The position numbers and the translations under genes were made by a program. A stretch of 64,000 bases of DNA, taken from sequence record KJ190158. One strand, given 5' to 3'. The stretch comes from Escherichia phage FFH2. Under the pieces are notes generated by a model. That model was not told the origin of the DNA and did no database searches. It saw nothing but the letters and a program-made list of their open reading frames with translations. Positions within the stretch are counted from its first letter, which is position 1, and the number at the start of each line of letters is the position of its first letter. Positions 1-64,000 of this stretch are shown one piece after another.

Positions 1-479
1 CTGCTGAGCGTATTGACTGGATCTGCAAACAGGTCAGATATTATATCCACACGCATCACGTTGACACCGTGGTTATGGAAGGGCTTTCCTTTGGATCACG
101 CGGGGATGCCACACGTGAACTGGCTGGGTTGTTTTACGGTCTTGAAATTATGCTTTGGGATGCCTTAGCTGATTGTGAAAATGACGGCCTGTTTAAGGTC
201 CACACAGTGACACCAACAACTGCCAAAAAGTTTGCTCGTAGTCATCTTCCTGAAGAACTTGCTTTTGAGGAGAAGAAAAAGCTTGACAAAAAGACAGGTA
301 AAGAGCATACTGTGAAGAAACCTGTTACAATGGATAAAAAGTTGATGGTTAAGGCCTGCGAAGTATCTGAACCTGGGTTCCTAGACGGGATCAATTTGGT
401 ACAAGGTAAGGCCGATCTCGCAGATGCTTATTGGATAGGCAGGGCTCATCTGGAGGGATTATCGCAAAGCGTAAAATAA
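1..479 (+). CDS. RuvC-like Holliday junction resolvase, 5' end outside window
   Basis: Frame open to position 3; C-terminal GKADLADAYWIG resembles RuvC DAADALAIA acidic pair. Confidence 0.5.
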   Translation, partial: AERIDWICKQVRYYIHTHHVDTVVMEGLSFGSRGDATRELAGLFYGLEIMLWDALADCENDGLFKVHTVTPTTAKKFARSHLPEELAFEEKKKLDKKTGKEHTVKKPVTMDKKLMVKACEVSEPGFLDGINLVQGKADLADAYWIGRAHLEGLSQSVK

Positions 480-1036
480 GAAAGAAAGCTGTCAAAGCCC
501 CAGTTCATAACGGGTGGTTAAAAGATTCTAAGGACATAGCCAACTTTCGAAAAGAATTGTCAGAGGAGCAGGATGGTCTTGATCCGATCTTGTGCGAGCC
601 ACTTCGTAAGCCTTGTTTAGATCATGATCATCTGACTGGTCGTTGCAGGGGTGTTTTGTCTCAATGCACTAATACCTTTGAGGGGTATGTGCTTAAATAC
701 TGGATGAAATACTGTAACGAGTATACAGATTGCAGTTTATCAGAGGCGTTGCGCCGGATGGCTGACTATTTGGAGAAAGACTACAGCGACTTCCCGCTCC
801 ACAAAAACTACAGAGATGATATGACAAAGTTCTTGAGGAGATGCTCTAAAGCTACGATTATTGCACGAGCAGAATCAGATCTCAATCTTGTCATTGATCC
901 GGAGTGCACCAAGCATGAGGCTATTGAGTTCTACATGCAAGAGTTTATAAAGAAAACTGAGGAGAGAGATTTCTATGGGGATGAAAAAGGTATTCAATCC
1001 TTGCGACTCGGTCCTGATCAGGATGAAATACCGTAA
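431..1036 (+). CDS. Recombination endonuclease VII-like
   Basis: CLDHDHLTGRCRGVL..CTNTFEG matches T4 EndoVII core; start uncertain (TTG 431 overlaps upstream ORF, no ATG). Confidence 0.65.
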   Translation: MDRQGSSGGIIAKRKIRKKAVKAPVHNGWLKDSKDIANFRKELSEEQDGLDPILCEPLRKPCLDHDHLTGRCRGVLSQCTNTFEGYVLKYWMKYCNEYTDCSLSEALRRMADYLEKDYSDFPLHKNYRDDMTKFLRRCSKATIIARAESDLNLVIDPECTKHEAIEFYMQEFIKKTEERDFYGDEKGIQSLRLGPDQDEIP

Positions 1037-1196
1037 CTGGAAAGGTGTTGTTGCAGATCGCTGCGTTACTGAGCCTAATTTATGGTTTGGCTCTACAGAG
1101 TATCATAAAGAAGAGCAGTGGTTGATGCGTGCCTTCGATGTAGACAAGGGCGAATATCGTGACTTCGCTTTAAAAGACATTCTTCAGTTTTACTAA
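975..1196 (+). CDS. hypothetical protein
   Basis: ORF only; overlaps EndoVII end; start may be ATG 1023. Confidence 0.3.
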   Translation: MGMKKVFNPCDSVLIRMKYRNWKGVVADRCVTEPNLWFGSTEYHKEEQWLMRAFDVDKGEYRDFALKDILQFY

Positions 1197-1208
1197 GGAA
1201 TCTTAACG

Positions 1209-2192
1209 ATGATGACAAAGTTAACTCTTGAGCAAATTTTAACACTAAAGCAACAGGGATACACTAATAGACAAATTGCTCGTGAATTTTTAGGCCGTGA
1301 GTCACGTGAGAGCTGGATCCGACTGCAGCTTAAACGTGCACAAGAGAATATGTCAGAGATTGTAGGAGAAGCAACGGAGCGCTTCCTTGAAGAGCACAAA
1401 GGTGCTAAAGTTTGGGTGTATGATACAGAGACATCTCCAACAAACGGCTGGTTCTTTGGGCACTATAAGACCAACATTCAAACCTGCGGTATTGAAATTA
1501 TGCCATATATGCTAACTTTCGCAGGTAAGTGGTTAGACAGTCCTAGTGTGGTTGACTGCGCTCTTCCTGATTATAAAATGTGGAGCGAAGATATTCACAA
1601 TGATCTTGAATTGATTCAGGACTTGTGGTATTATCTTGATAAATGCGATGTAGCAGTAGCCCACAATTCAGGTTTTGACTGTGGGTGGGCCAACCAACGA
1701 TTTGCATTTCACGGGTTGCCTCCAACAAGCTCCTACAAAGAGGTTGACACCCTTAAAATGATCAAGAAGGCATTCCGTTTGAATGCAAACACTTTAGAGT
1801 ATGCATGCAAATACTTCCAACTGGCCCGACAGAAACTGATTGACCACACATTTGAAATGTGGATCAAGTGTGTCCATGGCGATCTTGAGGCATTTAAACA
1901 GATGCGGGAGTATAATGTTGGTGATATCCTGTCTCTGGAAGGCTTGTATTTGCTGGCTCGCCCGTTTGCTAAGCAGCACCCAAACATGTCATTGTACTAC
2001 CAGGACGAGGAGCCAAAGGTTCGTTGCCCACGCTGTGGTGGAGAACACCTTCACGAGGAAGAAGCTTTGGCGTATACTCAGCTGAGTGCATTTAAAACAT
2101 ACCGCTGCGAAGGTTGTGGATCTGTTGTTCGTGATCGTAACAACATCCGTACCAGAGAAGAGATGAAAAACACCCTGATTCAGATAATCTAA
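1209..2192 (+). CDS. DEDD-family 3'-5' exonuclease (DnaQ-like)
   Basis: Exo motifs VYDTETS, AHNSGFDCGW, YNVGD. Confidence 0.65.
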   Translation: MMTKLTLEQILTLKQQGYTNRQIAREFLGRESRESWIRLQLKRAQENMSEIVGEATERFLEEHKGAKVWVYDTETSPTNGWFFGHYKTNIQTCGIEIMPYMLTFAGKWLDSPSVVDCALPDYKMWSEDIHNDLELIQDLWYYLDKCDVAVAHNSGFDCGWANQRFAFHGLPPTSSYKEVDTLKMIKKAFRLNANTLEYACKYFQLARQKLIDHTFEMWIKCVHGDLEAFKQMREYNVGDILSLEGLYLLARPFAKQHPNMSLYYQDEEPKVRCPRCGGEHLHEEEALAYTQLSAFKTYRCEGCGSVVRDRNNIRTREEMKNTLIQII

Positions 2193-2198
2193 CAAGTA

Positions 2199-2228
2199 GA
2201 GGGAGGCTTGCGCCTCCCTTTTCCTTTT
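2199..2228 (+). terminator. Intrinsic terminator hairpin gggaggc-ttgc-gcctccc plus T-tract
   Basis: Perfect 7-bp stem followed by ttttcctttt directly after exonuclease stop. Confidence 0.6.
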
Positions 2229-2237
2229 GGAGGCACT

Positions 2238-3056
2238 TTGAGCAAGAAAGAGTCTAACGACAAATACTACACAAACCCTGAGTATGCAGAATATCTTGTT
2301 GGTAGAGTAAAAGACAAGTATGGGAATTGTGCATACGTTGAGCCTTCTGCTGGAAGGGGTTCTTTTTCAAAACTATTTTCAGAGATACTGTCGTACGATC
2401 TAGTACCAGATCCTGAATTTGAAGGACCAACACCGTGCATTCAGGCAAACTTCTTGGAGGTGCATCCCAAGGCAGATGTCTTCATAGGTAACCCACCATT
2501 TGGCAAGAATTCATCTTTAGCTTGCAAATTCTTTAACCATTGTGCATCGTTGCTAGATCTTGGCGGGGCTATAGCCTTCATCTTGCCACGGACATTTGAA
2601 AAAATATTTTTTGCAAACAAACTGGACATGTCTATGCACCTTGTCTACAGCGAAAGGTGCCCTAAGAACTCGTTTTTACTTAATGGCAAACCTTATGACG
2701 TGCCATGTGTTTTCCAAATTTGGGAGAAAAAGGCGTGCAATAGGGATCCTGTAGAGATTGGAGAGAATAGGTTATTTTCTTTTAGCACACCAGATGACTA
2801 CGACTTCTGTGTAAGACGTGTTGGGTATAATGCTGGAAAAGTATTGGGTGATGATGACCCAAAATCTAAAGAATCTACATATTTCATAAAATCTTTAGTT
2901 GACGGTGTTGACAGAGTGTTTGCTGAATGCTATTCTTCTTTTCAAGAAGAAGCAGGTAAGACTGCTGGAATGAAGAGTATAGGCAAGAAAGAACTACAAT
3001 ACATTTTGGAGACCCGGTATGATCAAAAGTATAGACTTGACCAAAGAACTTACTGA
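2238..3056 (+). CDS. DNA N6-adenine methyltransferase, gamma-class
   Basis: Motifs YYTNPEY, VEPSAGRGSF, IGNPPFG; TTG 2238 after GGAGG; table start 2208 lies inside terminator hairpin. Confidence 0.7.
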   Translation: MSKKESNDKYYTNPEYAEYLVGRVKDKYGNCAYVEPSAGRGSFSKLFSEILSYDLVPDPEFEGPTPCIQANFLEVHPKADVFIGNPPFGKNSSLACKFFNHCASLLDLGGAIAFILPRTFEKIFFANKLDMSMHLVYSERCPKNSFLLNGKPYDVPCVFQIWEKKACNRDPVEIGENRLFSFSTPDDYDFCVRRVGYNAGKVLGDDDPKSKESTYFIKSLVDGVDRVFAECYSSFQEEAGKTAGMKSIGKKELQYILETRYDQKYRLDQRTY

Positions 3057-3477
3057 TGCAAAAGCTTTTGGTGAGACAGCAGTACAAAGGGGGCAGGCGA
3101 TGGGACTGGCACTACCTTTCGTCTTAAAAGAGCACTTTACAGATTTTCAACTTATCAAGGGTGATAAGGGAATGCTTATCCTGGAGCATAAGTTGAGTAA
3201 GAAACGCTATAAAGTTGTTTTTAATTCTAAAGCTCCAACAAAACTGGGATTCAGAACTTACAATCTTAACCCATCCTACACTAAGGGTGTTGGAAGGGTA
3301 GAACAACAGCATTTCAGTGCCAGAGCTTCTTTAGCCCCTTTGATGCTAAATTTCTCAGGGGTGGCTTTAGGATACCTTGATAAGAAAAGAGTTCTTCATG
3401 TCCGTTTCACAGACTTTGTAACGCTCTTAGCTAACAACGAGGTTGATGAAAAGGGACGTGTAAAAACAAACTTCTAA
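3019..3477 (+). CDS. hypothetical protein
   Basis: ATG with GGAG upstream; no recognised domain. Confidence 0.45.
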   Translation: MIKSIDLTKELTDAKAFGETAVQRGQAMGLALPFVLKEHFTDFQLIKGDKGMLILEHKLSKKRYKVVFNSKAPTKLGFRTYNLNPSYTKGVGRVEQQHFSARASLAPLMLNFSGVALGYLDKKRVLHVRFTDFVTLLANNEVDEKGRVKTNF

Positions 3478-3504
3478 TAACGCATAGTATGATTGGAGAC
3501 CGAA

Positions 3505-3696
3505 ATGACACTAAAGTTAACAATTCCAGACAGCTTTTCAGAAAACTTTATCCCAGAAATGATGAGTAAGATGCGATCATTGCTTGATCAGATTGAGGAG
3601 GCTGTTTGGGAAGACGATGCTGTAGTGGCTAACGAGCTGGTAGATAAGTGTAAAAGTATTATTGATGCAGTTGAAGAATACCACGGAGGTTTTTGA
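3505..3696 (+). CDS. hypothetical small acidic protein
   Basis: ATG 3505 preceded by ggagac; table TTG 3493 less likely. Confidence 0.4.
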   Translation: MTLKLTIPDSFSENFIPEMMSKMRSLLDQIEEAVWEDDAVVANELVDKCKSIIDAVEEYHGGF

Positions 3697-4310
3697 TGGA
3701 TATTATTGTTCTTAACGCCCCACCCAGCAGTGGTAAGGATCACATTGCAGATCTCTTGTTGGAAGCTATTCCTAACTCACACCACCGCGAGGTTAAGGAG
3801 ATGCTCTTTAGTGTGGCAATTAAGGCAGCTGGTGTAACTCCTCAACTCTGGAATGCACTTTATGACCGCCACTACAAAGAAGAGCCTTGCCCTTTCTTAA
3901 TGATAGACGGCAAGCATGTTTCTCCGCGAGAATGGATGATCCATTGTAGTGAAAATCTGATTAAACCTATCTTTGGTGAAGATGCTTTCGGTAAAGCCGC
4001 AGTCGCATCTTTGAAGAAAGATTTCCCTAAAGGTAAAGGGGTTGTTGTTTACTCCGATGGTGGATTCAAAGAGGAGCTGGCATGCCTTAGCGAGTACGCA
4101 TACAGCACAGGTGGAGATCTGTTGTTGTTCCGTATTCACCGTGTCGGATATGACTGGGGAAATGATTCCAGAACCTATCTAAGTCTGGAAAAGAACGGAA
4201 TAAAAGGAATTGAGTTTGATGTTGTAAACCCTGAAGGTGCACCTTGGGAATGTGCATCGGAGATTGTGTGCAAGTATATTGATGCTAAAGAGGCCCAAGA
4301 AGAATGTTAA
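3696..4310 (+). CDS. P-loop kinase, putative deoxynucleoside monophosphate kinase
   Basis: N-terminal LNAPPSSGKDHIADL P-loop like T4 dNMP kinase; ATG 3696 after GGAGG. Confidence 0.5.
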   Translation: MDIIVLNAPPSSGKDHIADLLLEAIPNSHHREVKEMLFSVAIKAAGVTPQLWNALYDRHYKEEPCPFLMIDGKHVSPREWMIHCSENLIKPIFGEDAFGKAAVASLKKDFPKGKGVVVYSDGGFKEELACLSEYAYSTGGDLLLFRIHRVGYDWGNDSRTYLSLEKNGIKGIEFDVVNPEGAPWECASEIVCKYIDAKEAQEEC

Positions 4311-4897
4311 TCGGAATTGATGTAGATTTGACACTGGTAGATTCAGGAACAGCATGGTGGGAGTGGTTGGAGCGTTTGTATGGTCCAGCCAGTAAGACAG
4401 TCGCTAAACCTTCTAATGGACTGATGTATTACGATCTGTCAAAGTATTGGCCTGATCGCCCCAAAGAAAACATCATAGGGCCTTTTGATTTCTGGAGTGA
4501 CCCATTCCTCTACGACTTTCTTAAGCCTGAAGAGGGGGCTATTGAGGTTATGAAAGATTTGGTGGCTCGTGGTCACAAGCTTGCATTTATCTCGGTATGC
4601 AAGAAAGGTCACCTTGCATCTAAATCAAGGTTCTTAAAGCGTTGGACCAGTGATTTTATGGATCTGGACGATCACACCCAGGGTCACGGCTTCTACGCCA
4701 CACATTTCAAAGGAAATGTGGCTGTAGATGTTATAATTGACGACAGGCATGAATACCTTAACCAATTCGCTTCACGACCTGAAGTTATTAAAATCCTAAA
4801 AGATACGCCTTATGAGCAATTCGAGGAGTTAAAGGTCAGTGTTGACTATACCGCTAATAGTTGGTATAAAATAGGAAAGTTTTTAGAAGGTATTTGA
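4304..4897 (+). CDS. HAD-family 5'(3')-deoxyribonucleotidase-like
   Basis: N-terminal GIDVDLTLVD DxD motif typical of HAD nucleotidases. Confidence 0.55.
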   Translation: MLIGIDVDLTLVDSGTAWWEWLERLYGPASKTVAKPSNGLMYYDLSKYWPDRPKENIIGPFDFWSDPFLYDFLKPEEGAIEVMKDLVARGHKLAFISVCKKGHLASKSRFLKRWTSDFMDLDDHTQGHGFYATHFKGNVAVDVIIDDRHEYLNQFASRPEVIKILKDTPYEQFEELKVSVDYTANSWYKIGKFLEGI

Positions 4898-4898
4898 A

Positions 4899-5099
4899 AT
4901 GGGCAGATGTTCTAAAGGTGGCGATCCTGTAGTCAGATACGGTGACTGGCTGGAGGTATATGATCTGGGGGGTAAGCTAGTGTATGCCTCCAGGATCACC
5001 CAAGATATGTGCTCTGATATGTTTAACAGATACCTTGCATTTAAGGCCAATATAAACCCAGACGAAATTTCCAAAATTAAAACAAGGAGAGCTAAATAA
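4899..5099 (+). CDS. hypothetical protein
   Basis: ORF only. Confidence 0.4.
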   Translation: MGRCSKGGDPVVRYGDWLEVYDLGGKLVYASRITQDMCSDMFNRYLAFKANINPDEISKIKTRRAK

Positions 5100-6082
5100 T
5101 GCTAAAACTGTGCACTGCAAAGATCATTGCTGACAGCATTTCCGAGAAAGGTAAGCGTATCACCACTTTTGAACTAGAGTATCCTCGAATTATTCACTCA
5201 GAGCTTATGACGCACCGAGTATTCAGCCGAAACGCCATGTCTTCCCGTGCAGTGCCTGTCGGCAAGATGCTGCAGCAGATTGTGGAGAATCCGGCAATGC
5301 CAGTTCGCTTCGGTGTAAATAAGCGAGGGATGGAAGATGGTGGGGAACACGATCAAAAGATCCGTGTAGAGTACACTGACATGGAGCTAACCCCTGAAGA
5401 GTTTTGGAAAGAAGCTGCAAAAAACGCCGCTTGGCATGCAGAGAAGTTCGCCCTTGCTGGTTACCATAAACAAGTATGTAACCGCTTAGTGGAGCCGTTT
5501 CAGCGCATGAAAACAGTTGTAACAAGCACAGAGTGGAATAATTTTTTCCATCTCCGTTGCTGGCACGATGCGGATCCTACGATTCAGATGTTGGCTAATT
5601 GTATGTGGGAAGCTCTTGTGAATAGCACTCCTGAAATCCTTAAACCAGGTCAATGGCACACTCCATATGTAGAGCACGTTTATTTGGACGGAGAGTTTAA
5701 CTACGCTGTACGTGACACAGAAGGAAAGCTCTGCATTCTTGATACTAAAGAAGCTCTGTCTATTAGTGCTAGTTGCTGTGCACAAGTATCTTATCGAAAT
5801 ATTGACAGCACGTTTGAAAAGGCAGACAGTGTGGCTAAAAAATTGATTGGTGGGGATCGTATTCATGCAAGCCCTTACGAACACCAGGCAACACCTATGG
5901 ATCATGATAACGCAATGGAACGTTTAAACTACTACCTATCTTCATGTGAAATCACACAAGACATTAGTACTTGGCAGGAAGGTGTAACCCATCAAGACCG
6001 TGATGGTAAATTCTGGTCTGCCAACTTTTGTGGGTGGGTTCAGCACAGACAACTGCTTAATAACCACTTCGTGAAAGGTTAA
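5099..6082 (+). CDS. thyX: Flavin-dependent thymidylate synthase ThyX-like
   Basis: THRVFSRNAMSSRA matches ThyX RHRxxSxNxxSxR signature; RBS aaggaga. Confidence 0.6.
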   Translation: MLKLCTAKIIADSISEKGKRITTFELEYPRIIHSELMTHRVFSRNAMSSRAVPVGKMLQQIVENPAMPVRFGVNKRGMEDGGEHDQKIRVEYTDMELTPEEFWKEAAKNAAWHAEKFALAGYHKQVCNRLVEPFQRMKTVVTSTEWNNFFHLRCWHDADPTIQMLANCMWEALVNSTPEILKPGQWHTPYVEHVYLDGEFNYAVRDTEGKLCILDTKEALSISASCCAQVSYRNIDSTFEKADSVAKKLIGGDRIHASPYEHQATPMDHDNAMERLNYYLSSCEITQDISTWQEGVTHQDRDGKFWSANFCGWVQHRQLLNNHFVKG

Positions 6083-6111
6083 TCCTATCACAGCGATAGG
6101 TAACTTTTGTG

Positions 6112-6140
6112 TTGACTAATAGTATCAGATAATCTATAAT
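6112..6140 (+). promoter_or_regulatory. sigma70-type promoter TTGACT-N17-TATAAT
   Basis: Near-consensus -35 and -10 hexamers with 17-bp spacer, upstream of ATG 6181. Confidence 0.6.
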
Positions 6141-6180
6141 AATGGCTCACTTTGTTGGTGAGCCAGAAATGGAGACAGAT

Positions 6181-6642
6181 ATGAGTAATGTTATGATTCC
6201 TAAAAAGACATTTATTTCAGTTACTTTAGATTTCCTAGCTACCGTCCCTGGGTTTAACGTTCGCACACGAAACGGTCTCCGAGCTGCACTCTTCGCCGTA
6301 GGGTTTGATTTAAAAAATATTGATGTTCTTCGTGGAAAAAACGTTAGATGCAAAAATAAGCCAACCCATTATCGAAAGGCAGATGTATTTGCTGGTGTCA
6401 TGCGTGCAGACTTTAGATACCCACAAATGTATAACGGTGTAGATATTTTAGATGTAGATAAAGCACCTGGTGAGGCAATGCTTGTTCAAGATCTTCCGTA
6501 TGATATCCCTGTAGAGGATCGTGTTAATGTAAGAAAGTATACAAAACAATCTGAAAAGGCTGAAGATATTCATATTGTTGATGAACCTTTCAATTTTGAA
6601 GATCTGCATCGCCTAGAAAAATTATTCGGTATTGAAAGCTAA
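6181..6642 (+). CDS. hypothetical protein
   Basis: ATG 6181 with ggagaca RBS downstream of promoter; earlier ATGs lie upstream of predicted transcript start. Confidence 0.5.
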   Translation: MSNVMIPKKTFISVTLDFLATVPGFNVRTRNGLRAALFAVGFDLKNIDVLRGKNVRCKNKPTHYRKADVFAGVMRADFRYPQMYNGVDILDVDKAPGEAMLVQDLPYDIPVEDRVNVRKYTKQSEKAEDIHIVDEPFNFEDLHRLEKLFGIES

Positions 6643-6652
6643 GGTGGTGAAG

Positions 6653-6883
6653 ATGAGTCATAACTCCAAGTGGAAGGATCTTGGTTTTGCAAGTCGGGCA
6701 GAATATGTTGGCTGGCTTTGGTTCAACGGCCTGACAAACGATATTAAAATGTATGATGATGTTTATTATGACGAGTATACAGGTAAAATTATAAATATCT
6801 CTGTAGAAGAGGATACCTTTGTCCAGCAAGATACTGATACCTGCCTTGATAAATACGTTAATGAAGCGGAGGAAGCAAATTGA
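6653..6883 (+). CDS. hypothetical protein
   Basis: ATG 6653 after aaggtgg RBS. Confidence 0.45.
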   Translation: MSHNSKWKDLGFASRAEYVGWLWFNGLTNDIKMYDDVYYDEYTGKIINISVEEDTFVQQDTDTCLDKYVNEAEEAN

Positions 6884-9195
6884 TCACCAAGGTAATTAAA
6901 AGCAACGGATGTGAAGTGGCATTCGATCCAGAACGTTTAAATAAGGCAGCTATTTTCGGTGACGACGGTAACGGCAATTGGTCACACATTGCACTGGATG
7001 CATACAAACGACTGTATGATGGATGTACAACCAAAGAAGTTAACCAAGCTATCATAGACTCCTGTGTTAGCCGTAAAGACGAAGCACATTCCCGTATGGC
7101 TGGTCGTGTTCTTATTGGTCAGATTTATAAAGAGGCTTTTGGAGGGTTTACAAAGATCCCTTCCTTACCATCATTCTACAATACCATGGTTGAGAAAGGG
7201 TATTGGGAGGATATGGGCTATAGCTTTACCGAGCTAAACACTTTAGACGCTGTTATTGACCACAGTAAAGATCTCGGTTATGGCTATGCAGTCCTTAAAC
7301 AGTTTCGCGACAAATACGGGATCAAGGATACTCTTAAAGACACCTTGTTTGAATCTCCCCAGATGATGTTTATGGGGATAGCAATGGCTGTCATGAAGAA
7401 TATGCCGAAAGAACGTCGTATCAACGATGTTGTAAAATTATACACTTATCTGTCCGACTTAAAGATCAATGCCCCGACACCGTACTTAAACGGGCTGCGC
7501 ACAGGTAAGACAGGGTATGCATCTTGTTGTGTAATAAAAGCTGATGATACAGCAAAATCTATTGGTGTGGCACGTGAAGTTGCGTACACAATGACGGTTA
7601 ACCAAGCAGGTATCGGCTACTATTTATCATCAAGATCTGCAGGCGATGGTGTTCGTGGTAACACTATTAAACACATGGGTAAGATTCCATATTATCGAGG
7701 TATTGATGCTGGGGTTAAGGAGAACAGACAACAATCACGTGGCGGTTCTGCAACAGTATCATTCCTTGCACTAGACCCGCAGATTGATGAGCTAATCCGT
7801 TTGAGAAACCCTATGACTGTTGCTTCAAAAAGAATCAACACCATGGACTACTCTATAGGTATTAATAGGTCGTTTATCAACCGTGTGGCTAAGAATTTAG
7901 ATTGGATGCTTGTTTCTTATAAGCACGCGCCTCAACTGCATGAAGGTATCTTCACCATGTCTATGGAGGAGTTTGATGCAGAGGTTGATCGTATCGCTAA
8001 AGATGACAGTATTCCTAAAACATGGATCCGAGCTAGAGATCTTGCTGTTGAACTGCTCACGCAGCGTATTGAGGTTGGAAGGCTGTTCGTATACTGGACA
8101 GACGAGATGAATAGACATACACCTTTTAAAGATGTGATCTATTCAAGTAACCTGTGTGCAGAAATAGCCCTCCCGACAAAAGGCTATTCAGATATGCGTA
8201 ATATCTTCAAGCACGATGTTGATGATGGCGAAGTTGCATTGTGCTTCCTGTCATCACTTGTAGCTGGAAGGGTTACCCCAGAGGAGTATGAGGATGTTGC
8301 ATATTACACGGTGCTTATGATTGACAATGTTATGGAAATCATGACATATCCGTATGAAAATATGGAGAGCACTGTTAAAAAACGCAGATCCATCGGAGTT
8401 GGCCTTACCAATGTTGCACATTTTATTGCCAGCCACAAGGTTACTTACGGATCTCCTGAAAGTAAACAGCTTGTTCACGATCTTGCAGAACTTCACAGCT
8501 ACAGCTTGCATAAGGCAAGTTTACGGTTGGCAAAAGAGCGTGGTGTCTGCGAGTGGATGCATAAAACAAAATATCCAGAAGGTTGGTTACCAATCGACAC
8601 CTATAACAAAGAGGTCGATAGCGTGGTGAAAGATCCTTCTCTTAAACAGGATTGGGAAGGGTTACGTAAAGAAATCATTGAAAATGGTGGGCTACGTAAT
8701 AGCGTTCTTGAAGCATATATGCCTAATGAAAGCTCTTCGCTGGCAACAAACACCACTAATGGGGTTTATCCTGTCCGTGAGCACATTATCTTTAAAAAAT
8801 CGCCACAAGGGCAGGTGCTGTTTATCGTTCCTGACTATGATGAGTTGAAAGAGTATTACACCTCGGCTTGGGACGTTGATACTAACGACATGATCGATAT
8901 GTATGCTGTGATTCAAAAATTCACAGGTCAGGCAATCAGCGCGGATTTATACATAGACTACACCAAGTTGAAAGATGGTAAAATTTCAATGAAGGAGCAG
9001 CTAGGGTATCTTATCCGTGCCACTAAATTCGGGATGAAGACATGGTATTATTTAAACTCCAGGGTTGGTGCTGGTGACTCCTTGGCAGAGGAACTTCATG
9101 CCAAGAAACAGGCTGAAGATGAAACCAGAAAGAACTATCCTTTGATTGCAGATAGTTCAGTTGAAGATCCGTATTGCGAAAGTTGTGCACTATAA
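6880..9195 (+). CDS. nrdA: Ribonucleotide reductase class Ia large subunit
   Basis: 771 aa; N-terminal ATP-cone; NLCAEIALP active-site region; TTG start after GGAGG. Confidence 0.9.
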   Translation: MITKVIKSNGCEVAFDPERLNKAAIFGDDGNGNWSHIALDAYKRLYDGCTTKEVNQAIIDSCVSRKDEAHSRMAGRVLIGQIYKEAFGGFTKIPSLPSFYNTMVEKGYWEDMGYSFTELNTLDAVIDHSKDLGYGYAVLKQFRDKYGIKDTLKDTLFESPQMMFMGIAMAVMKNMPKERRINDVVKLYTYLSDLKINAPTPYLNGLRTGKTGYASCCVIKADDTAKSIGVAREVAYTMTVNQAGIGYYLSSRSAGDGVRGNTIKHMGKIPYYRGIDAGVKENRQQSRGGSATVSFLALDPQIDELIRLRNPMTVASKRINTMDYSIGINRSFINRVAKNLDWMLVSYKHAPQLHEGIFTMSMEEFDAEVDRIAKDDSIPKTWIRARDLAVELLTQRIEVGRLFVYWTDEMNRHTPFKDVIYSSNLCAEIALPTKGYSDMRNIFKHDVDDGEVALCFLSSLVAGRVTPEEYEDVAYYTVLMIDNVMEIMTYPYENMESTVKKRRSIGVGLTNVAHFIASHKVTYGSPESKQLVHDLAELHSYSLHKASLRLAKERGVCEWMHKTKYPEGWLPIDTYNKEVDSVVKDPSLKQDWEGLRKEIIENGGLRNSVLEAYMPNESSSLATNTTNGVYPVREHIIFKKSPQGQVLFIVPDYDELKEYYTSAWDVDTNDMIDMYAVIQKFTGQAISADLYIDYTKLKDGKISMKEQLGYLIRATKFGMKTWYYLNSRVGAGDSLAEELHAKKQAEDETRKNYPLIADSSVEDPYCESCAL

Positions 9196-9202
9196 TTTTA
9201 AA

Positions 9203-9222
9203 GGGGCTTCGGCCCCATTTTA
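9203..9222 (+). terminator. Intrinsic terminator ggggc-ttcg-gcccc plus attttag
   Basis: GC stem-loop and T-run immediately after nrdA stop. Confidence 0.6.
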
Positions 9223-9234
9223 GAGGTTAGAATA

Positions 9235-10323
9235 ATGGCTGTATTTAATGCTGAGAACACCGCTCATAAAACTGGTGACTATCCGCTGTTTCTAGGACAG
9301 CAAATGGGTATGTACGACTCTATCAACAAAAAATATCCACAACTGTTTGAACTATACAAAAAACAAAAAGAACAAGACTGGGCAGAGGATGAAGTGGATT
9401 TGTCGCAATCTATTTCAGATTTTGTAACATGCTCCAAGTCAACTTATGATGTGATGGTGCAGACCTTGATGTGGCAATGGGAGGCTGATAGCGTTGCGGC
9501 AAGATCGATCATCTGCCTCTTTTCACCATTCATCACTAATAGTGAGCTTTTCACTCTATTGATGAAACAGTCAGAGATTGAAGTTCTTCACGCACTAACT
9601 TACTCAGAGATTGTTAGACAATGCCTCCCCAATGCCCGTGAGATTATAGAAGAGATTCAGGAAAACCAAAACGTTCTGAGCAGATCTGGCGTTATTGTCA
9701 AATACATGCAAGAGCTTGAGGTTATTGGTGCAAAATACCGACTGGATCCTTCTAGTGTTAAAGAAGATATTGTGCGGAAATGCATTCTTAGAGCGCTTTT
9801 TGCACTTTTAGCCCTGGAAAGTATTGAGTTTATTGCAAGTTTTGCATGCACTTTCGCAGTAGCTGAACAGGGTATTTTTGTTCAGGTGGCGCAGCTTGTT
9901 CAAAAAATCATGCTTGACGAAATGCTACACTCGAAAGGTGATTTTGCCATCATTGATATCCTGCTTAATGATCCGGCATGGGAGAAAAGCTTCCTTGAGA
10001 TAAAAGGGGAGTTAAAAGAGATTCTTGATGAAGTACGAACCAAAGAGTACGGTTGGAGTGACTATATTTTCAGCGAAGGAAGAGCGATTATAGGTCTTAA
10101 CTCACCGTTGCTTAAAGAATGGGTTGACTATAACTGCTCACCAATTTATGATTACTATGGCATCGACAAAGACTTTGTGCCGCCAACAAAGGACCCTCTA
10201 CCGTTTATGCAGGTGTGGATGAAACCTTCATTGCAACAGACGGCGAACCAAGAAATGTCGAACACTGACTACCGCGTCAACACAACTGTTAACGACGCTG
10301 AAGAAGAAATTTGGGAGTTTTAA
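9235..10323 (+). CDS. nrdB: Ribonucleotide reductase class Ia small subunit
   Basis: 362 aa directly downstream of nrdA, R2-like length and composition. Confidence 0.8.
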   Translation: MAVFNAENTAHKTGDYPLFLGQQMGMYDSINKKYPQLFELYKKQKEQDWAEDEVDLSQSISDFVTCSKSTYDVMVQTLMWQWEADSVAARSIICLFSPFITNSELFTLLMKQSEIEVLHALTYSEIVRQCLPNAREIIEEIQENQNVLSRSGVIVKYMQELEVIGAKYRLDPSSVKEDIVRKCILRALFALLALESIEFIASFACTFAVAEQGIFVQVAQLVQKIMLDEMLHSKGDFAIIDILLNDPAWEKSFLEIKGELKEILDEVRTKEYGWSDYIFSEGRAIIGLNSPLLKEWVDYNCSPIYDYYGIDKDFVPPTKDPLPFMQVWMKPSLQQTANQEMSNTDYRVNTTVNDAEEEIWEF

Positions 10324-10326
10324 TAT

Positions 10327-10605
10327 ATGAGCTGTGAAAAATCTTTTTTCTTTATTATTTACGGTAAAGATAACTGCCCACATTGTGTAAGAGCAAAAGA
10401 ATTTGCAGTCAGTAAGGGTCTGCCTTTTGTATATAAGACACTTGGCGAGGGTTACACAAAAGAAGAGCTTATTGAGAAGTGCAGTCCAATCGTACCCAGA
10501 ACGTTGCCGCAGATCTTCTTAGAAAGTAATCTTGAAAGTGTCCATATAGGCGGTGCCGACGATTTCATCTCTTTTGTTAAAAATGGTTTTGGAGAGAAAA
10601 AGTGA
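10327..10605 (+). CDS. Glutaredoxin/thioredoxin-like redoxin
   Basis: CPHC redox motif in a 92-aa protein inside the nrd cluster. Confidence 0.7.
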   Translation: MSCEKSFFFIIYGKDNCPHCVRAKEFAVSKGLPFVYKTLGEGYTKEELIEKCSPIVPRTLPQIFLESNLESVHIGGADDFISFVKNGFGEKK

Positions 10606-11462
10606 AAGTTGTAAAACGGGACGGTAGAGAAGAGTTCTATAACGGAATTAAGGTGATCAAGGCGGCAGAGTCCGCCTTACTTGAGTCTGGACATACTGAA
10701 GAAGAAGCTTACCGGATCGCCTGCGCGGTTAATGAAGTTGTTGCTAACAATCTACCAACCGACCAGTGCACGATCTCTGTAAAAAATATCCATATCCTTG
10801 TTGAAGACGCTCTTATGGATATGGGTTTAAAATGTGCAGCCAGAGAATACATCCAGTATAGGCAGACAAGAGATAATAACAGAGAGGCAGGTGGAAAACT
10901 GCTTGCAGATATTAGTGGCTTCTTGGATCGCACTTGTGATGAATTTACAAAAGAAAACGCAAATAAGCCTACCAATCATGTACACACTCATCGTGACCTG
11001 CTTGCAGGCATCCTTAGCAAACACCTTGCATCAACACAGATCCTGACAGACCGTGTCTCAGAAGAGCACAATAAAGGCTTCATCCATGTGCATGATCTTG
11101 ACTACTTGATCAGTCCGTTAACAAACTGTTGTTTGGTAAATTATCCAGATATGTTGGAAAACGGATTCAACATTGGTAACGCCCATGTCAGTAAGCCGAA
11201 GTCAATAGGGGTTGCAACAACAATCCTTAGCCAAATCTCTAGTGCAGTAGCTAGTGCTCAATATGGAGGTCAGACTATGAGCCATATTGATCATTATCTG
11301 GCACAGTATGCTGAAGCGACCTATGAGAAGAACCTTAAATTTTGCCAGGAACATTGGTTGCCAGATGCTGAGACTGTTGCAATGCAAATGACAGATAAAG
11401 ACGTATTTGACAGCATGCAGACTTTGCTCTATCAAATCAATACGTTAACCTCTGTCAACGGT
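10602..11462 (+). CDS. nrdD: Anaerobic ribonucleotide reductase NrdD, exon 1
   Basis: ATP-cone VVKRDGREE; ends ...NTLTSVNG matching NrdD ...NTLHTANG before conserved QTPF. Confidence 0.8.
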
Positions 11463-12260
11463 TAACAAACTGGCCGTTGTAAAACTCTCCTAACCTCATA
11501 AGAGGGGTCGGTAAATCCGGCTAACGGGGAACGCTAAGGCGAAAGCTATGCCAATCCCGTGACTAGTTCTTACAGGAGTTGGAACGGTTGTAACGACTAA
11601 CGAAAGGCAGAGATGCTTGACAAACATTTCTGAACCAAGTAGTGTAGAGGTTAGTTGAAATACTAACTTCGAAATGGAGAGGCTCTATGAAAAAGATCAT
11701 TCTTAATGGTGAAGAATCAAACTATGTGATTGATGAGGTTGGAAACGTATACGGAAAACGTGGAATGCTACACCCAATATTGTGGGGAGGTTATGGAAAA
11801 GGTAACAAGCATGTTAAACGCCGTTATATGTACTCTTTCAACCACAAAGGTAAAAAGATTCGAATCCAAACCTCAAGGATTGTTGCCTTGTATTGTTTGC
11901 CAGATGTCCCAGAAGACCCTGAAAACTGGGAAGTGAATCATAAAGACGGCAATACATTGAATGATCATCCGTCTAACCTAGAGTGGGTTTTGCCGGAAGA
12001 TAATAAGAGACATGCTTTCCGAACAGGGCTTTGCCCAGGCAAGTGCTATAGGAAAGTGCAGGCATACAAAGGGAAAACCTTGGTGGGTGAATATCCTTCA
12101 CTCTATGCCTGTGCAAAAGCCTTAAATTTGAACGTAGGTAACGTTCATAGGGCTATCGAAGGAAATGCCGAAGGTAAGCATCTCACAATAAAGGGTTATT
12201 ATCTTATTGAAGTAGAGTAAGAGATAGTCTGGCCCTGTGGAAACACAGGGGAGGAGACAG
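11463..12260 (+). mobile_element. Group I intron interrupting nrdD, carrying an HNH homing endonuclease ORF
   Basis: Exon 1 ends on U, insert ends on G, splicing restores in-frame NGQTPF; P7-like gactag/tagtc pair; in-frame stop at intron start. Confidence 0.7.
11687..12220 (+). CDS. HNH homing endonuclease (intron-encoded)
   Basis: EVNHKDGNTLNDHPSNLEWV HNH motif; ggagagg RBS. Confidence 0.75.
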   Translation: MKKIILNGEESNYVIDEVGNVYGKRGMLHPILWGGYGKGNKHVKRRYMYSFNHKGKKIRIQTSRIVALYCLPDVPEDPENWEVNHKDGNTLNDHPSNLEWVLPEDNKRHAFRTGLCPGKCYRKVQAYKGKTLVGEYPSLYACAKALNLNVGNVHRAIEGNAEGKHLTIKGYYLIEVE

Positions 12261-13523
12261 CAGACTCCATTCATCACATTAAGTTTAGGACTGGATACCT
12301 CGGTCTTTGGTAGAATGATTACCAAAAATTACTTGAAAGTCCACAAAATGGGTCTTGGTGAAGAACGTATCACACCTGTGTTCCCTAAAGTGCTGTTCTT
12401 CCTAGAAGAGGGTGTCAACATGAACCCTGGAGATCCTAACTATGATTTGAAAAGATTGGCTCTGGAATGCTCTGCAGAGCGGATTTATCCTGACTTTGTT
12501 TCTGTTCCACTAAATCGTAAAGTGACAGGCTCGACAGATGGTAAAGTAACGAGCATGGGTTGCCGGAGTTTTCTTAGCAAATACAATGACTTGGAAACAG
12601 GCGAGGAGAAATACCTTGGCAGATTTAACTTAGGCGTTGTTAGCCTTAACCTGCCAATGATTGCGGCAAAAGCTAAAACGGAAGGTGTTGATTTCTTTGC
12701 AGTTCTTGACGAATACTTGGATCTTGCATACGAGGCTCACCTTGTAAGGGTTAACCGTCTAAAAGGAACAAAGGCAGGGCAGAACCCTATCATGTGGTGT
12801 GAAGGCGCTCTTGCTCGCCTGGATCCTGAAGAGAGTATTGATAAACTCTTCTATGACGGGTACGCTTCCATCAGTATTGGGTATATTGGTGTGTATGAAA
12901 CCTGTCAGATTTTGGGCAGAGAGGGTGACAAGGCTTTAGCTCTTGGAATCCTTCAGCACATGAAAGATGCTTGTGAGCGATATAAGAAGGAAAGTGGACT
13001 AGCATTTAGCTTGTACGGCACCCCTTCTGAGAGTTTATGCTATAAAGCTGCAACCTGTCTGGATCGTGAATATCCAGAAGTGTTGAAGCACGAGCATGAA
13101 TACCTCACCAACAGTTTCCATCAGCCAGTATGGATCAATAGTTCACCTTTTGATAAGTGGAAGTATGAAGAAGGTTTTGCTATGATCTCTTCTGGTGGCA
13201 ACATTGGATATATAGAGACACCTAACCTGAAAAACAACCTGGATGCTTTAGAGGCTCTTGTTGACTTCGGGTATAAACACATTATGTATTTTGGTATTAA
13301 CCAACCTGTGGATAAATGTCTCAAGTGTGGTTTCTCTGGTGAGTTCAGTGCAACAGCTAAAGGCTTTGTATGCCCAGAGTGTGGAAACCATGAAGAGGGA
13401 ACGATCAGTGTAATTCGACGTGTGTCCGGATACCTTTCCAGTCCTAACTCCCGTCCTTACAATAAAGGTAAGCAAGCGGAAGTTATCGAGCGAGTTAAGC
13501 ACTATGGAAGTTGTAGTTGCTGA
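12261..13523 (+). CDS. nrdD: Anaerobic ribonucleotide reductase NrdD, exon 2
   Basis: Begins QTPFITL; C-terminal Zn-ribbon CLKCG..CPECG and glycyl-radical motif RRVSGYL. Confidence 0.8.
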   Translation, partial: QTPFITLSLGLDTSVFGRMITKNYLKVHKMGLGEERITPVFPKVLFFLEEGVNMNPGDPNYDLKRLALECSAERIYPDFVSVPLNRKVTGSTDGKVTSMGCRSFLSKYNDLETGEEKYLGRFNLGVVSLNLPMIAAKAKTEGVDFFAVLDEYLDLAYEAHLVRVNRLKGTKAGQNPIMWCEGALARLDPEESIDKLFYDGYASISIGYIGVYETCQILGREGDKALALGILQHMKDACERYKKESGLAFSLYGTPSESLCYKAATCLDREYPEVLKHEHEYLTNSFHQPVWINSSPFDKWKYEEGFAMISSGGNIGYIETPNLKNNLDALEALVDFGYKHIMYFGINQPVDKCLKCGFSGEFSATAKGFVCPECGNHEEGTISVIRRVSGYLSSPNSRPYNKGKQAEVIERVKHYGSCSC

Positions 13524-13526
13524 TAC

Positions 13527-13556
13527 TTGACAAAAGCTACAAGGATGTGGCATATT
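13527..13556 (+). promoter_or_regulatory. sigma70-type promoter TTGACA-N18-CATATT with TG extended -10
   Basis: Consensus -35 and extended -10 between nrdD and downstream small ORF. Confidence 0.45.
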
Positions 13557-13586
13557 ATTGACACACAGTGAGCTAGGAGGTACAGT

Positions 13587-13703
13587 ATGTCTACAGGTAT
13601 TTATAAAATTTGCAAGTGTGGTTGTCGTTGCAATCTTCGTTGGTGCAAGGCACTGGACGATTTTATTTGGCATTGCCCTAAATGTGATGCGGAGTATCTA
13701 TGA
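13587..13703 (+). CDS. Small Cys-rich protein (38 aa), putative zinc ribbon
   Basis: aggagg RBS then ATG; MSTGIYKICKCGCRCNLRWCKALDDFIWHCPKCDAEYL; stop overlaps nrdG ATG. Confidence 0.4.
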   Translation: MSTGIYKICKCGCRCNLRWCKALDDFIWHCPKCDAEYL

Positions 13704-14173
13704 ACATTGCCGGATACACAGAAATATCTTACACCGAAGGACCAGGTATTAGAACTGCCTTATGGGTATCTGGGTGCCCACACGCTTGCCCTGGTTGCTT
13801 TAATCAGGCATTTTGGTCAAAAGATAAGGGGAGAGAGTTTACTGAAGAAGATTTGCAAAAAATCTTGTCAGATTTAGATAACCCGTCTGTGTGCGGTATC
13901 TCTCTGCTGGGTGGAGAACCATTAGCATACTATAATGAGCCAGATATTATTAGCCTGATGGAGAAAATTAAGGAAAAATTTGGTGACAAGAAAACTATTC
14001 TTGTATATACTGGGTTCACATTTGACCATATCTCTAGTGATGTTCTTAAACTGGCTGATATCATCATTGACGGTAAGTATGTAAAAGATTTACCAACCAA
14101 GAAACCGTTCCGAGGTAGCGATAACCAAAGAATGTTTAAAAAAGTAGCAGGCGGTTGGGTTCAGGTAGACTAG
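13700..14173 (+). CDS. nrdG: Anaerobic RNR activating enzyme (radical SAM)
   Basis: CPHACPGC radical-SAM cluster motif; follows nrdD. Confidence 0.8.
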   Translation: MNIAGYTEISYTEGPGIRTALWVSGCPHACPGCFNQAFWSKDKGREFTEEDLQKILSDLDNPSVCGISLLGGEPLAYYNEPDIISLMEKIKEKFGDKKTILVYTGFTFDHISSDVLKLADIIIDGKYVKDLPTKKPFRGSDNQRMFKKVAGGWVQVD

Positions 14174-14176
14174 TTG

Positions 14177-14206
14177 TTGACAAAGCTTTGTTTAGATAGG
14201 TATAAT
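14177..14206 (+). promoter_or_regulatory. sigma70-type promoter TTGACA-N18-TATAAT
   Basis: Consensus hexamers after nrdG stop. Confidence 0.55.
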
Positions 14207-14237
14207 TATCGTAAAATGAAAGAAGAGGGGGTGCCAA

Positions 14238-14351
14238 ATGGCTAAAAAAGCCTTGAAGAAGGCGTACAAAAAAGAGATTGCGCTTGAGCTTAAGAAAAAA
14301 CACAAGCGTGAAAAGAAATATCATGAGGATGAAGAGGGGGTGCAACAGTGA
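14238..14351 (+). CDS. Small basic protein (37 aa)
   Basis: RBS gaagagggggtgc then ATG; Lys-rich; below ORF-track size cutoff. Confidence 0.35.
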   Translation: MAKKALKKAYKKEIALELKKKHKREKKYHEDEEGVQQ

Positions 14352-14698
14352 CACAAGAACGTATCGATTTGGCTAATAAGTTTGTAGATCTCATTTTGCC
14401 ACGGTTAGTTACTCAACATGCAGATGCTATTTCTACTAATCTTGATGGCTTACGTCTAATGCTGAATCGCACAGATGACCCTCGTATTCGGGCTGATTTA
14501 GAAGCCTCTGCCAACAAACTGGAAAAGTTCTTGCAAGTGGACACGCAAGAAGCCTTGCACAAGATCATGGTGGAAGGTTTCTCTAAAGAATTTACCGTTA
14601 AAGAGCTTAAGGAGCTGATCCACCAAGAAGAGATGAATATCCGAGTTCAGGCTGTTGCAAGCAGCATGGAAGCGGCTATTGAAAAACTGTTGCAGTAA
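14348..14698 (+). CDS. hypothetical protein
   Basis: GTG start after second copy of gaagagggggtgc. Confidence 0.45.
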   Translation: MTQERIDLANKFVDLILPRLVTQHADAISTNLDGLRLMLNRTDDPRIRADLEASANKLEKFLQVDTQEALHKIMVEGFSKEFTVKELKELIHQEEMNIRVQAVASSMEAAIEKLLQ

Positions 14699-14736
14699 AA
14701 GTACTTGGCACATCTCAATCTGAAAGGAGTCCCAAC

Positions 14737-15525
14737 ATGGGTCGAGCTAAAGAAACAAAACGCATGCGTGATGAAGCTAGAGAGGCTCGCAAATCTGATC
14801 GCCTGCGTAAGGCTGCTGAGAAATTTGCTGACGAAAGAGAGCACACTGCTCCAGCTCTCCGACCAATGAATAAGAAGCAGCAAAAGTATCTTGATTATCT
14901 AGGGTCACGTAAGATTATTATTGTAAACGGTGTGTTTGGATCCGGTAAGACGTTCATGGCATCTGCATATGCAGGTGATCTTCTGCGTAAGAACGAGATT
15001 GATAAGATCATTGTTGCACGTCCTTACGTTCAGACAGGAAAGACTTCAGGATTTAAACCTGGAAATGCAATGCAGAAACTGTGGCCCTATCTTCGAAGCA
15101 TGATGGACACGATTTGTCGTCGTGTTGGCAAAGGTGCTTTTGCCGCAATGCTGGGAGACGGTCAGAACAGCCGTATCGAGATTTGTGAGGTTGAAAGCAT
15201 TCGTGGTCGTAGTTTCGATGAGCGATGCTTTGTCCTGATTGACGAGGCACAGCAAACTAACCCTGAAGAAATGTTGTCAATTATCACAAGGATCTCTGAT
15301 CAGGCCACCCTTGTAATTATGGGCGATAATAGCCAACGTGACATCCCTGGTAAATCTGGCCTTGCATGGGTGACGGATTTCTTTACTCGTCATCCAGATC
15401 CTGAGGTTGGAATGATCAGCTTTGATAGTCCAGACGATGTTGTTCGTTCCGGGTTGGGTCGTCAGATTGCACTCAATCTTATTGAGGATCGTGCAAATCA
15501 TATTTGGACCCCTGTTTCCGAGTAA
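14737..15525 (+). CDS. phoH: PhoH-like ATPase
   Basis: Walker A GVFGSGKT, Walker B VLIDEAQ, PhoH-like architecture; RBS aaaggag. Confidence 0.85.
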   Translation: MGRAKETKRMRDEAREARKSDRLRKAAEKFADEREHTAPALRPMNKKQQKYLDYLGSRKIIIVNGVFGSGKTFMASAYAGDLLRKNEIDKIIVARPYVQTGKTSGFKPGNAMQKLWPYLRSMMDTICRRVGKGAFAAMLGDGQNSRIEICEVESIRGRSFDERCFVLIDEAQQTNPEEMLSIITRISDQATLVIMGDNSQRDIPGKSGLAWVTDFFTRHPDPEVGMISFDSPDDVVRSGLGRQIALNLIEDRANHIWTPVSE

Positions 15526-15569
15526 TACAGAAGGGTGGTTATTCCACCCTTAGATATCTAAAACAGCTG

Positions 15570-15598
15570 TTGACAAACAGGTAAGATTTAGATATTAT
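15570..15598 (+). promoter_or_regulatory. sigma70-type promoter TTGACA-N17-TATTAT
   Basis: Consensus hexamers upstream of ATG 15629. Confidence 0.55.
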
Positions 15599-15628
15599 TA
15601 CCGGACAAGACAAGGAGAAGGAGATAGT

Positions 15629-15940
15629 ATGGCTACAATACAAGAGAGGCTGAATAAAATATACTGCCTGTTTGTCTATAACGGCGAGACAATTTTGGCA
15701 TATAAAGGATCCAAGAATGTATGGATCAAGGACAGTGGTGGTAATATAATCAACTTAGCGTTGCTACGTGAGCGCCGACACAGATTCTTTATCGAGTCTC
15801 GGATTATTGAAAGCAACACCTGCTACAGAACAGGCGATAAAGTGATTGTTGACAATGATACGTGGTATGTGGTAGACTGGCAATCATTGAGCTGTGATGC
15901 TTCTGACAATCGTAAGTATTCCCTAGTGATTGCTAAATAA
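15629..15940 (+). CDS. hypothetical protein
   Basis: ATG with aaggag RBS. Confidence 0.5.
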   Translation: MATIQERLNKIYCLFVYNGETILAYKGSKNVWIKDSGGNIINLALLRERRHRFFIESRIIESNTCYRTGDKVIVDNDTWYVVDWQSLSCDASDNRKYSLVIAK

Positions 15941-16000
15941 AGGTAAATGTGAATCAGGTTTAAATAAATAGCTTTCAACTTCCAATATTAAGGATTTCTC

Positions 16001-17050
16001 ATGAATTTAACACCTCGCAGCACCATGGTACACGGCATGAAAGAAAAACAGAACGGTTTCGAACCTATGAGTAATAAAATGTTTGGTATGCCGGGTGGTA
16101 TTATGGAAACATACAGCTACCCAACACCTGTTGTTGACCACGTTCTTTATATCGACGATTTGGAAGACTTACAAGATCATATGTCTCGTCTGCAGACGAT
16201 CCGTATGGCTCAGCCGGAAGAAAGCATTCGGGTGATCATCAATAGCCCTGGGGGTTGCGTGCACATTGCAATGGCTTATCTGCAGGCATTCCGCGAGTCT
16301 CAGGCAAGCGTTGTTGCACATGCCGAAGGGATGTGTTGCTCTGCTGGAACAATCTTATGGCTTGGTTGCAAAGAACGTACTGTGGCTCCGGACACAGAAT
16401 TTATGTTCCACTACTATCAAGGTGGCACTTATGGTAACGGTGTGAACATGAATACTCAGGTCAGCTACTGGAAAAAACGTTTTGAACGCCTGATCGAAAA
16501 ATACTACGGTGGGGTGCTGACAGAAGATGAGATCGCATCCATCACAGCTGGTGGCGAAGTGTGGTTGGACGGAGAAGAGCTGGCAGCACGCACTGGAGCT
16601 ATTATTCTGGATGAAGGCAACATACAACGCATCCAGAACGGACAAAAACCGAAAAAGCTTCTGGCAAAAGGTGATGAGGAAGGCGTGTTAGGTGAAGCAG
16701 GTCTTCCGGAGATTCACCAGTGCACATCTTTAGATGAGTTAGTTCATGCTGTTGAATCTGCAAAAGCGGGCGGTTCGAAAGGTGATGTTCACACCGTGTT
16801 CCTGAACCTGCAGATGGAAAGTGGCGAGACCGTCAGAATTGCCCTGGGTGAAATTACTTCAGAAGATCTGCAGAGATTCTCTGTCGTTGAACTTCAGGAT
16901 ATTCTGTCTCAATTGAAGACTACTCTGAACGGCGGTGAAGAGGTTAAGGTGAAAGATAAGACTCGCAAGCGTCTGGTGGATAATATTATTAAAACAGCAA
17001 AAGAGCTCAATGAAAAAATCCTGGGTGCAGGAATTGTCGAAGAAGTTTAA
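16001..17050 (+). CDS. ClpP-like serine peptidase (S14) with long C-terminal extension
   Basis: INSPGG, GMCCSAGT (Ser) and MFHYYQGG (His) align with ClpP catalytic motifs. Confidence 0.75.
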   Translation: MNLTPRSTMVHGMKEKQNGFEPMSNKMFGMPGGIMETYSYPTPVVDHVLYIDDLEDLQDHMSRLQTIRMAQPEESIRVIINSPGGCVHIAMAYLQAFRESQASVVAHAEGMCCSAGTILWLGCKERTVAPDTEFMFHYYQGGTYGNGVNMNTQVSYWKKRFERLIEKYYGGVLTEDEIASITAGGEVWLDGEELAARTGAIILDEGNIQRIQNGQKPKKLLAKGDEEGVLGEAGLPEIHQCTSLDELVHAVESAKAGGSKGDVHTVFLNLQMESGETVRIALGEITSEDLQRFSVVELQDILSQLKTTLNGGEEVKVKDKTRKRLVDNIIKTAKELNEKILGAGIVEEV

Positions 17051-17062
17051 ACATTAATTCTA

Positions 17063-17086
17063 AAGCCCTCTTCGGAGGGCTTTTAT
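17063..17086 (+). terminator. Intrinsic terminator gccctc-ttcg-gagggc plus tttt
   Basis: Stem-loop with T-tract after protease stop. Confidence 0.6.
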
Positions 17087-17101
17087 GATCTGGAGATTTG
17101 C

Positions 17102-17635
17102 ATGACTTGTGCTAGAAAACCTGATGAACAACGTAACGCCTACGATGAGTATGTGACACCGGAGTGGTGTGCAGAAGGGCTGTATGACCTTATTCCGTTC
17201 CCAGAAGACTGGACCTACTTAGAGCCTTGCAGGAATAGTGCCTCAGGTGTGTTCTACTCCCGTATGCCGTTAGGATCTGCATGGGGAGAAATCCAAGAAG
17301 GTGTTGACTATCTGAATACAGAATACAACCATGTTGACTGTATTATCACCAACCCACCATACAGCTTGGCTCGTGAGTTTGTAGACAAGGCGTTGAAAGA
17401 TGCTGACGTAGTTATTATGCTTTTACGTCTTAATTTTCTGGAAAGCAAAGCCAGATTTGAATGGTGGCTTGATAATGCACCTACCACTGTGATCACAATA
17501 TCTAAGCGTCCATCATTTCAATCAAATGGTAGAACTGACGGGCAAGCATATGCATATTTTGTATGGGACAAGAAAAACCGTCTAGACTTGCCGCCATTTA
17601 TGTGGTTGGCACCACCAGAGGCAGATTTGAAATGA
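17102..17635 (+). CDS. Phage-type DNA N6-adenine methyltransferase (small Dam-like)
   Basis: YVTPEW, LEPCRNSASG and catalytic ITNPPYS motifs. Confidence 0.65.
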   Translation: MTCARKPDEQRNAYDEYVTPEWCAEGLYDLIPFPEDWTYLEPCRNSASGVFYSRMPLGSAWGEIQEGVDYLNTEYNHVDCIITNPPYSLAREFVDKALKDADVVIMLLRLNFLESKARFEWWLDNAPTTVITISKRPSFQSNGRTDGQAYAYFVWDKKNRLDLPPFMWLAPPEADLK

Positions 17636-17916
17636 AAATGAGTGCTAAGGACAAGTTGCACCAGTTAGCGCTAAAACGTCCTGTAACGCTCCCTGACGAG
17701 CTTAACTCCATTTATGATGCGATTGTAGGGGAGATACAAAATAAAGCGTTAGCAGGCTTTCTGGGATGCGGATTTTCGATAAATCTACCCTCGCATCTCT
17801 CAGATTACTTCCCGCACATTGTTGGGGATTTGAGGGCAGGAGGTCTGCAGGTGGATGTTGTTGGCATCTCTCCGGAGAAAAATAACACAGTTGCCTACTT
17901 GACAGTGACCTGGTAG
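17632..17916 (+). CDS. hypothetical protein
   Basis: ATG overlapping upstream stop (ATGA). Confidence 0.4.
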   Translation: MKMSAKDKLHQLALKRPVTLPDELNSIYDAIVGEIQNKALAGFLGCGFSINLPSHLSDYFPHIVGDLRAGGLQVDVVGISPEKNNTVAYLTVTW

Positions 17917-17951
17917 TAGTGTATTTTGTTTTCAACAAGAGGGGGTCATTT

Positions 17952-18191
17952 ATGTACAAGTCATTCTCAATCTACTCAAGACAGGCGAAACACTACACAG
18001 AGATCCTGATCACTCAGAAAAAGTCTGTAGAAGGTGAGTGGGAGTATCACCATAAAATGTTGCGTCCAGATTGGGTTTTTGATAGACTTATTGCTATGAT
18101 CCCTCTTGGAGAAGTATACCCTCTGACAGGTCATAGGGATGCTTGGGATTTAATTGATTACATAGATTCATTTAAGGAGCCCAGTGTATGA
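17952..18191 (+). CDS. hypothetical protein
   Basis: ATG 17952 after agagggggt RBS. Confidence 0.4.
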   Translation: MYKSFSIYSRQAKHYTEILITQKKSVEGEWEYHHKMLRPDWVFDRLIAMIPLGEVYPLTGHRDAWDLIDYIDSFKEPSV

Positions 18192-18586
18192 AGATTGAGA
18201 TCACTAAAGAAGGTAAGAAAGTGTCTGGAGACTATGCAACAGTAATTCGAGATTTAATGTTTGAAACCACCAAGTTCGGCACATCTAAAGTTGGTCAAAC
18301 TGTTAGTGTGCAAGGCAATATCACCACAGGGGAGAAGATAATCATCGTGATCAAAGGACAAGATCCTGTGGAAGGAACAGTGGGCCGAGGAGGCTACCTG
18401 TGCATTTCTGAAGAACCGCGCATGCTGGTTGCTGATAACTCCACAGGTAAAAAGCGGGTATGTAACACGGACGAGGTGATGATTATCTATCCAGTCAATC
18501 CAGATGATCCGGCAACATGGATTGTGGGAAATGAAATCTTCTCTTTAGAAGAGTTATCCTTTCCAGCTCCGCGCTCTGTTCAGTAA
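18188..18586 (+). CDS. hypothetical protein
   Basis: ORF, coupled start. Confidence 0.5.
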   Translation: MKIEITKEGKKVSGDYATVIRDLMFETTKFGTSKVGQTVSVQGNITTGEKIIIVIKGQDPVEGTVGRGGYLCISEEPRMLVADNSTGKKRVCNTDEVMIIYPVNPDDPATWIVGNEIFSLEELSFPAPRSVQ

Positions 18587-18625
18587 TAATTTATCTTACC
18601 AGGGACGGTAGAAGTAGGAGGTAGC

Positions 18626-18859
18626 ATGAAAGTTAAATTTCTTACAGATTTAGGGTACCCTTCCTTGGTTGACTGCATTGGTAAAATTGTGGAAGCAAAA
18701 CGGCTATCTGCAAACGATAATGTTGTCATGGTTAAGGGAAAAGATTTATTAGCTGCAGGTGCAGAGTCTGGCAGGATCTCTCCTGACTATACATATTACT
18801 TATCTTTAAGTAATCTACCAGAACGAGGCGGCAAAGGCCTTGAAGTTGTGGAGGAGTGA
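18626..18859 (+). CDS. Small acidic protein, MKVK-family paralog
   Basis: MKVKFL N-terminus, KGKDLLAAGA core, EVVEE C-terminus shared with 22289-26674 array. Confidence 0.5.
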   Translation: MKVKFLTDLGYPSLVDCIGKIVEAKRLSANDNVVMVKGKDLLAAGAESGRISPDYTYYLSLSNLPERGGKGLEVVEE

Positions 18860-19401
18860 CAGGTATGCTTCTGATTAACTGGGAAGACCTCTATGGGGAC
18901 AAAGACCCTGTTGCGTTTGTTGATCGTAGATGGAGATACACTGAAGAACAACTGGCTGCAAAAAATTTAACTGCGAAACGCAGAAAGATCATCCAGTGCA
19001 AGTACAAATACGCACAATTTGCTGCAAAAGTGTCTCCACAAATCGAGAGTTTTGTACTTAAATTGTATGACGAATACCTCAAGTTCAAATTGGATTTTGT
19101 ACAGGTGTACCGTGCACAGGTACGCCCAGATACCAACATATGTAGATGGAAGGTTGTTTGTGACGGTAAAGATTTGCCGCTCAGCTTGACAATTGAGTGG
19201 CGTTATGGGTATCATGAGTGTGGTCTGTATGATACTTGGGATGTCATTGTAGATCCTGCTAAGTACCTGAACACAGAGGAGCTGGAATATATCAATAAGG
19301 TTATTCTCGATATGTTTTTCAGATACACCCGTGAAAACTCTGAGAAAGAACGGGATGATTTTCTTGACACCATCAGCAACCATCTGCAGTATACAATTTA
19401 A
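18856..19401 (+). CDS. hypothetical protein
   Basis: ORF only. Confidence 0.5.
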   Translation: MTGMLLINWEDLYGDKDPVAFVDRRWRYTEEQLAAKNLTAKRRKIIQCKYKYAQFAAKVSPQIESFVLKLYDEYLKFKLDFVQVYRAQVRPDTNICRWKVVCDGKDLPLSLTIEWRYGYHECGLYDTWDVIVDPAKYLNTEELEYINKVILDMFFRYTRENSEKERDDFLDTISNHLQYTI

Positions 19402-19419
19402 CCTACAAAGGGAGGGCTA

Positions 19420-19644
19420 ATGAGTATAAATGTTGTGCTAATAGGCTACCTGGTAATAGCCGTTATAACAGCGGTATTCTTGACAGGTATATGCATCGTG
19501 TCTAGACGAAAGGTGAAGTTTGATGATTTTATCACCATCATCACTGCTGCACCTTTTTGGCCTATTGTTATCTTCATCGTAATAATGTGCCTAGTTGATT
19601 ACTACAAGAATATTCGTAAGGAGAAAAAGGAGAGTAGGGATTGA
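19420..19644 (+). CDS. Small membrane protein (2 predicted TM)
   Basis: Hydrophobic segments VLIGYLVIAVITAVFL and FWPIVIFIVIMCLV. Confidence 0.5.
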   Translation: MSINVVLIGYLVIAVITAVFLTGICIVSRRKVKFDDFITIITAAPFWPIVIFIVIMCLVDYYKNIRKEKKESRD

Positions 19645-19875
19645 GACCGCACCTAAAACTGTTTATACTGTTCTTAAAGAGATTGCGTTCTACGCAGATC
19701 TTAGCCAGGCACCTTTATGGGAAAAGAGCATGTATTTAAAATGGTGCGTTAATTTAGGGAGACCTTCCAGTGTTTCAAGCCATGTTTATTGAGATGCTAT
19801 CTGGGGTATTGTTACTGGTAGCCATCTTAGGTGGTGCAGTTCTGATGTATAACTATCTTGAAAAAGGAGACAGCA

Positions 19876-20061
19876 ATGGCAAAAAATAAATCTTTAGAGC
19901 AGGCTGAAAACCTTCTCCACGAGCTGGTAAAGGAGTGGAAAGTTGAATACTCAGATTTTAATGCACGAGAGGGTGAAGATTATTGGCCTACGGAGCGCTC
20001 AGAGGGCGAATGGTATCAAGATTTTATAGAGTGGTTATATCAGACGTGCGATGAGGGGTGA
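19876..20061 (+). CDS. hypothetical protein
   Basis: ATG 19876 after aaaggaga. Confidence 0.4.
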   Translation: MAKNKSLEQAENLLHELVKEWKVEYSDFNAREGEDYWPTERSEGEWYQDFIEWLYQTCDEG

Positions 20062-20063
20062 CG

Positions 20064-20519
20064 ATGTTTGTTAAATATGTAAAAACGTGCCTCAACAGTC
20101 TTGGCAGAGAGCATTGGTACACCTTACTTGAAAAAGGAGAAATTTTAACAAAATCTGGAAAGATAACTTTGATACCCTTGGACGATAAAGACCCGTCACT
20201 CCTTGTCATAGATGATTACGTTACAGGTGTGTCGTACGAGGTCTCTGTGGAGAGGTTAATACGCAGAGCTGGCGGCCCTTGTGATCAAAGAGAGTATGTT
20301 TTCGATTCCGTTACAGAGAGGGATCATCCGTCTTTAATGTTCAGGATGGTAATCAGGGATATGAGGTCATCTATAGATAGGATCGTAAAGGACATTAAGG
20401 AACCTTTTAGGGTAAAAGTTAAGAAGTTTTTTGATTCTAAGATTAACATACTTGCTGTTGTGCTAGGCGTAATTCAACTTCTGTTAATTTTGCACTATTT
20501 TGAACTGTTGTTTAAGTAG
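20064..20519 (+). CDS. hypothetical protein with C-terminal TM helix
   Basis: ATG after gagggg; hydrophobic C-terminus. Confidence 0.45.
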   Translation: MFVKYVKTCLNSLGREHWYTLLEKGEILTKSGKITLIPLDDKDPSLLVIDDYVTGVSYEVSVERLIRRAGGPCDQREYVFDSVTERDHPSLMFRMVIRDMRSSIDRIVKDIKEPFRVKVKKFFDSKINILAVVLGVIQLLLILHYFELLFK

Positions 20520-20579
20520 TGTGCAACAAGGCACAAAGGATGTGCCATAATTAAACAAATTAAGAAAGAGGTAGAGAGA

Positions 20580-20927
20580 ATGTCAAAGATTAAATCGATA
20601 TTAATGTGGGTAGCTGTTGTGGCTTTTGTAGGATACTGGACTTGGGAAACTGAATTAAAAGATATCGGATATACCAGTCTTGAGAGCAAGGCATGCATTG
20701 GCATAACCGATGCATTCAGGCAAAATGCTATGGATCACGAATGTGTCGATGCAGATATAGATGAGAAACTGTCTAAGGACAAGGATTTTTACCATGGTCA
20801 TGCCTTGCTTGATAGTGGTGACACTGTAGAATTCTGGTCGTGGTTCCGTGAAGATGGAACAATAAAGACAGCAGTAAAGATTTCCAACAAAGAGTTAATG
20901 CTGTTGCAGCAGAAGGAGGTGCAATGA
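20580..20927 (+). CDS. hypothetical protein with N-terminal TM/signal anchor
   Basis: RBS agaggtagag; N-terminal ILMWVAVVAFVGYW. Confidence 0.5.
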   Translation: MSKIKSILMWVAVVAFVGYWTWETELKDIGYTSLESKACIGITDAFRQNAMDHECVDADIDEKLSKDKDFYHGHALLDSGDTVEFWSWFREDGTIKTAVKISNKELMLLQQKEVQ

Positions 20928-21211
20928 TTTGGATATCCTACACTGATGGCACCATGCTGTATACTGCAGGTACTAGGTATGAAGTTCAGGAGGACGATAA
21001 AAAATTTATCGTAAAAACATTTGACAAGGACGACAACCTTTTGTTAGAATTGACTTACAAGGTTGGGGAGGTATCTAGCATCCAATTGGATTGCGGTCAT
21101 AAAGATAACCCGCTCAAGAAACCTGGGGTAGGTAAAGCTTCAGAAGAACGCCTGTCTCGTATTGCAGAAAGCGTTTCTGCACAAAAATCTAAGAAGAGGA
21201 TTAGAAAATGA
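20924..21211 (+). CDS. hypothetical protein
   Basis: ORF, coupled start. Confidence 0.45.
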   Translation: MIWISYTDGTMLYTAGTRYEVQEDDKKFIVKTFDKDDNLLLELTYKVGEVSSIQLDCGHKDNPLKKPGVGKASEERLSRIAESVSAQKSKKRIRK

Positions 21212-21408
21212 GTGACAAAATTCTTAAATTTAATACCTACTATGAGAATGATTTGAACGATCTGTATTATATAGTGCGTAGCGAAAACCCAAATGTAGTA
21301 CTGTTTTGCCGAGAACCTTTCAAAAAAGAGGAGATTGAATCTACCATGGATGTGGATCAGATTTCACACCTGCTGCTCCTTGGATCATTAAAAGAGGCAG
21401 TATTCTAA
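21208..21408 (+). CDS. hypothetical protein
   Basis: ORF, coupled start. Confidence 0.45.
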   Translation: MSDKILKFNTYYENDLNDLYYIVRSENPNVVLFCREPFKKEEIESTMDVDQISHLLLLGSLKEAVF

Positions 21409-21427
21409 ACCAGGATGGAGGGTTTTT

Positions 21428-21613
21428 ATGAAGCACTATTGTCTGTCTGGTAGAATGGGTGCAGATTGTGATTGGGTTTTCTTAAAACTTGTCAGCATTC
21501 GAGAGTCCATTTCAGAGGAAGAGCAAGAAAGTGAGCTAATGTCCTGGATCAACCATTACGGTAACACTTTTCGGCATGTTAAGGTAGAAGAGTTGCCAAG
21601 TGAGGCTGATTGA
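21428..21613 (+). CDS. hypothetical protein
   Basis: ORF only. Confidence 0.4.
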   Translation: MKHYCLSGRMGADCDWVFLKLVSIRESISEEEQESELMSWINHYGNTFRHVKVEELPSEAD

Positions 21614-21615
21614 CT

Positions 21616-21705
21616 ATGATTGCATCAATATTAACGTTTATGGGTGGCGTGGCATTCGGATTCATTGTTTGCCTGTTTATAGTGATTATGTCTATGCGAG
21701 GCTGA
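21616..21705 (+). CDS. Small hydrophobic peptide (29 aa)
   Basis: MIASILTFMGGVAFGFIVCLFIVIMSMRG fills gap between two ORFs. Confidence 0.3.
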   Translation: MIASILTFMGGVAFGFIVCLFIVIMSMRG

Positions 21706-21708
21706 ATT

Positions 21709-22005
21709 ATGAAACTTTTTGAGTGGTTTAAAAAGTTTAAATATAAAGCTGTAGCCATCGTGCCGTGGTCCATTCAGTGGGTTGATGAAGGTGGTCTACC
21801 AATACCTGGTGACAAAGATACTGGGTACTGGATTATGATGGAGAACGGGTTTGGAAAGCGAAAGTATACGTGCACAAACTCTACTCGATCTGCGCTTAAT
21901 AGAGTGCCTGGTTACAAACTTATGGTTGTGTGGAAAATGTCAGGCGTGCCTCCAGCTAATGCTCAATTTCTTACTGACAATCCGACCACGGTAGAGGAAG
22001 ATTGA
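21709..22005 (+). CDS. hypothetical protein
   Basis: ORF only. Confidence 0.45.
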   Translation: MKLFEWFKKFKYKAVAIVPWSIQWVDEGGLPIPGDKDTGYWIMMENGFGKRKYTCTNSTRSALNRVPGYKLMVVWKMSGVPPANAQFLTDNPTTVEED

Positions 22006-22007
22006 TA

Positions 22008-22289
22008 ATGAAAAAGATTAACAGTGGTGAAGTTGAGTTTAAACTTGTCGGGAAAGGCACTTACTGGGAAGTTCGTCAAAAGGTATATTTGTTCGGTCTT
22101 ATTCCCTATTGGTCTAAATTCTACTGGGGAGCTAACGAGTGGGGAAGATACGCCACCAAATCAATGGCACTTATTGGTATAGCAGAGTACATTGCAGCCA
22201 GAGATAGGGTTGGAGACACTTATTACTATACTGCGGACGATATTCGTAACAGTGTTTACGTCCCACAACCACCTGATGGAGACCGTTGA
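22008..22289 (+). CDS. hypothetical protein
   Basis: ATG 22008 after gaggaag. Confidence 0.45.
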   Translation: MKKINSGEVEFKLVGKGTYWEVRQKVYLFGLIPYWSKFYWGANEWGRYATKSMALIGIAEYIAARDRVGDTYYYTADDIRNSVYVPQPPDGDR

Positions 22290-22513
22290 TGAAAGTTAAA
22301 GTTTTAGATTCAAGCTTCTATATTGGTCAGGAGCCTTTAGTAGGAAAAGTGTTTACTGCTGTCCCTAACGAAGATTACCCTGACCTTTTAAAAATAAAAG
22401 GAGCAGATCTTATTGCCGCTGGTGCATCTCAGGAATGCTTTGACAGTCAGTGGACCTACAACTTTGCCCTAGGTGAGGATGTAGAGGTAGTGGAGGACGA
22501 TCATGAAGGTTAA
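22289..22513 (+). CDS. Small acidic protein, MKVK-family paralog
   Basis: MKVKVLDSSFYIGQ..IKGADLIAAGA..VEVVEDD. Confidence 0.5.
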   Translation: MKVKVLDSSFYIGQEPLVGKVFTAVPNEDYPDLLKIKGADLIAAGASQECFDSQWTYNFALGEDVEVVEDDHEG

Positions 22514-22757
22514 AATTCTTGATTCTAACGTCTACTTGGGACAATCCTTCCTGAATGGAAAGGTCGTTCCTGCGGTATACTTTGAAGGGTTGCCGTGGGA
22601 TGATCCTGTGCGGCAACATCACAGTTATGTAGGCCACAACGTGGTGTTTATCTTGGGATCAGACCTGATCACCGCTGGTGCACCTGAATATTATTTCGGG
22701 GAAGAGTCCTACTATGCCTTTGGGGTAGGGTCAGATGCAGATATTGTAGAGCTGTGA
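22503..22757 (+). CDS. Small acidic protein, MKVK-family paralog
   Basis: MKVKILDSNVYLGQ..LGSDLITAGA..DIVEL. Confidence 0.5.
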   Translation: MKVKILDSNVYLGQSFLNGKVVPAVYFEGLPWDDPVRQHHSYVGHNVVFILGSDLITAGAPEYYFGEESYYAFGVGSDADIVEL

Positions 22758-22769
22758 TGGGTAACCGTT

Positions 22770-23168
22770 GTGAAAAATAAACTGTTTAAAGTTACAATGA
22801 AAATTCGCGGGGCTTGGAGCGTAAAGCAAGGGCGTATTCCAGAATTTGAGAAAGACTTCTACGTAGTCTCCACCTCGGAGGAGGCTGCATGCTGGCAGGC
22901 TGGCTATGCCTATGCAAGAACCTGGTACGAAGGGTACCAGACTGGGGGCTATGACGGAGAAATTATCAGCAAGGGTGTAGAAGAAATTAATGTGTTGACA
23001 AGTGAAAAAGTTTTTGTTATAGTGCATCCAGATTCCAGAGTGAAGCATTACTGGAATGCCAGAACAAAAACTTGGACACCGTTTGCAGATTCTGCTACGC
23101 CACTTTTAAACCAGAAAGCTCTTGACTCTGCCCCAAGTTATGGGGTTGTTGAAGAAAAGCTAAACTGA
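22770..23168 (+). CDS. hypothetical protein, paralog of 24975-25370
   Basis: Shares VIVHPDSRVKHYWNARTKTWTPF with VMRHPHSNIAYYWDVLNNEWTPDL. Confidence 0.5.
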   Translation: MKNKLFKVTMKIRGAWSVKQGRIPEFEKDFYVVSTSEEAACWQAGYAYARTWYEGYQTGGYDGEIISKGVEEINVLTSEKVFVIVHPDSRVKHYWNARTKTWTPFADSATPLLNQKALDSAPSYGVVEEKLN

Positions 23169-23185
23169 AACAGTGAGGTGTCACC

Positions 23186-23476
23186 ATGATGGATTTAATT
23201 CTAAATATTGATAACGCAGGAGAGTTTAAAGACGATGGTGTAACAAGCATGGACAAACCCTGCTCTGCTAAGGTTGACTCAAAATGGACCTACAAGTTTG
23301 ACGGAGAGATCTTCGCAAATGATGAGAAGGTTGTAGATGCTGCAGCCATTTTAAACGCTCTAGGGTACGACCCTGTGAATTCTTTGATCAAGGATCCTGT
23401 TGAGTTTGCAGAGTATGTTCGAAAAATGGCAGATCTTGCTGTGGATATTTTAAAAACTATCGACAACAAGCTGTAA
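23186..23476 (+). CDS. hypothetical acidic protein
   Basis: ORF only. Confidence 0.45.
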   Translation: MMDLILNIDNAGEFKDDGVTSMDKPCSAKVDSKWTYKFDGEIFANDEKVVDAAAILNALGYDPVNSLIKDPVEFAEYVRKMADLAVDILKTIDNKL

Positions 23477-23482
23477 AAACTG

Positions 23483-23511
23483 TTGACACAACGCTTCAGA
23501 TTTAGTATCAT
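23483..23511 (+). promoter_or_regulatory. sigma70-type promoter TTGACA-N17-TATCAT
   Basis: Consensus -35; followed by hairpin 23521-23544 and hpf ATG 23559. Confidence 0.5.
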
Positions 23512-23558
23512 TGTTTTCAAAGAGGGTTTGGTTCCCTCTTCTTTAAAAGGAACACGTT

Positions 23559-23876
23559 ATGCAAATTGAAATCACTGGCAACGTAGAAATCACTGAAGGT
23601 ATGGTGTCTTTCATTTCCCACAAAATGTCTAAGCTGGAGCGTTTGCACCCCTCTGCCAACTATGCACGTGTGAGTGTAAAAGTTGAAAATGATCACCAGG
23701 AAGTTATGGCGCTCATTTTTGACAATTCTGGAAAAGAAGTTATTGCCAGGGCTAAAGGTAGTGATGCTTACGAGGCAACTGACCGTATGGTAGATGTTGC
23801 AGCACGTCAGCTGGCTAAATGCGGTGGAAAGAAAGGTAAGGGGAAAGGCAAAGTAAAGATTGACTTTGGAGAATGA
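23559..23876 (+). CDS. hpf: Ribosome hibernation promoting factor / RaiA (YfiA) family homolog
   Basis: MQIEITGNVEITEGM..KLERL..VSVKVEN..GKEVIARAKGSDAYEATDRMVDVAARQLAK aligns along full length with E. coli HPF/RaiA. Confidence 0.8.
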   Translation: MQIEITGNVEITEGMVSFISHKMSKLERLHPSANYARVSVKVENDHQEVMALIFDNSGKEVIARAKGSDAYEATDRMVDVAARQLAKCGGKKGKGKGKVKIDFGE

Positions 23877-24013
23877 GGTGCTACAATGGGCGTGATTAAG
23901 AAACTAGTCCCAAATGTAGAGATTGCATGCTTTGAAATTATGTTTGCAATCGCAGTTGTAGTTAATGTGTTAGGTTACGGCTATTAATATCAAATAATTG
24001 AGGAGACCTCTAA

Positions 24014-24283
24014 ATGAAAATTAAATTATTCAAAACTGAGCTGGCAGACAAAAACTGTGGACTGGTTGAAGGCATGATTGTCGAAGCACGACCAGTTGAC
24101 TATATGAAGGTGGTTCGTGATGCCCTGGGTGAAGGTTTTGATCTGATGGAGCCAGCTCTGCGAGAAGATGTTATCGAGATGGCTAAAAAGCACACACCTG
24201 AAGGAATGGTGGTGTTTGTTGCACCAGGTAACGGAGAAGAGTTGATTGTAACTCCGGATGTGTATGAGATTGTAGAGGAATAA
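24014..24283 (+). CDS. Small acidic protein, MKVK-family paralog
   Basis: MKIKLFKTEL..YEIVEE. Confidence 0.5.
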   Translation: MKIKLFKTELADKNCGLVEGMIVEARPVDYMKVVRDALGEGFDLMEPALREDVIEMAKKHTPEGMVVFVAPGNGEELIVTPDVYEIVEE

Positions 24284-24374
24284 TCCTGCTTGGATTAGCA
24301 TACTTCCTCGACAAGGAAGGTTTGTAATTATTTGTGGGAAAGGAATCCCAATCTCTTACCATAGGTGATACTAT

Positions 24375-24638
24375 ATGATTGTTTATTTTAAAACTTCAGG
24401 TGGATACCCTGATTCTCAAAGCTTGATCGGAAAAACGTGCACAGCATACTCACCTCTTGATGAGGAGGTAGGCGATATTCTACGAAATATGTATCGGATT
24501 GATCCCCAAGAAGCCTTTGATCAAAACCTTGTATTTGTCAAGGGCTCAGACATGAAGTCTTTGGGAGCATTCCCTGAAGCAGATGATGATGCCGTTTATT
24601 CGTTCATGACCCCTTTTGAAGCTATGGTTGTCGGGTGA
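24375..24638 (+). CDS. Small acidic protein, MKVK-family related
   Basis: IGKTCTAY..VKGSDMKSLGA core. Confidence 0.45.
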   Translation: MIVYFKTSGGYPDSQSLIGKTCTAYSPLDEEVGDILRNMYRIDPQEAFDQNLVFVKGSDMKSLGAFPEADDDAVYSFMTPFEAMVVG

Positions 24639-24642
24639 TAAT

Positions 24643-24975
24643 ATGAAAGTACGCTTTATTGGTGAAACAATTCCTGTGCATCTCCGGTCGCCTGAAGATT
24701 CTGCAGATCTTGCATCTCAGAAGGCGAGAGGTTATGATAAGAAAGTAATCTCAACCGATGTAGAACTTGAGGCTACTAGTCTACCTGACCCTGCTGCATT
24801 CTTTAATCATTATGGATACTATTTCAGCAATCTGATGAATATCGGTGAGCTTGTGTTTATTAGTGGTGGAGAAATTGTTAGCAAGCTTGGCGGCGATCCG
24901 GATGTCTTTCATGAAACCTGTCCTTTTGCATTTGTGGTAGGTTCAGATGTGGAAGTTATTGAGGAGGTGCGGTAA
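24643..24975 (+). CDS. Small acidic protein, MKVK-family related
   Basis: ATG 24643; C-terminal GSDVEVIEEV. Confidence 0.45.
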   Translation: MKVRFIGETIPVHLRSPEDSADLASQKARGYDKKVISTDVELEATSLPDPAAFFNHYGYYFSNLMNIGELVFISGGEIVSKLGGDPDVFHETCPFAFVVGSDVEVIEEVR

Positions 24976-25370
24976 TGGTAAGCCTATACCGTGTTGAGTA
25001 TAGCTCAGATACTGTGTACAACGTAAGAAGCAAAGATCGCAGCGACAGAGTGCAAGAAATGTATGTTCTTGCCGACAGTCCGTTATCTGCAGCGTTCAAG
25101 GCAGGGGCTCTTGCATCTCGTTGGAAATTTGAAGGCGGATCTTTCTATGAAGAAACCCTTGAAGATTCTGTTGTTATTTCTTCTGTAGAGGTTTCAGATG
25201 ACTACGAAGGGAAAAAGTTCGTAATGCGGCACCCACACAGCAACATTGCGTACTACTGGGATGTTCTGAACAACGAGTGGACCCCAGATCTTCAGAAGGC
25301 TACTGTGCTAACACCGTTTTTGGCAGATAAGTTCCCACCAGAAGGTAATTTATCCGCACTGTTTCAGTAA
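24975..25370 (+). CDS. hypothetical protein, paralog of 22770-23168
   Basis: Shared HPxS..YW..WTP block. Confidence 0.5.
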   Translation: MVSLYRVEYSSDTVYNVRSKDRSDRVQEMYVLADSPLSAAFKAGALASRWKFEGGSFYEETLEDSVVISSVEVSDDYEGKKFVMRHPHSNIAYYWDVLNNEWTPDLQKATVLTPFLADKFPPEGNLSALFQ

Positions 25371-25388
25371 TTTTCTTGCACACAGGTG

Positions 25389-25417
25389 TTGACAACACCA
25401 ACCCTGTGTGAAATAAT
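25389..25417 (+). promoter_or_regulatory. sigma70-type promoter TTGACA-N17-AATAAT
   Basis: Consensus -35 with A/T-rich -10. Confidence 0.45.
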
Positions 25418-25449
25418 ACCTTCATCTTAACAAGACGGGAGACTGATTG

Positions 25450-25707
25450 ATGAAGATTAAACTGAAAAACCTTGAAATGGCAGAGATTCAGGATGGTGTT
25501 GATTTCCGCTCTAAAGATGGTGACATCTTAGAGGTAAATCTTCCAACCTACGAGCTGATTAAAGGTTTTGGCAACGTTCAGGAAGAGGATATTCCAGAAA
25601 TTCTTATGATGTTGATTCTTGACGGAACTGTGTTTGTAGGTGAAGGTGAGAACGCTATTGCAATCCCAGGCCATTTTTATGAAGTAGTTGACGAAGAGGT
25701 GCTGTAA
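25450..25707 (+). CDS. Small acidic protein, MKVK-family paralog
   Basis: MKIKLKNLE..FYEVVDEEVL; ATG after gggag. Confidence 0.5.
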   Translation: MKIKLKNLEMAEIQDGVDFRSKDGDILEVNLPTYELIKGFGNVQEEDIPEILMMLILDGTVFVGEGENAIAIPGHFYEVVDEEVL

Positions 25708-26058
25708 ATGAAAGTAGAAATTACCGGTTTTGATGTGAATGTGGTTCCGGAAGATATTTTAGCTAAACTTCCAGAAGGTTTTGGTAACGGCGTTGTGGTG
25801 GATGCTGTTCCTCCTACCAAAGACATTCTGCTGCAGTATGGTGTAGCAGAGGAAGATGTCGATAAAGTTCTTACAATGATGGCAATCGATCGTGTTGTCG
25901 TTGTTAAAGGTCTCGATAATTTTGAGAGTGATCCACTGATTATTCGTGGAGATGACTACAAAATCATCGATAATGAAGGCCAAGAGTTCTATGAGCCTTG
26001 TGCAGAAGATATTCTTAACTTATTACTGGAAGCAGGCACCGAAGAGGAGGACGAATAA
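25708..26058 (+). CDS. Small acidic protein, MKVK-family paralog
   Basis: MKVEITGFDV..; strongly acidic tail. Confidence 0.5.
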   Translation: MKVEITGFDVNVVPEDILAKLPEGFGNGVVVDAVPPTKDILLQYGVAEEDVDKVLTMMAIDRVVVVKGLDNFESDPLIIRGDDYKIIDNEGQEFYEPCAEDILNLLLEAGTEEEDE

Positions 26059-26387
26059 TGAAGATTGACCCGTTACTGAAGGCTCGTGCAGAAAAAGCGT
26101 ACACCATTAAGTTGACCAACTTGGTTCCTACTTGTCATCCGGATGTAGGTTGGCCCGAAGGTTTGGTGGAGGGAACTGTAACAGCTGCATACCTTCCTAA
26201 CATCAAATACCTCATGGAAATCTTGGAGCTGGATGAGGAAACGGCAGAAGAGTTCCAGTTGGACATGAAACAAAGTGGGACTCTGGTTATTCACGGGTGG
26301 TATAATACTAAAGATGCAGAAGACCCTCTGGTAACTTCTAATCTGGCATATGAAATCTTAGGGCCTTTGAACCTGGAGGAAGACTAA
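26058..26387 (+). CDS. Small acidic protein
   Basis: Coupled ORF in array. Confidence 0.5.
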   Translation: MKIDPLLKARAEKAYTIKLTNLVPTCHPDVGWPEGLVEGTVTAAYLPNIKYLMEILELDEETAEEFQLDMKQSGTLVIHGWYNTKDAEDPLVTSNLAYEILGPLNLEED

Positions 26388-26674
26388 TGAAAGATCTGGT
26401 TAAGATTAAGATTAAAGATACCAATGGAGAACTCAGTCATTTTGGAATTAATGATGGTGACGAGCTGATCGCACACCTGCCTACCAAGGAGGTTGTAAGC
26501 AAAGCAGTTGCCGGAGAAGAAGCTGCAATGCAGGCTGCAGGTGTGGATGAAAACTATGTAGCTATGTGCATGTGCCGAGATCAGGTTGTTCTGTATAAAG
26601 CGTATCGACCAAACGGAGCCACGGAGTGGCTTGTATTCCGACCCGAAGGATATGAAATCTTAGAGGCACTATGA
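26387..26674 (+). CDS. Small acidic protein
   Basis: Coupled ORF in array, C-terminal YEILEAL. Confidence 0.5.
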   Translation: MKDLVKIKIKDTNGELSHFGINDGDELIAHLPTKEVVSKAVAGEEAAMQAAGVDENYVAMCMCRDQVVLYKAYRPNGATEWLVFRPEGYEILEAL

Positions 26675-26763
26675 TAAATCTTGCCAAGGTTGCAACGGCA
26701 CTGTTAATTATTTGCTGGTCAGTAACCTTAACACTGTGTCTTGTATTTCAGTGAGGTGCTTGT

Positions 26764-27027
26764 ATGAACATCCTGATGTGGGTTATAGCAGTGGCGTTTG
26801 TTGCATGTTTTTGCTGCTGGGTTGCGGTGAGGATTTCTGTAGCTACCCTTCGGAAGTTGGGGTTCTCAGAATGGGATATTAATATCCTTTCTTTTCGCAA
26901 TGAAACAATCTCAGCCGCCCTGCTTTGTAAGAAATTTAAGTGGGAACCTTGTGAGGTCATGAGCTATCTAAGAACAGGCGATATCCCTGAAAGATTTAAA
27001 AAAGTTCTTGACGGCAAGGATAAATGA
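26764..27027 (+). CDS. Small membrane protein
   Basis: N-terminal ILMWVIAVAFVACFCCWVAV TM segment. Confidence 0.45.
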   Translation: MNILMWVIAVAFVACFCCWVAVRISVATLRKLGFSEWDINILSFRNETISAALLCKKFKWEPCEVMSYLRTGDIPERFKKVLDGKDK

Positions 27028-27182
27028 CAGTATAGTGACTAACAAGAGGTGAGGGGTGACTGATTTTACTGAAGCTTTAATGATGGCCTTGTCTGTTTTA
27101 GCGCTATCGGTGTGTTTTGGGGCGTTATTCACATCTCTGGTTAAAGTTTTACATACAGTATTATTACCCAAGGAGCGCAGTA

Positions 27183-27434
27183 ATGACGAAGATTGACTTG
27201 AATGCTGGTGATCATGTTGTTGTCAAATGCATTGGAGATTATCTTGGATTCACAATCGGCAATACTTACGAGGCGGTAGTGGCGAAGGTTTATCATGATA
27301 AAGTCCTCAGTCTTGTATTTGACTGTGATGATGACGGAGATGACCGTTACGTCTGTGAGGTGCTGGCTCGTGACGATAGTGAAGACCAGAAATTCCTGGT
27401 TATTGAACTGAACGGTATTTTTGTAGAACGTTAA
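27183..27434 (+). CDS. hypothetical acidic protein
   Basis: ATG 27183 after aaggag. Confidence 0.45.
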   Translation: MTKIDLNAGDHVVVKCIGDYLGFTIGNTYEAVVAKVYHDKVLSLVFDCDDDGDDRYVCEVLARDDSEDQKFLVIELNGIFVER

Positions 27435-27462
27435 TTTAAAACAACATAAGGAGACTCTTACT

Positions 27463-27768
27463 ATGGCTAAATCTAAAGTTGAACTGTTCACCTCTCTTCC
27501 TTCTGACACTGCAGAGCGTGATCGCCTTCGCAAAACAATCGAAGAACTGGTGGAACTCCAACTTCAGATTAAAGATCTGAAAGATGCCATTAAGGATATC
27601 ATTCTCGTTGAGAAGCAGGATCACCTGTATTCTCCTAAATTCATCAAATCTCTGGTTGCTACCGAGTTTGATATTCGCTATGAGGCTGAAAAACGTCGAG
27701 CTAAAATCGAAGAAGAGGTTGAGCACATGTCCGAGGCAGACATTCTGTTCAAACGCTCTGTAGAATAA
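27463..27768 (+). CDS. hypothetical coiled-coil protein
   Basis: ATG with aaggaga RBS; followed by strong terminator. Confidence 0.5.
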   Translation: MAKSKVELFTSLPSDTAERDRLRKTIEELVELQLQIKDLKDAIKDIILVEKQDHLYSPKFIKSLVATEFDIRYEAEKRRAKIEEEVEHMSEADILFKRSVE

Positions 27769-27774
27769 TGACAA

Positions 27775-27800
27775 AGAGGGGGGCTTGGGCCCCTCTTTTT
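27775..27800 (+). terminator. Intrinsic terminator gagggg..cccctc plus ttttt
   Basis: GC-rich stem-loop and T-run. Confidence 0.6.
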
Positions 27801-27823
27801 ACTATCTATGGAGGAGATTTAAG

Positions 27824-28156
27824 ATGGGTATACCGATCACTGTAAAAGAATTGAATGAACGTGATGCAGGTGGTCTATGGCCTGCACGAAAAATACGCTG
27901 CATCCGTATGAAAGAGAACCTTGAGCATCTTGAGCAACAGAAACGGATTGAGGTTGGCGATATTTTCGAAGTATTTTATTCTGATCGCCGTAACTGGGAA
28001 ACCATTCAACCTTCCGGTTTTGTTCTTGCTAAGCTTGACACTGGAGAAGTGATTGTTCCTGGGTTGGATATTGTCTTCGAAATTATACAGGAGTGGGATC
28101 CGGACAAGATTAGATACGAAGAGCTATTCGGTGAAGGTATTATCAAACCTGTGTGA
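27824..28156 (+). CDS. hypothetical protein
   Basis: ATG 27824 after ggaggag. Confidence 0.5.
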   Translation: MGIPITVKELNERDAGGLWPARKIRCIRMKENLEHLEQQKRIEVGDIFEVFYSDRRNWETIQPSGFVLAKLDTGEVIVPGLDIVFEIIQEWDPDKIRYEELFGEGIIKPV

Positions 28157-28164
28157 GGTGGATT

Positions 28165-28464
28165 ATGTCTACAAAGGCGGCTAAATACTCCTATATGCCA
28201 TCAACCTCTGCAGAGGTAGACTTTAGTTTCGATGTGTTTCCACTGTTTGAGGTGGTTCTGGCATACCCAACAATACTATCTACTCCTGAATCACTTGTGC
28301 CTGTTAAGTTGCAGAACGCTATGCATTACATGCACTACAACAACAAATGTAGGCACAGATGGTGTCAGGACGAGGAAAAAGATTTGGATAGTTTGAGAGA
28401 TTTTGACAGTCACCTTTTGACACCTTTCAGCTACTCCAACCTTGATAAGCCCTCGTGGGTATAG
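28165..28464 (+). CDS. hypothetical protein
   Basis: ATG 28165 after gaggtgg. Confidence 0.45.
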   Translation: MSTKAAKYSYMPSTSAEVDFSFDVFPLFEVVLAYPTILSTPESLVPVKLQNAMHYMHYNNKCRHRWCQDEEKDLDSLRDFDSHLLTPFSYSNLDKPSWV

Positions 28465-28488
28465 CAAAATATCAAATTTAAGACACCT

Positions 28489-28515
28489 AGGACGCTCTGT
28501 GGCGTCCTTTTCTTT
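28489..28515 (+). terminator. Intrinsic terminator aggacgc-tctgtg-gcgtcct plus T-tract
   Basis: 7-bp stem and T-run after stop at 28464. Confidence 0.55.
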
Positions 28516-28726
28516 ATCTGGTGCACGATTGCATACCTTGGGTAGTTAATCTCATTACAGAGCGTTTAAGAGCTCCCTACAAACAACTCCATATTTCGAG
28601 CGTAGCGAGAACGCACGTCCGTTTTGACCCAAATCACCATACGCTCGGATTTTAACCAAACCCTCGCGGCGTTTCTGTGGACACATTACCGATCCAGTGA
28701 TAGTATCCACACATAGTTTGTAGAAT

Positions 28727-28828
28727 ATGGAGTACACAATGAGAACATTGTCCGAAGTTTTAGTGGTGATCCTGATGATCATTACGTCCATAGCGGCTGT
28801 TGCCGGAATACTCACGGGTGGAACATGA
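28727..28828 (+). CDS. Small hydrophobic peptide (33 aa)
   Basis: MEYTMRTLSEVLVVILMIITSIAAVAGILTGGT; stop overlaps next ATG. Confidence 0.3.
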   Translation: MEYTMRTLSEVLVVILMIITSIAAVAGILTGGT

Positions 28829-29037
28829 TCAACACACATGCATCTGAAGAGACATCCGAAGGAGTTACCATCTGTCCCTTGGCTGAGCCAGTGAAAGAGG
28901 AAAACTTCGATTCTGAAGATTATCCATCTCCGTCCCAGGTAGATCCTGAGGCTGATGACCTAACGTGGGAAGACATCGTAGATATCTGGTTCTCTATTAT
29001 GCCTGAGCACGAAGAGTTCAGGGGTGGTAGACTATGA
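28825..29037 (+). CDS. hypothetical acidic protein
   Basis: ORF only. Confidence 0.45.
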   Translation: MINTHASEETSEGVTICPLAEPVKEENFDSEDYPSPSQVDPEADDLTWEDIVDIWFSIMPEHEEFRGGRL

Positions 29038-29156
29038 AGCACCGAGCCCACACAGGTTCCTCATACTAAAGCATGGCCTGAAGAGGCAAACGTGCATAAT
29101 TCCTGCGCATTTGGACGTATAATCCTGTTCACACTCTCATTTCCAGAGGAGATTTT

Positions 29157-29372
29157 ATGAAGATAGAAATATTTGGTGGAGCTGACAACACTCGTGGCCT
29201 GATTTACCTTGAATTTGATGAATCATACCTGCCAGAGGTGTTAAATATAGACTCTGTTGCTGAGGCTTTGGGAGTAAACCCTAAAGAACTCCACTCTTGT
29301 GCTGAGATCGATGGTTGGGAAGAGACCATGAACATTGATTTCAGTGAAGTAGAGGATGAACCGCTGGACTGA
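29157..29372 (+). CDS. hypothetical acidic protein
   Basis: RBS agaggag; last rightward ORF before ORF-free region. Confidence 0.45.
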   Translation: MKIEIFGGADNTRGLIYLEFDESYLPEVLNIDSVAEALGVNPKELHSCAEIDGWEETMNIDFSEVEDEPLD

Positions 29373-29499
29373 CACACAATTAGCTGCCCGGCTAAAGTGC
29401 TGGAAGCACCTATAACACATCTTTCAACTAAATTTCCTACCACCACAATCACTTACCTCCCACACATGACTGTTTGCTTGTTTAGTGAGCAGTCATGCC

Positions 29500-29527
29500 T
29501 TGACATTCTTGCCTATCCTGATAAAAT
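29500..29527 (+). promoter_or_regulatory. sigma70-type promoter TTGACA-N16-TAAAAT with TG extended -10, firing into ORF-free region
   Basis: Consensus -35, extended -10; preceded by 8-bp inverted repeat catgactg..cagtcatg; no ORF downstream. Confidence 0.5.
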
Positions 29528-30841
29528 TAAGTTCTTCTCTTTTCTTTTACCGAGTAATTCGGGTTTTCTGTTCTCTTCGGTTTGAAGGGGTATAGAGATA
29601 CACCTGAGTGAACAGGGTGAACAACCGAACATTTGGCTATGGCATTAGCATGGCGAAGCGGACGGGTGACGAAAGAGGGGCCGGAGGACACCAGTCACTG
29701 CCATATGATATATGGGTGATAACCTGAAGAGTCTGAATAAGTGTTTAAGTACCAGTCAGAGGAAAAGGTGAATGGTAGCCGAAGGGGGAGGGGGGTTTCT
29801 TGTATCTTTAATTTGTATATTATGTATACACTTGTAAACCAATCTCATCTGAATTTGTTTACCACACAAAGTGGATAGGGACAAATATTACCTATTAAAC
29901 TTGAATTATTTATAGAAATACCACAACACCACTTAAGTCTTTGATTTTACACACAAATCCTACAGATATTCACCCTCCATATTTAACATACCTGTAACAT
30001 ATTCCATACCCTACCTGACCGATCAATTCACCCAACTACATCCCCATATTTTCCCTGTCTGTACTACCCCTGCCCCGCCGGGAGTCCCGTCATATCTGGC
30101 TTTCCAGCAAATATCACACCCACAAATATCATTGCCTGAAGAGGGTTTCATCCCATAATACATGCCTTACCTGAAGAGCGCTTCATACACCACGTAAATT
30201 TTTTAATTGACCCCCTCCCCGCCGCCGGAGAGGTTGGCTTTTCCCACACAGACCTGAAGAGTCAGCCAGAAATATCTGAACAGGTCCAGCTATGCCACGA
30301 TTTTGTGCTTGTCCTACAGGAGTGCCTCCCTGTCAGGAGCCGGTAGCGACTGGAGTGCTGCCAGGCGGACGAAATGGGAATCATTCTCATTCTTATAACA
30401 ATTCTCAAATATCGAGGCAGTGAGGCAAATTAATAGGTGAGGCCGTTCACACAATGGCACAACATTTGCAACCTATCTTGTGGGAGTGAATGAGAATACC
30501 TATCATTGTGAGAATAGTTATCATTACGGGCAATTTAACATAATACCCATTATGCGCACCACTGGCGATCCATACAGGGATTGATAACATGGGTTACTGT
30601 TTACACACATAACAATTATATTTCTTACTATTTGTGTGGGATATAGTTAGCAGCCGATAGATTAGATATTGACCTGTAGACTTCCAACCGTCCAGACGTC
30701 TAAACGCCCACACAACAAGGGTTATACATACACAACTGAATGTAAACAGGGCCGCAAAAATGCTACCATACAAGCTTGTAAATTTTTCATGCAGCACTTG
30801 ACAAAGAGGAGGAAAACTTGTCTGACACTTTAGACACAATA

Positions 30842-30888
30842 GTGACATAATATGACATAATGGTGACACTGAACATAATTGACATGCC
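30842..30888. repeat. Tandem 10-bp iterons (G/A)TGACA(T/C)(A/T)AT
   Basis: gtgacataat-atgacataat-ggtgacactg-aacataattgacatgcc. Confidence 0.55.
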
Positions 30889-30992
30889 TGACTGTTTACA
30901 TAGCTAACTATTCATACAGAAATGATAAGCCATGCCATTCGTTTGCATGATAATAATTAACTTGTTTACAATAGATGACATAATATAAAAGC

Positions 30993-31025
30993 AGGGCAAC
31001 TATTAGAAGATCTATAGTTGCCTTG
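30993..31025. repeat. Near-perfect palindrome around GGCAACTAT / ATAGTTGCC
   Basis: agggcaactat-tagaagatc-tatagttgccttg; 9-mer recurs at 31052 and 31159. Confidence 0.55.
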
Positions 31026-31774
31026 CTTGTTATGTCATGATTAACTAAATACAAGGCAACTATGATCTGATTAATAGTTTGCAGACAAACTATCACGGGG
31101 GTGATGGTTACTGCTTTTATATTATGTCGCGACTCCGTCGCGCCATGCCATTCGTTTGCATAGTTGCCTTATTGTTACAGATAAAATAATTGTATTGTTA
31201 ATTATTTCTTATCTTTCTCTTAGTCATCTAATGATTCCAGTCAGTATAGTAATGTACAGTAAACATTAGACGACTAAAGATTTCTCTGTTTATTATAACT
31301 TACCGTGACAATTTCAGGCTGTTTACGAAAAATGTTGACACCTGGGCCGATTTATGTTATGCAGTTTACACGAATAATTATTTTATGCAGGTATTGACTA
31401 TTCCGTTATTCTATGGTTGGAATAAATACTTAGCAGACTATAGAATGGTGAGCGTACGTAAATTCTGAGATCTGGCGGCTATAGTTATACTCGATTTTTC
31501 ACGTAGAACACGCTTTTGTTAGTGTGTAAGTGTATGACTTATAAAGATTTTTAGTTGTTGACAAGATATTGAAGATGTGCATCAGGTTAAATTTTGTGCA
31601 ATAGCGGCATTACGTGCAATTTTGAGAGAGAAAACGGGTAAAAATGGCCTTGCTATCACACAATGAAAAATTATGCAATAGTTATTTTACATGTATGTTT
31701 GTACAGTGTGTGGGATTGATGGCTAGTCAATTATTCCACTTGCCAGGCTGGGCCGTTTGTGGTAGGAGAAATAC

Positions 31775-31806
31775 AGACAAAAAGAAAGGGGCCTTTTAAA
31801 GCCCCT
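31775..31806 (-). terminator. Intrinsic terminator for leftward cluster
   Basis: aggggc..gcccct stem followed on minus strand by ttctttttg. Confidence 0.55.
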
Positions 31807-31824
31807 GATAGTTTAGTTAAGAAA

Positions 31825-32244
31825 TTATAATGATTCGTATATTTCATAGATTCGATTTGCCAGGTCGTTACGGTAGCGGAATTTTTCCTCACGTTTGATC
31901 ATCAGATCTTTAAAGCCATATTCTTTAAGCACTTCATTAACTTTATGGCGGCATACCTTCATATTATCCTGTGCGTCACCAATAAACCTGTTGCTATGGT
32001 GCATGGCTTTAATTTCTTCTTCCAGGACCAGAGCAACTATGCGGACCGGATCAAGCTGATAGGCGGTAACATCCATGCGGCATTGTAAACGACTTTTTAC
32101 GTCTGCCACCGGATATACTGCAACCTCTTCCCCGTCAACATTGACAATAATTAGTTTACCATCGATTTCGAATCCTTTCGCCGCCGGACCGTGACAAAAA
32201 GCGTTATCAAAGCTATATGCCGGATTATTAGATTTAATGTTCAT
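31825..32244 (-). CDS. hypothetical protein
   Basis: ORF with own promoter (32294-32322) and terminator. Confidence 0.55.
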   Translation of the reverse strand: MNIKSNNPAYSFDNAFCHGPAAKGFEIDGKLIIVNVDGEEVAVYPVADVKSRLQCRMDVTAYQLDPVRIVALVLEEEIKAMHHSNRFIGDAQDNMKVCRHKVNEVLKEYGFKDLMIKREEKFRYRNDLANRIYEIYESL

Positions 32245-32293
32245 GGTGTTTTTACCTCTTAGTTAATTTTCTTACAACTTCCCTTCAAAAAAG

Positions 32294-32322
32294 AATATAG
32301 CAAAACTGCCGATCCTTGTCAA
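32294..32322 (-). promoter_or_regulatory. sigma70-type promoter TTGACA-N17-TATATT (minus strand)
   Basis: Reverse complement gives consensus -35 and -10 upstream of gene 31825-32244. Confidence 0.5.
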
Positions 32323-32390
32323 CCAAGGATAGCATAATTTTTATGTGATCAAGGGGCTTTATTGCCCCCCTGATCGTGCAACTTGTTGTA

Positions 32391-32654
32391 TTATTTGTTG
32401 CTCATCCAGTTTTCCCAAGCTGCCTGATAATCTGCCTCACTGCGGCGGATCTCTTCTTGTTCTTCAAGCCGGATCTCTTCTTCCAGGTACCCCAGGATAT
32501 CGGCTTTTTTGGTCTGGCGTAACATCCAATCATCTTTTTTACGAGTAAAGATCTTATAAGCTTTCTCGCAAACCTCTTTTTTGCTACCTTTTTGGACTTC
32601 AAGAACACGATAAGCCATATATTGAACTAGTTTGAGCTGGTCAAGACGTTTCAT
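32391..32654 (-). CDS. hypothetical protein
   Basis: RBS aaagaggaaaac; flanked by GC hairpins. Confidence 0.5.
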   Translation of the reverse strand: MKRLDQLKLVQYMAYRVLEVQKGSKKEVCEKAYKIFTRKKDDWMLRQTKKADILGYLEEEIRLEEQEEIRRSEADYQAAWENWMSNK

Positions 32655-32714
32655 AGTGTTTTCCTCTTTGTGCGGTTCTGATTAGTGGGCCTTTTGGCCC
32701 GTGTCATTATCTTA

Positions 32715-32987
32715 TTACTTATGGCGGCAGAATTCAAGCGTTTTTAATTGATAATCTTCCTCAGCCTGGAGTACTACCGCCTCGATCATTTCGTTGGCAT
32801 TGTTAAAGCCATAACCTTTAGCGAACTCATCCGCGCCACCTTCGTGATCATGTTCTGCGTTCATCGCTTCCACAAAATGGAATTCCAAATTGTTGAGGTA
32901 GGGGCTTGATGTTCCGTCCTCTTTTTCGATGAGATCCCAGATAGCATTAAAACGTGATTCGACTTCTTGATTAATCCAGCTTGACAT
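32715..32987 (-). CDS. hypothetical acidic protein
   Basis: RBS agagaggaaaac. Confidence 0.5.
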   Translation of the reverse strand: MSSWINQEVESRFNAIWDLIEKEDGTSSPYLNNLEFHFVEAMNAEHDHEGGADEFAKGYGFNNANEMIEAVVLQAEEDYQLKTLEFCRHK

Positions 32988-33198
32988 AATGTTTTCCTCT
33001 CTTCTGGTTGTTGTGTGGGCACTTTTGCCCCTTCAAGATAAATGTTACCCCACCCCCTGGCAGATGTCAACGGTTTTTATAGTTCTTATATGACAGGCAG
33101 GCCCGGTGATTGTCTCCCCCCGTCGCCAGGTGCCTGCCGTTGAATAAGTATAACAAAAAACAGGACCATTGCAAGCCCTGTTTTCTAGTCAATAAGGA

Positions 33199-33390
33199 TT
33201 ATATTTTTTCGCCTATGTAGTCCGGTCGGTTTTTCTCTGTCATGCGCTTTAGCAATTCTTGCATGTTACTTATGGCTTGTAGTGTATCCCCTTCCAGGCT
33301 TGAATCAACATAATCAGGATCGTCTATGACCTTTCTATGATTATGATAACGCAGTACCGCTAATACCTTTCTAACTTGTTCGATATTCAT
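33199..33390 (-). CDS. hypothetical protein
   Basis: ORF only. Confidence 0.4.
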   Translation of the reverse strand: MNIEQVRKVLAVLRYHNHRKVIDDPDYVDSSLEGDTLQAISNMQELLKRMTEKNRPDYIGEKI

Positions 33391-33402
33391 TTTTACCGCT
33401 CT

Positions 33403-33537
33403 TTAAAACAAGGTGCCAACCGTTTCCAATAGATCACTGACTACCAGGACAATACTGATCAGCACATACCTAACCATAAGGGGAAAGAGCGCCAGCGATC
33501 CCGCCACAATCCCCAAGGTGATGATTATCTTTCTCAT
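33403..33537 (-). CDS. Small membrane peptide (44 aa)
   Basis: MRKIIITLGIVAGSLALFPLMVRYVLISIVLVVSDLLETVGTLF; starts 2 nt after upstream stop. Confidence 0.3.
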   Translation of the reverse strand: MRKIIITLGIVAGSLALFPLMVRYVLISIVLVVSDLLETVGTLF

Positions 33538-33539
33538 GG

Positions 33540-33824
33540 TTAACGGTTTACGTAAGCTTTACCGTTTACGGTGATGGGCAGATCTTCCAGGTCTGGATCT
33601 TCCTTAAGGTCGCGAGCAAGCTCACCGCACCGGATACCCTCGAATCCGTAGTACTCTGTCGTGCCGTCCTGGAAAGTTTTAGCGGCAAGGCATAAGCGAT
33701 AAGTAACCCCGATTTGATTGACGGCATGAATATCCGTTAGATTAACCTCTTTTGCCAGCTCTTTAGCCATTACAGGCGCATTAAGTCCAACAACCAGGGC
33801 AACCACTGCGATCATCTTTTTCAT
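33540..33824 (-). CDS. Small secreted/periplasmic protein
   Basis: N-terminal MKKMIAVVALVVGLNAPVMA resembles Sec signal peptide. Confidence 0.5.
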   Translation of the reverse strand: MKKMIAVVALVVGLNAPVMAKELAKEVNLTDIHAVNQIGVTYRLCLAAKTFQDGTTEYYGFEGIRCGELARDLKEDPDLEDLPITVNGKAYVNR

Positions 33825-33915
33825 TGTGTCTATCCTCTTTCTGCTACGTTTAAGGCGGCGGTAACCGCCTGTTTATGCTTTGTTGGTTAATTTTCGGGTA
33901 TCGGTATAAATTAAA

Positions 33916-34131
33916 CTATGCTGTACGCTCAACTATAACAACGGTTTGGGGGATCTCCCCTTCCACCACTAGTAAGGCCTTTTTCTGCGTGATAGATATC
34001 TTTACCCGTTGCAGCGTGGCGGTGAAGTCTTTCATTTCGTCACGTGGTGTTTTAGTGCAATGCCAGATTTCAGGCTTGCCGATCTGTAAGTTGCGTAAAA
34101 ATTCTGTTTTTCCTGTTTTGTTAGTGATCAT
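33916..34131 (-). CDS. hypothetical protein
   Basis: ORF only. Confidence 0.4.
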   Translation of the reverse strand: MITNKTGKTEFLRNLQIGKPEIWHCTKTPRDEMKDFTATLQRVKISITQKKALLVVEGEIPQTVVIVERTA

Positions 34132-34140
34132 TTGTCAACC

Positions 34141-34245
34141 TCACCCGATACCGTTGGAAGACAAGATCACATTAGCCATGGTTGCAATCAGGCCAATACC
34201 TAAGGCAATAACCAGGATCACAGCATCAATTAATTTTTGTTTCAT
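34141..34245 (-). CDS. Small membrane peptide (34 aa)
   Basis: MKQKLIDAVILVIALGIGLIATMANVILSSNGIG. Confidence 0.3.
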   Translation of the reverse strand: MKQKLIDAVILVIALGIGLIATMANVILSSNGIG

Positions 34246-34322
34246 GGTGTTTATTCTCTTCTGTTAGTAACCTTATTCATGGGGCCGTAGCAGCGGCCCC
34301 AGGGTAAGGCGGCTATATGCTT

Positions 34323-34568
34323 TTAGTGTTTCATTCCAACCATCGCGGCACGGATCGCCGTAGTGCTGTACTTGAAGCCGTCCGGGGTCTTATCTTGTCC
34401 GGTTAGCTCCAGAAAAAGCATCATATCCCGCGCCGCATCATTACGATTAGCATTGGCGTTAATAAAGCCTTGGGCCAACCGGTACAATGACTCATCGTTA
34501 TTAATCCAAAGGCTTACATTCCAATGAGTTTTGTTTTTGTAACCGTTATAACCTTTATTGCTTTTCAT
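34323..34568 (-). CDS. hypothetical protein
   Basis: RBS aagaggtaaac. Confidence 0.45.
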   Translation of the reverse strand: MKSNKGYNGYKNKTHWNVSLWINNDESLYRLAQGFINANANRNDAARDMMLFLELTGQDKTPDGFKYSTTAIRAAMVGMKH

Positions 34569-34659
34569 GGTGTTTACCTCTTCTTTGTTCCAGGTGGCGG
34601 ATCATTCTACCACCTTATGTATTATGCTTTGTTAGATGGTTGTTTGTTGTCAAACTATT

Positions 34660-34839
34660 TTAACGATAATCATCATATGCTTTATTGACCTGGCGAATAT
34701 AACATTCAAAAGCTAGATCAATAGATTTATATTCACGGATATATTCACCGTAGGAAACCACATACATTTCTATAGCTTCCTCATATGCGAGTAGAATAGA
34801 ATCTAAGCCTACGATCTCAGTCTTTGCAATAATAGCCAT
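34660..34839 (-). CDS. hypothetical small protein (59 aa)
   Basis: ATG after aaagagga RBS; below ORF-track cutoff. Confidence 0.4.
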   Translation of the reverse strand: MAIIAKTEIVGLDSILLAYEEAIEMYVVSYGEYIREYKSIDLAFECYIRQVNKAYDDYR

Positions 34840-34914
34840 GATTTTTATCCTCTTTGTGGTTGGTGGGGCTTGTTGCCCCCTTTGATTTATATATTACAGT
34901 CTTATATGGTCATG

Positions 34915-35148
34915 TCAACTATTTTCAAAAAATTTTTCTGCTGTGATATTCTTCCCGGTAGGGTTCGCTACTTTCAAAATTTTATCATGCACTGGACGCC
35001 CAAAAGAATAAGCGCCGTACACAGTAAACCAATAATCGCCGTCAGGTTGTACTATTACCGCCGCATATGGTACGCCTTTTTCGTTTTTGCTGACAAAATA
35101 GATCACATTGCCATTAATAGCCTCAGCGCGTTTAATTTGTTCCATCAT
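34915..35148 (-). CDS. hypothetical protein
   Basis: RBS aagagagg. Confidence 0.45.
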   Translation of the reverse strand: MMEQIKRAEAINGNVIYFVSKNEKGVPYAAVIVQPDGDYWFTVYGAYSFGRPVHDKILKVANPTGKNITAEKFFENS

Positions 35149-35202
35149 GATGATTTACCTCTCTTTATTTTCATAATTGGGGCCTTTTCGGCCCCGCCAG
35201 GT

Positions 35203-35487
35203 TTATTTATTGATAGCGTGCAGTGGGAAAGGTACGCCAGGTTGATAAATAACCTTTACAACCTCATCAGGACAAAAGAAGTTGCAGAACTCACCGCAAT
35301 ATGCCTCATCCTCTTTCAACTCTTCATCAACATACTCAAAAAAGTAGTCGATGCTTGGATAATCCTGGCCGGGATTATAGTCAACCATCGTTAATAATAA
35401 CTCTTGATCATTCCGTAGGATGTGCATACCCGCTTTTAAGTATTTTGCTTCCATTTCTACTACATCGCCAGCGGTAACAATAGCCAT
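35203..35487 (-). CDS. hypothetical acidic Cys-containing protein
   Basis: ORF with RBS. Confidence 0.45.
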   Translation of the reverse strand: MAIVTAGDVVEMEAKYLKAGMHILRNDQELLLTMVDYNPGQDYPSIDYFFEYVDEELKEDEAYCGEFCNFFCPDEVVKVIYQPGVPFPLHAINK

Positions 35488-35689
35488 GATTTTAACTCCT
35501 ATCTATCTGGTCAACGATTGGGGGCCTCCCCCTCGACAACTCTTATTATCCATATTGTCGGGAATGATGCAAGTACTTCTTTAAAAATTTTTTAAGCGCC
35601 CCGTATGCCGTTGTAACGCCAAAATAATAAAGGCCATGCGGTTGCATGGCCTTTATGTGATTATATTGCTGCAGGCCCTGCTAGGGGCC

Positions 35690-36040
35690 TTATTTTGCAT
35701 TCTTGCCTGTATTGCCGCCACGGTACCAGCGTCTGCGGTGAAAATGGTAATAATCACCCTCGGCATTAAACATCAGATGATTTTCAATAACCAGCTTACG
35801 AAGGTAGGCCGGATCTTGTTCCATTCTTGCCAGATTCCAGCGGCTGTTACGTAAGCGTATAAATTCCATATTCAGGCCGTTGATTGCAGTATGGATGTCA
35901 AAGTAACCACCTTTGAGACGTTCACGCATGGCGTTAAGCTCAACACAATATACAGATTTCTCACAAATCAAGGTATTAGCTATGGCGCGGACCTGGGCAA
36001 GGGGGTTAAGCTCATTAAGGTAATATAGTTTTATTTTCAT
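35690..36040 (-). CDS. hypothetical protein
   Basis: ORF with RBS caggtg. Confidence 0.45.
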   Translation of the reverse strand: MKIKLYYLNELNPLAQVRAIANTLICEKSVYCVELNAMRERLKGGYFDIHTAINGLNMEFIRLRNSRWNLARMEQDPAYLRKLVIENHLMFNAEGDYYHFHRRRWYRGGNTGKNAK

Positions 36041-36057
36041 AAAATCACCTGCTGAAA

Positions 36058-36366
36058 TTAGTTTGAGAAAACATCGTTCACAATAGCGATCACAATGCCG
36101 CCCACCTTGTCACGGTCAACAACGCACAAATCACCATAGATCATGCGGTAGTCTGGATGATCTTTCACAGAATAGTCAATAAGTGTTTTCTTGTCGTCCA
36201 GCTTCGTAACTTCCATTCTCATAACGATATGAGAATCATCAAAGGCATTATTCCGAAAAGTCATAGCCTGACCGCCAGGGCACCCGGTGATCTCCACTTC
36301 CACACCATCTACGATCTGACCATCAAAGAAATAAAGATTATTAGCCTGGATAAACATGTCTATCAC
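36058..36366 (-). CDS. hypothetical protein
   Basis: RBS aaggagtg; conserved 45-bp element upstream. Confidence 0.45.
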   Translation of the reverse strand: MIDMFIQANNLYFFDGQIVDGVEVEITGCPGGQAMTFRNNAFDDSHIVMRMEVTKLDDKKTLIDYSVKDHPDYRMIYGDLCVVDRDKVGGIVIAIVNDVFSN

Positions 36367-36450
36367 TCCTTGTTAACTGCGTGGTCTTTTAACAGGGTTT
36401 AAATTTACTTTATTGATGGCCCTGAAGTCAAGGCCATCTAAAAATAAATT

Positions 36451-36651
36451 TTACAGGCCTACAATCTCTTTGATTCGTTTAACCGCCGCCTCAGCGCCTT
36501 GGGGGTAAAAATTATGGTAACCAATCACGCGAGTGATACTAATCGCCGTTTGATGATCTTCATAGTCGCCCTTGAAGATTTCTTGACCGTCAATCAGCAC
36601 GGCAATTTTTTCTTCTTTTTTGAAGTTAATAACGCGGATATTGTTGCTCAT
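36451..36651 (-). CDS. hypothetical protein
   Basis: RBS aaaggagaaac. Confidence 0.45.
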   Translation of the reverse strand: MSNNIRVINFKKEEKIAVLIDGQEIFKGDYEDHQTAISITRVIGYHNFYPQGAEAAVKRIKEIVGL

Positions 36652-36930
36652 TTTTGTTTCTCCTTTCTGGTTTTTGTGTTGGTGGGGATGTTTCCCCGTT
36701 GATTGTTATTATCCATATTGCGGACCAGATTGCAACACCCTGGAAGAAAAATTTTTTGAAAAAGTTAAGCCCCCATGATCGGGGGCGTTATCAGTTACTT
36801 ATAGCAATAAAGTACATTCCTACCCCTAACAATATTTCAAGGGCGATGATCTCAAGCCATACCATAACACGGCGCACCTTATCAGCGCATGGCTTATCCT
36901 TGGTTGTCATCGTCTCCCCCTTCCCTCCTG

Positions 36931-37152
36931 TTAGTAGTGACGTGGTTTACAATGGCCCCCAGGAGTCCTATCACCACGCACACCACAAGAAAAATTATCT
37001 CCGCTGTTGTTCGATCCATTGTTATAAAATTCCTCAAGATCAGGCCTGAAAATAAAGCGTTCGTTATTGAATCCGTCACGCCAGGCGGCTGGCTTCAAAT
37101 CTTCACTAAAGGGATTAATTAACGTGACGTTATTTAAACGGCTGGTCCACAT
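36931..37152 (-). CDS. hypothetical protein
   Basis: ATG 37152 after gagagga; alternative overlapping frame 36894-37016 encodes a TM peptide. Confidence 0.35.
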   Translation of the reverse strand: MWTSRLNNVTLINPFSEDLKPAAWRDGFNNERFIFRPDLEEFYNNGSNNSGDNFSCGVRGDRTPGGHCKPRHY

Positions 37153-37503
37153 ATTTTCTATTCCTCTCAAATAGGCGATCCGCCTCAGTTAAACATATCT
37201 CATGGGCTTGGTCTCTGGTTTTAGCCTCATCAAAAACCTGTTGTGCCAGGCTGCAGCGTAGGGAGACTGGAAGATCACTATAATAGGCGTTGACAAACGT
37301 TTGTGCGTCATACAGGTCGGAAAACACTTTACCCTTTCTATTATCGCCCTTGTCAACAATTGCAAGGATAACCAATACAATAGTTGCAACCACTCCCAGG
37401 AAAATAGATATAACAAACCATAGAAAAGCGGATCTACCTATCTTGCCAGCGATCCAGGCGTTGAACAAGGCAACTACTACAGCCAAAATAATAAATTCCA
37501 TTC
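37130..37503 (-). CDS. Membrane protein (2 predicted TM)
   Basis: ATG 37503 after aaagagg; hydrophobic N-terminal half. Confidence 0.45.
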
Positions 37504-37565
37504 TATGTACCTCTTTTGCAGTTCTGTTTAACAATAAGGCGGCAAATATGCCGCCTGTTACCTGA

Positions 37566-37946
37566 TTAAAAATTATCGCCGTAAATCTTTCCGCTTTCTG
37601 CCCACACCACCACGCGGGGCATGTTATCCCATACATCTTGTTTCAGATTTAACGCGTGCAATTCTTCGGTGGTGCTCATACCAGGCACGGGCTGATTGTA
37701 TACTGCAAAACGACCACCTGCATAATCATAGGCCAGGGTTAAATCACACTGAATCATCTTTTTGATCATGGCGTTGAGCATAGCGTTAGCCGCATACTGG
37801 TCACGTTTTAAAGGCAACTCTTTGATTAGTTTGCGATAGTTTTCAATGTGATCGCACACTGTTTCACGTGGAAGATCTTTCATATCCTCGCGAAAGGTAA
37901 CCAGGTTAAACATAACGGTGTCAATAGCTTTAGTAGTGTTTTTCAT
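37566..37946 (-). CDS. hypothetical protein
   Basis: RBS aagaggaaaac. Confidence 0.5.
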   Translation of the reverse strand: MKNTTKAIDTVMFNLVTFREDMKDLPRETVCDHIENYRKLIKELPLKRDQYAANAMLNAMIKKMIQCDLTLAYDYAGGRFAVYNQPVPGMSTTEELHALNLKQDVWDNMPRVVVWAESGKIYGDNF

Positions 37947-38035
37947 AATGTTTTCCTCTTTGTTTTGTGTGGGGCAAACGTCTTGCCCCCTTGAGTTTTA
38001 ATATAGCAGGTTTTTAGATTATTGCAACACTTTAT

Positions 38036-38659
38036 TTATGAAAAACTCATCTCTCCATATTCATCTACATCAAACCGCCAATCATTGGCCTCAATAAGGC
38101 CGATCAGGTTTTCGGTAGTGAACTGCTCTAGATAGGCCTCCTCCAGGTCTACGTAAACCTTGCGGGATAGCTCCCGTACCGTCTCGGTGATCAGCTCTTC
38201 CAGGTCTTCCACTTTGTTTTCTTGTTTGGCGGTCAGATCTAGCCAGGTGGTATCAATGTATCCGCTTACAGTGTTTTCATGGCTGTAATGGCTGTACTTG
38301 TCGCGTTCAATACTGGCTGATAACTCGCCATCGTGCATTGTGCCGAACAAGTGACGAATTGATCGGAACTTGGTCAGGGCCTTTACTTTACGCAAGAATT
38401 TTTCTAAATCCACGTTTTCAGCACTGATTGACGCGCCGTCACCCTGGCACCAAAAGCCGGACCAATGTACATCGGTATCTTCAAGGCCGTACTCTGGAAA
38501 AACTTGTTCTTTATAATATTCAATTACACTTTCTGCGAAAAAATCCTCTCCGCTGTGTTCTTCTCTTTCGCGGACCATTTCAATAGCTTTTTCTTTTTGT
38601 TCGTCGGTCAGCACGTCGAAAGATAAATTGCAACCTGTGGTAATGTTAACGGTGGTCAT
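38036..38659 (-). CDS. hypothetical strongly acidic protein (207 aa)
   Basis: RBS aggagaaaat; very high Asp/Glu content. Confidence 0.5.
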   Translation of the reverse strand: MTTVNITTGCNLSFDVLTDEQKEKAIEMVREREEHSGEDFFAESVIEYYKEQVFPEYGLEDTDVHWSGFWCQGDGASISAENVDLEKFLRKVKALTKFRSIRHLFGTMHDGELSASIERDKYSHYSHENTVSGYIDTTWLDLTAKQENKVEDLEELITETVRELSRKVYVDLEEAYLEQFTTENLIGLIEANDWRFDVDEYGEMSFS

Positions 38660-38733
38660 GATATTTTCTCCTGTTTTCTTTGTTAGTGGCGGGAAGTTTT
38701 CCCGCCTGTGTGTTTAATTATACTTATTGAGAT

Positions 38734-38994
38734 TTACTTGTCAACACTATTTTTTAAATTATTGTGGCGCAAAATGTTTAAAATCTCTTCAACGTCATCA
38801 ACACGGCGGCAATTTTTAAACGCTACCAATTGCCCCATGATTTTAATCACTGGGCGGCCTTGCCAGTGCCCCTGGAGAAAGCGCGCCTTGACTTTATCGG
38901 TGGGACTATCACGCCACCAAATGGCCTTGTTATTGCAGTAGTAAAAATTATTCAGGACAATATCAACTTTATCAAAATTTTTTAATTTACGCAT
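38734..38994 (-). CDS. hypothetical basic protein
   Basis: RBS aaggagtaaac. Confidence 0.45.
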   Translation of the reverse strand: MRKLKNFDKVDIVLNNFYYCNNKAIWWRDSPTDKVKARFLQGHWQGRPVIKIMGQLVAFKNCRRVDDVEEILNILRHNNLKNSVDK

Positions 38995-39239
38995 AGTGTT
39001 TACTCCTTCCTTCTTGCTTTGATGTGGTTAGTATATCCGGACTATTCCAAGGTGTCAAGCTTTAAATAAAATCACTGTCAATGATATTTTTAACACCATA
39101 AAACGGCCCTAGGCGATGTTTTCAGGTTAATAAAGGGGATTGCATAGGTAGGGGCTTTTGTGGCGTTTGTGGGGCCAACCAGGGGCGCTATTCGTAGGAT
39201 AGAAATAAAAAGCCCCGCACAATGGCGGGGCGTTGGTTG

Positions 39240-39437
39240 CTATTTGTCTTTGTGGCGGTATCGTTCCGCCTGTCGTTCACGTTCCAAAAGCAGGCCCGGT
39301 AATTTGCGATCATAGTGATTTCTCCAGATCTTCCCGAACCTTTTCGGTTTATTCAGTTTATTGTTACGCTGGCGGCGTTCCGGCAGCTCTTCGGAATCGT
39401 GGGGGCGCTTTACAATTTTTTCGAAATTAATTTTCAT
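39240..39437 (-). CDS. hypothetical basic protein
   Basis: ATG 39437 after aagggggcg. Confidence 0.4.
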   Translation of the reverse strand: MKINFEKIVKRPHDSEELPERRQRNNKLNKPKRFGKIWRNHYDRKLPGLLLERERQAERYRHKDK

Positions 39438-39780
39438 AAACGCCCCCTTTACTGATCTCAATATTTGCCTGAATCGCCCGGATACGACGTTTTATAGTCT
39501 CCTGATCCTTGCAATCATATCCCCAAAAGTCTACGATTTTTGCGCCGCCAGCCTTTAAGCGGTATAATGTTTCTTGCATCTTGTAAGCTGGGATCGGTCT
39601 CGGTGTTACCTGGTCCCCTTTCCCATCCTTGTACTTGATAATGTAGTCTTCGTTGTCGTTGAATACCCAAAATGGGTATTCTGTAAGCGCGTTGCTCTCT
39701 TTTTCGTTTTTGGATTGGATCTTGTTTACAATTAAAGCCGTAGCAATAGCGCCAATAATAAAACTTGCCCCGCTGATCAT
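39427..39780 (-). CDS. hypothetical protein with N-terminal TM helix
   Basis: ATG 39780 after aaaggagaaag. Confidence 0.45.
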   Translation of the reverse strand: MISGASFIIGAIATALIVNKIQSKNEKESNALTEYPFWVFNDNEDYIIKYKDGKGDQVTPRPIPAYKMQETLYRLKAGGAKIVDFWGYDCKDQETIKRRIRAIQANIEISKGGVYEN

Positions 39781-39856
39781 GTTACTTTCTCCTTTCATTG
39801 TGCTGATAAACTATCTTTATAGATGGCCCTGCCACCAGGACCACCGAAAAAACAGT

Positions 39857-40102
39857 TTATTTGACGATACCGACAAAACAGATCCCGCCTTCCCCTATAT
39901 AGGCAATATCGGTAATTTTATAATTTGTCAAGATCCGCGTGTTCAGATCATTAATAAAATCGGTCATCGCGTTGGTGTAGTTGTCTTCCGTGTCTAAGGC
40001 ATAATCCCAGGTGTAAACCTTTTTACGTCCGAAGCCTTTTACCATGATACGGGCGCTTTTGGTGTTGGTAGGGGCATAATATTTGGTAATTAGTGCGGCC
40101 AT
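39857..40102 (-). CDS. hypothetical protein
   Basis: RBS agaggag. Confidence 0.45.
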   Translation of the reverse strand: MAALITKYYAPTNTKSARIMVKGFGRKKVYTWDYALDTEDNYTNAMTDFINDLNTRILTNYKITDIAYIGEGGICFVGIVK

Positions 40103-40191
40103 TGTTTTAACTCCTCTATATTAGTTCAGTGTTAACAGTGTAAAGTTTACTTTATTGATGGCCCTGGAGTCAAGGCCATCTAAAAATAAAT

Positions 40192-40533
40192 TTACTCGTT
40201 TTCTTCCAGTTCTGCAAGCTCTTCTTTCACTTCTTCAAGCTCTGTCTGTAATTCTTGGTATTCTTCATCGTCCTCAATATCCAGGCTGTCGATGTAGTCG
40301 CTAAATCCGCAGCGGTAAGCGATAGGATCTAGCTCCTTGAGGATACGCGACGGAAGAAAAGAAATGTTTCCGATCATAATTTCGCCGTAGATCTCGTCTA
40401 ACCATTCATCATAGTTTTCGTCGTACTTGTCCTCGTCGATTTCAAAGTTATCGATCTTATTCTCAAGGTCTGCGATCTGTTTTTTCAGCGCGGCGATCTG
40501 CATGGCTTTTTCTGCGGCGGTCATAGTAGTCAT
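40192..40533 (-). CDS. hypothetical acidic coiled-coil protein
   Basis: RBS aaaggagaaaac. Confidence 0.45.
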   Translation of the reverse strand: MTTMTAAEKAMQIAALKKQIADLENKIDNFEIDEDKYDENYDEWLDEIYGEIMIGNISFLPSRILKELDPIAYRCGFSDYIDSLDIEDDEEYQELQTELEEVKEELAELEENE

Positions 40534-40611
40534 GGTGTTTTCTCCTTTTGTGTGTTCTGGGAAGTTTTCCCGTTTATGTGTTTAGTATACTGATCTAAGT
40601 TAGCTTGTCAA

Positions 40612-40731
40612 TTAAAAGTTTAAGAAAAATTTTGCGATACCGTTGGCGCTACCCATCAACATTTGCGCCAGGATGTAACCAATGATGCAAACGATAATAG
40701 TTACCTTTGTGTGCTGGCGTGTAGTACTCAT
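40612..40731 (-). CDS. Small membrane peptide (39 aa)
   Basis: Strong RBS aaaaggagg; MSTTRQHTKVTIIVCIIGYILAQMLMGSANGIAKFFLNF. Confidence 0.4.
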   Translation of the reverse strand: MSTTRQHTKVTIIVCIIGYILAQMLMGSANGIAKFFLNF

Positions 40732-40810
40732 CTTCAAGCCTCCTTTTAGCTTAACTGGGATTAGTTTACTTTATTGATGGCCCTGGCGTCAAGACCATCT
40801 AAAAATAAAC

Positions 40811-41206
40811 TTAGTAAGTTTTCAGTACTTTCCCGTCCAATCTGTCAAGCTGGATCTCGATAGCTGCAGAAAACCTATTATAAACCACATCGCCCATGGA
40901 GTCCAGCCAATCTATGACGTTATACACCTGCTCTTTATTCTTGCAAGTCCGGATCCGTTTCATTACGTAAGACGGATCAATATTAGTGCTCTCGTTGTTG
41001 TGGTCATGCGCCTGGCCTGCTGCATTAGTTATAGATTTTACAACCACCTGAAAGGGCTTTAAGGTGCCTTTTGCGTTCATCTCACGCGCTTTTGCGGCGC
41101 GGTTGTTATATGTTACACAACGGCGGCAAATGTTGACCAAATGCATATCAATAATTTTTTCATCGTTTGCCAGTTCGTTCATGATGCGGCGTACGTTCTT
41201 ATTCAT
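40811..41206 (-). CDS. hypothetical protein
   Basis: RBS aaaggaaaaag. Confidence 0.45.
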   Translation of the reverse strand: MNKNVRRIMNELANDEKIIDMHLVNICRRCVTYNNRAAKAREMNAKGTLKPFQVVVKSITNAAGQAHDHNNESTNIDPSYVMKRIRTCKNKEQVYNVIDWLDSMGDVVYNRFSAAIEIQLDRLDGKVLKTY

Positions 41207-41292
41207 GATCTTTTTCCTTTGTGTTGGCGGGAAACATTCCCGCCTTTTGTGCCCAGTTTACTTTAATTTTGCAGCGTGTCAATAATTTTTTT

Positions 41293-41691
41293 TTATTCGT
41301 GGGCGCATGTCACAATGTGCTTTTTATACCCCAGGTGGGCAGCAAGTGCTGACAAAAACTCATCTTCATAGATCCAGCCGTTGGCAGTGATCCCCATAGC
41401 ATTTAACGCGCTTTCAAGTGCTGCATTGGCCTTATCATAACCGTGACCGCTCGCCTTGCCACCAGTATAACCGTACTTGTTGTTCTTGCTGTCGTGCATC
41501 CAAAAGACGCAATAATGAGTGTTACCGCTGGAGGCGGCATAGTACCGGATCTCCGCTACTTCGTGCAAATTATTATCATCGTCCAGGCCAACCAGATTAT
41601 AAGCCTTGTAAAATCCACGATCACGGCGGCAGTTCTTGACATCAGAAAAAGAGAAGTCGGCATTGTCAAAATTAAAGGTTGTGGTTTTCAT
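41293..41691 (-). CDS. hypothetical protein
   Basis: RBS aagaggataaaatc. Confidence 0.45.
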   Translation of the reverse strand: MKTTTFNFDNADFSFSDVKNCRRDRGFYKAYNLVGLDDDNNLHEVAEIRYYAASSGNTHYCVFWMHDSKNNKYGYTGGKASGHGYDKANAALESALNAMGITANGWIYEDEFLSALAAHLGYKKHIVTCAHE

Positions 41692-41755
41692 GATTTTATC
41701 CTCTTAGTGTCTTTTGTGATTTCAGTATATTTTGTGTCGGGGCGTATGTCAATAC

Positions 41756-41953
41756 TTATTTTTTATTAAACCAGTGATTGATCTGACCTTTTGTCAGGGC
41801 GCAACGATTAAGTTGGTGCCGGGTATAGCTCTGACCGCGACGGAATTTATAAAGGCCTTGCCCGTTGTTGATGGTTACGTCCACCTGGCAAACCATTTGA
41901 TCGGTGACCACCTGGCGAGCGTTGCGACGTACTTTGATTCCGTAGGCGTTCAT
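41756..41953 (-). CDS. hypothetical basic protein
   Basis: RBS gagaggataaaaaatc. Confidence 0.45.
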   Translation of the reverse strand: MNAYGIKVRRNARQVVTDQMVCQVDVTINNGQGLYKFRRGQSYTRHQLNRCALTKGQINHWFNKK

Positions 41954-42038
41954 GATTTTTTATCCTCTCTGTTAATTAGTGTGGTGTTGTTCACCTTGCG
42001 AGGATAAGAATAACAAGAACTGTCCGAGCTGTCAACTA

Positions 42039-42215
42039 TTAGTTAAAATTATTTTTTGGGCGGAATTCTCCAGCCGCCGCCCCTGCCAGGTTAACCATCA
42101 TTTTTTCGTACTCTTCTTTATATTCCAACGCTCCCGCTATAGCCTTTTCAACCAGGGCGATAGCCTCAGCGTCATTAATAGCTACATTTTCCAGGGGGAT
42201 CATATTACCTTTCAT
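42039..42215 (-). CDS. hypothetical small protein (58 aa)
   Basis: Strong RBS agaggaggtacaaaa then ATG; first gene downstream of repeat region on minus strand. Confidence 0.45.
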   Translation of the reverse strand: MKGNMIPLENVAINDAEAIALVEKAIAGALEYKEEYEKMMVNLAGAAAGEFRPKNNFN

Positions 42216-42474
42216 TTTTGTACCTCCTCTTCAATTGTTACCTATCCTATAGCATAGGCCCACCAGGTTTACAAGCCTTCATTCTCTCCTACCTGGTCAG
42301 TTAGGTCCTGCCAGGCTGGCCCCACTAGGTTGCAGCGGTTAGTGCATCAGGTTAGAAAAATTTTTTGAAAAGTGTTGACAGCGGCCCCGCCAGGTGGCAC
42401 AATATACCTATCGAAAGGACGGCAGGCACCGGTGACGGGGGAGACAACCACCGGGGATGGGCGCTGCATAAAAT

Positions 42475-42497
42475 GAGAACGGTTATCATTATCATTT
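42475..42497. promoter_or_regulatory. Fur-box-like site
   Basis: Reverse complement aaatgataatgataaccgttctc matches GATAATGATAATCATTATC at about 16 of 19. Confidence 0.4.
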
Positions 42498-42610
42498 AAA
42501 AATTTATGCAAAAAATCCTTGCTTTCTTTGTCCTGTGTGATACTATAATAACAAGCCGGGGCAACAGGGGCCGGGAGACAATCACCGGGCCTGCCCGTTA
42601 TTCTGCAAAC

Positions 42611-42627
42611 GAGAATGATTATCATTC
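42611..42627. promoter_or_regulatory. Fur-box-like site
   Basis: gagaatgattatcattc / rc gaatgataatcattctc matches Fur consensus at about 15 of 16. Confidence 0.4.
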
Positions 42628-43231
42628 AAAATTCTAAATGAGAACTCCTCGCATTTAATAAATTTAATTAGCACGCTAATTACACTCCGTAACAATTTAC
42701 TATAAAATAGTATCCACTAAAATATTCCCATATAGAAATTTTAAAAATCCATTTCTGAAAACGAAAAATCGATTTCGTCCCTAAAAATTTCAGGCCTAGA
42801 TCCGGAACGATTTCCAGAAAATCCGATTCAGAAAACGAAAAACAGATCGAGTACTGAGAAATTTATCGAGAAAAATTTTCAGAAAATCCAAGCCCTGAAA
42901 TGAAAAGTAGATCGAGTACCTGGAAAGCTGCACCGCAACTTCAAGATAGTGGTTAGATTGTTACCATAGAAGGTCAAGGGTAAGTGGAGGAAGTTCTAGT
43001 AGAGGGAGGTTAGCATGTGTGGGAAATCTATAATGGTGGCCTGGAATATAGTGCAAACGATAGGATGAGTTATTCAGCTTGTCGCGCCTACTCTGAAAAA
43101 TCCATTTTAGTTTTCGATCCATTTTCTGATTTTCTAAGAATTTTAAAATATCCGGCCCGGTGAAATATCAAAAGGAGGAAATCCATTTTAGAAATCCCCC
43201 TTATACTTGATATGCCAGGAATTTTCAAGTA

Positions 43232-43561
43232 TCAGCTGTCTTTGTTTTTAGGTTTGTACATGCGCAGAGGTATGGTCTTTGTAACATTCCATTTCCTCAA
43301 CCCTTCCCAGCTCCAGTTGTGGGCGTGATACCCGGTTATGCATGCACTGCTGGCGTGATCATAAGCATAAGAGAACGCTATGTGCACCAGGTGGGGCCAG
43401 TCCTTCCACGGCTGTGGACCGTAAGCCTTTCTCCAACACCGACACAAACTAATTGTCTCAAGAATAGGGAGAATAACAATTCCATATACCACCACCAGAA
43501 TGGTCAGTGCAATGATTGTCAGGAACACATACCCTGCAGTTGAAATGATGATCTCTGTCAT
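43232..43561 (-). CDS. Membrane protein
   Basis: N-terminal TM segments IIISTAGYVFLTIIALTILVVVYGIVILPIL. Confidence 0.5.
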   Translation of the reverse strand: MTEIIISTAGYVFLTIIALTILVVVYGIVILPILETISLCRCWRKAYGPQPWKDWPHLVHIAFSYAYDHASSACITGYHAHNWSWEGLRKWNVTKTIPLRMYKPKNKDS

Positions 43562-43761
43562 TTGTCGTCCCCTTTCTTACGAATATAGATGTGAGAGCCT
43601 GCCTGTATATAAATTTCTCGACCATCCTCTGCAAAGATATGAAATACACGATCACCTTCGTACTCGATACGAGATATCTTCATAATGGTCTTTCCACCTG
43701 GGATACGGATCTCGTCCCCCACAGCGATGTTCCATGCAGATTTAAGCTTAAACATCTGCAC
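43558..43761 (-). CDS. hypothetical protein
   Basis: RBS aaggaggg. Confidence 0.45.
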   Translation of the reverse strand: MQMFKLKSAWNIAVGDEIRIPGGKTIMKISRIEYEGDRVFHIFAEDGREIYIQAGSHIYIRKKGDDK

Positions 43762-43993
43762 CCTCCTTTGGGAACTTGAACTCTGGCATAGCCATATACG
43801 CTACAACAGGGTTGTGATCAAAGTAGAACTGACCGTTAATTATCCCGGTTTTGTCCACATAGTTACCAGATCCTGCAAGAACAACCTCGCAAGCTCCGAA
43901 ATCCACATTGCCATTCTCATCTGCCATGGCTACAATATACTTTCCTAGAGGCATGTTTTTAACGCCGTCTACAAATGTCCACCCTTTGTTCAT
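43748..43993 (-). CDS. hypothetical protein
   Basis: RBS aggagat. Confidence 0.45.
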   Translation of the reverse strand: MNKGWTFVDGVKNMPLGKYIVAMADENGNVDFGACEVVLAGSGNYVDKTGIINGQFYFDHNPVVAYMAMPEFKFPKEGADV

Positions 43994-44014
43994 AACTTTA
44001 TCTCCTGGACTTTC

Positions 44015-44347
44015 TTAAGGTAACCAGTAAACAATTTCGCCTTTCAGTTCCATGTCGTTACCGACATAGATTTTCCAGCCATCCATTTTAGCCACTGCAG
44101 GAGTGAAGTCCGAAGAACCACTAACCTCTTTCCAAGTCCCGTAGTCAGGTTGCCAGATATAGAATCCACCTTCCTTGTCCCATGCTCCATATACCACATC
44201 GAGCAGGTTGCCCATTGCAACAATAGTAGGCCGTGGGAACAATGCATCTACAGATGCGCCACAATATCTAGTATCTTTTAAATTGCACTCCCAAAAGATG
44301 TCTGCCAGTGTGGCGGCGATAGCTTTACGTCTTTCTAATGTTACCAT
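44015..44347 (-). CDS. hypothetical protein
   Basis: ORF only. Confidence 0.45.
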   Translation of the reverse strand: MVTLERRKAIAATLADIFWECNLKDTRYCGASVDALFPRPTIVAMGNLLDVVYGAWDKEGGFYIWQPDYGTWKEVSGSSDFTPAVAKMDGWKIYVGNDMELKGEIVYWLP

Positions 44348-44354
44348 ATCATAC

Positions 44355-44546
44355 TCACTTGTTGTTGATAAGTTCTAAAACTTTCTGTCTTACTTTGTCA
44401 AGGTCTGTGGATTCAAAAACTGTACGATATCCCCAACTTTGCCCATAGGAGTGACTGCAATCCCCGTAGCACCATTGCTCAATTTGATAGTATTCAAGGA
44501 ACGGGTGCTGTCTAACTATGATACCATCCCGGTTAAAAATTACCAT
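44355..44546 (-). CDS. hypothetical protein
   Basis: ORF only. Confidence 0.4.
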   Translation of the reverse strand: MVIFNRDGIIVRQHPFLEYYQIEQWCYGDCSHSYGQSWGYRTVFESTDLDKVRQKVLELINNK

Positions 44547-44609
44547 AATACATCACTCTCTGTTAGTTTATGCATATATTATACACTGCAGTTTTCAGAT
44601 GTCAATCTT

Positions 44610-44804
44610 TTACAGGTTACTCCAGTATAATCGGCATTTACATTTTGGGCAATAAGGTTCTTTTATGTAATAACCATCAGTCTTTGGAACACTTTTTGGT
44701 GCAGTTTTAAGATTGTACCTGGTAAAACATCGGAAGCAGGTTACCTCTCCCACCTGTTGATCGTTGATCCACTCACCAGAGTAAAGCTCTTTCTTGTTTC
44801 TCAT
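44610..44804 (-). CDS. Small C4 zinc-ribbon protein
   Basis: ATG 44804 after gggagag; CFRCF..CPKCKC. Confidence 0.45.
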   Translation of the reverse strand: MRNKKELYSGEWINDQQVGEVTCFRCFTRYNLKTAPKSVPKTDGYYIKEPYCPKCKCRLYWSNL

Positions 44805-45054
44805 AATTCTCTCCCAAATCCTCTGCAATCTTATACCAAAATCTCCAGCCAGAAAGCACACGGGAACACTTTGAGGATTGAATCTTTACTTGGCTCGGAA
44901 GTTCTTTTTCCGTATGGTAGGTAGAAATACCCTCCTGCAGACTCTAACACAGCCCCTTCGGTTGTATCTATCACAGCCAGAATTAAGATTTTAGTCTCCA
45001 TAGTGCTCCCTCTCTCAATCGTTGTGGTGACTATACCATCTCAAAAACCAGCTG

Positions 45055-45552
45055 TCAACACTTTTTGTACTCCACCACGATAATATCCATATCAAAAGTG
45101 GCAAGGTTAATAACGTCCTCTACGTGCTCCCACTTCAAACCGCCTATGCCGCACCCGATCTTAGGGATGTAGAATGGTAAAGTCGATCCACTGAATACCT
45201 CATTGACTAGCTCAAAGCCTTTCAGGATTGAGAAATATTCAGCATTAGGTCCTGGGTAGAACTGAGTATACAGATTGATTCCGTAGACAATACCTCTCGG
45301 AGATAAGTGCTCCCATCGGGAGAACGCACCCAGTTTACTTAGGCAACCATGTCTGGTCTCTTTGTCAGCTGCCAATGCTTGAGGGAACTCACGGGCAATC
45401 TGTTTTGCTATCCCCTTGCCCATTGTGTGGAAGCAGTTACAACCGTGGATCAGGTGACCAGCACCACTCTTAAAAAGGGAGATTAAATCTCCCTCTACAG
45501 TATCAATAATCACGGTATGCCAGCTCCTCTTCCACAATTTCAAAAAACTCAT
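45055..45552 (-). CDS. Macro-domain protein (ADP-ribose binding/processing)
   Basis: GDLISLF..HGCNCFHTMGKGIAKQI and IPKIGCGIGG fit macro-domain Gly-rich motifs; start ATG 45552 assumed. Confidence 0.55.
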   Translation of the reverse strand: MSFLKLWKRSWHTVIIDTVEGDLISLFKSGAGHLIHGCNCFHTMGKGIAKQIAREFPQALAADKETRHGCLSKLGAFSRWEHLSPRGIVYGINLYTQFYPGPNAEYFSILKGFELVNEVFSGSTLPFYIPKIGCGIGGLKWEHVEDVINLATFDMDIIVVEYKKC

Positions 45553-45928
45553 CCCAACCTTGTGGCATATTTGAGTTACCGAAGTGGCTTTCATAGTAAA
45601 GGTTCTTACCGCTAGGAAGGTAGAAATCTGTTACCTCATAAAATCCACAATCGTCGCACTCACCTTCTTCAAACTTGGCCTTAACCTTAATACCGAGGAA
45701 GGTGAAAAGTTTATGGACATCTTCAGTTTCGAACTCCCAGGGAATGTTGTTTTCCGCATCGGTGTAGAACTGGATCAGCAGACCATTGTCCAGTTTACCA
45801 AAATACTCTGTGAAGTAACTTCCTTCCCAGAAATCTTTATGACAAATAATATCCATGCGTTTGCCCATAATAATGGTGTGAGCGTTTTGGGCATCGTCAC
45901 GAATCAGTTTTGGCATTTCATAGATCAT
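45503..45928 (-). CDS. hypothetical acidic protein
   Basis: ORF; overlaps macro-domain start. Confidence 0.45.
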   Translation of the reverse strand: MIYEMPKLIRDDAQNAHTIIMGKRMDIICHKDFWEGSYFTEYFGKLDNGLLIQFYTDAENNIPWEFETEDVHKLFTFLGIKVKAKFEEGECDDCGFYEVTDFYLPSGKNLYYESHFGNSNMPQGWDEFFEIVEEELAYRDY

Positions 45929-45996
45929 CTTAGTTCTCCGGGTTCAACAGGTGGTGGCGCTACAGGAAGATCATAAAACATAGCTATCACAGTCTC

Positions 45997-46194
45997 TTAC
46001 ACAGGAATTGCTTCAAACAGGCCGTTATCTATACCGTCCTTCAGATAGAGATTATATTCTATGTCGGTATCTGTGTAAAGGGCAGCATCCAGCATTCTAT
46101 CTGTGAGTCCATCCATTGGGTGGAGAAACCACCACCCACGCCAGTCAAAGTAACAGCCTGGTGCATCTTCTCTTACACGGATTCGATAAATCAT
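45997..46194 (-). CDS. hypothetical protein
   Basis: RBS aggaggcc. Confidence 0.45.
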   Translation of the reverse strand: MIYRIRVREDAPGCYFDWRGWWFLHPMDGLTDRMLDAALYTDTDIEYNLYLKDGIDNGLFEAIPV

Positions 46195-46290
46195 GGGCAG
46201 TGGCCTCCTGTTAGTTATACATCCCAGTTTTCTTCGTTCATCACGTCCTCCCGTTCTATGAAGTTATAATTGCACACCTTTCAACCTGTG

Positions 46291-46707
46291 TCAACAGAAA
46301 ACTTCAACAAATTCTTCCACAGTTTTAATGTCGTGGGAAAAAGGTTTACGGCTATAACGGGCAATAGCACTATCAACCACCGCCCGGTACTCTAAATCTT
46401 CAGAGTATTTCATGAAGCATTGTAGCGTCTCTGGACAGATAGCTAAATAGCTCCACCACCCCTCTTCAGATTGGTAGTCGAATCCCATACTCTCCAACCA
46501 TGAAGCGTACACACCTGCACCCTCTAGCCAGTGGGTATTTTCATCAAGAAATTTATTCACCGACATGTGTGCTTCCAGGCACTCGTCAAGCTCTTTTCCG
46601 TTAACCAGCCATGCACTGACTGTGGCGCATCCGAGGTCTACAGATTGAGTTGACAGGTTGTATTGGTCATAGTTCTCAGGTTTAACAATGATATCTTCTA
46701 ATGTCAT
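46291..46707 (-). CDS. hypothetical acidic protein
   Basis: RBS aaggagatctgaaa. Confidence 0.5.
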   Translation of the reverse strand: MTLEDIIVKPENYDQYNLSTQSVDLGCATVSAWLVNGKELDECLEAHMSVNKFLDENTHWLEGAGVYASWLESMGFDYQSEEGWWSYLAICPETLQCFMKYSEDLEYRAVVDSAIARYSRKPFSHDIKTVEEFVEVFC

Positions 46708-46721
46708 TTTTCAGATCTCCT

Positions 46722-46754
46722 TATACAAAAATGCCCCACCCTTTCGGGCAGGGC
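46722..46754 (-). terminator. Intrinsic terminator gccctgccc-gaaa-gggtggggc plus T-run
   Basis: 9-bp stem with GAAA tetraloop followed by attttt after SSB stop; identical copy at 58445-58474. Confidence 0.6.
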
Positions 46755-46769
46755 TATGTTAACTAGATG

Positions 46770-47996
46770 TTAAAACGGTATGTCATCATCAAAGGCGTAC
46801 TGTGCTGGATTCTGATCCATCGGGTCATCTTCCTCATCATTTACAGGAGGAGCGTCTACAGTGTTTTGCTGTGGAGCTGCTTCCTGTTTGGCAGCCTGAG
46901 GTTCTTGATGGTCAGTTGACCCAGCACCGTTCTTGATCCAATCGTACAACGGCTCAGCCAGATTAGTCAAGACATCTTTTGCTTCTGCAGTAATTGCCAC
47001 TGCAAAATCATCAACTTTCGTTTTCTTGTCAATACGGCGACAAGCGTTCAACACCGCATTACCGACACTGGCACCTACTTCATCTTCAGTTCGGTTGGTG
47101 GCTTGAGCATACTCTTTCTTAAGCTCAATGGTGACTACGTGCAGTGTTTTAGCCACTCCCAGTGGGTCGTCTACCTTAAACCCGCGATCCAGGATGATCT
47201 GCAACGCATTGATGCTATGCCCCGTTTCCACACCGATAGGGTCGTAAGAGGATTTACGCTTGCCACCAGATCCTTGAGTGCCGTTCTCTGCCTTAGGGGG
47301 ATAGGCCTTGAAACCACTGATAATGTTTCCGGTGTCTTTGTCAACAATGGCTGCAACACGACCACCTACCACCAGGTCTTTAAGCTGCTCATCAGTTACA
47401 ACCATAGCACCTTCGCCAATCTTGTGGTCATTAACAGTAACCACGTTGCCAACAATCTGAGTCACATCACCATAGATGCGTAAAACGTCCTGATTGGCAT
47501 TCTGCTGAGGTTTCTGCTTCTGGCCTTGTGATTGTGCACCTTGTTGCTGTTTTTGCTGCTGAGTCGCTGCTGGAGCCTCTCCTGCACCCAGCTTAACCAT
47601 CTTAGCCAGTGAGCCCTTGTAATAGGTCTTACCGTTATGCTCGTTTGCCTTCAAAGGGATATTTACGATCCATCCTGGCGTTACGGTTTCCCACTTGTCA
47701 TCAATCTTAACAGAGACAGAGTCTTGATGACCTGGTTTAAGCAGCTTATCACCCATGCTGATCCAGACTTCTTCACCACCTTGAAGCAGGTTATCAGAGG
47801 AATCCAGTTCAGAAATCAGTAAAGAGATGGTGTGGCTGGATTCAATTTTCTTACCTTGCCACACAGTGGTTTTAATACCTGTTGTAGGATCAGCACCTTT
47901 AATAGGCTTGATGCTAACACGTTTAATCATGCCGTGAGCTAGTAAAACAGTTTCACGCGGATTCATTGGGTTAGCGAATTGTTGAATAACGCTCAT
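46770..47996 (-). CDS. ssb: ssDNA-binding protein with SSB-type acidic C-terminal tail
   Basis: Ends DDDIPF identical to E. coli SSB tail; Gln/Gly-rich linker; N-terminal domain not assigned. Confidence 0.6.
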   Translation of the reverse strand: MSVIQQFANPMNPRETVLLAHGMIKRVSIKPIKGADPTTGIKTTVWQGKKIESSHTISLLISELDSSDNLLQGGEEVWISMGDKLLKPGHQDSVSVKIDDKWETVTPGWIVNIPLKANEHNGKTYYKGSLAKMVKLGAGEAPAATQQQKQQQGAQSQGQKQKPQQNANQDVLRIYGDVTQIVGNVVTVNDHKIGEGAMVVTDEQLKDLVVGGRVAAIVDKDTGNIISGFKAYPPKAENGTQGSGGKRKSSYDPIGVETGHSINALQIILDRGFKVDDPLGVAKTLHVVTIELKKEYAQATNRTEDEVGASVGNAVLNACRRIDKKTKVDDFAVAITAEAKDVLTNLAEPLYDWIKNGAGSTDHQEPQAAKQEAAPQQNTVDAPPVNDEEDDPMDQNPAQYAFDDDIPF

Positions 47997-48361
47997 TATT
48001 TGTCTCCTTGTTCTTCGTTAGTGCTTGCCGTGTGTGCGAACCCTGCTTGAATTAATTTGTCCTGAACTTGAGCCAACAGGCCCATTGCAAAACTTGTGGT
48101 CCCAGAGAGGGCCATCAGCATATCCCGTTGTTGAGCTACCCAACCTAAGGCATAGTCCAAACGACGATATTTTTCTTCTTCACGCAGAGCCTGAAATAAT
48201 TGTTCAGCCTCCGGTTGTTGTGTGAGCTCCTGAAGTCTTCCCATGAAAGAAGAAAGCACTAGCAAAAGAGACACTTGATCTTTACTTAACCCTAAGAAAA
48301 ATTCTTGAGGTTGTTCTTGCTCGTTCATCGCAACCGACTCTTGATCGTTCATTTGTTCCAT
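47996..48361 (-). CDS. hypothetical protein
   Basis: Stop overlaps SSB start. Confidence 0.45.
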   Translation of the reverse strand: MEQMNDQESVAMNEQEQPQEFFLGLSKDQVSLLLVLSSFMGRLQELTQQPEAEQLFQALREEEKYRRLDYALGWVAQQRDMLMALSGTTSFAMGLLAQVQDKLIQAGFAHTASTNEEQGDK

Positions 48362-48444
48362 TATGGAATCTCCGATTTTATTTGAACAACATAGAAGGAG
48401 ACACTATTTTAGCATCCCCTTCTGTAAATTACAATAGGTATTTG

Positions 48445-48690
48445 TTAGCCAATCACTTCGAAAGTTCCCCAATTCCCGTCCAGCAGGCAGGTGATCGGAT
48501 CCCCATCGTCGTCAAAGATTTCAAAGTTTTCAGCATCCAGGATGTGGCCCTCGAACACAATACTTTCGTCGCCACCACCAGAGATAACAGCGTATTCCTT
48601 ACCTTGAGTCAAGTTTTGACACCCTTTGCCACCAAAACCTACTTCAACACAACGTACTTTCTGTCCTGCGCGAGCAACTACTTCAGTCAT
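48445..48690 (-). CDS. hypothetical protein
   Basis: RBS aggagacc. Confidence 0.45.
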   Translation of the reverse strand: MTEVVARAGQKVRCVEVGFGGKGCQNLTQGKEYAVISGGGDESIVFEGHILDAENFEIFDDDGDPITCLLDGNWGTFEVIG

Positions 48691-48707
48691 CTTAAGGTCT
48701 CCTGATA

Positions 48708-49028
48708 TTAATCGTCAAGTTCAAAATAGATTTTAACAGCTTCATCGAAGATTGGAATCCCGATGTTGTTGATAAGCTGCCAAACTACCATATCTTTACC
48801 TGGATCTGGGAGAATGTCAACCTTTCTCCATGCGCTGTATACCCAGTTCGGACCGCCTTCTGCACTAACTGGCAGATTTTCACCAGCCTCCTGTAGATAC
48901 TTATACAGCAAAAGATATTCTGGATACTCCAGAACACTGTCCTCTGTAGTATATAGCAGTTCACGGTATACTTTTAAGAACCCTGCTGGGGTGATGTTTT
49001 CAGTCTTCATTTGCTGCTTCTCCTGCAT
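48708..49028 (-). CDS. hypothetical protein
   Basis: ORF only. Confidence 0.45.
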   Translation of the reverse strand: MQEKQQMKTENITPAGFLKVYRELLYTTEDSVLEYPEYLLLYKYLQEAGENLPVSAEGGPNWVYSAWRKVDILPDPGKDMVVWQLINNIGIPIFDEAVKIYFELDD

Positions 49029-49389
49029 TCATCAGATCTGCCATAGCGTCACCCACGAAGAGAACAACCACATCGTTTACCGCGTCAGCATCATCTTTGT
49101 TGACGTTGCTGAATTTAGGACACACAGCAATAATCATATAGACACCGTTACCCACCTGAACTGTCCGTGTGGTGCACATCATGGCGGTATTTGTGCCTTC
49201 TTTGAAGGCGAAGCCTTGAAGACGCTCCTCTAGAGTGTTACCGGTAGACTTCAGAAGCGCCAGCTCGTCCAAGGCATAGATGATATCTCCGGAAGTTAGT
49301 GTTGCCTTGCCATCAGACACCATAATCACTCCATCAGCACCGTCAAGCTTAGAGGCTTCAAAGATATCAATATCCCAAATATTTTTCAT
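49000..49389 (-). CDS. hypothetical protein
   Basis: ORF only. Confidence 0.45.
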   Translation of the reverse strand: MKNIWDIDIFEASKLDGADGVIMVSDGKATLTSGDIIYALDELALLKSTGNTLEERLQGFAFKEGTNTAMMCTTRTVQVGNGVYMIIAVCPKFSNVNKDDADAVNDVVVLFVGDAMADLMNAGEAANED

Positions 49390-49721
49390 TACGCTTCCTC
49401 GTCGTCTAAGTAATCATCAAGAGAGGTGAAGATTTCACCGAAGTATTCTAAGATTTCTAGCTCACGTGTGGTGCAGCAAACATAATCGCCTTGGTCGTCC
49501 TTAATAGTGGCCTCTTTACCCAGAATATCTACTTCAAGTTCATCGTTCAACAGGACGGCCCCTGTGTAAACTTTGTCAGCTGTGCAGTCCCGAAAAGCAG
49601 AGTCCTTCTCCAGATAGTCTGGCTTAACCTTGGCTTTAATTCGTTGGTATTGTTTGGTCATTGTTGTGGTCCCCTTTCGTTTTGATAGGACCATTGTATT
49701 AGGTCCTATCGCTGTTGTCAA
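49389..49721 (-). CDS. hypothetical protein, paralog of 49725-49979
   Basis: Shared KVKPDY..AFRDCTADKVY vs ITLKPEC..AFKDCTVGAIY. Confidence 0.45.
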   Translation of the reverse strand: MTTAIGPNTMVLSKRKGTTTMTKQYQRIKAKVKPDYLEKDSAFRDCTADKVYTGAVLLNDELEVDILGKEATIKDDQGDYVCCTTRELEILEYFGEIFTSLDDYLDDEEA

Positions 49722-49724
49722 GTA

Positions 49725-49979
49725 TTAATGTTCAGGTTTTACAAAAACGACTTCATTAACAGTGCACCAGACAGAGTCTCCTTCATCATCTTTAAAGGTA
49801 AGGCACTGTGCTGAGTTTTCCAGCTCATCGATCTCTTCTTGTGATAAAGGGGCCCCTTCTTCCAGAAGGGCTTTTACCAGAGGGTTCTCACAAAACTCTG
49901 CTTCATAAATTGCACCGACTGTGCAATCTTTAAAAGCTCGGTCATTTGCAACGCATTCTGGCTTCAAAGTAATTTTCAT
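49725..49979 (-). CDS. hypothetical protein, paralog of 49389-49721
   Basis: See paired gene; RBS aaggagactg. Confidence 0.45.
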   Translation of the reverse strand: MKITLKPECVANDRAFKDCTVGAIYEAEFCENPLVKALLEEGAPLSQEEIDELENSAQCLTFKDDEGDSVWCTVNEVVFVKPEH

Positions 49980-50055
49980 CTTGGCAGTCTCCTTAGTTAT
50001 TTAAAAATCACCGATCTGTTTGTGTGAAGCATCTTATATCTAATCTTACTTCTTG

Positions 50056-50427
50056 TCAATGGCTATTTTCAATCAGCCACACAGGGTCGAGGTAAATTTG
50101 TTGGCGTGTTGCCCAATGACAAACTTCATTGTACATCTGAATCTCTTTGTCCGTCAGTTCACGAATAGGCTCATCTATACCCTCATTTTTGTGGTAATCC
50201 CAGTCGGCATCGATTTCCCACAGCCATGACTTGTTGTCACCACGCTTACGCACACAGAAGTCACCGGGACGGCCTGCCAATGCATTTAAGAACTCGTTCT
50301 CCGCTCGCTCTTGGAGAATACTAAGGAGCAAAACGTTAGAACATGACCGTAGAATATGCTTCAGCTCACAATCATCAATCTCAACTTCAATACGTTGTTT
50401 GACTGTGTGGGTACCTTTTACTAACAT
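50056..50427 (-). CDS. hypothetical protein
   Basis: ATG 50427 after gaggagg. Confidence 0.45.
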   Translation of the reverse strand: MLVKGTHTVKQRIEVEIDDCELKHILRSCSNVLLLSILQERAENEFLNALAGRPGDFCVRKRGDNKSWLWEIDADWDYHKNEGIDEPIRELTDKEIQMYNEVCHWATRQQIYLDPVWLIENSH

Positions 50428-50437
50428 CCTACCTCCT

Positions 50438-50632
50438 CTAAACGAACTCTGCAAGGGTTGTGTTGTTCACTGCACCGCAGTAAATGGAGTATCCCAGCCC
50501 ATTAGAGTGCAGAAACCACGGCGTTCCGAAATTATCTTTCACGTAGACATCGCCGTTGCTTGTAAAGGGCCAATATTCTTCGCCAAGGGTAAAATACCTA
50601 CTCATACCTTCAGCAAGATACTTTACTTTCAT
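50438..50632 (-). CDS. hypothetical protein
   Basis: ORF only. Confidence 0.4.
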   Translation of the reverse strand: MKVKYLAEGMSRYFTLGEEYWPFTSNGDVYVKDNFGTPWFLHSNGLGYSIYCGAVNNTTLAEFV

Positions 50633-50856
50633 AGGTCCTCTTCTACAGCTACAAACTTGGCAAGCAGGGTGGTTCCGTAGATATGATACTCACCGTTTGC
50701 CAGATGGGAGATAAACCAGGCAATCCCTTCCTCGTCTTTAATCATCTTGTTTGCACGATTTTTATCGTAATAAACCTCGTAGGTCTTTCCTTCTTTAAAG
50801 AATGACAGGTCTGTCATCTTTTCTTCTACAAAAGTAGCTTTAACCAAAGTTGTCAT
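50629..50856 (-). CDS. hypothetical protein
   Basis: ORF only. Confidence 0.4.
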   Translation of the reverse strand: MTTLVKATFVEEKMTDLSFFKEGKTYEVYYDKNRANKMIKDEEGIAWFISHLANGEYHIYGTTLLAKFVAVEEDL

Positions 50857-51170
50857 TGATCGGTCTCCTTCTTGTTAAGTCTGAATACTGCAATAATAAC
50901 ATTCCCAAGGTGCAGTGTCAAATCATTTCCAAGATACCACAACATTCCACGGTCATCTTTGATGAAAGGGTAACAATCTGGTGCCTTCCAGACATTGTAC
51001 ACTTTCCCAACCTGAAAGAAATCAGGCCCTGTTGGGATTTTGGTACCAGGCCACACTTGAGATACCTGAACACACTCCACCTGCATAATAACAGGGATAG
51101 TCATAGATGTAAATGTTTTTGTTGGTTCTACTACCATAAAAGTCTCCTCTTTGCTCAACAACACTTCCAT
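50853..51170 (-). CDS. hypothetical protein
   Basis: ORF-track GTG start 51227 would overlap polymerase exon 2; ATG 51170 chosen, no clear RBS. Confidence 0.3.
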   Translation of the reverse strand: MEVLLSKEETFMVVEPTKTFTSMTIPVIMQVECVQVSQVWPGTKIPTGPDFFQVGKVYNVWKAPDCYPFIKDDRGMLWYLGNDLTLHLGNVIIAVFRLNKKETDQ

Positions 51171-51186
51171 GTGTTGATAGTTTACA

Positions 51187-51540
51187 TTAGTGACAATCAC
51201 CCCAATTACGACCACACAAGTATTCACCTGTGATCTGGAACGGGACTCCCATCATTTTAGAAGCTTGCCAGAAGCAATGTACCACCATTTCGCCCACAGG
51301 ACTCCAGATAAGTTCAAGCTTTCCGTCATCGTTCAAGATAGGATCGTACACCGTGTTTCCGTCTCTGTCAACCACTTCGTTTCCGTCCTCATCCTTGCGT
51401 GCCTTTTTGTACTTATGACCGTCGAACACATGAAGTTTGGCCTCCTGCTCTGCCTTAAATGCTTCCAGTTCTTCGATTGTGTCGAAGGTGTACACAGTCT
51501 TATACTTCGGTGTGTCAGGGACTTGAAGCTGATATTCATC
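51187..51540 (-). CDS. DNA polymerase family A, exon 2 (C-terminal, begins DE of motif C)
   Basis: Begins DEYQLQV completing YYH-DE; ends GRNWGDCH like T7 pol terminal GPNWAICH. Confidence 0.75.
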   Translation of the reverse strand, partial: DEYQLQVPDTPKYKTVYTFDTIEELEAFKAEQEAKLHVFDGHKYKKARKDEDGNEVVDRDGNTVYDPILNDDGKLELIWSPVGEMVVHCFWQASKMMGVPFQITGEYLCGRNWGDCH

Positions 51541-52383
51541 CATCTGTTCAGGTAGGTCGTTAAGCTACCCCGCACCATTACGTGCATAGCCATACAGTTT
51601 CCTGTATGGATCGGACTACCTCACTGCCTTGGTAACAAGGCACCTCCCATTTCGACCGCACTTGCTGGCCTACTCTACTCGCTTCTTCACACCAACCTAT
51701 GTTGGAGCTATGCTTTCGATAGTCTCTGAACGTTACTACCAGGTGTAGTTTTTAGAGATATGTTTCCACTGTCTTCTTTGCTTTATAGCCCTGACGGTCT
51801 CATAAGGATATCCAAGATCCCTAATCTCGCATTGTCGTAGACCACTCTGCAACAGTTCGCAAATCTCTATTACCTCATCTTCTGTCAGCACAGCGTTAGC
51901 ATTATACTCACCAACTGGCCTTACTCTGAGGTCATTATCATAGGCGTGCTTGATATTTCCACCAGGGGTGGTCCATTCTAGGTTCCAGTATGCATTGTTG
52001 TACTTATTCCCATCCTTATGGTTCACCCATGTGAGTCTTTCAGGATCTGGGTTTGATACAAAGCATTCAGCAACCAGGTGGTGGACACCTTTTGTGCACT
52101 GCTTCCCCTCGATTAGCATGGTTACGCAAAGGTAACCTCTACCATTATCAAAACAAAACATTGTTGTATGATCACGTTTCGATAAAGGTATTGTTCCATC
52201 ATCAAACACGGTATACCCGTGATAATCAGCTGTTCTAGCCATTTTAACTACACCCCTTTAGTCTTCGCTGCGGATTAGCATATTGAGCTTTTACCATACT
52301 CAGGTGTAAAAGTCAACTTAGCTTCCCCGTCAATTAAAGAGGTTATTCGACATAGATTACTCTATGAAGCCACAATGTTATTT
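51541..52383 (-). mobile_element. Group I intron in DNA polymerase gene, carrying an HNH homing endonuclease ORF
   Basis: Insert splits HDE motif; exon 1 ends on U, insert ends on G; agacta/tagtc P7-like pair in 195-nt 3' core. Confidence 0.7.
51736..52242 (-). CDS. HNH homing endonuclease (intron-encoded)
   Basis: VNHKDGNKYNNAYWNLEWTTPGGNIKH HNH motif; RBS aaagggg. Confidence 0.7.
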   Translation of the reverse strand: MARTADYHGYTVFDDGTIPLSKRDHTTMFCFDNGRGYLCVTMLIEGKQCTKGVHHLVAECFVSNPDPERLTWVNHKDGNKYNNAYWNLEWTTPGGNIKHAYDNDLRVRPVGEYNANAVLTEDEVIEICELLQSGLRQCEIRDLGYPYETVRAIKQRRQWKHISKNYTW

Positions 52384-54807
52384 ATGGTAATAAATAATAC
52401 GACGAACACCTTCATCGTACCACCCACGCTTCACCATTTGGTGGTGCATGAGTATCCCAACTAAGTCACACAACGATGCACCACCATTTTGTTGGTATGC
52501 ATTAAGTAAAGAGTGTTTAGATCGGGTCCAGATGGCATGACCATCAAAAGAGTAGATAAACTTCTTACCCGTTGCTTCCCAGAATTTCTCCAGATCCTCT
52601 TTACGGCCCTTAAGACCAGGGTTGGCATCCCAAAGCGCATCGATTACCCTTTGTCCCAACTCTGGAGAGATGTCCAGCATATCTGCAACTTTATCTTTTT
52701 GTGCCCCGTACATAACCCCATACGTGATAGGTTTACCGTCGTTACGGGACACCTCTCTGCCTGCTACTTTTGTATATGCCTCAGCATTGTTTTGGTGTGC
52801 GTCTCCGTTACTTACAACATCATAATACAAGCCGTTGTCGAACTCAAAGGCACCCCAAGCCCCGATAAGCTGCTCTAAGTTGGACCCGTCAATACCGATC
52901 TCAAAGTATCCAGGAGGAACACCCCACAGACTACGCATCTCTTTACCCATAACCACTTTAGGAGATGGTTTAGGCATGTTTGCACAAATACTGTGTTTCT
53001 GTCTGGAAGTGTTTGTTAATCCAGAGCTTTTAGCAGGAAGCTTATGGTCAATCTTCAAACGTGGGTGATTAAGAAGACCAGTGTCAACCTTATCCTCCTT
53101 GATTGGATCAAGTACCGATCTGCGGTTTCGCAATGATAACCATAAGACGATATCTTTAGCCATCTCTCCGTTCAATTTTTCAAGATTCGGACACAGGTGT
53201 CCAAACGTATCTTTCAGTTGCGGAGAAGTAATAAGTGCCCTAGCTTTTCTACGTATTTTCCCGAATACTTCCTTTTTAATCCTTTCGGAGTTAGGAAAGC
53301 TTCGGAACTTGTGCACTGTTGTCTGAAACTTAGCATCAGTTTTGTTCCAGAAGTTGATAATTAGGTCACAATACTCTGACTCTAAAAGCTCGTCCATGTA
53401 TGCATATACTCGTGCATCAACATCTGCATCAGGTAGAGCTTTCTTCTTGCTGTCTTTAGTTACATCCTTAGTTCTCCACATTGTCGGAAGCCAACCAGCA
53501 CTGATCAGGTATCGCTTAATGTCGTCCTGATTGCTGATTTTCATAGGTATCTTGCAGTCAGGCATTCGCTTCTGCTGCAGATCGCTTATTGCCTGATCCA
53601 TCAGCTCTTTAGGCAAAGGTTGTGGTGTGGAGGTGCCCTTAATATAGCCTCTCAAGAAATCAGCCATCTTATCGTGGTCTTTGCAGCCCATCTCTTCACA
53701 CCATTTTATCCCCATTTTACTGACATCTCCTGTGGAGGTAAATGCTCGCTTAGGTGGGGCTTTGAACTCTAAAGCGCTCATGTCTACAGGATAGCCAAGC
53801 TTATCTTTTAACCATTTCCAACCATTATTGGAGATTGTCCCATCTTGGTTAAACGGCTTTTCAGGGAACTTGGGCCGCTGAGACATTGACAGCTCTTTTA
53901 AAGGTAGTTGTGGTTCAACACGATCAGCTATTTCTTTCATCCACGCATCGCAACGGTCACGTAAAGCAATAGCCCCGTCTATGTCGAAATACACACCCTG
54001 ACGGGCCTGCAGCTCCATCAGGAAGTGCTGCAGCATGCCTCGACGTAGTGCGTTCTTCCAGGTGATCTTCTTGAACCCTTTCGGCTTCTCTTTGGCTGGA
54101 TCGTACATAAAGTTCTGCATGTCAGATTTGCCGTAGAATACACCTTTTGATTCCGCTACCAGCTCTTTCCAGAGCAGCTCCTGGATGATAACGTCCTCGA
54201 ATACACGATCCACATACTTCCACAACGGAAGATCGCGCCAGTCATCAATTTGAACTTTCTGGTTACCAAGGGCGTAGCCCCATGCCATAAGGCCGTGAGG
54301 ACCAACAGGCTGCATTTTCTTAGTAACCGGGTTGAATACAGAGTCCGGACAACCTTTTGGTAAAGGGCGATCAGGCCACAAGATTCGGCTCATCGCCAAC
54401 GTATCAAACAGGTTAACCTGGTGGTCGTTGATAGTCCCCATACATTTAGGATCACGGAACATATCAAAATGAATACCGGATAATCTCTCCATCAGCATAA
54501 AGTCATAACTGTAGCAGTTATGGCAGTTCAAAGCTGTTGGTGACCAGTCGGAATTGCCTGTAAGCCAACCCTCCAACTCCGAAAAATCTGCTATGCGAAC
54601 TTCAAAATCCTTATAAAGAGTTTTCTTTGCCAGAATAAAGTTCTTAGCCTTCTCTATATCCTCCTCGGAGTAGTGTGTGCGGTCATTTAGAGGAAGGAAC
54701 AGCATAAAACGGTTCTTATTCAGCTCTTTAAACAGGCCGCAATGATAATAAAGATCTGGGTCTTCCAAAAGCCCTGAGGCCTCCAGATCGAAGCACCAAT
54801 TACTCAT
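52384..54807 (-). CDS. DNA polymerase family A, exon 1 (3'-5' exo and polymerase motifs A/B)
   Basis: Exo I CFDLEASG; motif B KPITYGVMYGAQ; region QQNGGASLCDLVGIL..KRGWYDEG aligns with T7 pol just upstream of HDE. Confidence 0.8.
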
Positions 54808-55538
54808 ACTGTCTCCTCCTGTGTCTTCTCAGCATTCTTTCTTGCAGCTATTGCATCGTCCCTGTTCTTGAAATACCCAAGGCATTTCCTTTTACCATCT
54901 ACATGAATTCTGGCTACCCATCTTTCATGGGTTTTATCCCAATTCACCCCTGAGCAACCGCTGGTGTTATTATACTGCACGGCTCTTCCACTCTTGTGCG
55001 AAAAACCATTATCTTCGAAGAACTTTCTTGCCCACTCTGCCTCTTCAAAAGTTCTGTACTGGCCTAGCCAGACCCTTTCACCTACAGAGTCTGTGCCTTG
55101 AGCTACCCATGCCCCTCTTTCTTCAGAATAGTGCACCCCGACCCTGCCAGATTTGTTGTTGCTACGAGGTATCTTGCAACTTTTCTTTTTGTTATCTGTA
55201 GGTTCGAGTAGTTGCAAATTATGAATACTGTTGTCAGCCACACCACCTGTTTCCCTTATCTCCTTGATGTGGTCAACCTCATACCCTTCCGGTACAGGAC
55301 CGTTAAACATTTCCCAGATTATAACGTGGGCACCTTTAGTGCAATGCTTTCCTAGACTAACCACAGGCCTGCCATCAGCATCTTGCCCCTTGTCAGCTCT
55401 GGAGCCTGCTGAAGTTTTAACATATCCTACACCGCTGCCTGCCAGAATGTCTATCTTCCAAAAAAGATTTTGACCGTCATACTCCAATATTTCTGACCAC
55501 AAGTGATTAGCTACACAGTGATCTCTGAACTCGTTCAT
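54804..55538 (-). CDS. Free-standing HNH endonuclease with AP2-like DNA-binding repeats
   Basis: YEVDHIKEIRETGGVADNSIHNLQLL HNH; two GV(H/N)..ERG/W..WVA AP2-like repeats. Confidence 0.65.
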   Translation of the reverse strand: MNEFRDHCVANHLWSEILEYDGQNLFWKIDILAGSGVGYVKTSAGSRADKGQDADGRPVVSLGKHCTKGAHVIIWEMFNGPVPEGYEVDHIKEIRETGGVADNSIHNLQLLEPTDNKKKSCKIPRSNNKSGRVGVHYSEERGAWVAQGTDSVGERVWLGQYRTFEEAEWARKFFEDNGFSHKSGRAVQYNNTSGCSGVNWDKTHERWVARIHVDGKRKCLGYFKNRDDAIAARKNAEKTQEETV

Positions 55539-55596
55539 AAAGTGTTCTCCTTAAAGGGGAGGCGGTTGTACTACCCCTCCCACTCTTTGTTAAACA

Positions 55597-57675
55597 TTAA
55601 AAAGGTGTTTCATCATCCTCAAAACCAGGGACCGGATCAGAGGATGGATCATCGTATTGGAGGTCTTCCTGCGTGTCAATAGGCTTGACAGTGGGTGTTA
55701 CAACCTTATCAGCCACAACCTTGCCCATAGGTGTTTCTACAACTGCATGCTCTTGATCCTCAAACATAGCCTGAGGTCTCCAAACAACCTCCCCACCTTC
55801 TCCGTCTGTAAACATTTGCATTTCTTTGTCCCAGTACCAATTACTGGCATCATGGAACTTACCTGTGTGCGGGTCCATAACTAAAGTGTCAGCAATACCT
55901 AAAGTTTTTGCTGGACGGTTCTTAAGACCTACCAGACGGACACGTCCACGAGAACGATCCACCATTTCTTCGGCCTCGACACCTATGACTACCCAACTCA
56001 ACTGTTCAAGCCCAGCCGATCCTCGCAAATTCTCTTTTCGCACAGGATACCAGAAAGGTAACGGGTTACCATCTTTGTCCTTAGGAGGCACAATCTCTGT
56101 ACGTTTGAGGTGAGCGATCACCAAGATAAACACGTTAAACTGCTTACAAAACGCAGCCAGTTGGGTCATAGCCATGTCCAGTTCTTTTCGCTCATCCTTA
56201 ACATTAAGCCCTGAAATTACCATGGACAGGTGATCCAGCACAATATAACGACAATAGTACAGGCAAACCATTTGCTTAAGCTTGGTAATCAACTCGTCCA
56301 CCGGAATAGACCCGAAATGTTTGAACACTTTGATTTTTCCAGCTTTTGCCCATGATTGGTGAATCTCTGCGTGTTCTTGATCAGTTAAAAACTGGCTAGG
56401 ATCTTCAACAAACTCTTTAACATCAAACCCTAACTGGTTTGCATACAAGGAGTTAATTGCTTCCTCTGGATCCTCCTCAAGATGGATCATGCATAGACGA
56501 TCATCCTCTTCATAGTCATCGGCCTTCGGGCATGTCGGGTCCATTAAGTATCTTGCAATACAGTGTTCCAGTTTTTTAGCCACGGTTGTTTTACCGCCGC
56601 CTGATGGACCTGTAAGCATTACGAGTGTCCCTTTGTGCAAGCCTTTTAGCATTTTTTGCAGTTTTGGGAACTCTGCACTGATATCTACCCCGTTGGAAGT
56701 CTTTTTCCGCAAAGACTCGATAGAGAAGTCTTCTAAATCCGACACAGCATCAGGCACATATTTAACAGGGTGCCGGAACATGTTGACAATATCTTCCAGC
56801 TTTTTAGCCTTCAGCATGTCTCGGATATCTTTTACACCGTCAGGGTCATTTACTTCACCAGGGTATTCTACGTGGTAAACGTTATCAGCCATCAAAAATG
56901 CTGCGATATTGTGCGTGGCCTCAACACCTTTAATGACGTGTTTTTGCTTCTCTACCTCGTTAGCTGCATCGTTATCCATTGCCAGCACAACTGTTCCATA
57001 GCTACGGATAAACTTCTCATTGTTTGCAAAAGTATCTACTGCGTTTGCACATCCACAGTTAATTCCAACAAAAGGCAGGCAGGGTTTTCCTGCCAGATCA
57101 CCACCGTTGATAACTGCGTCGATCCCGTCCTGGACCTCTTTAGCCCACTGCTTCACCTTTGCCGGGGCTTTAGCGTTGGTGAGAATCCCTTTTACTTGTA
57201 TCTGATATGCAGCCTGCCATGCTGCAATAACATCACCTTCTCCCTCACAAACGTTAATCTGCTTACGGTTGTTGGAAGATGCACACAGCTTTTGACCAAA
57301 CATCTGGGAGTTGGCCTTTACGATGCCAACAACGGAGAAATGGCCCCTTTGCTCTTTAGGAATAGTCCAGTCACGCTTTTTGAAACCAGACAGATTTCCG
57401 TAGCGGTCGTAATATGGGAAATATGTTGCAGTGACTGTCACACCGTCTTCTTGGGACAATGCTGATCGCACACCAAAATATTGTGCAGCCATCAGACCGA
57501 TATTTTGTTGTGGGACAGGGACAATTTTAGTATTTTCTAAAACAGTCTCTACAGTTTCAACTTCTTTTTCATCACGATAGTCTCGTTTCACACTTCCCCC
57601 ACTTTTATACTTAGTTGCTTTCGGGTTTGGCTCACCGAAACGGTTGTATGCAGATGCCATAAATTTACTTCCCAT
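55597..57675 (-). CDS. Primase-helicase (T7 gp4-like)
   Basis: Walker A LTGPSGGGKTT in C-terminal helicase half; N-terminal primase-like half; start may be ATG 57660. Confidence 0.75.
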   Translation of the reverse strand: MGSKFMASAYNRFGEPNPKATKYKSGGSVKRDYRDEKEVETVETVLENTKIVPVPQQNIGLMAAQYFGVRSALSQEDGVTVTATYFPYYDRYGNLSGFKKRDWTIPKEQRGHFSVVGIVKANSQMFGQKLCASSNNRKQINVCEGEGDVIAAWQAAYQIQVKGILTNAKAPAKVKQWAKEVQDGIDAVINGGDLAGKPCLPFVGINCGCANAVDTFANNEKFIRSYGTVVLAMDNDAANEVEKQKHVIKGVEATHNIAAFLMADNVYHVEYPGEVNDPDGVKDIRDMLKAKKLEDIVNMFRHPVKYVPDAVSDLEDFSIESLRKKTSNGVDISAEFPKLQKMLKGLHKGTLVMLTGPSGGGKTTVAKKLEHCIARYLMDPTCPKADDYEEDDRLCMIHLEEDPEEAINSLYANQLGFDVKEFVEDPSQFLTDQEHAEIHQSWAKAGKIKVFKHFGSIPVDELITKLKQMVCLYYCRYIVLDHLSMVISGLNVKDERKELDMAMTQLAAFCKQFNVFILVIAHLKRTEIVPPKDKDGNPLPFWYPVRKENLRGSAGLEQLSWVVIGVEAEEMVDRSRGRVRLVGLKNRPAKTLGIADTLVMDPHTGKFHDASNWYWDKEMQMFTDGEGGEVVWRPQAMFEDQEHAVVETPMGKVVADKVVTPTVKPIDTQEDLQYDDPSSDPVPGFEDDETPF

Positions 57676-58429
57676 TAATTCTGCTCCTTACTACAGGCTC
57701 GTTTGCTAAGAATACGGCTTTTGCCCAGCCACGTGGTGTGAGGCTTCGGATCATCTTCGTTCTTGCACTCTTTCCACCCAGCTTGGCGTGTTGCATGGAA
57801 TACCCGCTAACCGCGTCAACTATTTGCGGGACAGGTTTTGTGGCCGGGATTATAAATCCATTACCTATCCAGCCGCAAGTTATTTTTGGATAGGCATCAC
57901 GTGGAGCTATAAATTCAGGAAACCAGGGGTTTACATCATCCTCCGGTAAATACCCGCCATAGTCAGAAGGGTGAAAACGGTAATCAGGTTTGCGCCACAG
58001 TGTGGACATAACACCCACAGGATTCTCTACATGCCACGGGCAATCGTAAATCTCTCCCAACTCTTCTGCAACCCGAGCATCCTTTACAGCATTAATCTGG
58101 ATCAGCGGGTCCTTAGCCAGCTTCTTCTTAAAGTGTGCAGCACCTGACACCGCTAAGTGGGTGCACGGAGGAAATGCAAGAACAAAGTCCGGAGCGGGGT
58201 ACATGCAGAAAGTTTCCTGAGGGAACCATGGATCAATCCAATAATCTACATAGTGAATATTTGGATGATCGGTGATCACCTCTGCATAACTGCCGTGGTC
58301 AGCACCTTCTGCATTAAAGCACAGGCACAGGTACCCAGCTTTTGCCCAGTCAATAACTGCACCACCAGACCCGTCAAATAGGCTCCACACAACACCTTTG
58401 TGGTAGTGTTCTTTGTAGATGAATTTCAA
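57665..58429 (-). CDS. DNA cytosine-C5 methyltransferase-like
   Basis: Motif I LFDGSGG, motif IV FPPCT, motif VI HVENPVG; TTG 58429 after ggagac; table GTG 58459 lies in terminator stem. Confidence 0.6.
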   Translation of the reverse strand: MKFIYKEHYHKGVVWSLFDGSGGAVIDWAKAGYLCLCFNAEGADHGSYAEVITDHPNIHYVDYWIDPWFPQETFCMYPAPDFVLAFPPCTHLAVSGAAHFKKKLAKDPLIQINAVKDARVAEELGEIYDCPWHVENPVGVMSTLWRKPDYRFHPSDYGGYLPEDDVNPWFPEFIAPRDAYPKITCGWIGNGFIIPATKPVPQIVDAVSGYSMQHAKLGGKSARTKMIRSLTPRGWAKAVFLANEPVVRSRINGK

Positions 58430-58444
58430 TTTGCTGTCTCCTAA

Positions 58445-58474
58445 TGCAAAAAGCCCCACCCTTTCGGGCAGGGC
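58445..58474 (-). terminator. Intrinsic terminator, identical to 46722-46754 hairpin
   Basis: gccctgcccgaaagggtggggc then tttttg on minus strand. Confidence 0.55.
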
Positions 58475-58480
58475 CTAATG

Positions 58481-58963
58481 TTAAACCCGGATACCTATTG
58501 TATACTCGGTGGATACCAATGTCAAATCTAAATTTAAAATTTCTTGCATCTCATAGTATGCGTCCAGGGTGAGATACATTTCCCCATCCTTTTCTACATA
58601 TTTGTCCAAGTGCTTGAGGCATTTCGGATAACTATCAAGTGCAGCTTTCAGGCACTCAAACTCTGTGCTGTTGATGAACCCTTCCATCTTGGCTACCCGT
58701 TCTGGGGTAACGATAGCACTGTAGTGAGATTTAGCTTCCTGAATGCAATGCGTCCAAGCATCAACCTTCTCTTCGAAAAGCCCGAAGAACTTCTTTTTGG
58801 TGAGCTTCAGATTCTTCAAGTGCTTAAGCACTCGGTTGCCGATTACAGCCACATCACGAAACTTAAGGATCACCTTGTCGATATCCTCGCGGCCTATTTT
58901 CACAAAGCAGGCTTCGCACATTTCAGGGGCTGCGTAACCTACTTTCCACATAAAATCTGACAT
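58481..58963 (-). CDS. hypothetical protein
   Basis: RBS aaggagaagg. Confidence 0.5.
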   Translation of the reverse strand: MSDFMWKVGYAAPEMCEACFVKIGREDIDKVILKFRDVAVIGNRVLKHLKNLKLTKKKFFGLFEEKVDAWTHCIQEAKSHYSAIVTPERVAKMEGFINSTEFECLKAALDSYPKCLKHLDKYVEKDGEMYLTLDAYYEMQEILNLDLTLVSTEYTIGIRV

Positions 58964-58975
58964 ACCGCCTTCTCC

Positions 58976-59371
58976 TTATTCCTTAAAAGCTATGATATCA
59001 TAGGAACTTGCAGATGATTCTGGTGAAGAATGACTCCAGTCCAGGTCATCAGAATAGTCAGCGTACTGTGCGCCACTACGCAGTTTGTATTTTACCCACT
59101 TACCTGGTGCAGGGTTTTCACCACCTTCCCATACTTCCCAGCCTTCTGGCAGGCCGTCCTGAGCGTAGTCATCCACCTCACTAATGATCTTAGGGTTTGG
59201 CACCAAGATCCCCGCAGGCTCTTCCTTCCGGATAAGTGTCCACACAGCGTAGGTGTCTGAGCAGGCGCATGATAGTAAAGTATATCCACTATTCAGAACT
59301 TCTGCAAGCTCTTTTTCAGCATCTTCCAATTTGGTTAAGTGGTATTGGATAATCTTCACACCTGTAATCAT
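58976..59371 (-). CDS. hypothetical acidic protein
   Basis: ORF only. Confidence 0.45.
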   Translation of the reverse strand: MITGVKIIQYHLTKLEDAEKELAEVLNSGYTLLSCACSDTYAVWTLIRKEEPAGILVPNPKIISEVDDYAQDGLPEGWEVWEGGENPAPGKWVKYKLRSGAQYADYSDDLDWSHSSPESSASSYDIIAFKE

Positions 59372-59676
59372 CAGAAACCTCCCACTTCTTCAGCAAATGC
59401 AGCTGCTGTCGTCGCTGCATCCAGATATGACTCTAGTTCACGGGCTGCACGTTTGTAAATTGAGTGGCGCATATCGTTTGGCAGTTGGTGGAAGTCCACC
59501 TCTTCACCGTTGTGGTAAACATGCACATCAGTGATTTGTCTAAATCCATAATAGTCAACATCAGAATCACGGCACTCTGGGTCTGGCAACTGGACAACTG
59601 CCTGAGCTTCCACAGTGAACATATCGTCAAGTTCGAAATCGATTTCAAAAGTGTATGGTTTATAACGTTTCATCAT
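59371..59676 (-). CDS. hypothetical protein
   Basis: RBS aaagagtac. Confidence 0.45.
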   Translation of the reverse strand: MMKRYKPYTFEIDFELDDMFTVEAQAVVQLPDPECRDSDVDYYGFRQITDVHVYHNGEEVDFHQLPNDMRHSIYKRAARELESYLDAATTAAAFAEEVGGF

Positions 59677-59689
59677 TTGATTGTACTCT

Positions 59690-61015
59690 TTATTGATCAG
59701 ACTTATCTTTCGTAATTAAGGTCGGAGTAAGTTTGTAATAGCGGAAGCCACCACCACCTTGCCAGTTTACAGACTTAGAAATACCCCCTTGATCTTCACC
59801 ATCGATCACTTTTTCCAAGCGCGGAATAATATGGGTATGACAATGATCACCTAGCTCGATTGAGATCCAACGTCTTTTCATCTTGTGAGCTACAGCAGCA
59901 GTAGTTCCCGAACCACCGAATGAATCCAATACCAAATCGCCTTCTAGCGTACACATTTCGAAAATCCGCTTCAAAAGAGCTTCTGGTTTTTTCCCATTTT
60001 TGAAACTAACGCCGCCTTCATTTGCTATTCCATTCCAACTAATGTCTGTCCAAACATCAGTTATTAGTTCTGCAGGTTGCATCTCACCGTCAATTTCCAA
60101 AAGTCTATTGGAGTAAAAGACCATTTGCCTACCATTTGCGATATAAAATCCTTCAACATCCTCATTTGGATGTACATAAACCTTATTCCTATCTCTCTTT
60201 GACTTCTCGATAGTTTCTTTTCTCTTTATTTTAGCTCCACCACCAATTGCAACAGATTGAAATACACGTTCTGCATTATCAATTGCGAATTGTGCTAATT
60301 CATCATCGAATGTATCAGGCAGTTTTTTCTTGGCTTCTTTTGCATCTTTATAGCCATTGGCCTTTGCAAACGCATCGGCAATACCGCACCACGTCCAATT
60401 TTTATAATGGTCGTCCGGGTTTAATAAGTATTTGTTATACCCTGTATCATACCCTTTAGGTATATAGATTTTGTTAAGCGGTTTCTGGGTGCGATCTTTT
60501 GCATATACAAGCAAAAAGTTTGCTGTGGAGAAAACTGTAGCTCCTGTTGCCTTAAATCCTGAAGGGGAGTTTGTGGTCATCGATATGGTATTTAACTGAT
60601 TTGCACGACCAAAAATCTCGTCCATCAAAACTTTTAAATACGCCATTTCGCAATCATCTAAGTGAACGAATATTACCCCATCATCACTTAGAAGATTACG
60701 AATTATTTCTAACCTATCCCTCATTAAGCCCAGCCAAATGGAATGCTCCAGGCTATCATCGTAGTGCTCAAAAGCCCTTCCGGTATTGAATGGTGGGTCG
60801 ATGTAAACACACTTCACTTTGCCTGTATACTCTTGCTCTAGCGCCTTCAATGCTAATAAGTTATCTCCAAAAATCAGTTTATTATCAAAAATATCGTTTT
60901 CGGTCACTTTCTGGCTGCGGTAAGACTTGCTCGAATCTTCTAACAAAATGTGCGGCTCTAGCTTTTTGCGCTCGTTTTTACCTATCCAGGTAAGTTCTAA
61001 TTTAGTTTTGCTCAT
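59690..61015 (-). CDS. DNA methyltransferase, beta-class amino-MTase (Type III Mod-like)
   Basis: Catalytic IDPPFNTG precedes AdoMet motif DSFGGSGTT; N-terminal LTWIGK. Confidence 0.7.
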   Translation of the reverse strand: MSKTKLELTWIGKNERKKLEPHILLEDSSKSYRSQKVTENDIFDNKLIFGDNLLALKALEQEYTGKVKCVYIDPPFNTGRAFEHYDDSLEHSIWLGLMRDRLEIIRNLLSDDGVIFVHLDDCEMAYLKVLMDEIFGRANQLNTISMTTNSPSGFKATGATVFSTANFLLVYAKDRTQKPLNKIYIPKGYDTGYNKYLLNPDDHYKNWTWCGIADAFAKANGYKDAKEAKKKLPDTFDDELAQFAIDNAERVFQSVAIGGGAKIKRKETIEKSKRDRNKVYVHPNEDVEGFYIANGRQMVFYSNRLLEIDGEMQPAELITDVWTDISWNGIANEGGVSFKNGKKPEALLKRIFEMCTLEGDLVLDSFGGSGTTAAVAHKMKRRWISIELGDHCHTHIIPRLEKVIDGEDQGGISKSVNWQGGGGFRYYKLTPTLITKDKSDQ

Positions 61016-61076
61016 CGTTTGGTGCTCTCCTTAGTTTTTGTGGGGAGGAGTGCCTCCCCTTTATACTCACATCTTA

Positions 61077-61418
61077 CTACTCAAGGTCTTCAGAGTCAAG
61101 CTCAAAAAGAATCAAACTGTGCATGCCTGCAGAGAGATCAACACACCCTGCAACAATAAGGGTCTGATAGTAAGGTTCAGCACCCTCAATGTCTTCGTTA
61201 AAATCTACAACAAGATAGTCACCTTTGTTAAAGGTGTATTTGTCCGATGTAAACGCAAAACCTGCCCAGTCCCCGACTGCAGGATCTTTATCAGTCACCT
61301 TTGTTAGCAGCAGGTCTTTTTCACGAGATCTTTTAGTAAAATCGTGAATCACAACATCCTTCTCTTCAGGAGTTGGATTGCCACACACGTAGTTAACTAT
61401 ATTTCTCCACAAACTCAT
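61077..61418 (-). CDS. hypothetical protein
   Basis: Stop overlaps downstream start. Confidence 0.45.
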   Translation of the reverse strand: MSLWRNIVNYVCGNPTPEEKDVVIHDFTKRSREKDLLLTKVTDKDPAVGDWAGFAFTSDKYTFNKGDYLVVDFNEDIEGAEPYYQTLIVAGCVDLSAGMHSLILFELDSEDLE

Positions 61419-62785
61419 ACGTCCCCCTCTTCTGCTCTGGTTTCAAAATCTTTCCTGACAATTTTGTCTAAGTCAGGGAATGTTGTATTGTAAAACTCTA
61501 CGACTCGCGGGTCAACAATAATGTCAACTTCTCTTAGTGGACGCAACAAGTTTATTCCTTGTATTGTCTTAACTCTACTCAAAGCGACATACGTCATCCC
61601 AGGAGAGAAAGCTCCGTTCTTTCCAAGGTCTAGGTTGTAACAATCTAGCGTAAGTCCTTGACTTTTATGAGATGTTACGGCGTACCCAGATTTCAGAGGA
61701 AGTTGCTTGTATGACCCAATCACTACCCTCTCTATAAACTTCTCCATCTTCCTTTCTGCAATGTTGTATCTTTGAGAGGGCTTATACTCGTTATTCTCCC
61801 ACAACCTCTGCTCTATGTCAACCTGTGTTCCATCTTCAAGCTCTACCACCACCGCCTTGTTCTTAAATTTAACAATTGTGGCACGTGTTCCGTTAACATA
61901 ATAAGGTACTTTGTGCGTCGGGTCAACATCGTTGGCGGTTATCATAACTTTCATGCCAATTTTCAACTTCATCTCCTGCTCAACTGGCAGGGTGGAGGGA
62001 AACTTACCCTTCATTTCACCAGTGTATACCTTCTCTGGGGCGTTGATGGCATCATAGAACCTTCTGTTTACTTCCTCTGCTTGTTTGTTGGTGGCGCAAA
62101 TTGTGAGAGCATCTGTTGGTACACCACCTTTGTAACAGCGAGCATTAAGTTCTGCTACAACCTCTTTTATGCGACGACCCTCACGAACACAGTTGAGCAT
62201 TGTGGCAAATCGAATAGACTCCTGTCGGAACTGATCTATTAGGGCTATGTTGTGGAGGTCAAGCTCTTTCCAAGATTCGGTGTAGCAACACAGGTCCGTA
62301 TGGTAGAAGTTGAAGTAGGCTTCCTTCTCCATAGAAGAGACAACAGGAGGTGCCTGGTAAAAATCGCCAAACAATATGACCTGTATGCCTCCGAAAGGTT
62401 TGTCATTTTTTCGAAGGAAGCGGAGTTTCCTATCCATCTCTATAAACTTATCAGCACGGATCATAGAGATTTCATCGATAATTAGGATGGTAAATGCCTT
62501 GCTTTTCAAAGGCTTTGCTGTTTTTGCCCTTATTGCGGTCCAGTCCGACTCCATGCTCACACCTGCTGCAAGATCGAATGTTCGGTGTGCTGTTGCTCCA
62601 TTAACGTTTAAAGCGGCTACCCCTGTCGGGGCAACCGTTATGCAAGAGTCTCCATACATTGACTGGATCATGTTGATGAGATACGTCTTCCCACAACCTG
62701 CAGGTCCTGAAACGAAGACATTCTCACCGCTCATGATTGCAATGAGGGCAGCATCTGTGCCTACGTCATACTGCCCTTTTTCCAT
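61415..62785 (-). CDS. SF1 helicase, Dda/RecD-like
   Basis: Walker A VSGPAGCGKT, Walker B LIIDEISM, motif VTSHKSQGLT. Confidence 0.75.
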   Translation of the reverse strand: MEKGQYDVGTDAALIAIMSGENVFVSGPAGCGKTYLINMIQSMYGDSCITVAPTGVAALNVNGATAHRTFDLAAGVSMESDWTAIRAKTAKPLKSKAFTILIIDEISMIRADKFIEMDRKLRFLRKNDKPFGGIQVILFGDFYQAPPVVSSMEKEAYFNFYHTDLCCYTESWKELDLHNIALIDQFRQESIRFATMLNCVREGRRIKEVVAELNARCYKGGVPTDALTICATNKQAEEVNRRFYDAINAPEKVYTGEMKGKFPSTLPVEQEMKLKIGMKVMITANDVDPTHKVPYYVNGTRATIVKFKNKAVVVELEDGTQVDIEQRLWENNEYKPSQRYNIAERKMEKFIERVVIGSYKQLPLKSGYAVTSHKSQGLTLDCYNLDLGKNGAFSPGMTYVALSRVKTIQGINLLRPLREVDIIVDPRVVEFYNTTFPDLDKIVRKDFETRAEEGDV

Positions 62786-63990
62786 TACGCCTCCTCGTAG
62801 ATAATGTCGATGATGTTACCATCACGGTCAACTACGTATTCAATCGGATCGCCATCTTTGCGTGATTCCGGTGCTGCTACGATTTCGTAGCGGCATGCAC
62901 GGCACTTAGCACTGTTGTGTTGGTATGGCACACTAACCACATCCGCAGGGTCAACCATAACCATCATTACAGTGCCATAGCCCGCTGCATACTCTTTGCT
63001 GGCGCAGTGCAGGCCATAAGAACACGCAGCTTCCGGATCATCTTCTACAAAGTTACGAGGCATGGACACAAAAGCACCCTGGTATTGTGGAACTTTACCG
63101 CTGTGCCAATCCACCCACCTGCTCCCGTTAAACTGAACCCCCTTATAGCAAATGATTCGACCATCTTCTGCAACCTGGATGTCATTAGCCTGCATGAAAT
63201 CGTAGAGCATGTTCACAGATTTTGCAGACGGGTTGCGTAGCAGACGGACAAGGAATTTAACATATCGGTCGTCCAGTGTTCCATCTACATAATCTTCCTC
63301 AATTTTCTTTGCAATGGTGGATCGCATCTCTACACCGTAGTAGTAGAGCTTACCATCTTTCATGATCAGGTTGTCTGCAAGTGTGGTGAACTCATTCTTG
63401 CGTTCCAGCCAGACAAGGATTTCACCAATTGCCTCGTCATATTCCTGAACAGAGATATGATCGAAGACTTTCTGGTAAACTTCCTCACTTTCGCTGCGGC
63501 GAATTTCAAAAATGCCTTCGTTGCAGGTGATCTGGAGGAGTTCCCCGCAAATAACTACCAAAGGCTCGATGCTTCGAGTCTGTTGCTGAGACACACTGCT
63601 CACCACCTCCAGCACCGGATCTTTGACTTCTACTAAAGGTTCTTCTGACTTGATTGCCACTCCAGTGAACCCCACACCGTGAACAACACACAGTGGGTAT
63701 ACCACACCCCAACGTTTAACGGAACCTTCCCCTAAGTCTAAGATCATGGCGTACTTACCGTTATCTTCCAGCCCATATCGAAATAAACGGGCCTCTTCAC
63801 GGGTTTCAAAATCCTCACGGGTGTAGCAGACGCTGTCACGGTCAGGATCGAACAGCTCTGGGGCACCTACTGCCAGTGTCCAGGTTGTGTCACCTTTCTC
63901 AATGGCACATGTGAAACCCTTCTTCTCAAGTTCTGCACGGCGGTCGCGTGCTTCTTTACGAGTTTTGAAATGTTCGTAGATGAAAATCAT
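62785..63990 (-). CDS. hypothetical protein (401 aa)
   Basis: Large ORF heading replication block; no motif recognised by eye. Confidence 0.5.
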   Translation of the reverse strand: MIFIYEHFKTRKEARDRRAELEKKGFTCAIEKGDTTWTLAVGAPELFDPDRDSVCYTREDFETREEARLFRYGLEDNGKYAMILDLGEGSVKRWGVVYPLCVVHGVGFTGVAIKSEEPLVEVKDPVLEVVSSVSQQQTRSIEPLVVICGELLQITCNEGIFEIRRSESEEVYQKVFDHISVQEYDEAIGEILVWLERKNEFTTLADNLIMKDGKLYYYGVEMRSTIAKKIEEDYVDGTLDDRYVKFLVRLLRNPSAKSVNMLYDFMQANDIQVAEDGRIICYKGVQFNGSRWVDWHSGKVPQYQGAFVSMPRNFVEDDPEAACSYGLHCASKEYAAGYGTVMMVMVDPADVVSVPYQHNSAKCRACRYEIVAAPESRKDGDPIEYVVDRDGNIIDIIYEEA

Positions 63991-64000
63991 CTTGGTCTCC

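Follow-up and report, generated by a model that had tools for sequence, protein, structure and literature searches.

A hyperplastic and probably early-expressed small-gene block at the end of the leftward replication arm of an rV5-like coliphage

Introduction

The promoter-early stem-loop (PeSL) has been defined, and functional data on it reported, in earlier work (PMC2839356). For the subfamily considered here, the corresponding block, which is rich in promoters and made up of short hypothetical ORFs, has been described as a 'likely early gene region' (PMC7344957). The main text of the rV5 paper lists gp30-64 and gp133 as virion proteins, none of which is encoded on the arm that carries the block studied here. 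In the literature we found no report of PeSL cassettes in rV5-like phages, no transcript, start-site or timing data for any Vequintavirus and, for this arm, neither expression time courses nor knock-down experiments. In this study we analyse a block of small genes in a window of 64,000 nucleotides from Escherichia phage FFH2 (KJ190158).

Results

By nucleotide record matching the window belongs to an rV5-like coliphage (Vequintavirus), with several records ~95% identical. Positions 31825-42215 were matched in 288 phage records, and the best 30 of the 288, at ~93-96% identity, are all rV5-like Vequintavirus with the same ORFs annotated. The block equals bas56_0099-0129 of BASEL phage AlexBoehm, every one annotated as hypothetical. 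The leftward arm also carries rIIB, helicases, primase and DNA polymerase, and the block follows downstream of them on the same strand. It is well conserved, forms the last part of the replication-gene arm, and is an ordinary, probably early accessory region that is already annotated in relatives.

Positions 31825-42215 are filled by an unbroken run of small minus-strand ORFs (all coordinates below are on the minus strand). Where the earlier note had proposed a leftward cluster of about 30 genes of 30-200 aa, we count 29 well-supported genes (34-207 aa), together with a doubtful ORF, g30, and a possible membrane ORF of 41 aa that overlaps another gene. Its limits hold for the promoter-plus-hairpin cassette, which is concentrated within these coordinates, but not for small genes as such, which resume after a gene-poor stretch of 1 kb and continue up to ~51 kb of the window. 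In the comparison with relatives pN/pS was ≤0.29 in 26 of 30 genes. Each ORF matches a PHROG family of its own, all of unknown function; judged from these sequences the small genes are real.

The composition that had been claimed for the products was borne out by direct reading of the translations. Hydrophobic peptides, at least five as proposed, are encoded by g5 (44 aa, 33403..33537; GRAVY 1.71), g8 (34 aa, 34141..34245; pN/pS 0.14), g16 (39-aa membrane peptide, 36791..36910; 0.13), g26 (39-aa membrane peptide, 40612..40731; 0.20) and the possible overlapping ORF (41 aa, 36894..37019), which has one predicted transmembrane helix (MDRTTAEIIFLVVCVVIGLLGAIV...). Read in a different frame, this ORF overlaps the 3' half of g17 (73 aa, 36931..37152; phrog_12060), whose N-terminal 47 aa are conserved and whose C-terminal part is variable. 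It is kept in 7 relatives with hydrophobic-to-hydrophobic substitutions, and pN/pS is 0.55 in its frame versus 0.84 in that of g17. The signal-peptide protein is g6 (94 aa, 33540..33824; phrog_9845; pN/pS 0.24), with a canonical Sec-type N-terminus, MKKMIAVVALVVGLNAPVMA/KE, and its product is probably periplasmic.

Seven products are acidic (pI 4.1-4.7): g3 (90 aa, pI 4.4, 32715..32987; pN/pS 0.04), with homologues scattered among siphophages, g10 (59 aa, 34660..34839; 0.02), g12 (94 aa, pI 4.2, 35203..35487; 0.09), g14 (99 aa, 36058..36357; 0.19), g20 (207 aa, 38036..38659), g25 (113 aa, pI 4.1, coiled-coil-like, 40192..40533; 0.08) and g30 (58 aa, 42039..42215). With a pN/pS of 1.83, g30 is a doubtful or decaying ORF; its frame is broken in three of four relatives and intact in one, it is partly deleted in Murica and ime, and the AlexBoehm annotation leaves it out. 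Basic proteins are g7 (71 aa, 33916..34131; 0.07; with homologues in Seunavirus-like phages of Salmonella and Enterobacter), g9 (81 aa, 34323..34568), g13 (116 aa, 35690..36040), g21 (86 aa, 38734..38994; 0.14), the very basic g22 (65 aa, 39240..39437; 0.01), g27 (131 aa, 40811..41206; 0.16) and g29 (65 aa, pI 10.7, 41756..41953; 0.29). In g13 (pN/pS 0.81) amino-acid changes are in excess in the window's lineage, with six window-specific substitutions.

The remaining genes are g1 (139 aa, 31825..32244; phrog_12277; pN/pS 0.08), the last gene of the arm, with a 91% identical homologue in Phapecoctavirus ESCO13; g2 (87 aa, charged and helical, 32391..32654; 0.05); g4 (63 aa, 33199..33390; 0.16); g11 (77 aa, 34915..35148; 0.04); g15 (66 aa, 36451..36651; 0.02); g18 (123 aa, two N-terminal transmembrane helices, 37130..37501; 0.09); g19 (126 aa, 37566..37946; 0.04), with an ESCO13 homologue 67% identical; g23 (117 aa, N-terminal transmembrane helix, 39427..39780; 0.12), the most divergent gene of the block (minimum nucleotide identity 82%); g24 (81 aa, 39857..40102; 0.09), with few relatives overall and homologues in Queuovirinae; and g28 (132 aa, 41293..41691; 0.07), with a homologue in Certrevirus CB7.

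No enzymatic family was detected in Pfam, NCBIfam or PADLOC, in line with the earlier reading that no enzymatic motif can be recognised, and the only named families are those of g9 (DUF7249, PF23907, a small 4-helix protein) and g22 (T7 gene 1.1, PF08200; 1.8e-9 and 38.4 bits, with the cut-off at 21), which the Murica record notes as 'T7 gp1.1-like'. The product of g20 belongs to a very large family that is absent from Pfam and has invariant G-F-x-x-Q-G-x-G-A ... Y-x-H motifs. Some records label g2 'DNA translocase', for which the Pfam scan gives no support; relatives carry g18 as a 'putative holin' or a 'membrane protein', and the Pfam scan returned no holin family match; one record's 'putative acetyltransferase' for g28 is unsupported by Pfam and PHROG scans.

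It had been proposed that each gene has its own promoter, hairpin and ribosome-binding site. The last part stands: a strong Shine-Dalgarno (SD) of the AGAGG/AGGAG type, 5-12 nt before the ATG and usually within ACAAAGAGGAAAACA-like leaders, precedes 26-27 of 30 genes. However, only 15-16 of 30, about half, have a sigma-70 match scoring 9/12 or better in the 170 nt upstream. A perfect GC stem of at least 5 bp is carried by 12 of 23 leaders. Genes lacking a promoter sit in short operons (g4-g5-g6, g7-g8, g13-g14, g16-g17-g18 and g22-g23). Sites of at least 10/12 number 11 on the coding strand and none on the opposite strand (simulation, 2.0 ± 1.4), and UP-like tracts precede the -35, with an AT content of 74% over 25 nt versus 57% in the region. 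The density of sigma-70 promoters is similar over both arms of the window, so promoters alone do not set the block apart as expressed before the replication genes.

The hairpins are frequent, as the earlier note had said, and far above chance (0.41 stems expected from dinucleotide shuffles; 3 of 117 coding windows), but they are mostly leader stems 3' of a promoter, without a T-run, rather than terminators. In six cassettes a gap of 10-11 nt separates the -10 from the stem, which would then begin at about +4 to +5 of the transcript, given the usual ~7 nt from -10 to start site. These are the cassettes of g3 (32988..33070; TTGACA-17-TAACAT, stem 33017-33030, gap 11, A/C-rich leader), g10 (34840..34918; TTGACA-16-TAATAT, stem 34865-34879, gap 11), g15 (36652..36735; TTGCAA-16-GATAAT, stem 36684-36697, gap 10), g19 (37947..38027; TTGCAA-16-TATATT, stem 37971-37989, gap 10), g20 (38660..38744; a perfect 12/12 TTGACA-16-TATAAT, stem 38688-38706, gap 10, folded leader -14.6 kcal/mol) and g27 (41207..41282; TTGACA-16-TAAACT, stem 41226-41244, gap 10), all with an SD. 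Eight minus-strand promoter-plus-stem composites occur in the 64 kb, against 0.85 expected per strand, and six of them lie at 33.0-41.3 kb with the 10-11 nt gap. In folded leaders the stem starts at +3 to +7 and the SD is open.

Stems also accompany promoter and SD at g9 (34569..34653; TTGACA, 9/12, imperfect stem 34593-34614), g12 (35488..35572; TTGCAT-16-GATAAT, stem 35520-35532) and g25 (40534..40611; TTGACA-16-TATACT, 11/12, stem about 40558-40572). A 63-nt repeat, D1, provides the cassettes of g14 (36358..36452; T-rich tract, -35 TTGACT, -10 TAAATT, SD), g24 (40103..40194) and g26 (40732..40813), in which the stem (36415-36438, 40157-40180 and 40776-40799, respectively) encloses the -35; a degenerate D1-like copy upstream of g23 (39797..39859, stem 39822-39845) is 62% identical to the reference copy. 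No leader stem is seen at g1 (32245..32322; TTGACA-17-TATATT, 11/12, TG-extended, with SD) or g21 (38995..39058; TTGACA-17-TATACT, 11/12); the leader of g28 (41692..41752; TTGACA-17-TATACT, 11/12) is unstructured and that of g29 (41954..42035; TTGACA-17-TATTCT, 10/12) has a weak stem. Leader stems lacking a promoter precede g2 (32687..32700), g6 (33853..33870), g8 (8 bp, 34280..34301) and g11 (35179..35195), and an 8-bp stem between g19 and g18 (37537..37556), followed by TATTGTT, may be a weak terminator or a leader stem. Terminator-like hairpins follow g1 at the end of the arm (31787..31806, with T-run), g4 (14 bp, 33154..33187, with T-run), g13 (13 bp, 35627..35656), g16 (36769..36786) and g22 (39212..39231; GCCCCGC...GCGGGGC with TTTTTATTT); a GGGGC-loop-GCCCC stem follows g2 (32353..32368). 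In 7 relatives the leader stems are kept; most of the variation falls in the loops, and some stems have been rebuilt. The cassette elements are thus far above chance, of fixed spacing and conserved as stems.

Where close relatives have gained or lost whole genes, repeated cassette elements mark the boundaries. Phage ime has lost g25 and g26 together: in place of the window's D1-g26-g25-D1 it carries only one D1 copy, the recombination partners being the D1 copies of the g26 (upstream) and g24 (downstream) cassettes. It also has an extra gene, on either side of which a leader is repeated, the one adjoining the g2 stem. HMD-6 lacks g1, g4, g6 and g13. There g1 was lost between two GGGGC...GCCCC stems (left breakpoint 31787..31806, right partner 32353..32368), and hairpin 33154-33187 is the breakpoint of the g4 loss and of a 312-nt gene indel. 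In both HMD-6 and ime a divergent allele replaces g8. The indels of g5 (deleted gene-precisely in Murica and JLBYU08), g6 and g13 are gene-precise with no visible flanking repeats, so repeat-mediated recombination is not the sole route.

Discussion

We favour, with some reservation, the view that the leftward replication arm ends in a hyperplastic accessory block, probably expressed early, in which about 30 real small genes are arranged as expression cassettes. In a full cassette an AT-rich tract of the UP-like kind precedes a near-consensus sigma-70 promoter, which unmodified host RNA polymerase would read; a short GC stem-loop lies either 10-11 nt past the -10 or around the -35; and an unstructured, A/C-rich leader brings a strong Shine-Dalgarno and the ATG. 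Genes in such cassettes would probably be expressed strongly from the first minutes after infection. 5'-Terminal stem-loops of the ompA type protect mRNA against RNase E; the 5'-proximal stem may likewise stabilise the message and possibly attenuate read-through.

Early expression of the block is likely. The pointers are the predicted near-consensus host promoters with UP-like tracts, the T7 gene 1.1 homologue g22, and g9, whose homologues in podophages lie 0.2-3 kb from the left genome end; the published inference for Certrevirus and rV5 agrees with early timing. An early, host-directed accessory region is a reasonable inference from promoters, arm and homologues, and the membrane peptides, the one secreted protein and the acidic and basic small cytoplasmic proteins might act early on host or phage processes.

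The earlier note went further, to host take-over and anti-defence. It is possible that some of the proteins counter host defences, yet this is not indicated by our data: Pfam, PHROG, NCBIfam and PADLOC gave no homology to characterised anti-defence or take-over proteins, and AlphaFold models of g20 and g9 matched no solved fold. Most genes are under strong purifying selection with 90-100% conservation across the genus, which is not visibly arms-race-like. Moreover, the Vequintavirinae are reported by the BASEL study to be 'exceptionally susceptible' to restriction-modification systems and apparently to have no effective protection (PMC8594841), which argues against an Ocr/ArdA-type function of the acidic proteins.

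The cassette architecture has a parallel in the T4-type phages, with whose hyperplastic regions the block shares the PeSL cassette design. As proposed for PeSLs there, the repeats could serve as homology patches for cassette shuffling. However, PeSL stems are reported to be effective terminators (PMC2839356), whereas most stems of the block have no T-run, and their role may therefore differ. The same design recurs in the sister subfamily, where ESCO13 has a promoter in 21 of 27 leaders and a perfect stem in 17 of 27, although it has only 9 of the 30 genes in common with the block.

Genomic context of the small-gene block

The leftward cluster of small genes (window 31825-42215, minus strand; genes g1 at 31825 to g30 at 42215) belongs to a well-sampled group of phages. 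By megablast, 288 phage records match this block, and the best of them (A6-1, SophiaRose, AlexBoehm, inoa, rV5 derivatives and Murica; 100% coverage, 93-96% identity) are all Vequintavirus, that is, rV5-like myoviruses. In the BASEL phage AlexBoehm (Bas56) the block corresponds to bas56_0099-0129, where every product is annotated as hypothetical bar one 'putative holin'. The earlier observation of this region was essentially right: the region is real, hundreds of genomes already carry an annotation of it, and the interpretation as early and accessory is standard. Among the matching records, 23 are titled 'Campylobacter phage' and are 93-95% identical to this rV5-like region, at least one of them being marked UNVERIFIED; these are probably coliphages whose names wrongly follow the source of isolation. 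In one such record, 'Campylobacter phage C9' (MG065661), 2 kb of sequence from g4 to g12 are deleted.

The window consists of two convergent arms with a gene-free gap of ~2.5 kb between them. The rightward arm (window 1 to ~29.3 kb) encodes an anaerobic NTP reductase, PhoH and a ClpP-like protease, followed by ~45 small genes. The leftward arm runs from rIIB through helicases, a Dcm-like methylase, a primase/helicase and DNA polymerase into ~55 small genes, and ends with g1. In AlexBoehm the DNA polymerase is annotated as two joined pieces, and a homing endonuclease gene lies within it (AlexBoehm 38999-42618, ~window 51.3-55 kb), and in Murica and JLBYU08 a macro-domain gene lies between polymerase and cluster.

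At 92-95% in 120 records, the conservation of the gap (window 29300-31824) resembles that of the coding DNA on either side. The gap is probably what the rV5 paper shows as a 'non-coding' box, located at the GC-skew switch (PMC3606486). It has plus-strand sigma-70 sites at 29500 (11/12, TG), 30822 and 30852 with no ORF downstream, as well as short repeats at 30491-30525 and 30833-30868; neither a tRNA nor an Rfam family was found in it. An origin, a packaging site or non-coding RNAs could be among its contents. Physical genome ends in the gap would make the cluster the first DNA to enter the cell; the 'repeat_region' features of phage isim, which we looked at for such ends, are short internal repeats and speak neither for nor against them. 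Across the window, the Rfam scan gave no match at gathering level and the tRNA search gave none; matches to Clostridium-PBP and suhB were rejected as sub-threshold and overlapping leader or terminator hairpins.

On the other side of the block, upstream of g30, there is a gene-poor stretch of 1 kb (window 42216-43231) with small indels in relatives. The AATGGATTTTY / GGATTTTCTGAAAA motif is found there 6-7 times, with three longer copies at 42726-42926, and GC-rich CCGGTGRTTGTCTCCC elements are present as well; these sequences resemble iterons or the binding sites of a regulator. A 29-nt element is present twice in inverted orientation, 9.4 kb apart, in the spacer between g3 and g4 (33090-33118) and in the gene-poor stretch (42573-42601). 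The two copies are 93% complementary, and their RNAs could pair if both were transcribed from the minus strand.

Coding potential and selection

The ORF list, the upstream sequences and three annotated relatives yield 30 minus-strand ORFs of 34-207 aa, in agreement with the roughly 30 leftward small genes that the earlier note had proposed. When synonymous and non-synonymous differences were counted against seven relatives, pN/pS was at most 0.29 in 26 of the 30 ORFs, and we therefore regard these 26 as real protein-coding genes. Values of ≤0.08 were obtained for g9, g10, g15 and g22, among others; the value of g5 comes from two comparisons. For g30 pN/pS is 1.83, its frame is broken in three of four relatives and it is partly deleted in two; from its sequence we consider it a doubtful or decaying ORF. 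For g13 (35690-36040) pN/pS is 0.81 with few synonymous changes. Six of its amino-acid substitutions are absent from all six relatives and the gene is missing in HMD-6; these substitutions may represent lineage-specific adaptive change or relaxation.

The N-terminal half of g17 is conserved. Its 3' half overlaps an unannotated ORF of 41 aa (36894-37019, minus strand), which has one transmembrane helix, is read in another frame and extends over the start of g16. The frame of this ORF is kept in seven relatives with hydrophobic substitutions, and the g17 frame is poorly constrained over the same stretch, so that the 3' half of g17 seems better explained by the overlapping membrane ORF than by g17 itself.

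Further properties of the gene set match the first description. A strong Shine-Dalgarno sequence precedes 26-27 of the 30 genes, as expected from the strong ribosome-binding sites claimed for most of them. The signal-peptide protein is g6, with a Sec-type signal, and small acidic and basic proteins are represented by seven each. Hydrophobic peptides of the announced size occur as well; we count four to five of them, of 34-44 aa.

Protein families and database labels

All 30 proteins were scanned, concatenated in threes, against Pfam, PHROGs, NCBIfam and PADLOC. Every one falls in a PHROG family of unknown function, and only g9 (DUF7249) and g22 (T7 gene 1.1) have a Pfam family. The statement that no protein carries an enzymatic motif held up, with no enzymatic family in the Pfam, NCBIfam and PADLOC scans. 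Sequence searches of the PDB with all 30 proteins and two g20 profiles returned no relative. We dismissed the NCBIfam and PADLOC matches of g25, which are far below cut-off and have the appearance of coiled-coil or acidic noise. The homologue search for g24 gave 9 proteins, all near-identical.

The match of g22 to PF08200 (T7 gene 1.1) scores 38.4 bits (cut-off 21; E 1.8e-9) and covers profile positions 1-32 of 40; relative to this family g22 has an additional basic C-terminal tail. For g9 the match to PF23907 (DUF7249) reaches 47.2 bits against a cut-off of 27, and PF23907 was found in every listed g9 homologue. The DUF7249 family is large and made up of stand-alone proteins of ~75-100 aa. 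From coliphages to Pseudomonas phages 16 of its positions are invariant, among them W16, N17, W21, D25 and R73 of g9; since these residues are kept across such distant hosts, a conserved partner is suggested. The structure model of g9, a confident one, predicts a small helical fold without significant match to known structures. In several podophage genomes g9 homologues are found 0.2-3 kb from the left end.

The family of g20 (38036-38659) is very large: 6,504 cluster representatives (50% identity clustering) were retrieved at E≤1e-3, mostly stand-alone proteins of ~190-200 aa. It is absent from Pfam-A and gave no fold match in the PDB. One copy forms part of a protein of 1,479 aa whose N-terminal domain is Fic/DOC. 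The family has an invariant site, Q-G-x-G-A / Y-x-H (Q72, G73, G75, A76, Y125 and H127 in g20), and the model of g20 predicts an alpha/beta fold that carries a conserved polar motif and is not a known DNA mimic.

Several labels in related genomes were rejected. The 'YeeU-like antitoxin' assigned to g20 in JLBYU08 and Klebsiella phage Muenster has neither family nor fold similarity to YeeU/CbeA, and no family or fold support was found for 'acetyltransferase' (g28), 'phosphonoacetaldehyde hydrolase' (g25), 'DNA translocase' (g2) or 'Rel homology domain' (g1). Not counted among these is the 'putative holin' of AlexBoehm, g18, which has two N-terminal hydrophobic helices; it matches no holin family in Pfam and no endolysin lies nearby.

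Promoters coupled to stem-loops

The coding strand of the block contains 11 sigma-70 sites matching at least 10/12 consensus positions (one of them 12/12), whereas the other strand has 0 and simulated sequence 2.0 ± 1.4. The 25 nt upstream of the -35 box are AT-rich, with a mean of 74% vs 57% regionally, a value reached by 0 of 5000 random samples. The claim that each gene has its own promoter is true for about half of the block: a sigma-70 match of at least 9/12 lies upstream of 15-16 of the 30 genes, and the remaining genes are arranged in short operons. Promoters alone do not distinguish the block, because their density is similar along the coding strand throughout the window.

What sets the block apart is the coupled stem-loop. 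The frequent GC hairpins of the first description were recovered as perfect GC stems in 12 of 23 leaders, the intergenic stretches upstream of the genes, vs 0.41 in shuffles; among coding windows used as control 3 of 117 have such a stem. Composites of a promoter followed by a GC stem are concentrated here as well: on the minus strand of the 64 kb, six of eight lie at 33.0-41.3 kb (null 0.85 per strand), and in all six the gap between -10 and stem is exactly 10-11 nt. If transcription starts ~7 nt past the -10, as is usual, folding places the leader stems at +3 to +7 and leaves the A/C-rich remainder and the Shine-Dalgarno sequence unpaired. For the folded leaders the predicted minimum free energy lies between -6 and -15 kcal/mol. 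We refer to this unit of AT-rich tract, promoter, GC stem-loop and leader as a cassette. A second cassette type, D1, is a 63-nt repeat with three copies and one degenerate copy, whose stem encloses the -35 hexamer with a T-rich tract ahead of it. The stems persist in seven relatives, where changes fall mostly in loops and altered stems are rebuilt.

The cassette design extends to the sister subfamily. In ESCO13 (Phapecoctavirus), which shares 9 of the 30 genes, a promoter was found in 21 of 27 leaders and a perfect stem in 17; here the pattern is followed still more regularly than in the window. At ESCO13 1300-11500 a near-invariant cassette precedes almost all small genes (TTGACA-N16-TAAnnT ... 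cacgTAG-GGCGGC-AATGG-GCCGC ... AAGAGG ... ATG), and its stems are similar to the GGCGGGAA...TTCCCGCC stems of the window.

As to the function of the stems, most are followed by 0-3 T in the next 9 nt and hence are not canonical terminators, since they have no T-run. Six other hairpins do have T-runs; they are terminator-like and are annotated as terminators in Murica. Processing sites for RNase III, in the manner of T7 early RNA, were rejected for the hairpins, whose stems of 5-8 bp are too short for this enzyme. We favour mRNA stabilisation over termination, because the fixed gap of 10-11 nt puts the stem, mostly without a T-run, at the predicted 5' end.

Gene gain and loss at cassette boundaries

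We mapped indels of at least 40 nt against seven Vequintavirus relatives. Phage ime is without g25 and g26 and has one D1 copy exactly where the window reads D1-g26-g25-D1. The same phage has an extra 219-nt gene with the 'actaatca...cacaaagag' leader on both sides. HMD-6 is without g1, and its junction lies between two GGGGC-loop-GCCCC stems. At the hairpin 33154-33187 the window lacks a 312-nt gene that four relatives have. The losses of g5, g6 and g13 are gene-precise and without visible repeats. Because indels are bounded by repeated cassette elements, the region behaves like the hyperplastic regions associated with promoter-early stem-loops (PeSLs) in T4-type phages. Single genes are individually dispensable, since g1, g4, g5, g6, g9, g13, g25 and g26 are each missing from at least one natural isolate. 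Between subfamilies the gene content is largely replaced, and most genes are absent from sister genera with the same replication and structural core.

Taken together, the cassettes would drive early expression through the host polymerase, the 5' stem would act as an mRNA stabiliser, and the repeated cassette elements would mediate gene shuffling; we regard this joint mechanism as reasonably probable. It might be argued instead that intrinsic terminators or insulators of the ordinary kind account for the hairpins, and convergent regulatory signals for the repeats, with no role for either in mRNA stability or recombination, and that the indels are illegitimate events tolerated only between genes. 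The six hairpins with T-runs, annotated as terminators in Murica, would agree with this, as would the termination by PeSL stems in RB49 (PMC2839356) and the indels of g5, g6 and g13 without visible flanking repeats. However, most leader stems have few T residues behind them and stand at a fixed 10-11 nt past the -10, a placement that would be pointless for a terminator. Moreover, the ime junction keeps exactly one D1, as a repeat-mediated deletion would, and the extra ime gene sits between duplicated leaders. We therefore consider the terminator explanation very improbable.

A further reading takes the cassette stems as a DNA-level recombination signal, by analogy to integron attC sites, and g20 as a new early-infection enzyme or effector. 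Jointly these two proposals seem to us a distinctly long shot. If they were true, the block would be a cassette platform through which ORFans pass between Vequintavirinae, Stephanstirmvirinae and other phages, perhaps aided by a phage factor devoted to this task. Its cargo g20 would stand for a family of great size, with at least 6,500 clusters (50% identity), which lies outside Pfam and has a fold unseen in the PDB; the invariant site and the one copy in a Fic-domain protein would go with an enzyme or effector.

Possible role of the block

The best reading of the sequence data is that the block is transcribed early by the host polymerase. This rests on the promoters, the relatives of T7 1.1 and DUF7249, the position on the replication arm, the list of rV5 virion proteins, from which block products are absent, and what has been inferred in the literature. 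In the literature we found no transcriptome, knock-down, escape-mutant or timing data for this arm; in the rV5-like phage EdH4, CRISPRi-ART was applied to MCP and rII only.

The earlier note went further and saw a host-takeover and anti-defence region. Most proteins would then be immune inhibitors (DNA mimics, enzyme inhibitors) or shut-off factors with quick arms-race turnover. The architecture is typical of early accessory regions, g3, g10, g12, g14, g20 and g25 are strongly acidic, and the replaced content between subfamilies, the cassette-level gains and losses within the genus and the excess of amino-acid changes in g13 would fit such turnover. The g20 domain in a Fic-domain protein, as in 'polyvalent' conflict proteins, and the macro-domain gene farther up the same arm point in the same direction. 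Yet no positive evidence for an anti-defence role emerged. None of the 30 proteins shows homology to known anti-defence proteins in Pfam, PHROGs, NCBIfam or PDB sequences, including Ocr/ArdA (Pfam and PDB sequences), and structure prediction for g20 and g9, the two proteins modelled, gave no DNA mimic or other known fold. The strong purifying selection on 26 of the 30 genes, which are mostly 90-100% identical across the genus, argues against quick turnover. Vequintavirinae are also 'exceptionally susceptible' to restriction-modification (RM) systems and commonly targeted by Abi systems (PMC8594841), so that the protection from restriction expected with Ocr/ArdA is not seen in the literature, and later papers report restriction by Druantia, ARMADA, Avs2 and retron Eco2. 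An island devoted mainly to immune evasion or host takeover is hence unlikely.

Alternatively the genes might mainly serve the phage itself and not act against the host, in delayed-early or middle expression together with the upstream replication genes, as replication accessory proteins, early-to-late regulators, or factors for membrane remodelling, superinfection exclusion or lysis timing. Block and replication genes share strand and arm, sigma-70 promoters are equally dense over both arms, and many members are very conserved, such as g9, g10, g15 and g22; the conserved partner suggested by the invariant residues of DUF7249 would fit as well. Membrane proteins and the signal-peptide protein would suit exclusion or lysis timing, as would the holin label of g18. 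Against this stand the natural isolates that each manage without one or another of g1, g4, g5, g6, g9, g13, g25 and g26, the absence of most genes from sister genera that share the replication and structural core, and the Pfam scan, in which no DNA-binding or regulator family was detected. We rate this housekeeping role as quite unlikely, and early expression from the host polymerase remains our preferred interpretation.

Significance

rV5-like phages are among the coliphages isolated most often and are candidates for therapy and biocontrol, yet the block, some 10 kb of their genome, carries no functional assignment. New in this study are the evidence that the ORFs are under selection, the identification of one doubtful ORF (g30) and one overlapping ORF (36894-37019), and the recognition that the promoter, hairpin and RBS pattern is a PeSL-like cassette of fixed geometry by which gene gains and losses are delimited. 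With the rejected annotations, misleading labels are removed from five genes, and DUF7249 and the g20 family become priorities for experiments. The cassettes might be of use in engineering, as insertion sites presumed safe and as strong portable promoter-leader modules, and could aid pangenome analysis. The work on the block yields no new mechanism by itself.

Comparison with known systems

In its general layout the block may be compared to the T7 class I/II early region (genes 0.3-1.3), the T4 early ORFans and the T5 pre-early genes, which likewise provide small, mostly non-essential proteins early through host RNA polymerase. The likeness to T7 includes g22, a member of the gene 1.1 family, and g9, with its relatives in the left-end region of podophages. 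In contrast, no homologues of Ocr, gp0.7, gp2, gp5.9, Alc, AsiA or A1 were found among the 30 proteins (Pfam, PHROGs), and the early mRNAs of T7 have RNase III sites between them instead of short 5' stems. A 5'-terminal stem-loop of the ompA type reportedly serves as an mRNA stabiliser (a finding credited to Emory, Bouvet and Belasco in 1992). The leaders in the window would resemble it in having a stable hairpin a few nt from the predicted 5' end, followed by an unstructured leader with a Shine-Dalgarno sequence.

Within the same subfamily, sigma-70 promoters with UP elements have been described in Certrevirus (CB7, CR3, CR8, CR9), where they are concentrated among short hypothetical ORFs in a 'likely early gene region' (PMC7344957). 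Certrevirus and rV5 resemble the window in the logic of position and in having sigma-70 and UP promoters near replication genes (PMC7344957; PMC3606486). The available passages of these two papers describe promoters alone; a stem-loop, fixed spacing and cassette-bounded indels do not figure in those passages.

The closest parallel are the PeSLs, known from RB49/phi1, PST/T4 and nt-1/KVP40 (Arbiol, Comeau & Krisch 2010, PMC2839356; Comeau et al. 2014, PMC4122927). A PeSL consists of an AT-rich tract and a strong sigma-70 promoter together with a GC stem-loop, for which there are five positional subclasses, and ends in a Shine-Dalgarno sequence with ATG; PeSLs are located between small ORFans of hyperplastic regions (PMC2839356), and have been proposed to mediate modular shuffling in T4-type phages (PMC2839356, PMC4122927). 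RB49 PeSL stems have been shown to terminate transcription (PMC2839356). Promoter activity and cassette mini-circles that form in the course of infection also characterise PeSLs. In full-text searches we found PeSLs discussed for T4-type phages only, and promoter-stem cassettes in rV5-like phages were not found. The window cassettes have the same components (AT-rich tract, sigma-70-like promoter, GC stem-loop of the GGGG...CCCC type, Shine-Dalgarno sequence and start codon) and likewise occupy the intergenic sequence, from the stop codon of the upstream gene to the Shine-Dalgarno sequence and start codon of the downstream one. Two stem subclasses are present, downstream of the -10 (six, gap 10-11 nt) and around the -35 (D1). 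The cassettes lie among small ORFans in a variable region, their composites being concentrated at 33.0-41.3 kb of the 64-kb window, and they bound indels between close relatives (ime, HMD-6 and the 312-nt gene, but not g5, g6 and g13). They differ in that the dominant class of the window has a fixed gap of 10-11 nt, a stem at the predicted mRNA 5' end and mostly no T-run, and in that the rV5-like Vequintavirus studied here and the Phapecoctavirus ESCO13 are both unrelated to T4-type phages (Straboviridae). Because the phage is not T4-type, we call its cassettes PeSL-like rather than members of the T4-type element family, and propose them as an analogue of T4-type PeSLs without claiming homology. 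As such, PeSL-type modular shuffling appears to extend beyond the T4-type phages.

Follow-up and report, generated by a model that had tools for sequence, protein, structure and literature searches.

A repeated element in the early region

The DNA analysed here, called the window, is a 64-kb stretch of a Vequintavirus, an rV5-like coliphage. Its early region carries a repeated intergenic element among small genes to which no function has been assigned, and in the region of the element all genes lie on the minus strand. Every copy is found after the stop codon of one leftward gene and before the ribosome-binding site of the next. The copy E1 lies between a 66-aa gene (36451-36651) and a 99-aa gene (36058-36357), E2 between a 113-aa gene (40192-40533) and an 81-aa gene (39857-40102), and E3 between a 131-aa gene (40811-41206) and a 39-aa gene (40612-40731). 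A fourth copy, E4, separates the 81-aa gene from a 117-aa gene (start 39780). The eight genes next to the copies fall into eight different PHROG families, all of unknown function, and thus the repetition of the element is not a by-product of gene duplication.

A first-pass annotation of this DNA had described three 45-bp copies between leftward small genes and proposed a motif search. When this search is run on the 64-kb window, the degenerate 45-mer has exactly three matches, all on the plus strand (36404-36448, 40146-40190, and 40765-40809) and within 1 nt of the positions first given. There are no matches in 100 dinucleotide-preserving shuffles. The three copies are therefore real, but their extent was underestimated and one copy was missed. 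A repeat search widens the unit to approximately 63 nt (36390-36452, 40132-40194, and 40751-40813) and adds the diverged copy E4 at 39797-39859, with 62% identity (45-nt part 39811-39855). Likewise, a covariance model made from the element family finds just these four copies in the window.

The element is retained in 119 records, usually with three copies apiece. Genomes contain three to four copies, all inside 4.4 kb. No match occurs among 5,426 complete E. coli genomes, so the element is not a host repeat of the REP/BIME kind. In Rfam 15 no family reaches the gathering threshold; the sole overlap, with the rhtB sRNA, scores 23.5 bits (E = 1.5) where the threshold is 55. In the record of phage Murica, E1 and E4 are entered as terminators of 45 nt, placed on the strand of the genes. 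In the other records inspected, the element carries no annotation.

A conserved hairpin on the mRNA strand

On the minus strand, which is the mRNA-sense strand, E1 to E4 share one fold, and the minimum-energy structure is also the centroid structure. At its base is a 10-bp A/U-rich lower stem, which begins within the upstream gene's stop codon. A 2x3 internal loop separates it from the upper stem, also of 10 bp, which is capped by a tetraloop. A U-A and a U.G pair adjoin the loop-closing pair, and a G-C pair adjoins the internal loop. E1 (36401..36451) folds with -23.6 kcal/mol (z -6.1) and scores 79.3 bits with the covariance model. The corresponding values are -24.3 kcal/mol, z -6.95, and 80.1 bits for E2 (40143..40193); -22.3 kcal/mol, z -6.2, and 76.4 bits for E3 (40762..40812); and -28.2 kcal/mol, z -7.7, and 66.1 bits for E4 (39808..39858). 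The minus-strand folds thus range from -22.3 to -28.2 kcal/mol with z from -6.1 to -7.7, compared with -9.7 to -16.9 and z from -0.4 to -3.9 on the plus strand.

The GATGGCC/GGCCATC hairpin noticed earlier exists but is a mere core of this larger structure. The flanks TTTACTTT and AAAATAAA pair too, and so the entire 45-mer is an interrupted inverted repeat. The third copy was said to have a broken stem, which holds only for Watson-Crick pairing on the plus strand; on the mRNA strand, however, the substitution in E3 only turns a C-G pair into a U.G wobble (C to U), and the fold is the same as in the other copies. The minus-strand TTGAC(T/G) is present as reported, lying partly in the uppermost pairs of the upper stem and partly in the tetraloop. 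E4 has a GNNG tetraloop instead; it has lost TTGAC and retained the fold.

Evidence that the fold matters can be provided by comparing relatives. The comparison covers 39 distinct variants from 18 sources: the window, 15 phage isolates, and two IMG/VR contigs. On the sense strand 99.1% of the stem cells are paired, as counted on the same sequences from which the structure was derived, compared with 38-57% with slid partners and 86.3% on the antisense strand. The sense strand is the more stable one in all 39 variants, with a mean of -23.0 versus -14.2 kcal/mol. Three pairs are altered on both sides (UA/CG/UG; UA/AU/GC/GU; AU/UA), and RNAalifold independently predicts the same structure with a fourth covarying pair. 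Much of this covariation is due to the differences that set E4 apart from the main type, and to genomes that are close kin. The mRNA strand has G.U at seven pair positions, compared with C.A at one, and compensatory changes are present in the E4 lineages. Of the 31 main-type variants, 29 retain TTGAC; the two loop bases that follow it are free to vary.

These comparisons show, at the level of sequence, that selection maintains the mRNA-strand fold of the element. Since the stem is kept in all copies and relatives, and E4 folds without TTGAC, the RNA hairpin is the most strongly conserved feature of the sequence, and a promoter would be at best a weak second function. The earlier argument for a protein-binding or promoter site, that the stem was broken while the sequence was kept, does not survive: G.U pairs and compensatory changes keep the stem everywhere, and it is TTGAC that E4 loses.

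Promoter-like sequences and the exchange of gene cassettes

The promoter idea nonetheless has genuine support. Sigma-70-like hexamers, although weak, are found on the minus strand: TTGACT and TAAATT in E1 (36402..36431), TTGACT and TAAACT in E2 (40144..40173), and TTGACG and TAAACT in E3 (40763..40792). Each pair matches at 9 of 12 positions and has a sub-optimal 18-bp spacer, and chance alone would give approximately 13 matches of this quality in the 6.5 kb around them. A credible -35 is lacking in E4. Because TTG in the -35 and the larger part of the -10 belong to the stem, structure alone could explain part of the conservation of the hexamers.

The surroundings of the hexamers speak more for a promoter. 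An AT-rich stretch lies upstream of TTGACN-18-TAAAYT, and TTTATTTTTA is found directly upstream of the upper stem in E1 to E3. Ordinary promoters have a spacer and -10 identical to AATAAAGTAAAYT, which is the 3' half of the element. The 13 nt A(A/T)TAAAGTAAA(C/T)T are invariant among E1 to E3, the window promoter at 41282, and a promoter module of a phi92-like phage. In phage KKE7M the element occupies the exact position of an ordinary promoter, as seen by comparison with its relative PD114.

Three other promoters are predicted nearby, all on the minus strand. A strong sigma-70 promoter, TTGACA-16-TATACT (40584..40611), would feed the 113-aa gene and read through into E2; it corresponds to rV5 P192. 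A second, TTGACA-16-TAAACT (41255..41282), corresponds to rV5 P194, would feed the 131-aa gene and E3, and has AATTAAAGTAAACT in common with the 3' half of the element. The third is a promoter-like site, TTGCAA-16-GATAAT (36708..36735), upstream of the 66-aa gene and E1, which it would feed. The promoter list of the rV5 authors (Table S4, PMC3606486) includes P192 and P194 and does not contain the promoter-like site of the element. A literature search found no transcriptome for Vequintavirus.

An example of recombination at the element is the segment between E2 and E3 (40191..40762, minus strand), which carries the 113-aa gene with its promoter and 5'UTR hairpin, and the 39-aa gene. This segment is missing from at least five isolates (ECP32, ECP26, phiWec189, ime, and magaca) and from one IMG/VR contig. 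The phages of the deletion form have a single chimeric element, composed of the upstream flank of E3 and the downstream flank of E2.

A second example crosses a subfamily boundary. The minus-strand cassette 40146..40612, consisting of promoter, 5'UTR hairpin, 113-aa gene, and E2, has 95.9% nucleotide identity with the Justusliebigvirus phage KKE7M. KKE7M is a phi92-like phage of another subfamily, and 40146-40612 is all that it has in common with the window. Compared with its relative PD114, both crossovers fall in promoter-like segments, one of which is the AATAAAGTAAA of the element.

As the copies repeat 50-63 bp of near-identical sequence between genes that are not related, they act as sites of homologous recombination. 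Judged from these junctions, the element is a crossover point for the gain, loss, and swap of small gene cassettes between phages. Rare variants are common to copies within one genome, such as GAU in E1 and E3 of PDX, and this pattern suggests gene conversion. That the element also serves as a recombination junction had escaped the first-pass annotation.

Models for the function of the element

The element is probably, though by no means certainly, a composite stem-loop and promoter junction of the early-gene region of rV5-like phages, similar to the promoter-early stem-loop (PeSL) cassettes of T4-type phages (Arbiol et al. 2010, PMC2839356; Comeau et al. 2014, PMC4122927). PeSLs, too, are intergenic motifs repeated in a plastic early region, among small genes whose function is unknown. 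In them a stable stem-loop accompanies an AT-rich stretch and hexamers of the sigma-70 type, and a Shine-Dalgarno sequence and start codon come next. Their subclasses include a stem-loop over the -35 box, which the hairpin of the element also encloses. PeSLs flank indels between close relatives (PMC2839356), just as indel and replacement junctions between related phages fall inside the element.

The differences are also considerable. The element is found in Vequintavirus, with exchange to Justusliebigvirus, and has no sequence similarity to PeSLs. It occurs in three to four copies per genome, whereas T4-type phages have many PeSLs. Published PeSL promoters are close to consensus (PMC2839356), unlike the weak hexamers of the element (9/12, 18-bp spacer) and unlike E4, which is without a promoter. 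The PeSL stem is a polyG/polyC terminator-like stem, in contrast to a 20-bp bipartite hairpin with an internal loop. PeSLs have measured promoter and terminator activity and mini-circles that arise by recombination, while the element is known here from its sequence. A literature search found no reports of PeSLs outside T4-like phages. Since the window is from a Vequintavirus and PeSLs belong to T4-like myoviruses, the element would be PeSL-like in its working and not by descent. By this analogy it looks like a counterpart of the T4-type PeSLs and not a new mechanism.

Another possible model, although a rather doubtful one, is that the element works in RNA only, as a T7-like RNase III signal or a barrier to 3' exonucleases in a polycistronic early mRNA, with the hexamers being unused relics of a promoter. 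The folded T7 early sites (R0.3, R0.5, R1, R1.1, and R1.3) similarly lie in spacers of the early polycistronic transcript, abut the upstream stop codon (R0.5 begins at the stop codon of gene 0.4), and occur as several copies with a common primary sequence. Their upper stem of 9-10 bp has a G.U wobble and ends in a tetraloop, and an asymmetric internal loop divides it from a lower stem rich in A and U. Some of the T7 sites adjoin promoters. The helix of the element, 10 + 10 bp around the 2x3 loop, makes about two turns and fits the interruptible helix of approximately 20-22 bp that RNase III needs; substrates with internal loops undergo a single cleavage, which leaves protective 3' hairpins (PMC3867540, PMC1540722). 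The U-A and U.G pairs beside the loop-closing pair resemble the canonical distal box, and both the strand asymmetry and the fold of E4, retained without a -35, point to a role in RNA. However, the element is only a candidate site of this kind. It has no sequence similarity to the T7 consensus CUCAAGGUC...GUGGCCUUUAUGAU, a smaller internal loop (2x3 nt), and a longer lower stem (10 bp), and, should the register of R1.1 apply, its G-C pair beside the internal loop would be in a cleavage-suppressing position. The model also fails to explain why the loop bases A and C of TTGAC are conserved and why the element has exactly the position of a promoter in KKE7M and PD114. That the hairpin is a dedicated site for host RNase III, or for a phage-encoded RNA-binding or RNA-cleaving factor, and together with 5'UTR hairpins delimits mRNA cassettes exchanged between unrelated E. 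coli myoviruses (Vequintavirinae and Stephanstirmvirinae), is unlikely. If it were true, self-contained mRNA cassettes of 5' hairpin, gene, and 3' hairpin would be the physical units of horizontal exchange.

The Murica annotation implies a weak intrinsic terminator or attenuator that reduces expression of the downstream gene. Like intrinsic terminators and the REP-type hairpins that stabilise 3' ends, the element is a stable G+C-containing hairpin right after a stop codon; UUU comes after E1 and E4, and a PeSL stem-loop cut the expression of a downstream reporter (PMC2839356). Such a function is quite improbable for the element, which, in contrast to terminators and REP sequences, has no U-tract and is absent from the E. 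coli genomes. Under a criterion of at least 5 U in the 8 nt directly after a G+C-rich stem, no U-rich tract was found on either strand. The tails are A-rich. AAUAAAGUAAA follows the upper stem, and CUUUAC, CUAAUC, UUUAAA, and UUUAUC follow the full stem. Without a U-tract, the terminator activity of one PeSL stem-loop cannot be assumed here. A consensus scan gives 15 other sites and not the element, in agreement with the earlier view that it is no simple terminator, and the annotators of HdK5 marked five terminators in this region, all of them away from the elements. As no other promoter serves the downstream genes, they would be silenced by strong termination. A DNA operator is very unlikely. 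In this case a dimeric phage or host protein would switch the promoter by binding GATGGCC-N10-GGCCATC, a palindrome that overlaps the promoter-like site and has conserved arms with a variable centre, and symmetric half-sites could also covary. The excess of G.U over C.A on the mRNA strand is nevertheless not expected of a double-stranded DNA site. E4 is changed in one arm only with pairing intact, conservation of the fold extends to the A/U-rich outer arms and the asymmetric 2x3 loop, and no candidate binding protein was identified. Least probable of all is a functionless repeat, left over from past duplication or recombination and homogenised by gene conversion. The few, clustered copies and the signs of gene conversion between them would fit, but the element persists across its 119 records, mostly in threes, and substitutions spare the sense-strand fold, with compensatory changes in the E4 lineages.

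In the preferred model, the composite junction would work as follows. Leftward transcription from the strong upstream sigma-70 promoters allows each copy to fold in the mRNA as a 20-bp two-part hairpin. This hairpin would mark the 3' end of the message of the upstream cistron, possibly because it stalls 3' exonucleases, is processed by RNase III in the manner of the T7 sites, or attenuates read-through; its role in RNA would accordingly be processing, stabilisation, or attenuation. In three of the four copies (E1 to E3) the DNA may also, with moderate confidence, serve as a weak sigma-70 promoter that re-initiates transcription for the downstream gene, using the AT-rich stretch, TTGACN in the hairpin top, and, 18 bp further downstream, TAAAYT. 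Recombination at the copies deletes, inserts, or swaps cassettes, both within the genus and across phage subfamilies.

The rV5-like phages are widely used as candidates for biocontrol and therapy. In their early region, small genes without annotation form a block, for which the element and the modules of promoter and 5'UTR hairpin would supply a grammar, the element marking likely points of transcript punctuation and gene swapping. The idea behind PeSLs, that regulatory motifs are also recombination sites, would thereby be widened beyond T4-type phages, with one concrete cross-subfamily transfer documented whose crossovers lie in promoter-like sequences. The analysis also corrects a database annotation, in which one record calls the element a terminator. 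Finally, the compact, covariation-supported RNA structure is a candidate RNase III site that is directly testable.

Copies of the element and their distribution

Between 35.5 and 42 kb of the window, every gene lies on the minus strand and codes for a small hypothetical protein. For the 5.2-kb region analysed, 121 phage records give matches, with identities of 90-97%. Mislabelled entries aside, all of these are Vequintavirus (rV5-like E. coli myoviruses), the closest being phage A6-1 (96.5%). Among public records, 17 entries of the series MG0656xx are named "Campylobacter phage" but are Vequintavirus genomes with 94-95% identity to the window; at least one of them is flagged UNVERIFIED.

The first-pass annotation described a 45-bp intergenic element present three times, and the count is borne out. 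A degenerate 45-mer has exactly three matches, at 36404-36448 (E1), 40146-40190 (E2) and 40765-40809 (E3), and none in 100 shuffled sequences. In full the repeat spans 63 nt, and a repeat search reveals a fourth, diverged copy with 62% identity at 39797-39859 (E4). With a covariance model of the family, E1-E4 are the sole matches within the 64 kb. Every copy starts 0-2 nt from the stop codon of the upstream gene and ends 20-45 nt upstream of the next gene's ribosome-binding site. The eight flanking genes fall into eight different PHROG families of unassigned function.

A blastn search with the 63-mer retrieves 119 phage records, mostly with three copies apiece, and all but one are Vequintavirus. 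The element was not found in 5,426 complete E. coli genomes. Its sole "plasmid" match, the 137.5-kb E. coli record CP057073.1, carries all three copies and appears to be a misfiled rV5-like phage genome. A scan of viral contigs that specified only AT-rich flanks gave nearly all chance matches, leaving two usable rV5-like contigs. A tblastn search with two flanking proteins gave no locus at which a distant syntenic copy could be compared, because these small genes are mosaic and their homologues sit in unrelated phages.

A conserved hairpin on the mRNA strand

On the minus strand, which is the mRNA strand, the element reads UUUAUUUU-UA-GAUGGCCUUG-ACNN-CAGGGCCAUC-AAU-AAAGUAAA. For all four copies the minimum-energy fold and the centroid agree on one architecture, in which a 2x3 internal loop separates a lower stem from an upper stem of 10 bp and a tetraloop caps the upper stem. 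The minus-strand folds range from -22.3 to -28.2 kcal/mol (z -6.1 to -7.7), whereas those of the plus strand range from -9.7 to -16.9 kcal/mol (z -0.4 to -3.9).

Further evidence comes from 39 distinct 51-nt variants, collected from the window, 15 phage isolates and two IMG/VR contigs. Standard pairs fill 99.1% of stem cells, a count that uses the same sequences from which the structure was derived; a shift of the 3' partners by 1-3 columns lowers the paired share to 38-57%. On the opposite strand 86.3% of cells pair. The mRNA strand is the more stable in all 39 variants, with a mean of -23.0 kcal/mol against -14.2 kcal/mol. Upper-stem one-sided changes are all G.U wobbles on the mRNA strand. 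Three lower-stem pairs show two-sided changes (UA/CG/UG, UA/AU/GC/GU and AU/UA). An independent prediction by RNAalifold yields this structure too, with the lower stem lengthened to 10 bp and GC/AU/GU as a fourth covarying pair. This covariation comes from closely related genomes, and much of its signal is supplied by the contrast between E4 and the main-type variants, those resembling E1-E3.

It had been suggested that substitutions in the third copy break the stem. On the mRNA strand this does not hold, as the change from GGCCATC to GACCATC on the plus strand turns C-G into U.G on the mRNA strand. Likewise, E4 keeps the whole architecture, with a free energy of -28.2 kcal/mol and a GNNG loop. 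Within the E4 lineages one pair passes through A-U, G.U and G-C, and another through U-A, U.G and C-G; such series are the classic compensatory route via a wobble intermediate. The conserved mRNA-strand hairpin recurs between unrelated genes.

Terminator, processing site or promoter

The earlier view that the element is not a simple terminator agrees with the absence of a U-tract after the hairpin on both strands. A consensus scan finds 15 terminator-like sites in the region, the element not among them, and the HdK5 annotation places five other terminators there, none at the elements. The record of phage Murica annotates E1 and E4 as terminators. In the rV5 genome paper the element appears in neither the promoter nor the terminator list (PMC3606486). 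Rfam, searched with a permissive threshold, yielded no meaningful match for the element. The sequence GCCCUGAAG of lambda nutL boxB is present on the plus strand of E1, but this is the wrong strand and the boxB stem is unable to form. An N4-type DNA hairpin promoter and a cruciform or operator are both ranked low because of the G.U strand asymmetry.

The hairpin resembles the early RNase III sites of T7. The T7 record has no annotated RNase III sites; those compared were placed by their known intergenic positions and then folded. Their upper stem of 9-10 bp ends in a tetraloop, their internal loop is asymmetric and their lower stem is A/U. T7 R0.5 also starts at a stop codon, that of gene 0.4. 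The helix of about two turns with an internal loop fits published RNase III requirements, and U-A and U.G pairs adjoin the loop, like the canonical distal box; should the register match, however, cleavage could be suppressed by the G-C pair that adjoins the internal loop (PMC3867540, PMC1540722). The hairpin probably punctuates read-through transcripts, whether through processing by RNase III, through attenuation or as a barrier at the 3' end.

The proposal of a promoter element has partial support. On the minus strand, E1-E3 contain TTGAC(T/G)-18 nt-TAAA(C/T)T, with TTTATTTTTA ahead of it. These hexamers score 9/12, a level at which about 13 matches are expected by chance in the stretch, while the obvious promoters of the region score 11-12/12. 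E4 is without a credible -35. Moreover, TTG and most of the -10 double as stem positions, which counts against a promoter. On the other side, TTGAC is retained in 29 of 31 main-type variants, its A and C being loop bases, and the two loop bases that follow vary freely. A run of 13 nt, A(A/T)TAAAGTAAA(C/T)T, is invariant across E1-E3 and two ordinary promoter modules, namely the window promoter at 41282-41255, which is P194 in the rV5 authors' list (PMC3606486), and one promoter of PD114, a phi92-like phage. The element of phage KKE7M occupies the exact place of PD114's TTGCAA-16-TAAACT; it stands in register with a 5'UTR hairpin and a ribosome-binding site that are the same in both. Because of the kept TTGAC, the shared 13 nt and this positional equivalence, the match of E1-E3 is above chance. 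A literature search gave neither a transcriptome nor a 5'-end map for Vequintavirus. Of the four copies, three may also act as weak promoters.

A Dcm/EcoRII site (CCWGG) directly follows the -35-like hexamer in every copy (40161-40165, 39828-39832 and equivalents). The equivalent promoter of PD114 has one too, within its spacer (TTGCAA-ACCTGG; L135, about 1312). This may be a coincidence.

The closest known counterpart is the promoter-early stem-loop (PeSL) of T4-type phages. The parts of this repeated intergenic motif are a stretch rich in A+T, hexamers of sigma-70 type and a stem-loop, which may be placed over the -35; ORFans flank PeSLs, and indels between close relatives end at them (PMC2839356, PMC4122927). 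The element shares four of five sequence-level features with them; on the fifth, promoter quality, the 9/12 hexamers of E1-E3 and the missing -35 of E4 stand against the 13 nt shared with ordinary promoters. In the literature searched, PeSLs are reported from T4-like phages only, and Vequintavirus lies outside their described range. The element is judged PeSL-like, in a new phage lineage; as a tidy example it is useful for annotation, but its type of system is not new.

Cassette exchange and neighbouring modules

The element is a junction for the loss, gain and exchange of cassettes. In ECP32, phiWec189, magaca and an IMG/VR contig (L055), alignment with the window stops at about 40190-40203 and restarts at 40763. 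Their single element has its upstream flank from E3 and its downstream flank from E2. A junction search finds this short form as one unbroken piece in ECP32, ECP26, phiWec189 and ime; in most other genomes the long form gives two pieces with about 800 bp between them. The short form is without the 113-aa gene (40192-40533), its promoter and the 39-aa gene (40612-40731).

An example of exchange is KKE7M (Justusliebigvirus, Stephanstirmvirinae; L103), which has 40146-40612 in common with the window at 95.9% identity. This cassette comprises a promoter, a 5'UTR hairpin, the 113-aa gene and the element. Against PD114, a relative of KKE7M, the segment replaced is L103 8012-8447. Of the two overlap zones, one covers 21 nt in the -35 and spacer of a TTGACA promoter and the other 11 nt of the element, AATAAAGTAAA; both crossovers therefore lie in promoter-like sequence. 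Further short segments are shared with L103 at 77-94% identity (window 33918-34196, 34494-34585, 34658-34851 and 37580-37913), an indication that Vequintavirinae and Stephanstirmvirinae have exchanged small early-gene cassettes repeatedly.

In the rV5 derivative rV5_ev146 (L099), two deletions, 33112-39289 and 40720-41212, have ends away from the elements, so some rearrangements do not use them. Its early region has lost about 6.2 kb and 0.5 kb, including E1, E3 and the 131-aa gene; the deleted genes and the two elements appear dispensable for propagation.

A second repeated module occurs on the minus strand at 38744-38657, 41282-41204, 40611-40531, 36735-36649 and 38027-37944. It consists of an AT-rich upstream stretch, a near-consensus sigma-70 promoter, a G+C-rich 5'UTR hairpin, ACACAAA-GGAG and ATG. 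The hairpin, for instance GGCGGGAAAACTTCCCGCC, lies about 10 nt after the -10 and is present at five of seven promoters examined. These modules look like the more classical PeSL type, and one is involved in a KKE7M crossover. Nearby, the ORF-free stretch 42626-43231 (about 600 bp) holds an A-rich repeat of 62 nt in three diverged copies at 42726-42926, spaced 74 and 65 nt apart. Conserved yet divergent in relatives, it may be the "non-coding" box of the rV5 map.

A scan for the upper stem also hits about 22 contigs, related to one another and resembling Pseudomonas temperate phages, in which all 10 bp of the stem are identical. Since about two chance matches are expected in that collection by the report's estimate and the contigs form one independent family, the resemblance is taken as chance and not homology. 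In these IMG/VR contigs (L110-L133) the hairpin is GATGGCCTTG-NNNN-CAGGGCCATC, as at L133 3986-4009 and L120 4950-4973, with GNRA-like loops and TTTCCTC and CGGGAAA flanks. It lies about 20 nt after a conserved non-coding block of about 150 nt, unannotated in most isolate records listed, and just upstream of variable genes such as those for an HNH endonuclease or a CsrA-like protein. The Pseudomonas element itself looks like an undescribed conserved leader.

Follow-up and report, generated by a model that had tools for sequence, protein, structure and literature searches.

Iteron-type replication origins are known from phage lambda (ori), P1 (oriR), T4 (oriE) and the iteron plasmids. In E. coli, the iron repressor Fur acts at operators built on a 19-bp Fur box (GATAATGATAATCATTATC, or TGATAATnATTATCA in the 7-1-7 reading), its repression usually works by promoter occlusion, and multicopy Fur boxes are well known to titrate Fur (FURTA assay). 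Virulent cyanophages carry sites for host transcription factors (NtcA and PhoB boxes) in the promoters of phage genes, and among the small hairpins found just past early promoters, boxB of phage P22 has GACAA as its loop. The only experimental data on a homologue of the locus described here come from Pseudomonas phage PAK_P3, in the intergenic region from gp79/gp80 to gp81 (about 50.2-51.0 kb). According to ONT-cappable-seq, sense transcripts end within it at T021 (50279, beside the AAATATC motifs) and at T022 (50625, in the repeat nearest the hairpin), neither of which was classed as intrinsic; the farthest 3′ ends (50872 and 50897) fall at the hairpin and promoter, and sense transcription next starts at 51049. 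For the antisense promoter, the published data list no start site, and long transcripts into the repeats were therefore not seen in PAK_P3, although the method, by the authors' account, misses RNAs under about 80 nt. We rejected sRNA1 and sRNA2 of that phage as hub RNAs, as both lie elsewhere in its genome (85-86 kb), and found no discussion of the homologous region as a unit in the PAK_P3 literature searched.

We analyzed a window of 64,000 nt from Escherichia phage FFH2 (KJ190158), an rV5-like Vequintavirus (98% to EdH4), which contains a gene-free hub (Table 1). The hub appears to be a conserved control region that is undescribed so far, as we found neither Fur boxes nor repeats nor an origin described in the literature searched on these phages. 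Most likely, it would be a non-coding protein-DNA hub that ends the upstream leftward early transcription unit and acts as an iteron-type replication origin. The full model, in which this origin and transcription boundary would be guarded by outward promoters and host Fur, is our best explanation and is held tentatively, at somewhat less than an even chance.

Table 1. Features of the hub and related elements elsewhere in the window
Feature	Position	Strand	Details
Gene-free hub	42216-43231		Anatomy on + strand, opposing the flanking leftward genes; best read as non-coding
Predicted promoter P1	42375-42403	+	TTGACA, 17 nt, TG-CACAAT; consensus scan 10/12 with TG
Hairpin module 1	42422-42467	+	Begins ~12 nt past predicted P1 start; core GAGACAACCACCG at 42441-42453
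Fur-like box 1 (AATGAGAACGGTTATCATT, 42472)	42472-42496		Overlapping 19-mers 42472-42490 and 42478-42496, 6 bp offset
Predicted promoter P2	42519-42546	+	TTGCTT, 16 nt, TG-n-TACTAT (extended -10); read from sequence
Hairpin module 2	42559-42596	+	Core GAGACAATCACCG at 42575-42587, then CTGCCCG and TTATTCTG
Fur-like box 2 (AACGAGAATGATTATCATT, 42608)	42608-42632		25.0 bits, best in whole window; overlapping site 6 bp on (42614)
AT-rich tract	42626-42760		24-29% G+C (composition profile; also given for 42600-42800)
Fur-like box 3, degenerate	42637-42655		13.3 bits; exactly 29 bp past box 2
Three long direct repeats (candidate iterons)	42726-42787, 42800-42861, 42865-42926	+	62 nt each
Variable spacer	42927-43090		G-rich on + strand; GC skew +0.35 to +0.63
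Right-hand conserved block	43094-43231		ATCCATTTT three times (43100, 43117, 43181); AAATATC twice (43146, 43163)
Candidate leftward promoter	TTGAAA 43227-43222, TATAAG 43204-43199	-	17-nt spacing; found by eye, not scan-listed
Third promoter-hairpin copy, outside hub	33090-33174	-	TTGCAA, 16 nt, TATACT, then hairpin with GGGAGACAATCACCGGG
Second Fur-like cluster, outside hub	30373-30525		Boxes 30373, 30489, 30507; 24.8, 16.4, 16.2 bits

Coding status and conservation of the hub

The initial annotation described the region as having no ORF. ORFs of up to 92 aa do occur in it mechanically, but their length and frame vary among near-identical phages (32, 70, 99, 84 and 43 aa), frameshifting indels break them in close relatives, where the reading frame is not kept, and they are missing from other genera; the hub is therefore best read as non-coding. 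GenBank records disagree, with different 'hypothetical proteins' annotated across it, and protein-coding genes were rejected on these grounds, so that the proteins annotated at the hub in many records are probably not genes. No tRNA or tmRNA was found by scanning the window, and permissive Rfam scans of the hub and of three relatives' loci gave no credible match, the sole and weak match (E 0.82) scoring 20.9 bits where the gathering score is 126. The neighboring genes belong only to families of unknown function, and the immediate neighbors carry no Pfam domain. A leftward promoter candidate at 42274-42246 is doubtful, as its -35 is deleted in four relatives.

The core of the hub (42350-42900) is 90-99% conserved in nine Vequintavirus genomes, and in slur16 it is nearly unchanged while the flanking sequence has diverged. 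The elements come in the same order in Seunavirus, Certrevirus, further enterobacterial lineages and the Pseudomonas Nankokuvirus (PAK_P3-like) phages, namely a promoter-hairpin, boxes (among enterobacterial phages), three repeats built on a TCGAG-type core, a spacer and AAATATC motifs; Phapecoctavirus keeps the promoter-hairpin, boxes and AAATATC motifs and has different repeats. Elsewhere, the (G/A)TCGAG-type core takes the form GATCGAG(A/T)AC three times in PVP-SE1, CGATCGAGACCC three times in DU_PP_I, and AAAATCTGTCGAGTACCT twice exactly, alongside a TCAGG variant, in PAK_P3-like phages, and each of the four other genera or lineages sharing the core has three repeat copies. The three tandem units of about 60 bp noticed at first are three 62-nt direct repeats (42726-42926) that, compared with related phages, are conserved across genera. 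Clusters of 2-4 AAATATC motifs lie at the same end of the hub in every lineage examined, PAK_P3 included. The genes flanking the hub show no homology between genera by blastp. The hairpin core and the TCGAGTACC-type repeat core have been kept all the way from Pseudomonas phages to coliphages, unlike the neighboring genes, a pattern that marks the hub as a cis-acting system older than these genera.

This conservation also bears on two other readings, in which the hub would hold the remnants of decayed genes or a DNA packaging (pac) recognition site, both of which we consider very improbable. Several annotators call ORFs at the hub, but decay is incompatible with 90-99% conservation and recurrence across families, and the ORFs are inconsistent in frame and length. 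Repeated protein-binding motifs are found at pac sites in general, and three public records begin in the hub or within about 300 bp of it; however, 3 of 247 record starts is the level of random linearization, with about 1.8 expected.

Predicted promoters, hairpin modules and Fur-like boxes

P1 and P2, predicted as host-type (sigma-70) promoters, both point rightward, against the flanking leftward genes. The TTGACA of P1, suspected from the start to be a rightward promoter, lies at 42375 in a conserved position; P1 is 97-99% conserved across nine Vequintavirus genomes and has CATAAT as its -10 hexamer in the metagenomic relative L017. P2, with a predicted start near 42553, falls under the consensus-scan threshold, and its -35 TTG, 16-nt spacer and TAnnnT-type -10 are retained in Seunavirus, Certrevirus and Phapecoctavirus with different spacer letters. 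A third rightward promoter listed by the scan (42696-42723) is doubtful, as its -35 varies among close relatives.

The two paired GC-rich and AT-rich modules reported initially are present, with small shifts in their coordinates. The GC-rich element GGGAGACAAYCACCGGG lies at 42439-42455 and 42573-42589, with a third copy on the minus strand at 33102-33118, and these 3 matches in the window compare with 0.12 expected (none of 100 shuffles reaches 3). The AT-rich element GAGAAYGRTTATCATT follows 36-38 nt later, start to start, at 42475-42490 and 42611-42626, and together with related sites at 30373 and 30510 amounts to 4 matches against 0.13 expected. Hairpin module 1 has a long imperfect hairpin as its minimum-energy fold, with a z-score of only -0.72, and module 2, with a z-score of -2.74, is the only part of the hub matched by BLAST in distant genera. 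The third copy (hairpin z -2.21; promoter listed by the scan at 33174-33147) has the sense orientation and precedes a second promoter and the gene at 32715-32987. In 16 aligned hairpin copies GAGACAA, CACCG and the next TG are invariant, and the remainder of TGCsCG is nearly so.

All three window hairpins, and the copies of every relative with upstream sequence, lie a few nucleotides past a sigma-70-type promoter on the transcribed strand. Judged by sequence and conservation, predicted promoter and hairpin are coupled, and the hairpin is a promoter-proximal module. The first proposal of a regulatory hub, origin or ncRNA locus holds as a conserved non-coding hub, but not with a free-standing hairpin. 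The promoter-hairpin also heads ordinary gene clusters, at 33090-33174 in the window and in L020, where a Fur-like box comes after it, and the module is therefore not origin-specific.

Transcription from P1 and P2 would give short hairpin RNAs, and a folded structure for them is plausible. RNAalifold, run on an automatic alignment of the 16 copies, returned no consensus structure, and covariation, which had been put forward as a check, was limited in a by-hand comparison to G-U-tolerant changes in the outer stem, with few true compensatory pairs. We consider it unlikely that these hairpins are nut/put-like antitermination signals, whose RNA would load a factor on RNA polymerase or act directly to give resistance to terminators. 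Their place just past promoters suits this idea, as does the predicted apex in Vequintavirus, where A-U and G-C pairs close a pentaloop of GACAA, the loop sequence of P22 boxB. The outer stem tolerates C/U opposite G (CGCUAU, CGUCAU and CGUUAU versus AUGGCG; AUAGCG/CGCUAU in DU_PP_I), and therefore fits RNA pairing on this strand only. However, the core GAGACAAACACC of most lineages breaks the closing pair of the pentaloop; the A-U-closed GACAA loop is predicted for T variants, and the A variants, which are commoner, lose its closing pair. The lack of an RNAalifold consensus and the few compensatory changes also count against antitermination, no boxA-like element was seen by eye and no N-like protein was identified, and the idea accounts for the hairpins only, neither for the boxes nor for the repeats.

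A small RNA gene with an intrinsic terminator was rejected, as the G+C-rich hairpin with a U run expected of one was not found. The scan gave no terminator-like sites in 41900-43600, and no classical terminator follows the window hairpins, whose tails are UUAUUCUG and AUAAAAUG (in relatives CGCUUUUC for PAK_P3-like phages and GUCUUUUG for L018). Similarity searches of E. coli genomes found neither copies of the module nor an obvious target, the plasmid collection yielded a single full-length match, to a phage genome entered there as a plasmid, and nearly all matches in a metagenome pattern scan were chance, with few extra true copies.

The label 'Fur box' given to the AT-rich elements survived a quantitative matrix test. 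With a matrix from other genera only, Fur-like box 1 scores 24.6 bits, compared with shuffle maxima of 11.7 bits on average and 21.3 at the highest. The six best matrix matches in the window all fall within its two ORF-free regions, the first of which holds the second Fur-like cluster. The consensus of 34 phage boxes is AATGAGAATsATTCTCATT, with TGA(G/T)AATnATT(C/A)TCA as core form, and the window boxes carry the inverted repeat of the 7-1-7 or 19-bp consensus. Applied to 50 kb of E. coli K-12, the phage-box matrix gave its five highest scores among 50,000 positions to sites in the regulatory regions of fepB-entC, fepD-entS and fepA-fes, with the best match outside those operators at 9.9-10.8 bits; the retrieval persists with a matrix lacking Vequintavirus sites, and when one matrix is applied to both, the phage boxes score above the natural operators of E. 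coli.

As motifs, these putative sites are equivalent to Fur operators, and host Fur probably binds them. No Fur homologue was found in any Vequintavirinae or Phapecoctavirus phage of the searched phage collection. Perfect TGATAAT/ATTATCA pairs are rare (1 of 34 boxes), and so another protein of related specificity could bind the boxes in place of Fur. The two half-sites vary independently; the AT-rich elements thus behave as putative protein-binding half-sites, and we rejected RNA hairpins or cruciforms as explanations for them. Across several genera, the boxes come in arrays of 3-5 at a fixed 29-bp spacing, which recurs in arrays of 3-4 boxes in L003, L005, L016 and L021, and overlapping sites offset by 6 bp are likewise found in L003, L016 and L021. 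PMC2189734 gives overlapping sites offset by 3 or 6 bp as typical of Fur site clusters.

A decoy function, in which boxes multiplied with the phage genome would titrate host Fur and turn host iron uptake on for iron-dependent nucleotide synthesis, or in which P1 and P2 would make trans-acting small RNAs, is improbable. The regular arrays in several genera, two clusters in the window, the scores above those of E. coli operators and the established titration effect all speak for titration, but in both contexts examined the boxes keep a fixed place directly after the promoter-hairpin, which suggests that they act in cis, and the Pseudomonas relatives have a box-free hub. Sequence conservation in the hairpin core is what a seed or protein-binding loop would show, but the small-RNA variant lacks both a module copy or obvious target in E. 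coli genomes and a classical terminator after the window hairpins.

Direct repeats, candidate origin and proposed transcription boundary

The direct repeats are 61-73% identical to the reference copy, with spacings of 74 and 65 nt and the consensus AGAAAATCC..GAAAACGAAAAA..GATCGAGTAC. Each of these three cores is present in two copies, all in the repeats and nowhere else in the window on either strand. The 10-bp palindrome reported at first, AAATCGATTT, is present at 42766-42775, inside the degenerate first repeat. The repeat region has no unusual RNA structure (z about 0 on both strands), and a ToxI or pseudo-ToxI-like repeat RNA as in phage phiTE was rejected given the identity and spacing of the units and the lack of a credible Rfam match; phiTE has its pseudo-ToxI at another locus, next to tRNA genes and a few genes upstream of that for the large terminase. 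The spacer that follows is only 78-84% conserved, with frameshifting indels. A motif initially listed in triplicate, AAATCCATTTT, is exact at 43098 and 43179, a few bases from the positions first given, but the copy at 42745 (AAATCCATTTC) has one mismatch; alone, the motif is weakly above chance (8 matches with at most one mismatch versus 3.6 expected).

Several traits of the hub are origin-like, namely three same-orientation repeats with unique cores, an adjoining AT-rich tract that is possibly a DNA-unwinding element, predicted promoters aimed into it, and no coding capacity. From these, we infer a replication role. DnaA boxes and GATC clusters are features of many origins, though not of all, and origins often have the gene of their initiator close by. 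No DnaA boxes (TTWTNCACA) were found in the hub, and no initiator gene was recognized next to it, the neighbors not being conserved between genera. Clustering of GATC (Dam) sites was rejected, as the hub has 4 in 1 kb and the window averages 5.6 per kb. GATC lies within the repeat core. Skew in the window tracks transcription direction only, as cited likewise from the rV5 paper.

In the mechanism that we propose, P1 and P2 would fire rightward, opposing the surrounding genes, and the first ~45 nt of each RNA would fold as a hairpin with the conserved GAGACAAWCACCG. Host Fur, bound just downstream of the promoter-hairpins, would end or modulate the P1 and P2 transcripts ahead of the AT-rich tract, or contribute to the architecture of the complex. 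The direct repeats and the AAATATC/ATCCATTTT motifs may be bound by one or several conserved phage proteins, which would melt the AT-rich tract so that replication starts and would also block gene-sense RNA polymerase coming from upstream.

The same elements could form a transcription boundary and an iron-responsive switch with no role in replication, which is possible although doubtful. Here, repeat-bound proteins and RNA polymerase at the opposing P1 and P2 would halt gene-sense early transcription, and Fur, according to the iron level, would keep P1 and P2 transcripts short or let antisense RNA run into the upstream genes. This would agree with the PAK_P3 sense transcripts that end at the repeats and at the hairpin and promoter, at sites not classed as intrinsic, and the promoter-hairpin heading normal gene clusters, with its Fur-like box in L020, suits a transcriptional module. 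Relative to the predicted P2 start, the boxes lie at about -81 to -57 and +55 to +103, and those downstream of the start, from about +57 to +100, have the geometry of a roadblock. However, none of the boxes overlaps any -35 or -10 element, and classical Fur repression is therefore inapplicable; nor does Fur usually act as a roadblock downstream. The homologous PAK_P3 promoter has no recorded long antisense RNA, and a switch leaves unexplained why long repeats with conserved cores and an AT-rich tract are retained from Pseudomonas phages to coliphages.

An origin joined to a boundary remains our preferred reading. A broader proposal, which is speculative and rather unlikely as a whole, is that in the large virulent myoviruses of Enterobacterales (the rV5, phi92, PVP-SE1 and phiTE groups), arrays of Fur sites may read or rewire the iron status of the host, coupled to an ancient origin and boundary hub that includes an undescribed promoter-proximal RNA element (GAGACAAWCACCG) common to PAK_P3-like phages.

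Significance and comparison with known systems

Phages of the rV5-like, phi92-like and PVP-SE1-like groups find wide use in therapy and biocontrol, and no replication origin or early control circuit was found described for them in the literature searched, for both of which the hub is a concrete, mappable candidate. Should Fur truly sit on the boxes, iron availability would be wired into infection by these phages; of all variables, iron is the one in which laboratory broth departs most from the gut or infected tissue.

The PAK_P3 region resembles the hub in its promoter-hairpin core (GAGACAAACACC), in having three repeats built on a TCGAGTACC-type core, in the AAATATC motifs and in its orientation against flanking genes, but it is G+C-rich, has no Fur-like boxes, and its repeats are short (18 bp at 35-bp spacing). 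With the nut (boxB) sites of lambda and P22 and the put RNAs of HK022, the modules have in common small hairpins just past early promoters in few copies per genome; however, the hairpins described here have no boxA or known N-like partner, the pentaloop is unconserved in most lineages, and conserved sequence runs well past the loop (CACCG....TGCsCG).

Like E. coli Fur operators, the phage sites are 7-1-7 inverted repeats with overlaps offset by 6 bp. They differ in favoring G as the fourth half-site base (GAGAAT, 65%), in being more symmetric and arranged in regular 29-bp arrays, and in lying, as putative sites in a virulent phage, downstream of promoters and not over them. The NtcA and PhoB boxes of cyanophages are likewise sites for a host nutrient-sensing regulator (here putatively Fur) in a lytic phage genome, but the regulator and nutrient are others, and the cyanophage sites lie in gene promoters, whereas those reported here form arrays in a gene-free hub. 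Compared with iteron-type origins, the candidate origin has no DnaA boxes, GATC cluster or identified initiator, and its repeats are unusually long (about 40-60 bp) with an irregular spacing of 65-74 bp; it shares with them several same-orientation repeats by an AT-rich tract in non-coding DNA, promoters toward the repeats, and strong conservation.

A conserved non-coding region among leftward genes

The hub (42216-43231) sits within a long series of small leftward early genes of unassigned function. The 1,051 bases around it match 247 phage records, best of all Escherichia phage EdH4 (98.3%; Vequintavirus, rV5-like). GC and AT skew track transcription direction over the window, and in the window-wide profile AT skew flips to the + strand in 42-43 kb only. 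The initial annotation described the region as free of ORFs; mechanical ORFs do exist, the longest reaching 92 aa, but their frames are inconsistent among relatives and the non-coding reading stands. When nine Vequintavirus genomes are aligned, single-base indels are seen to alter the length and frame of the right-hand ORFs (32, 70, 99, 84 and 43 aa), GenBank records annotate 0 to 3 "hypothetical proteins" in differing placements within the hub, and other genera keep the hairpin and boxes without any ORF spanning them. We therefore read the hub as non-coding. ORFs overlying its repeats, hairpins or boxes are probably not genes, and such "hypothetical proteins" are present in many public records. 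ORFs in such positions include PVP-SE1 gp202 (2615-2899 of its locus, L004), PAK_P3 gp80 (2859-3071 of L150) and, in the window, 42347-42625 and 42961-43122.

Across the nine genomes, 42350-42650 is 96-99% conserved, 42650-42900 is 90-97% and 43100-43230 is 92-98%, with a variable stretch (78-84%) at 42900-43100 and a deletion-prone one at 42250-42300. In phage slur16 the flanks have strongly diverged, but the core (42350-42900) has not. In distant genera (Phapecoctavirus, Seunavirus and Certrevirus; Klebsiella, Serratia, Erwinia and Pantoea phages), the BLAST match is limited to 42510-42671, which comprises P2 together with its hairpin and the first box, and is left unannotated in most records. 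No homology between genera was found by blastp for the hub-flanking genes, so the hub is better conserved than its neighbours. We also observed four CCWGG (Dcm-type) sites inside ~140 bp at 42260-42400, with short inverted repeats (GGCC..CCAGG/CCTGG..GGCC) in and around the promoter spacers; a similar inverted repeat surrounds the -10 in PAK_P3 promoters (published table).

Features of the hub and related loci
Feature	Position	Strand	Remarks
Genes flanking the hub	42039-42215 and 43232-43561	leftward	
P1	42375-42403	+	hairpin 42422-42467
P2	42519-42546	+	hairpin 42559-42596
Third module	33174-33090	minus	sense-oriented; promoter independently listed by scan
~95-nt conserved stretch	L004 (PVP-SE1) 2330-2430; L005 2320-2420; L003 2385-2470 (loci of Seunavirus, Certrevirus and Phapecoctavirus)		relatives only
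Repeats, window			GATCGAGTAC x2 and one degenerate copy
Repeats, PVP-SE1			GATCGAG(A/T)AC x3; inside annotated "gp202"
Repeats, DU_PP_I and L021 (a relative's locus)			CGATCGAGACCC x3
Repeats, L010 (a relative's locus)			TC(A/G)AGT variant x3
Repeats, PAK_P3-like Pseudomonas phages			AAAATCTGTCGAGTACCT, 35-bp spacing; third copy TCAGG

The promoter-hairpin module

The GC-rich 17-mer noticed at the outset has two copies in the hub and a third at 33102 on the minus strand (three against 0.12 expected), and the TTGACA at 42375 proved to be part of a promoter match (10/12). Among about 18 distinct copies of the module gathered from phage, IMG/VR and metagenome sets, every one with upstream sequence carries the core GAGACAAWCACCG ~25-45 nt 3' of a same-strand promoter of sigma-70 type, whose -35 starts with TTG and is separated by 16-17 nt from a TAnnnT-like -10. 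In 16 aligned copies GAGACAA and CACCG never vary, nor does the TG of the TGCsCG that comes after them; the other TGCsCG positions are invariant or nearly so. No copy was found among 5,426 E. coli genomes, nor did the module match Rfam. The third module (within 33090-33190, minus) lies directly 3' of an intrinsic-terminator-like hairpin (33187-33154) and directly 5' of a second promoter (33070-33042), so that two tandem promoters precede the gene at 32715-32987.

Single-sequence folding predicts a long imperfect hairpin (z of -2.7 and -2.2 for two copies, -0.7 for the third), and RNAalifold on an automatic alignment of 16 copies gave no consensus structure. Aligned by hand, AUGGCG of the outer stem faces CGCUAU, CGUCAU or CGUUAU and AUAGCG faces CGCUAU, indicating that C/U changes are tolerated opposite G; there is also one A-U to G-C switch. 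These changes fit RNA pairing on the promoter's strand; the opposite strand would acquire A-C mismatches. As true compensatory changes are few, the fold is plausible but not proven.

The promoter-hairpin is also present in L018, a 93.7-kb IMG/VR contig of a lineage that matches nothing in the GenBank phage collection; there, ~75-nt repeats peculiar to it (AGAAATCCG..ATCTGAAA..CGTTTGTAATTT) come immediately after the hairpin, and Fur-like boxes are absent. Where the window has module 1, Seunavirus, Certrevirus and Phapecoctavirus instead carry another, highly conserved sequence of ~95 nt (..GCCACCCCACGGCGAAAAGGCGGGGCUAAC..GGAAGGUGGAUCGCCGGUAG..), preceded by a promoter of its own; the sequence looks like a structured RNA, with no Rfam match and no copy in the window.

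Fur-like boxes, repeats and the AT-rich tract

The AT-rich 16-mer follows each hub copy of the GC-rich element, and two related sites lie at 30.4-30.5 kb, making four matches in the window against 0.13 expected. From 34 distinct boxes at eleven loci we derived the consensus AATGAGAATsATTCTCATT; written as a 7-1-7 repeat, the phage box is TGA(G/T)AATnATT(C/A)TCA and the Fur consensus TGATAATnATTATCA. A matrix from the phage boxes was run over 50 kb of E. coli K-12 sequence surrounding the enterobactin cluster. Its five best positions were all in promoter regions that are divergent and regulated by Fur, namely those of fepB-entC (three positions), fepD-entS and fepA-fes, which sum to ~730 bp; the best match outside them reached 9.9 bits. 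A matrix from non-Vequintavirus genera alone gave the same E. coli outcome, and its six best window sites (42608, 30373, 42472, 30489, 30507 and 42637) all lie in the two ORF-free regions, three of them outscoring all 200 shuffles. The retrieval of E. coli Fur operators bears out the Fur-box label of the initial annotation at the motif level.

Strong boxes have a second site at a 6-bp offset, a known hallmark of Fur clusters according to PMC2189734. Half-site pairs (G/C 13, G/A 12, T/C 7, T/A 1) show that the two halves vary independently, as protein half-sites do, and a hairpin identity for the boxes was rejected. Other genera have arrays of 3-5 boxes spaced exactly 29 bp apart, and window boxes 2 and 3 share this spacing; the hubs of Pseudomonas relatives are entirely without boxes. 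In the phage collection searched, no Fur homologue was found encoded by a Vequintavirinae or Phapecoctavirus phage. We infer that the boxes bind Fur, presumably that of the host, with two main reservations: the GAGAAT preference and the location of the boxes downstream of promoters, not over them.

The other ORF-free region (29700-31800), between convergent gene blocks, has its own Fur-like cluster (30373, 30489, 30507) and is repeat-rich, with TGACATAAT-type motifs, inverted repeats around 30977-31177 and a 20-nt sequence, GCCATGCCATTCGTTTGCAT, duplicated without mismatch at 30929 and 31142. The numbering of the EdH4 record begins inside this region.

The tandem units reported earlier are three 62-nt direct repeats (42726, 42800 and 42865), whose cores GATCGAGTAC, GAAAACGAAAAA and AGAAAATCC are absent from the rest of the window. 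A comparison of relatives, which the initial annotation had proposed, revealed three same-orientation repeats with a common core, downstream of the boxes or their position, in each of five lineages, Pseudomonas phages included. The core also recurs several times in L009, a contig of another Vequintavirus-like lineage, and Phapecoctavirus has different, A/T-rich repeats. In L009, L011 and L060 (136-140 kb contigs of that lineage), four AATAGTAACGCACGGTGATTAATAGTTAC-like repeats come next after the hairpin and a single Fur-like box, resembling sequences of the window's other ORF-free region (about 30990-31110), and TCGAG-type repeats come after these. G+C drops to 24-29% between boxes and repeats, and 2-4 AAATATC motifs lie at the far end beside the upstream gene in every lineage examined. 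Of three reported copies of AAATCCATTTT, only those at 43098 and 43179 are exact, and the motif is weakly above chance. RNA folding of the repeat region showed nothing unusual, and neither DnaA boxes nor GATC clustering were found in the hub.

Transcription boundary in PAK_P3, possible origin and known systems

An 86-kb IMG/VR contig belongs to Nankokuvirus. In PAK_P3 the hub lies between gp79/gp80 and gp81 and is also oriented against the genes. According to published ONT-cappable-seq tables, PAK_P3 gene-sense units end at T021 (50279), beside AAATATC motifs, and at T022 (50625), on the hairpin-proximal repeat; the tables class neither end as intrinsic. The farthest sense 3' ends (50872, 50897) coincide with the hairpin and its promoter, and sense transcription next starts at 51049. 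For the antisense promoter the tables give no start site; the method, by its authors' account, misses RNAs below ~80 nt. Because sense ends fall inside the hub and an antisense start is unlisted, the PAK_P3 hub is a real transcription boundary, and the RNA of its promoter, if any, is short or rare. A purely transcriptional boundary with an iron switch is a tentative reading of the whole, nearly as likely as the origin proposed below, and has in its favor that the promoter-hairpin is found at the start of ordinary gene clusters too (at 33.1 kb in the window), followed in L020, another relative's locus, by a Fur-like box.

The most economical reading of the ordered layout across families is a site acting in cis at which protein and DNA assemble, comprising promoter-hairpin, host-factor sites, AT-rich tract, repeats and a second motif block. 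Tentatively, we propose an origin of the iteron type that would at the same time be a transcription boundary; in it P1 and P2 would furnish short hairpin-capped RNAs and local opening, and host Fur would lie between P1/P2 and the AT-rich tract. A role as Fur decoy or small-RNA locus is less likely, but compatible with this origin reading.

The rV5 genome paper draws a "non-coding" box without comment and did not locate the origin by skew analysis, the Certrevirus paper gives only sigma-70-like early promoters, and our literature searches on these phages returned nothing relevant on Fur boxes, repeats or origins. That the hairpin acts like a nut site is likewise less likely, but compatible with the origin reading: the predicted apex of the Vequintavirus hairpins is a GACAA pentaloop, as in P22 boxB, although the W position is A in most lineages, so that the pair closing the pentaloop is gone. 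The components of the hub are of known kinds, but no description appears to exist of their combination, of the hairpin motif or of Fur arrays in virulent phages.
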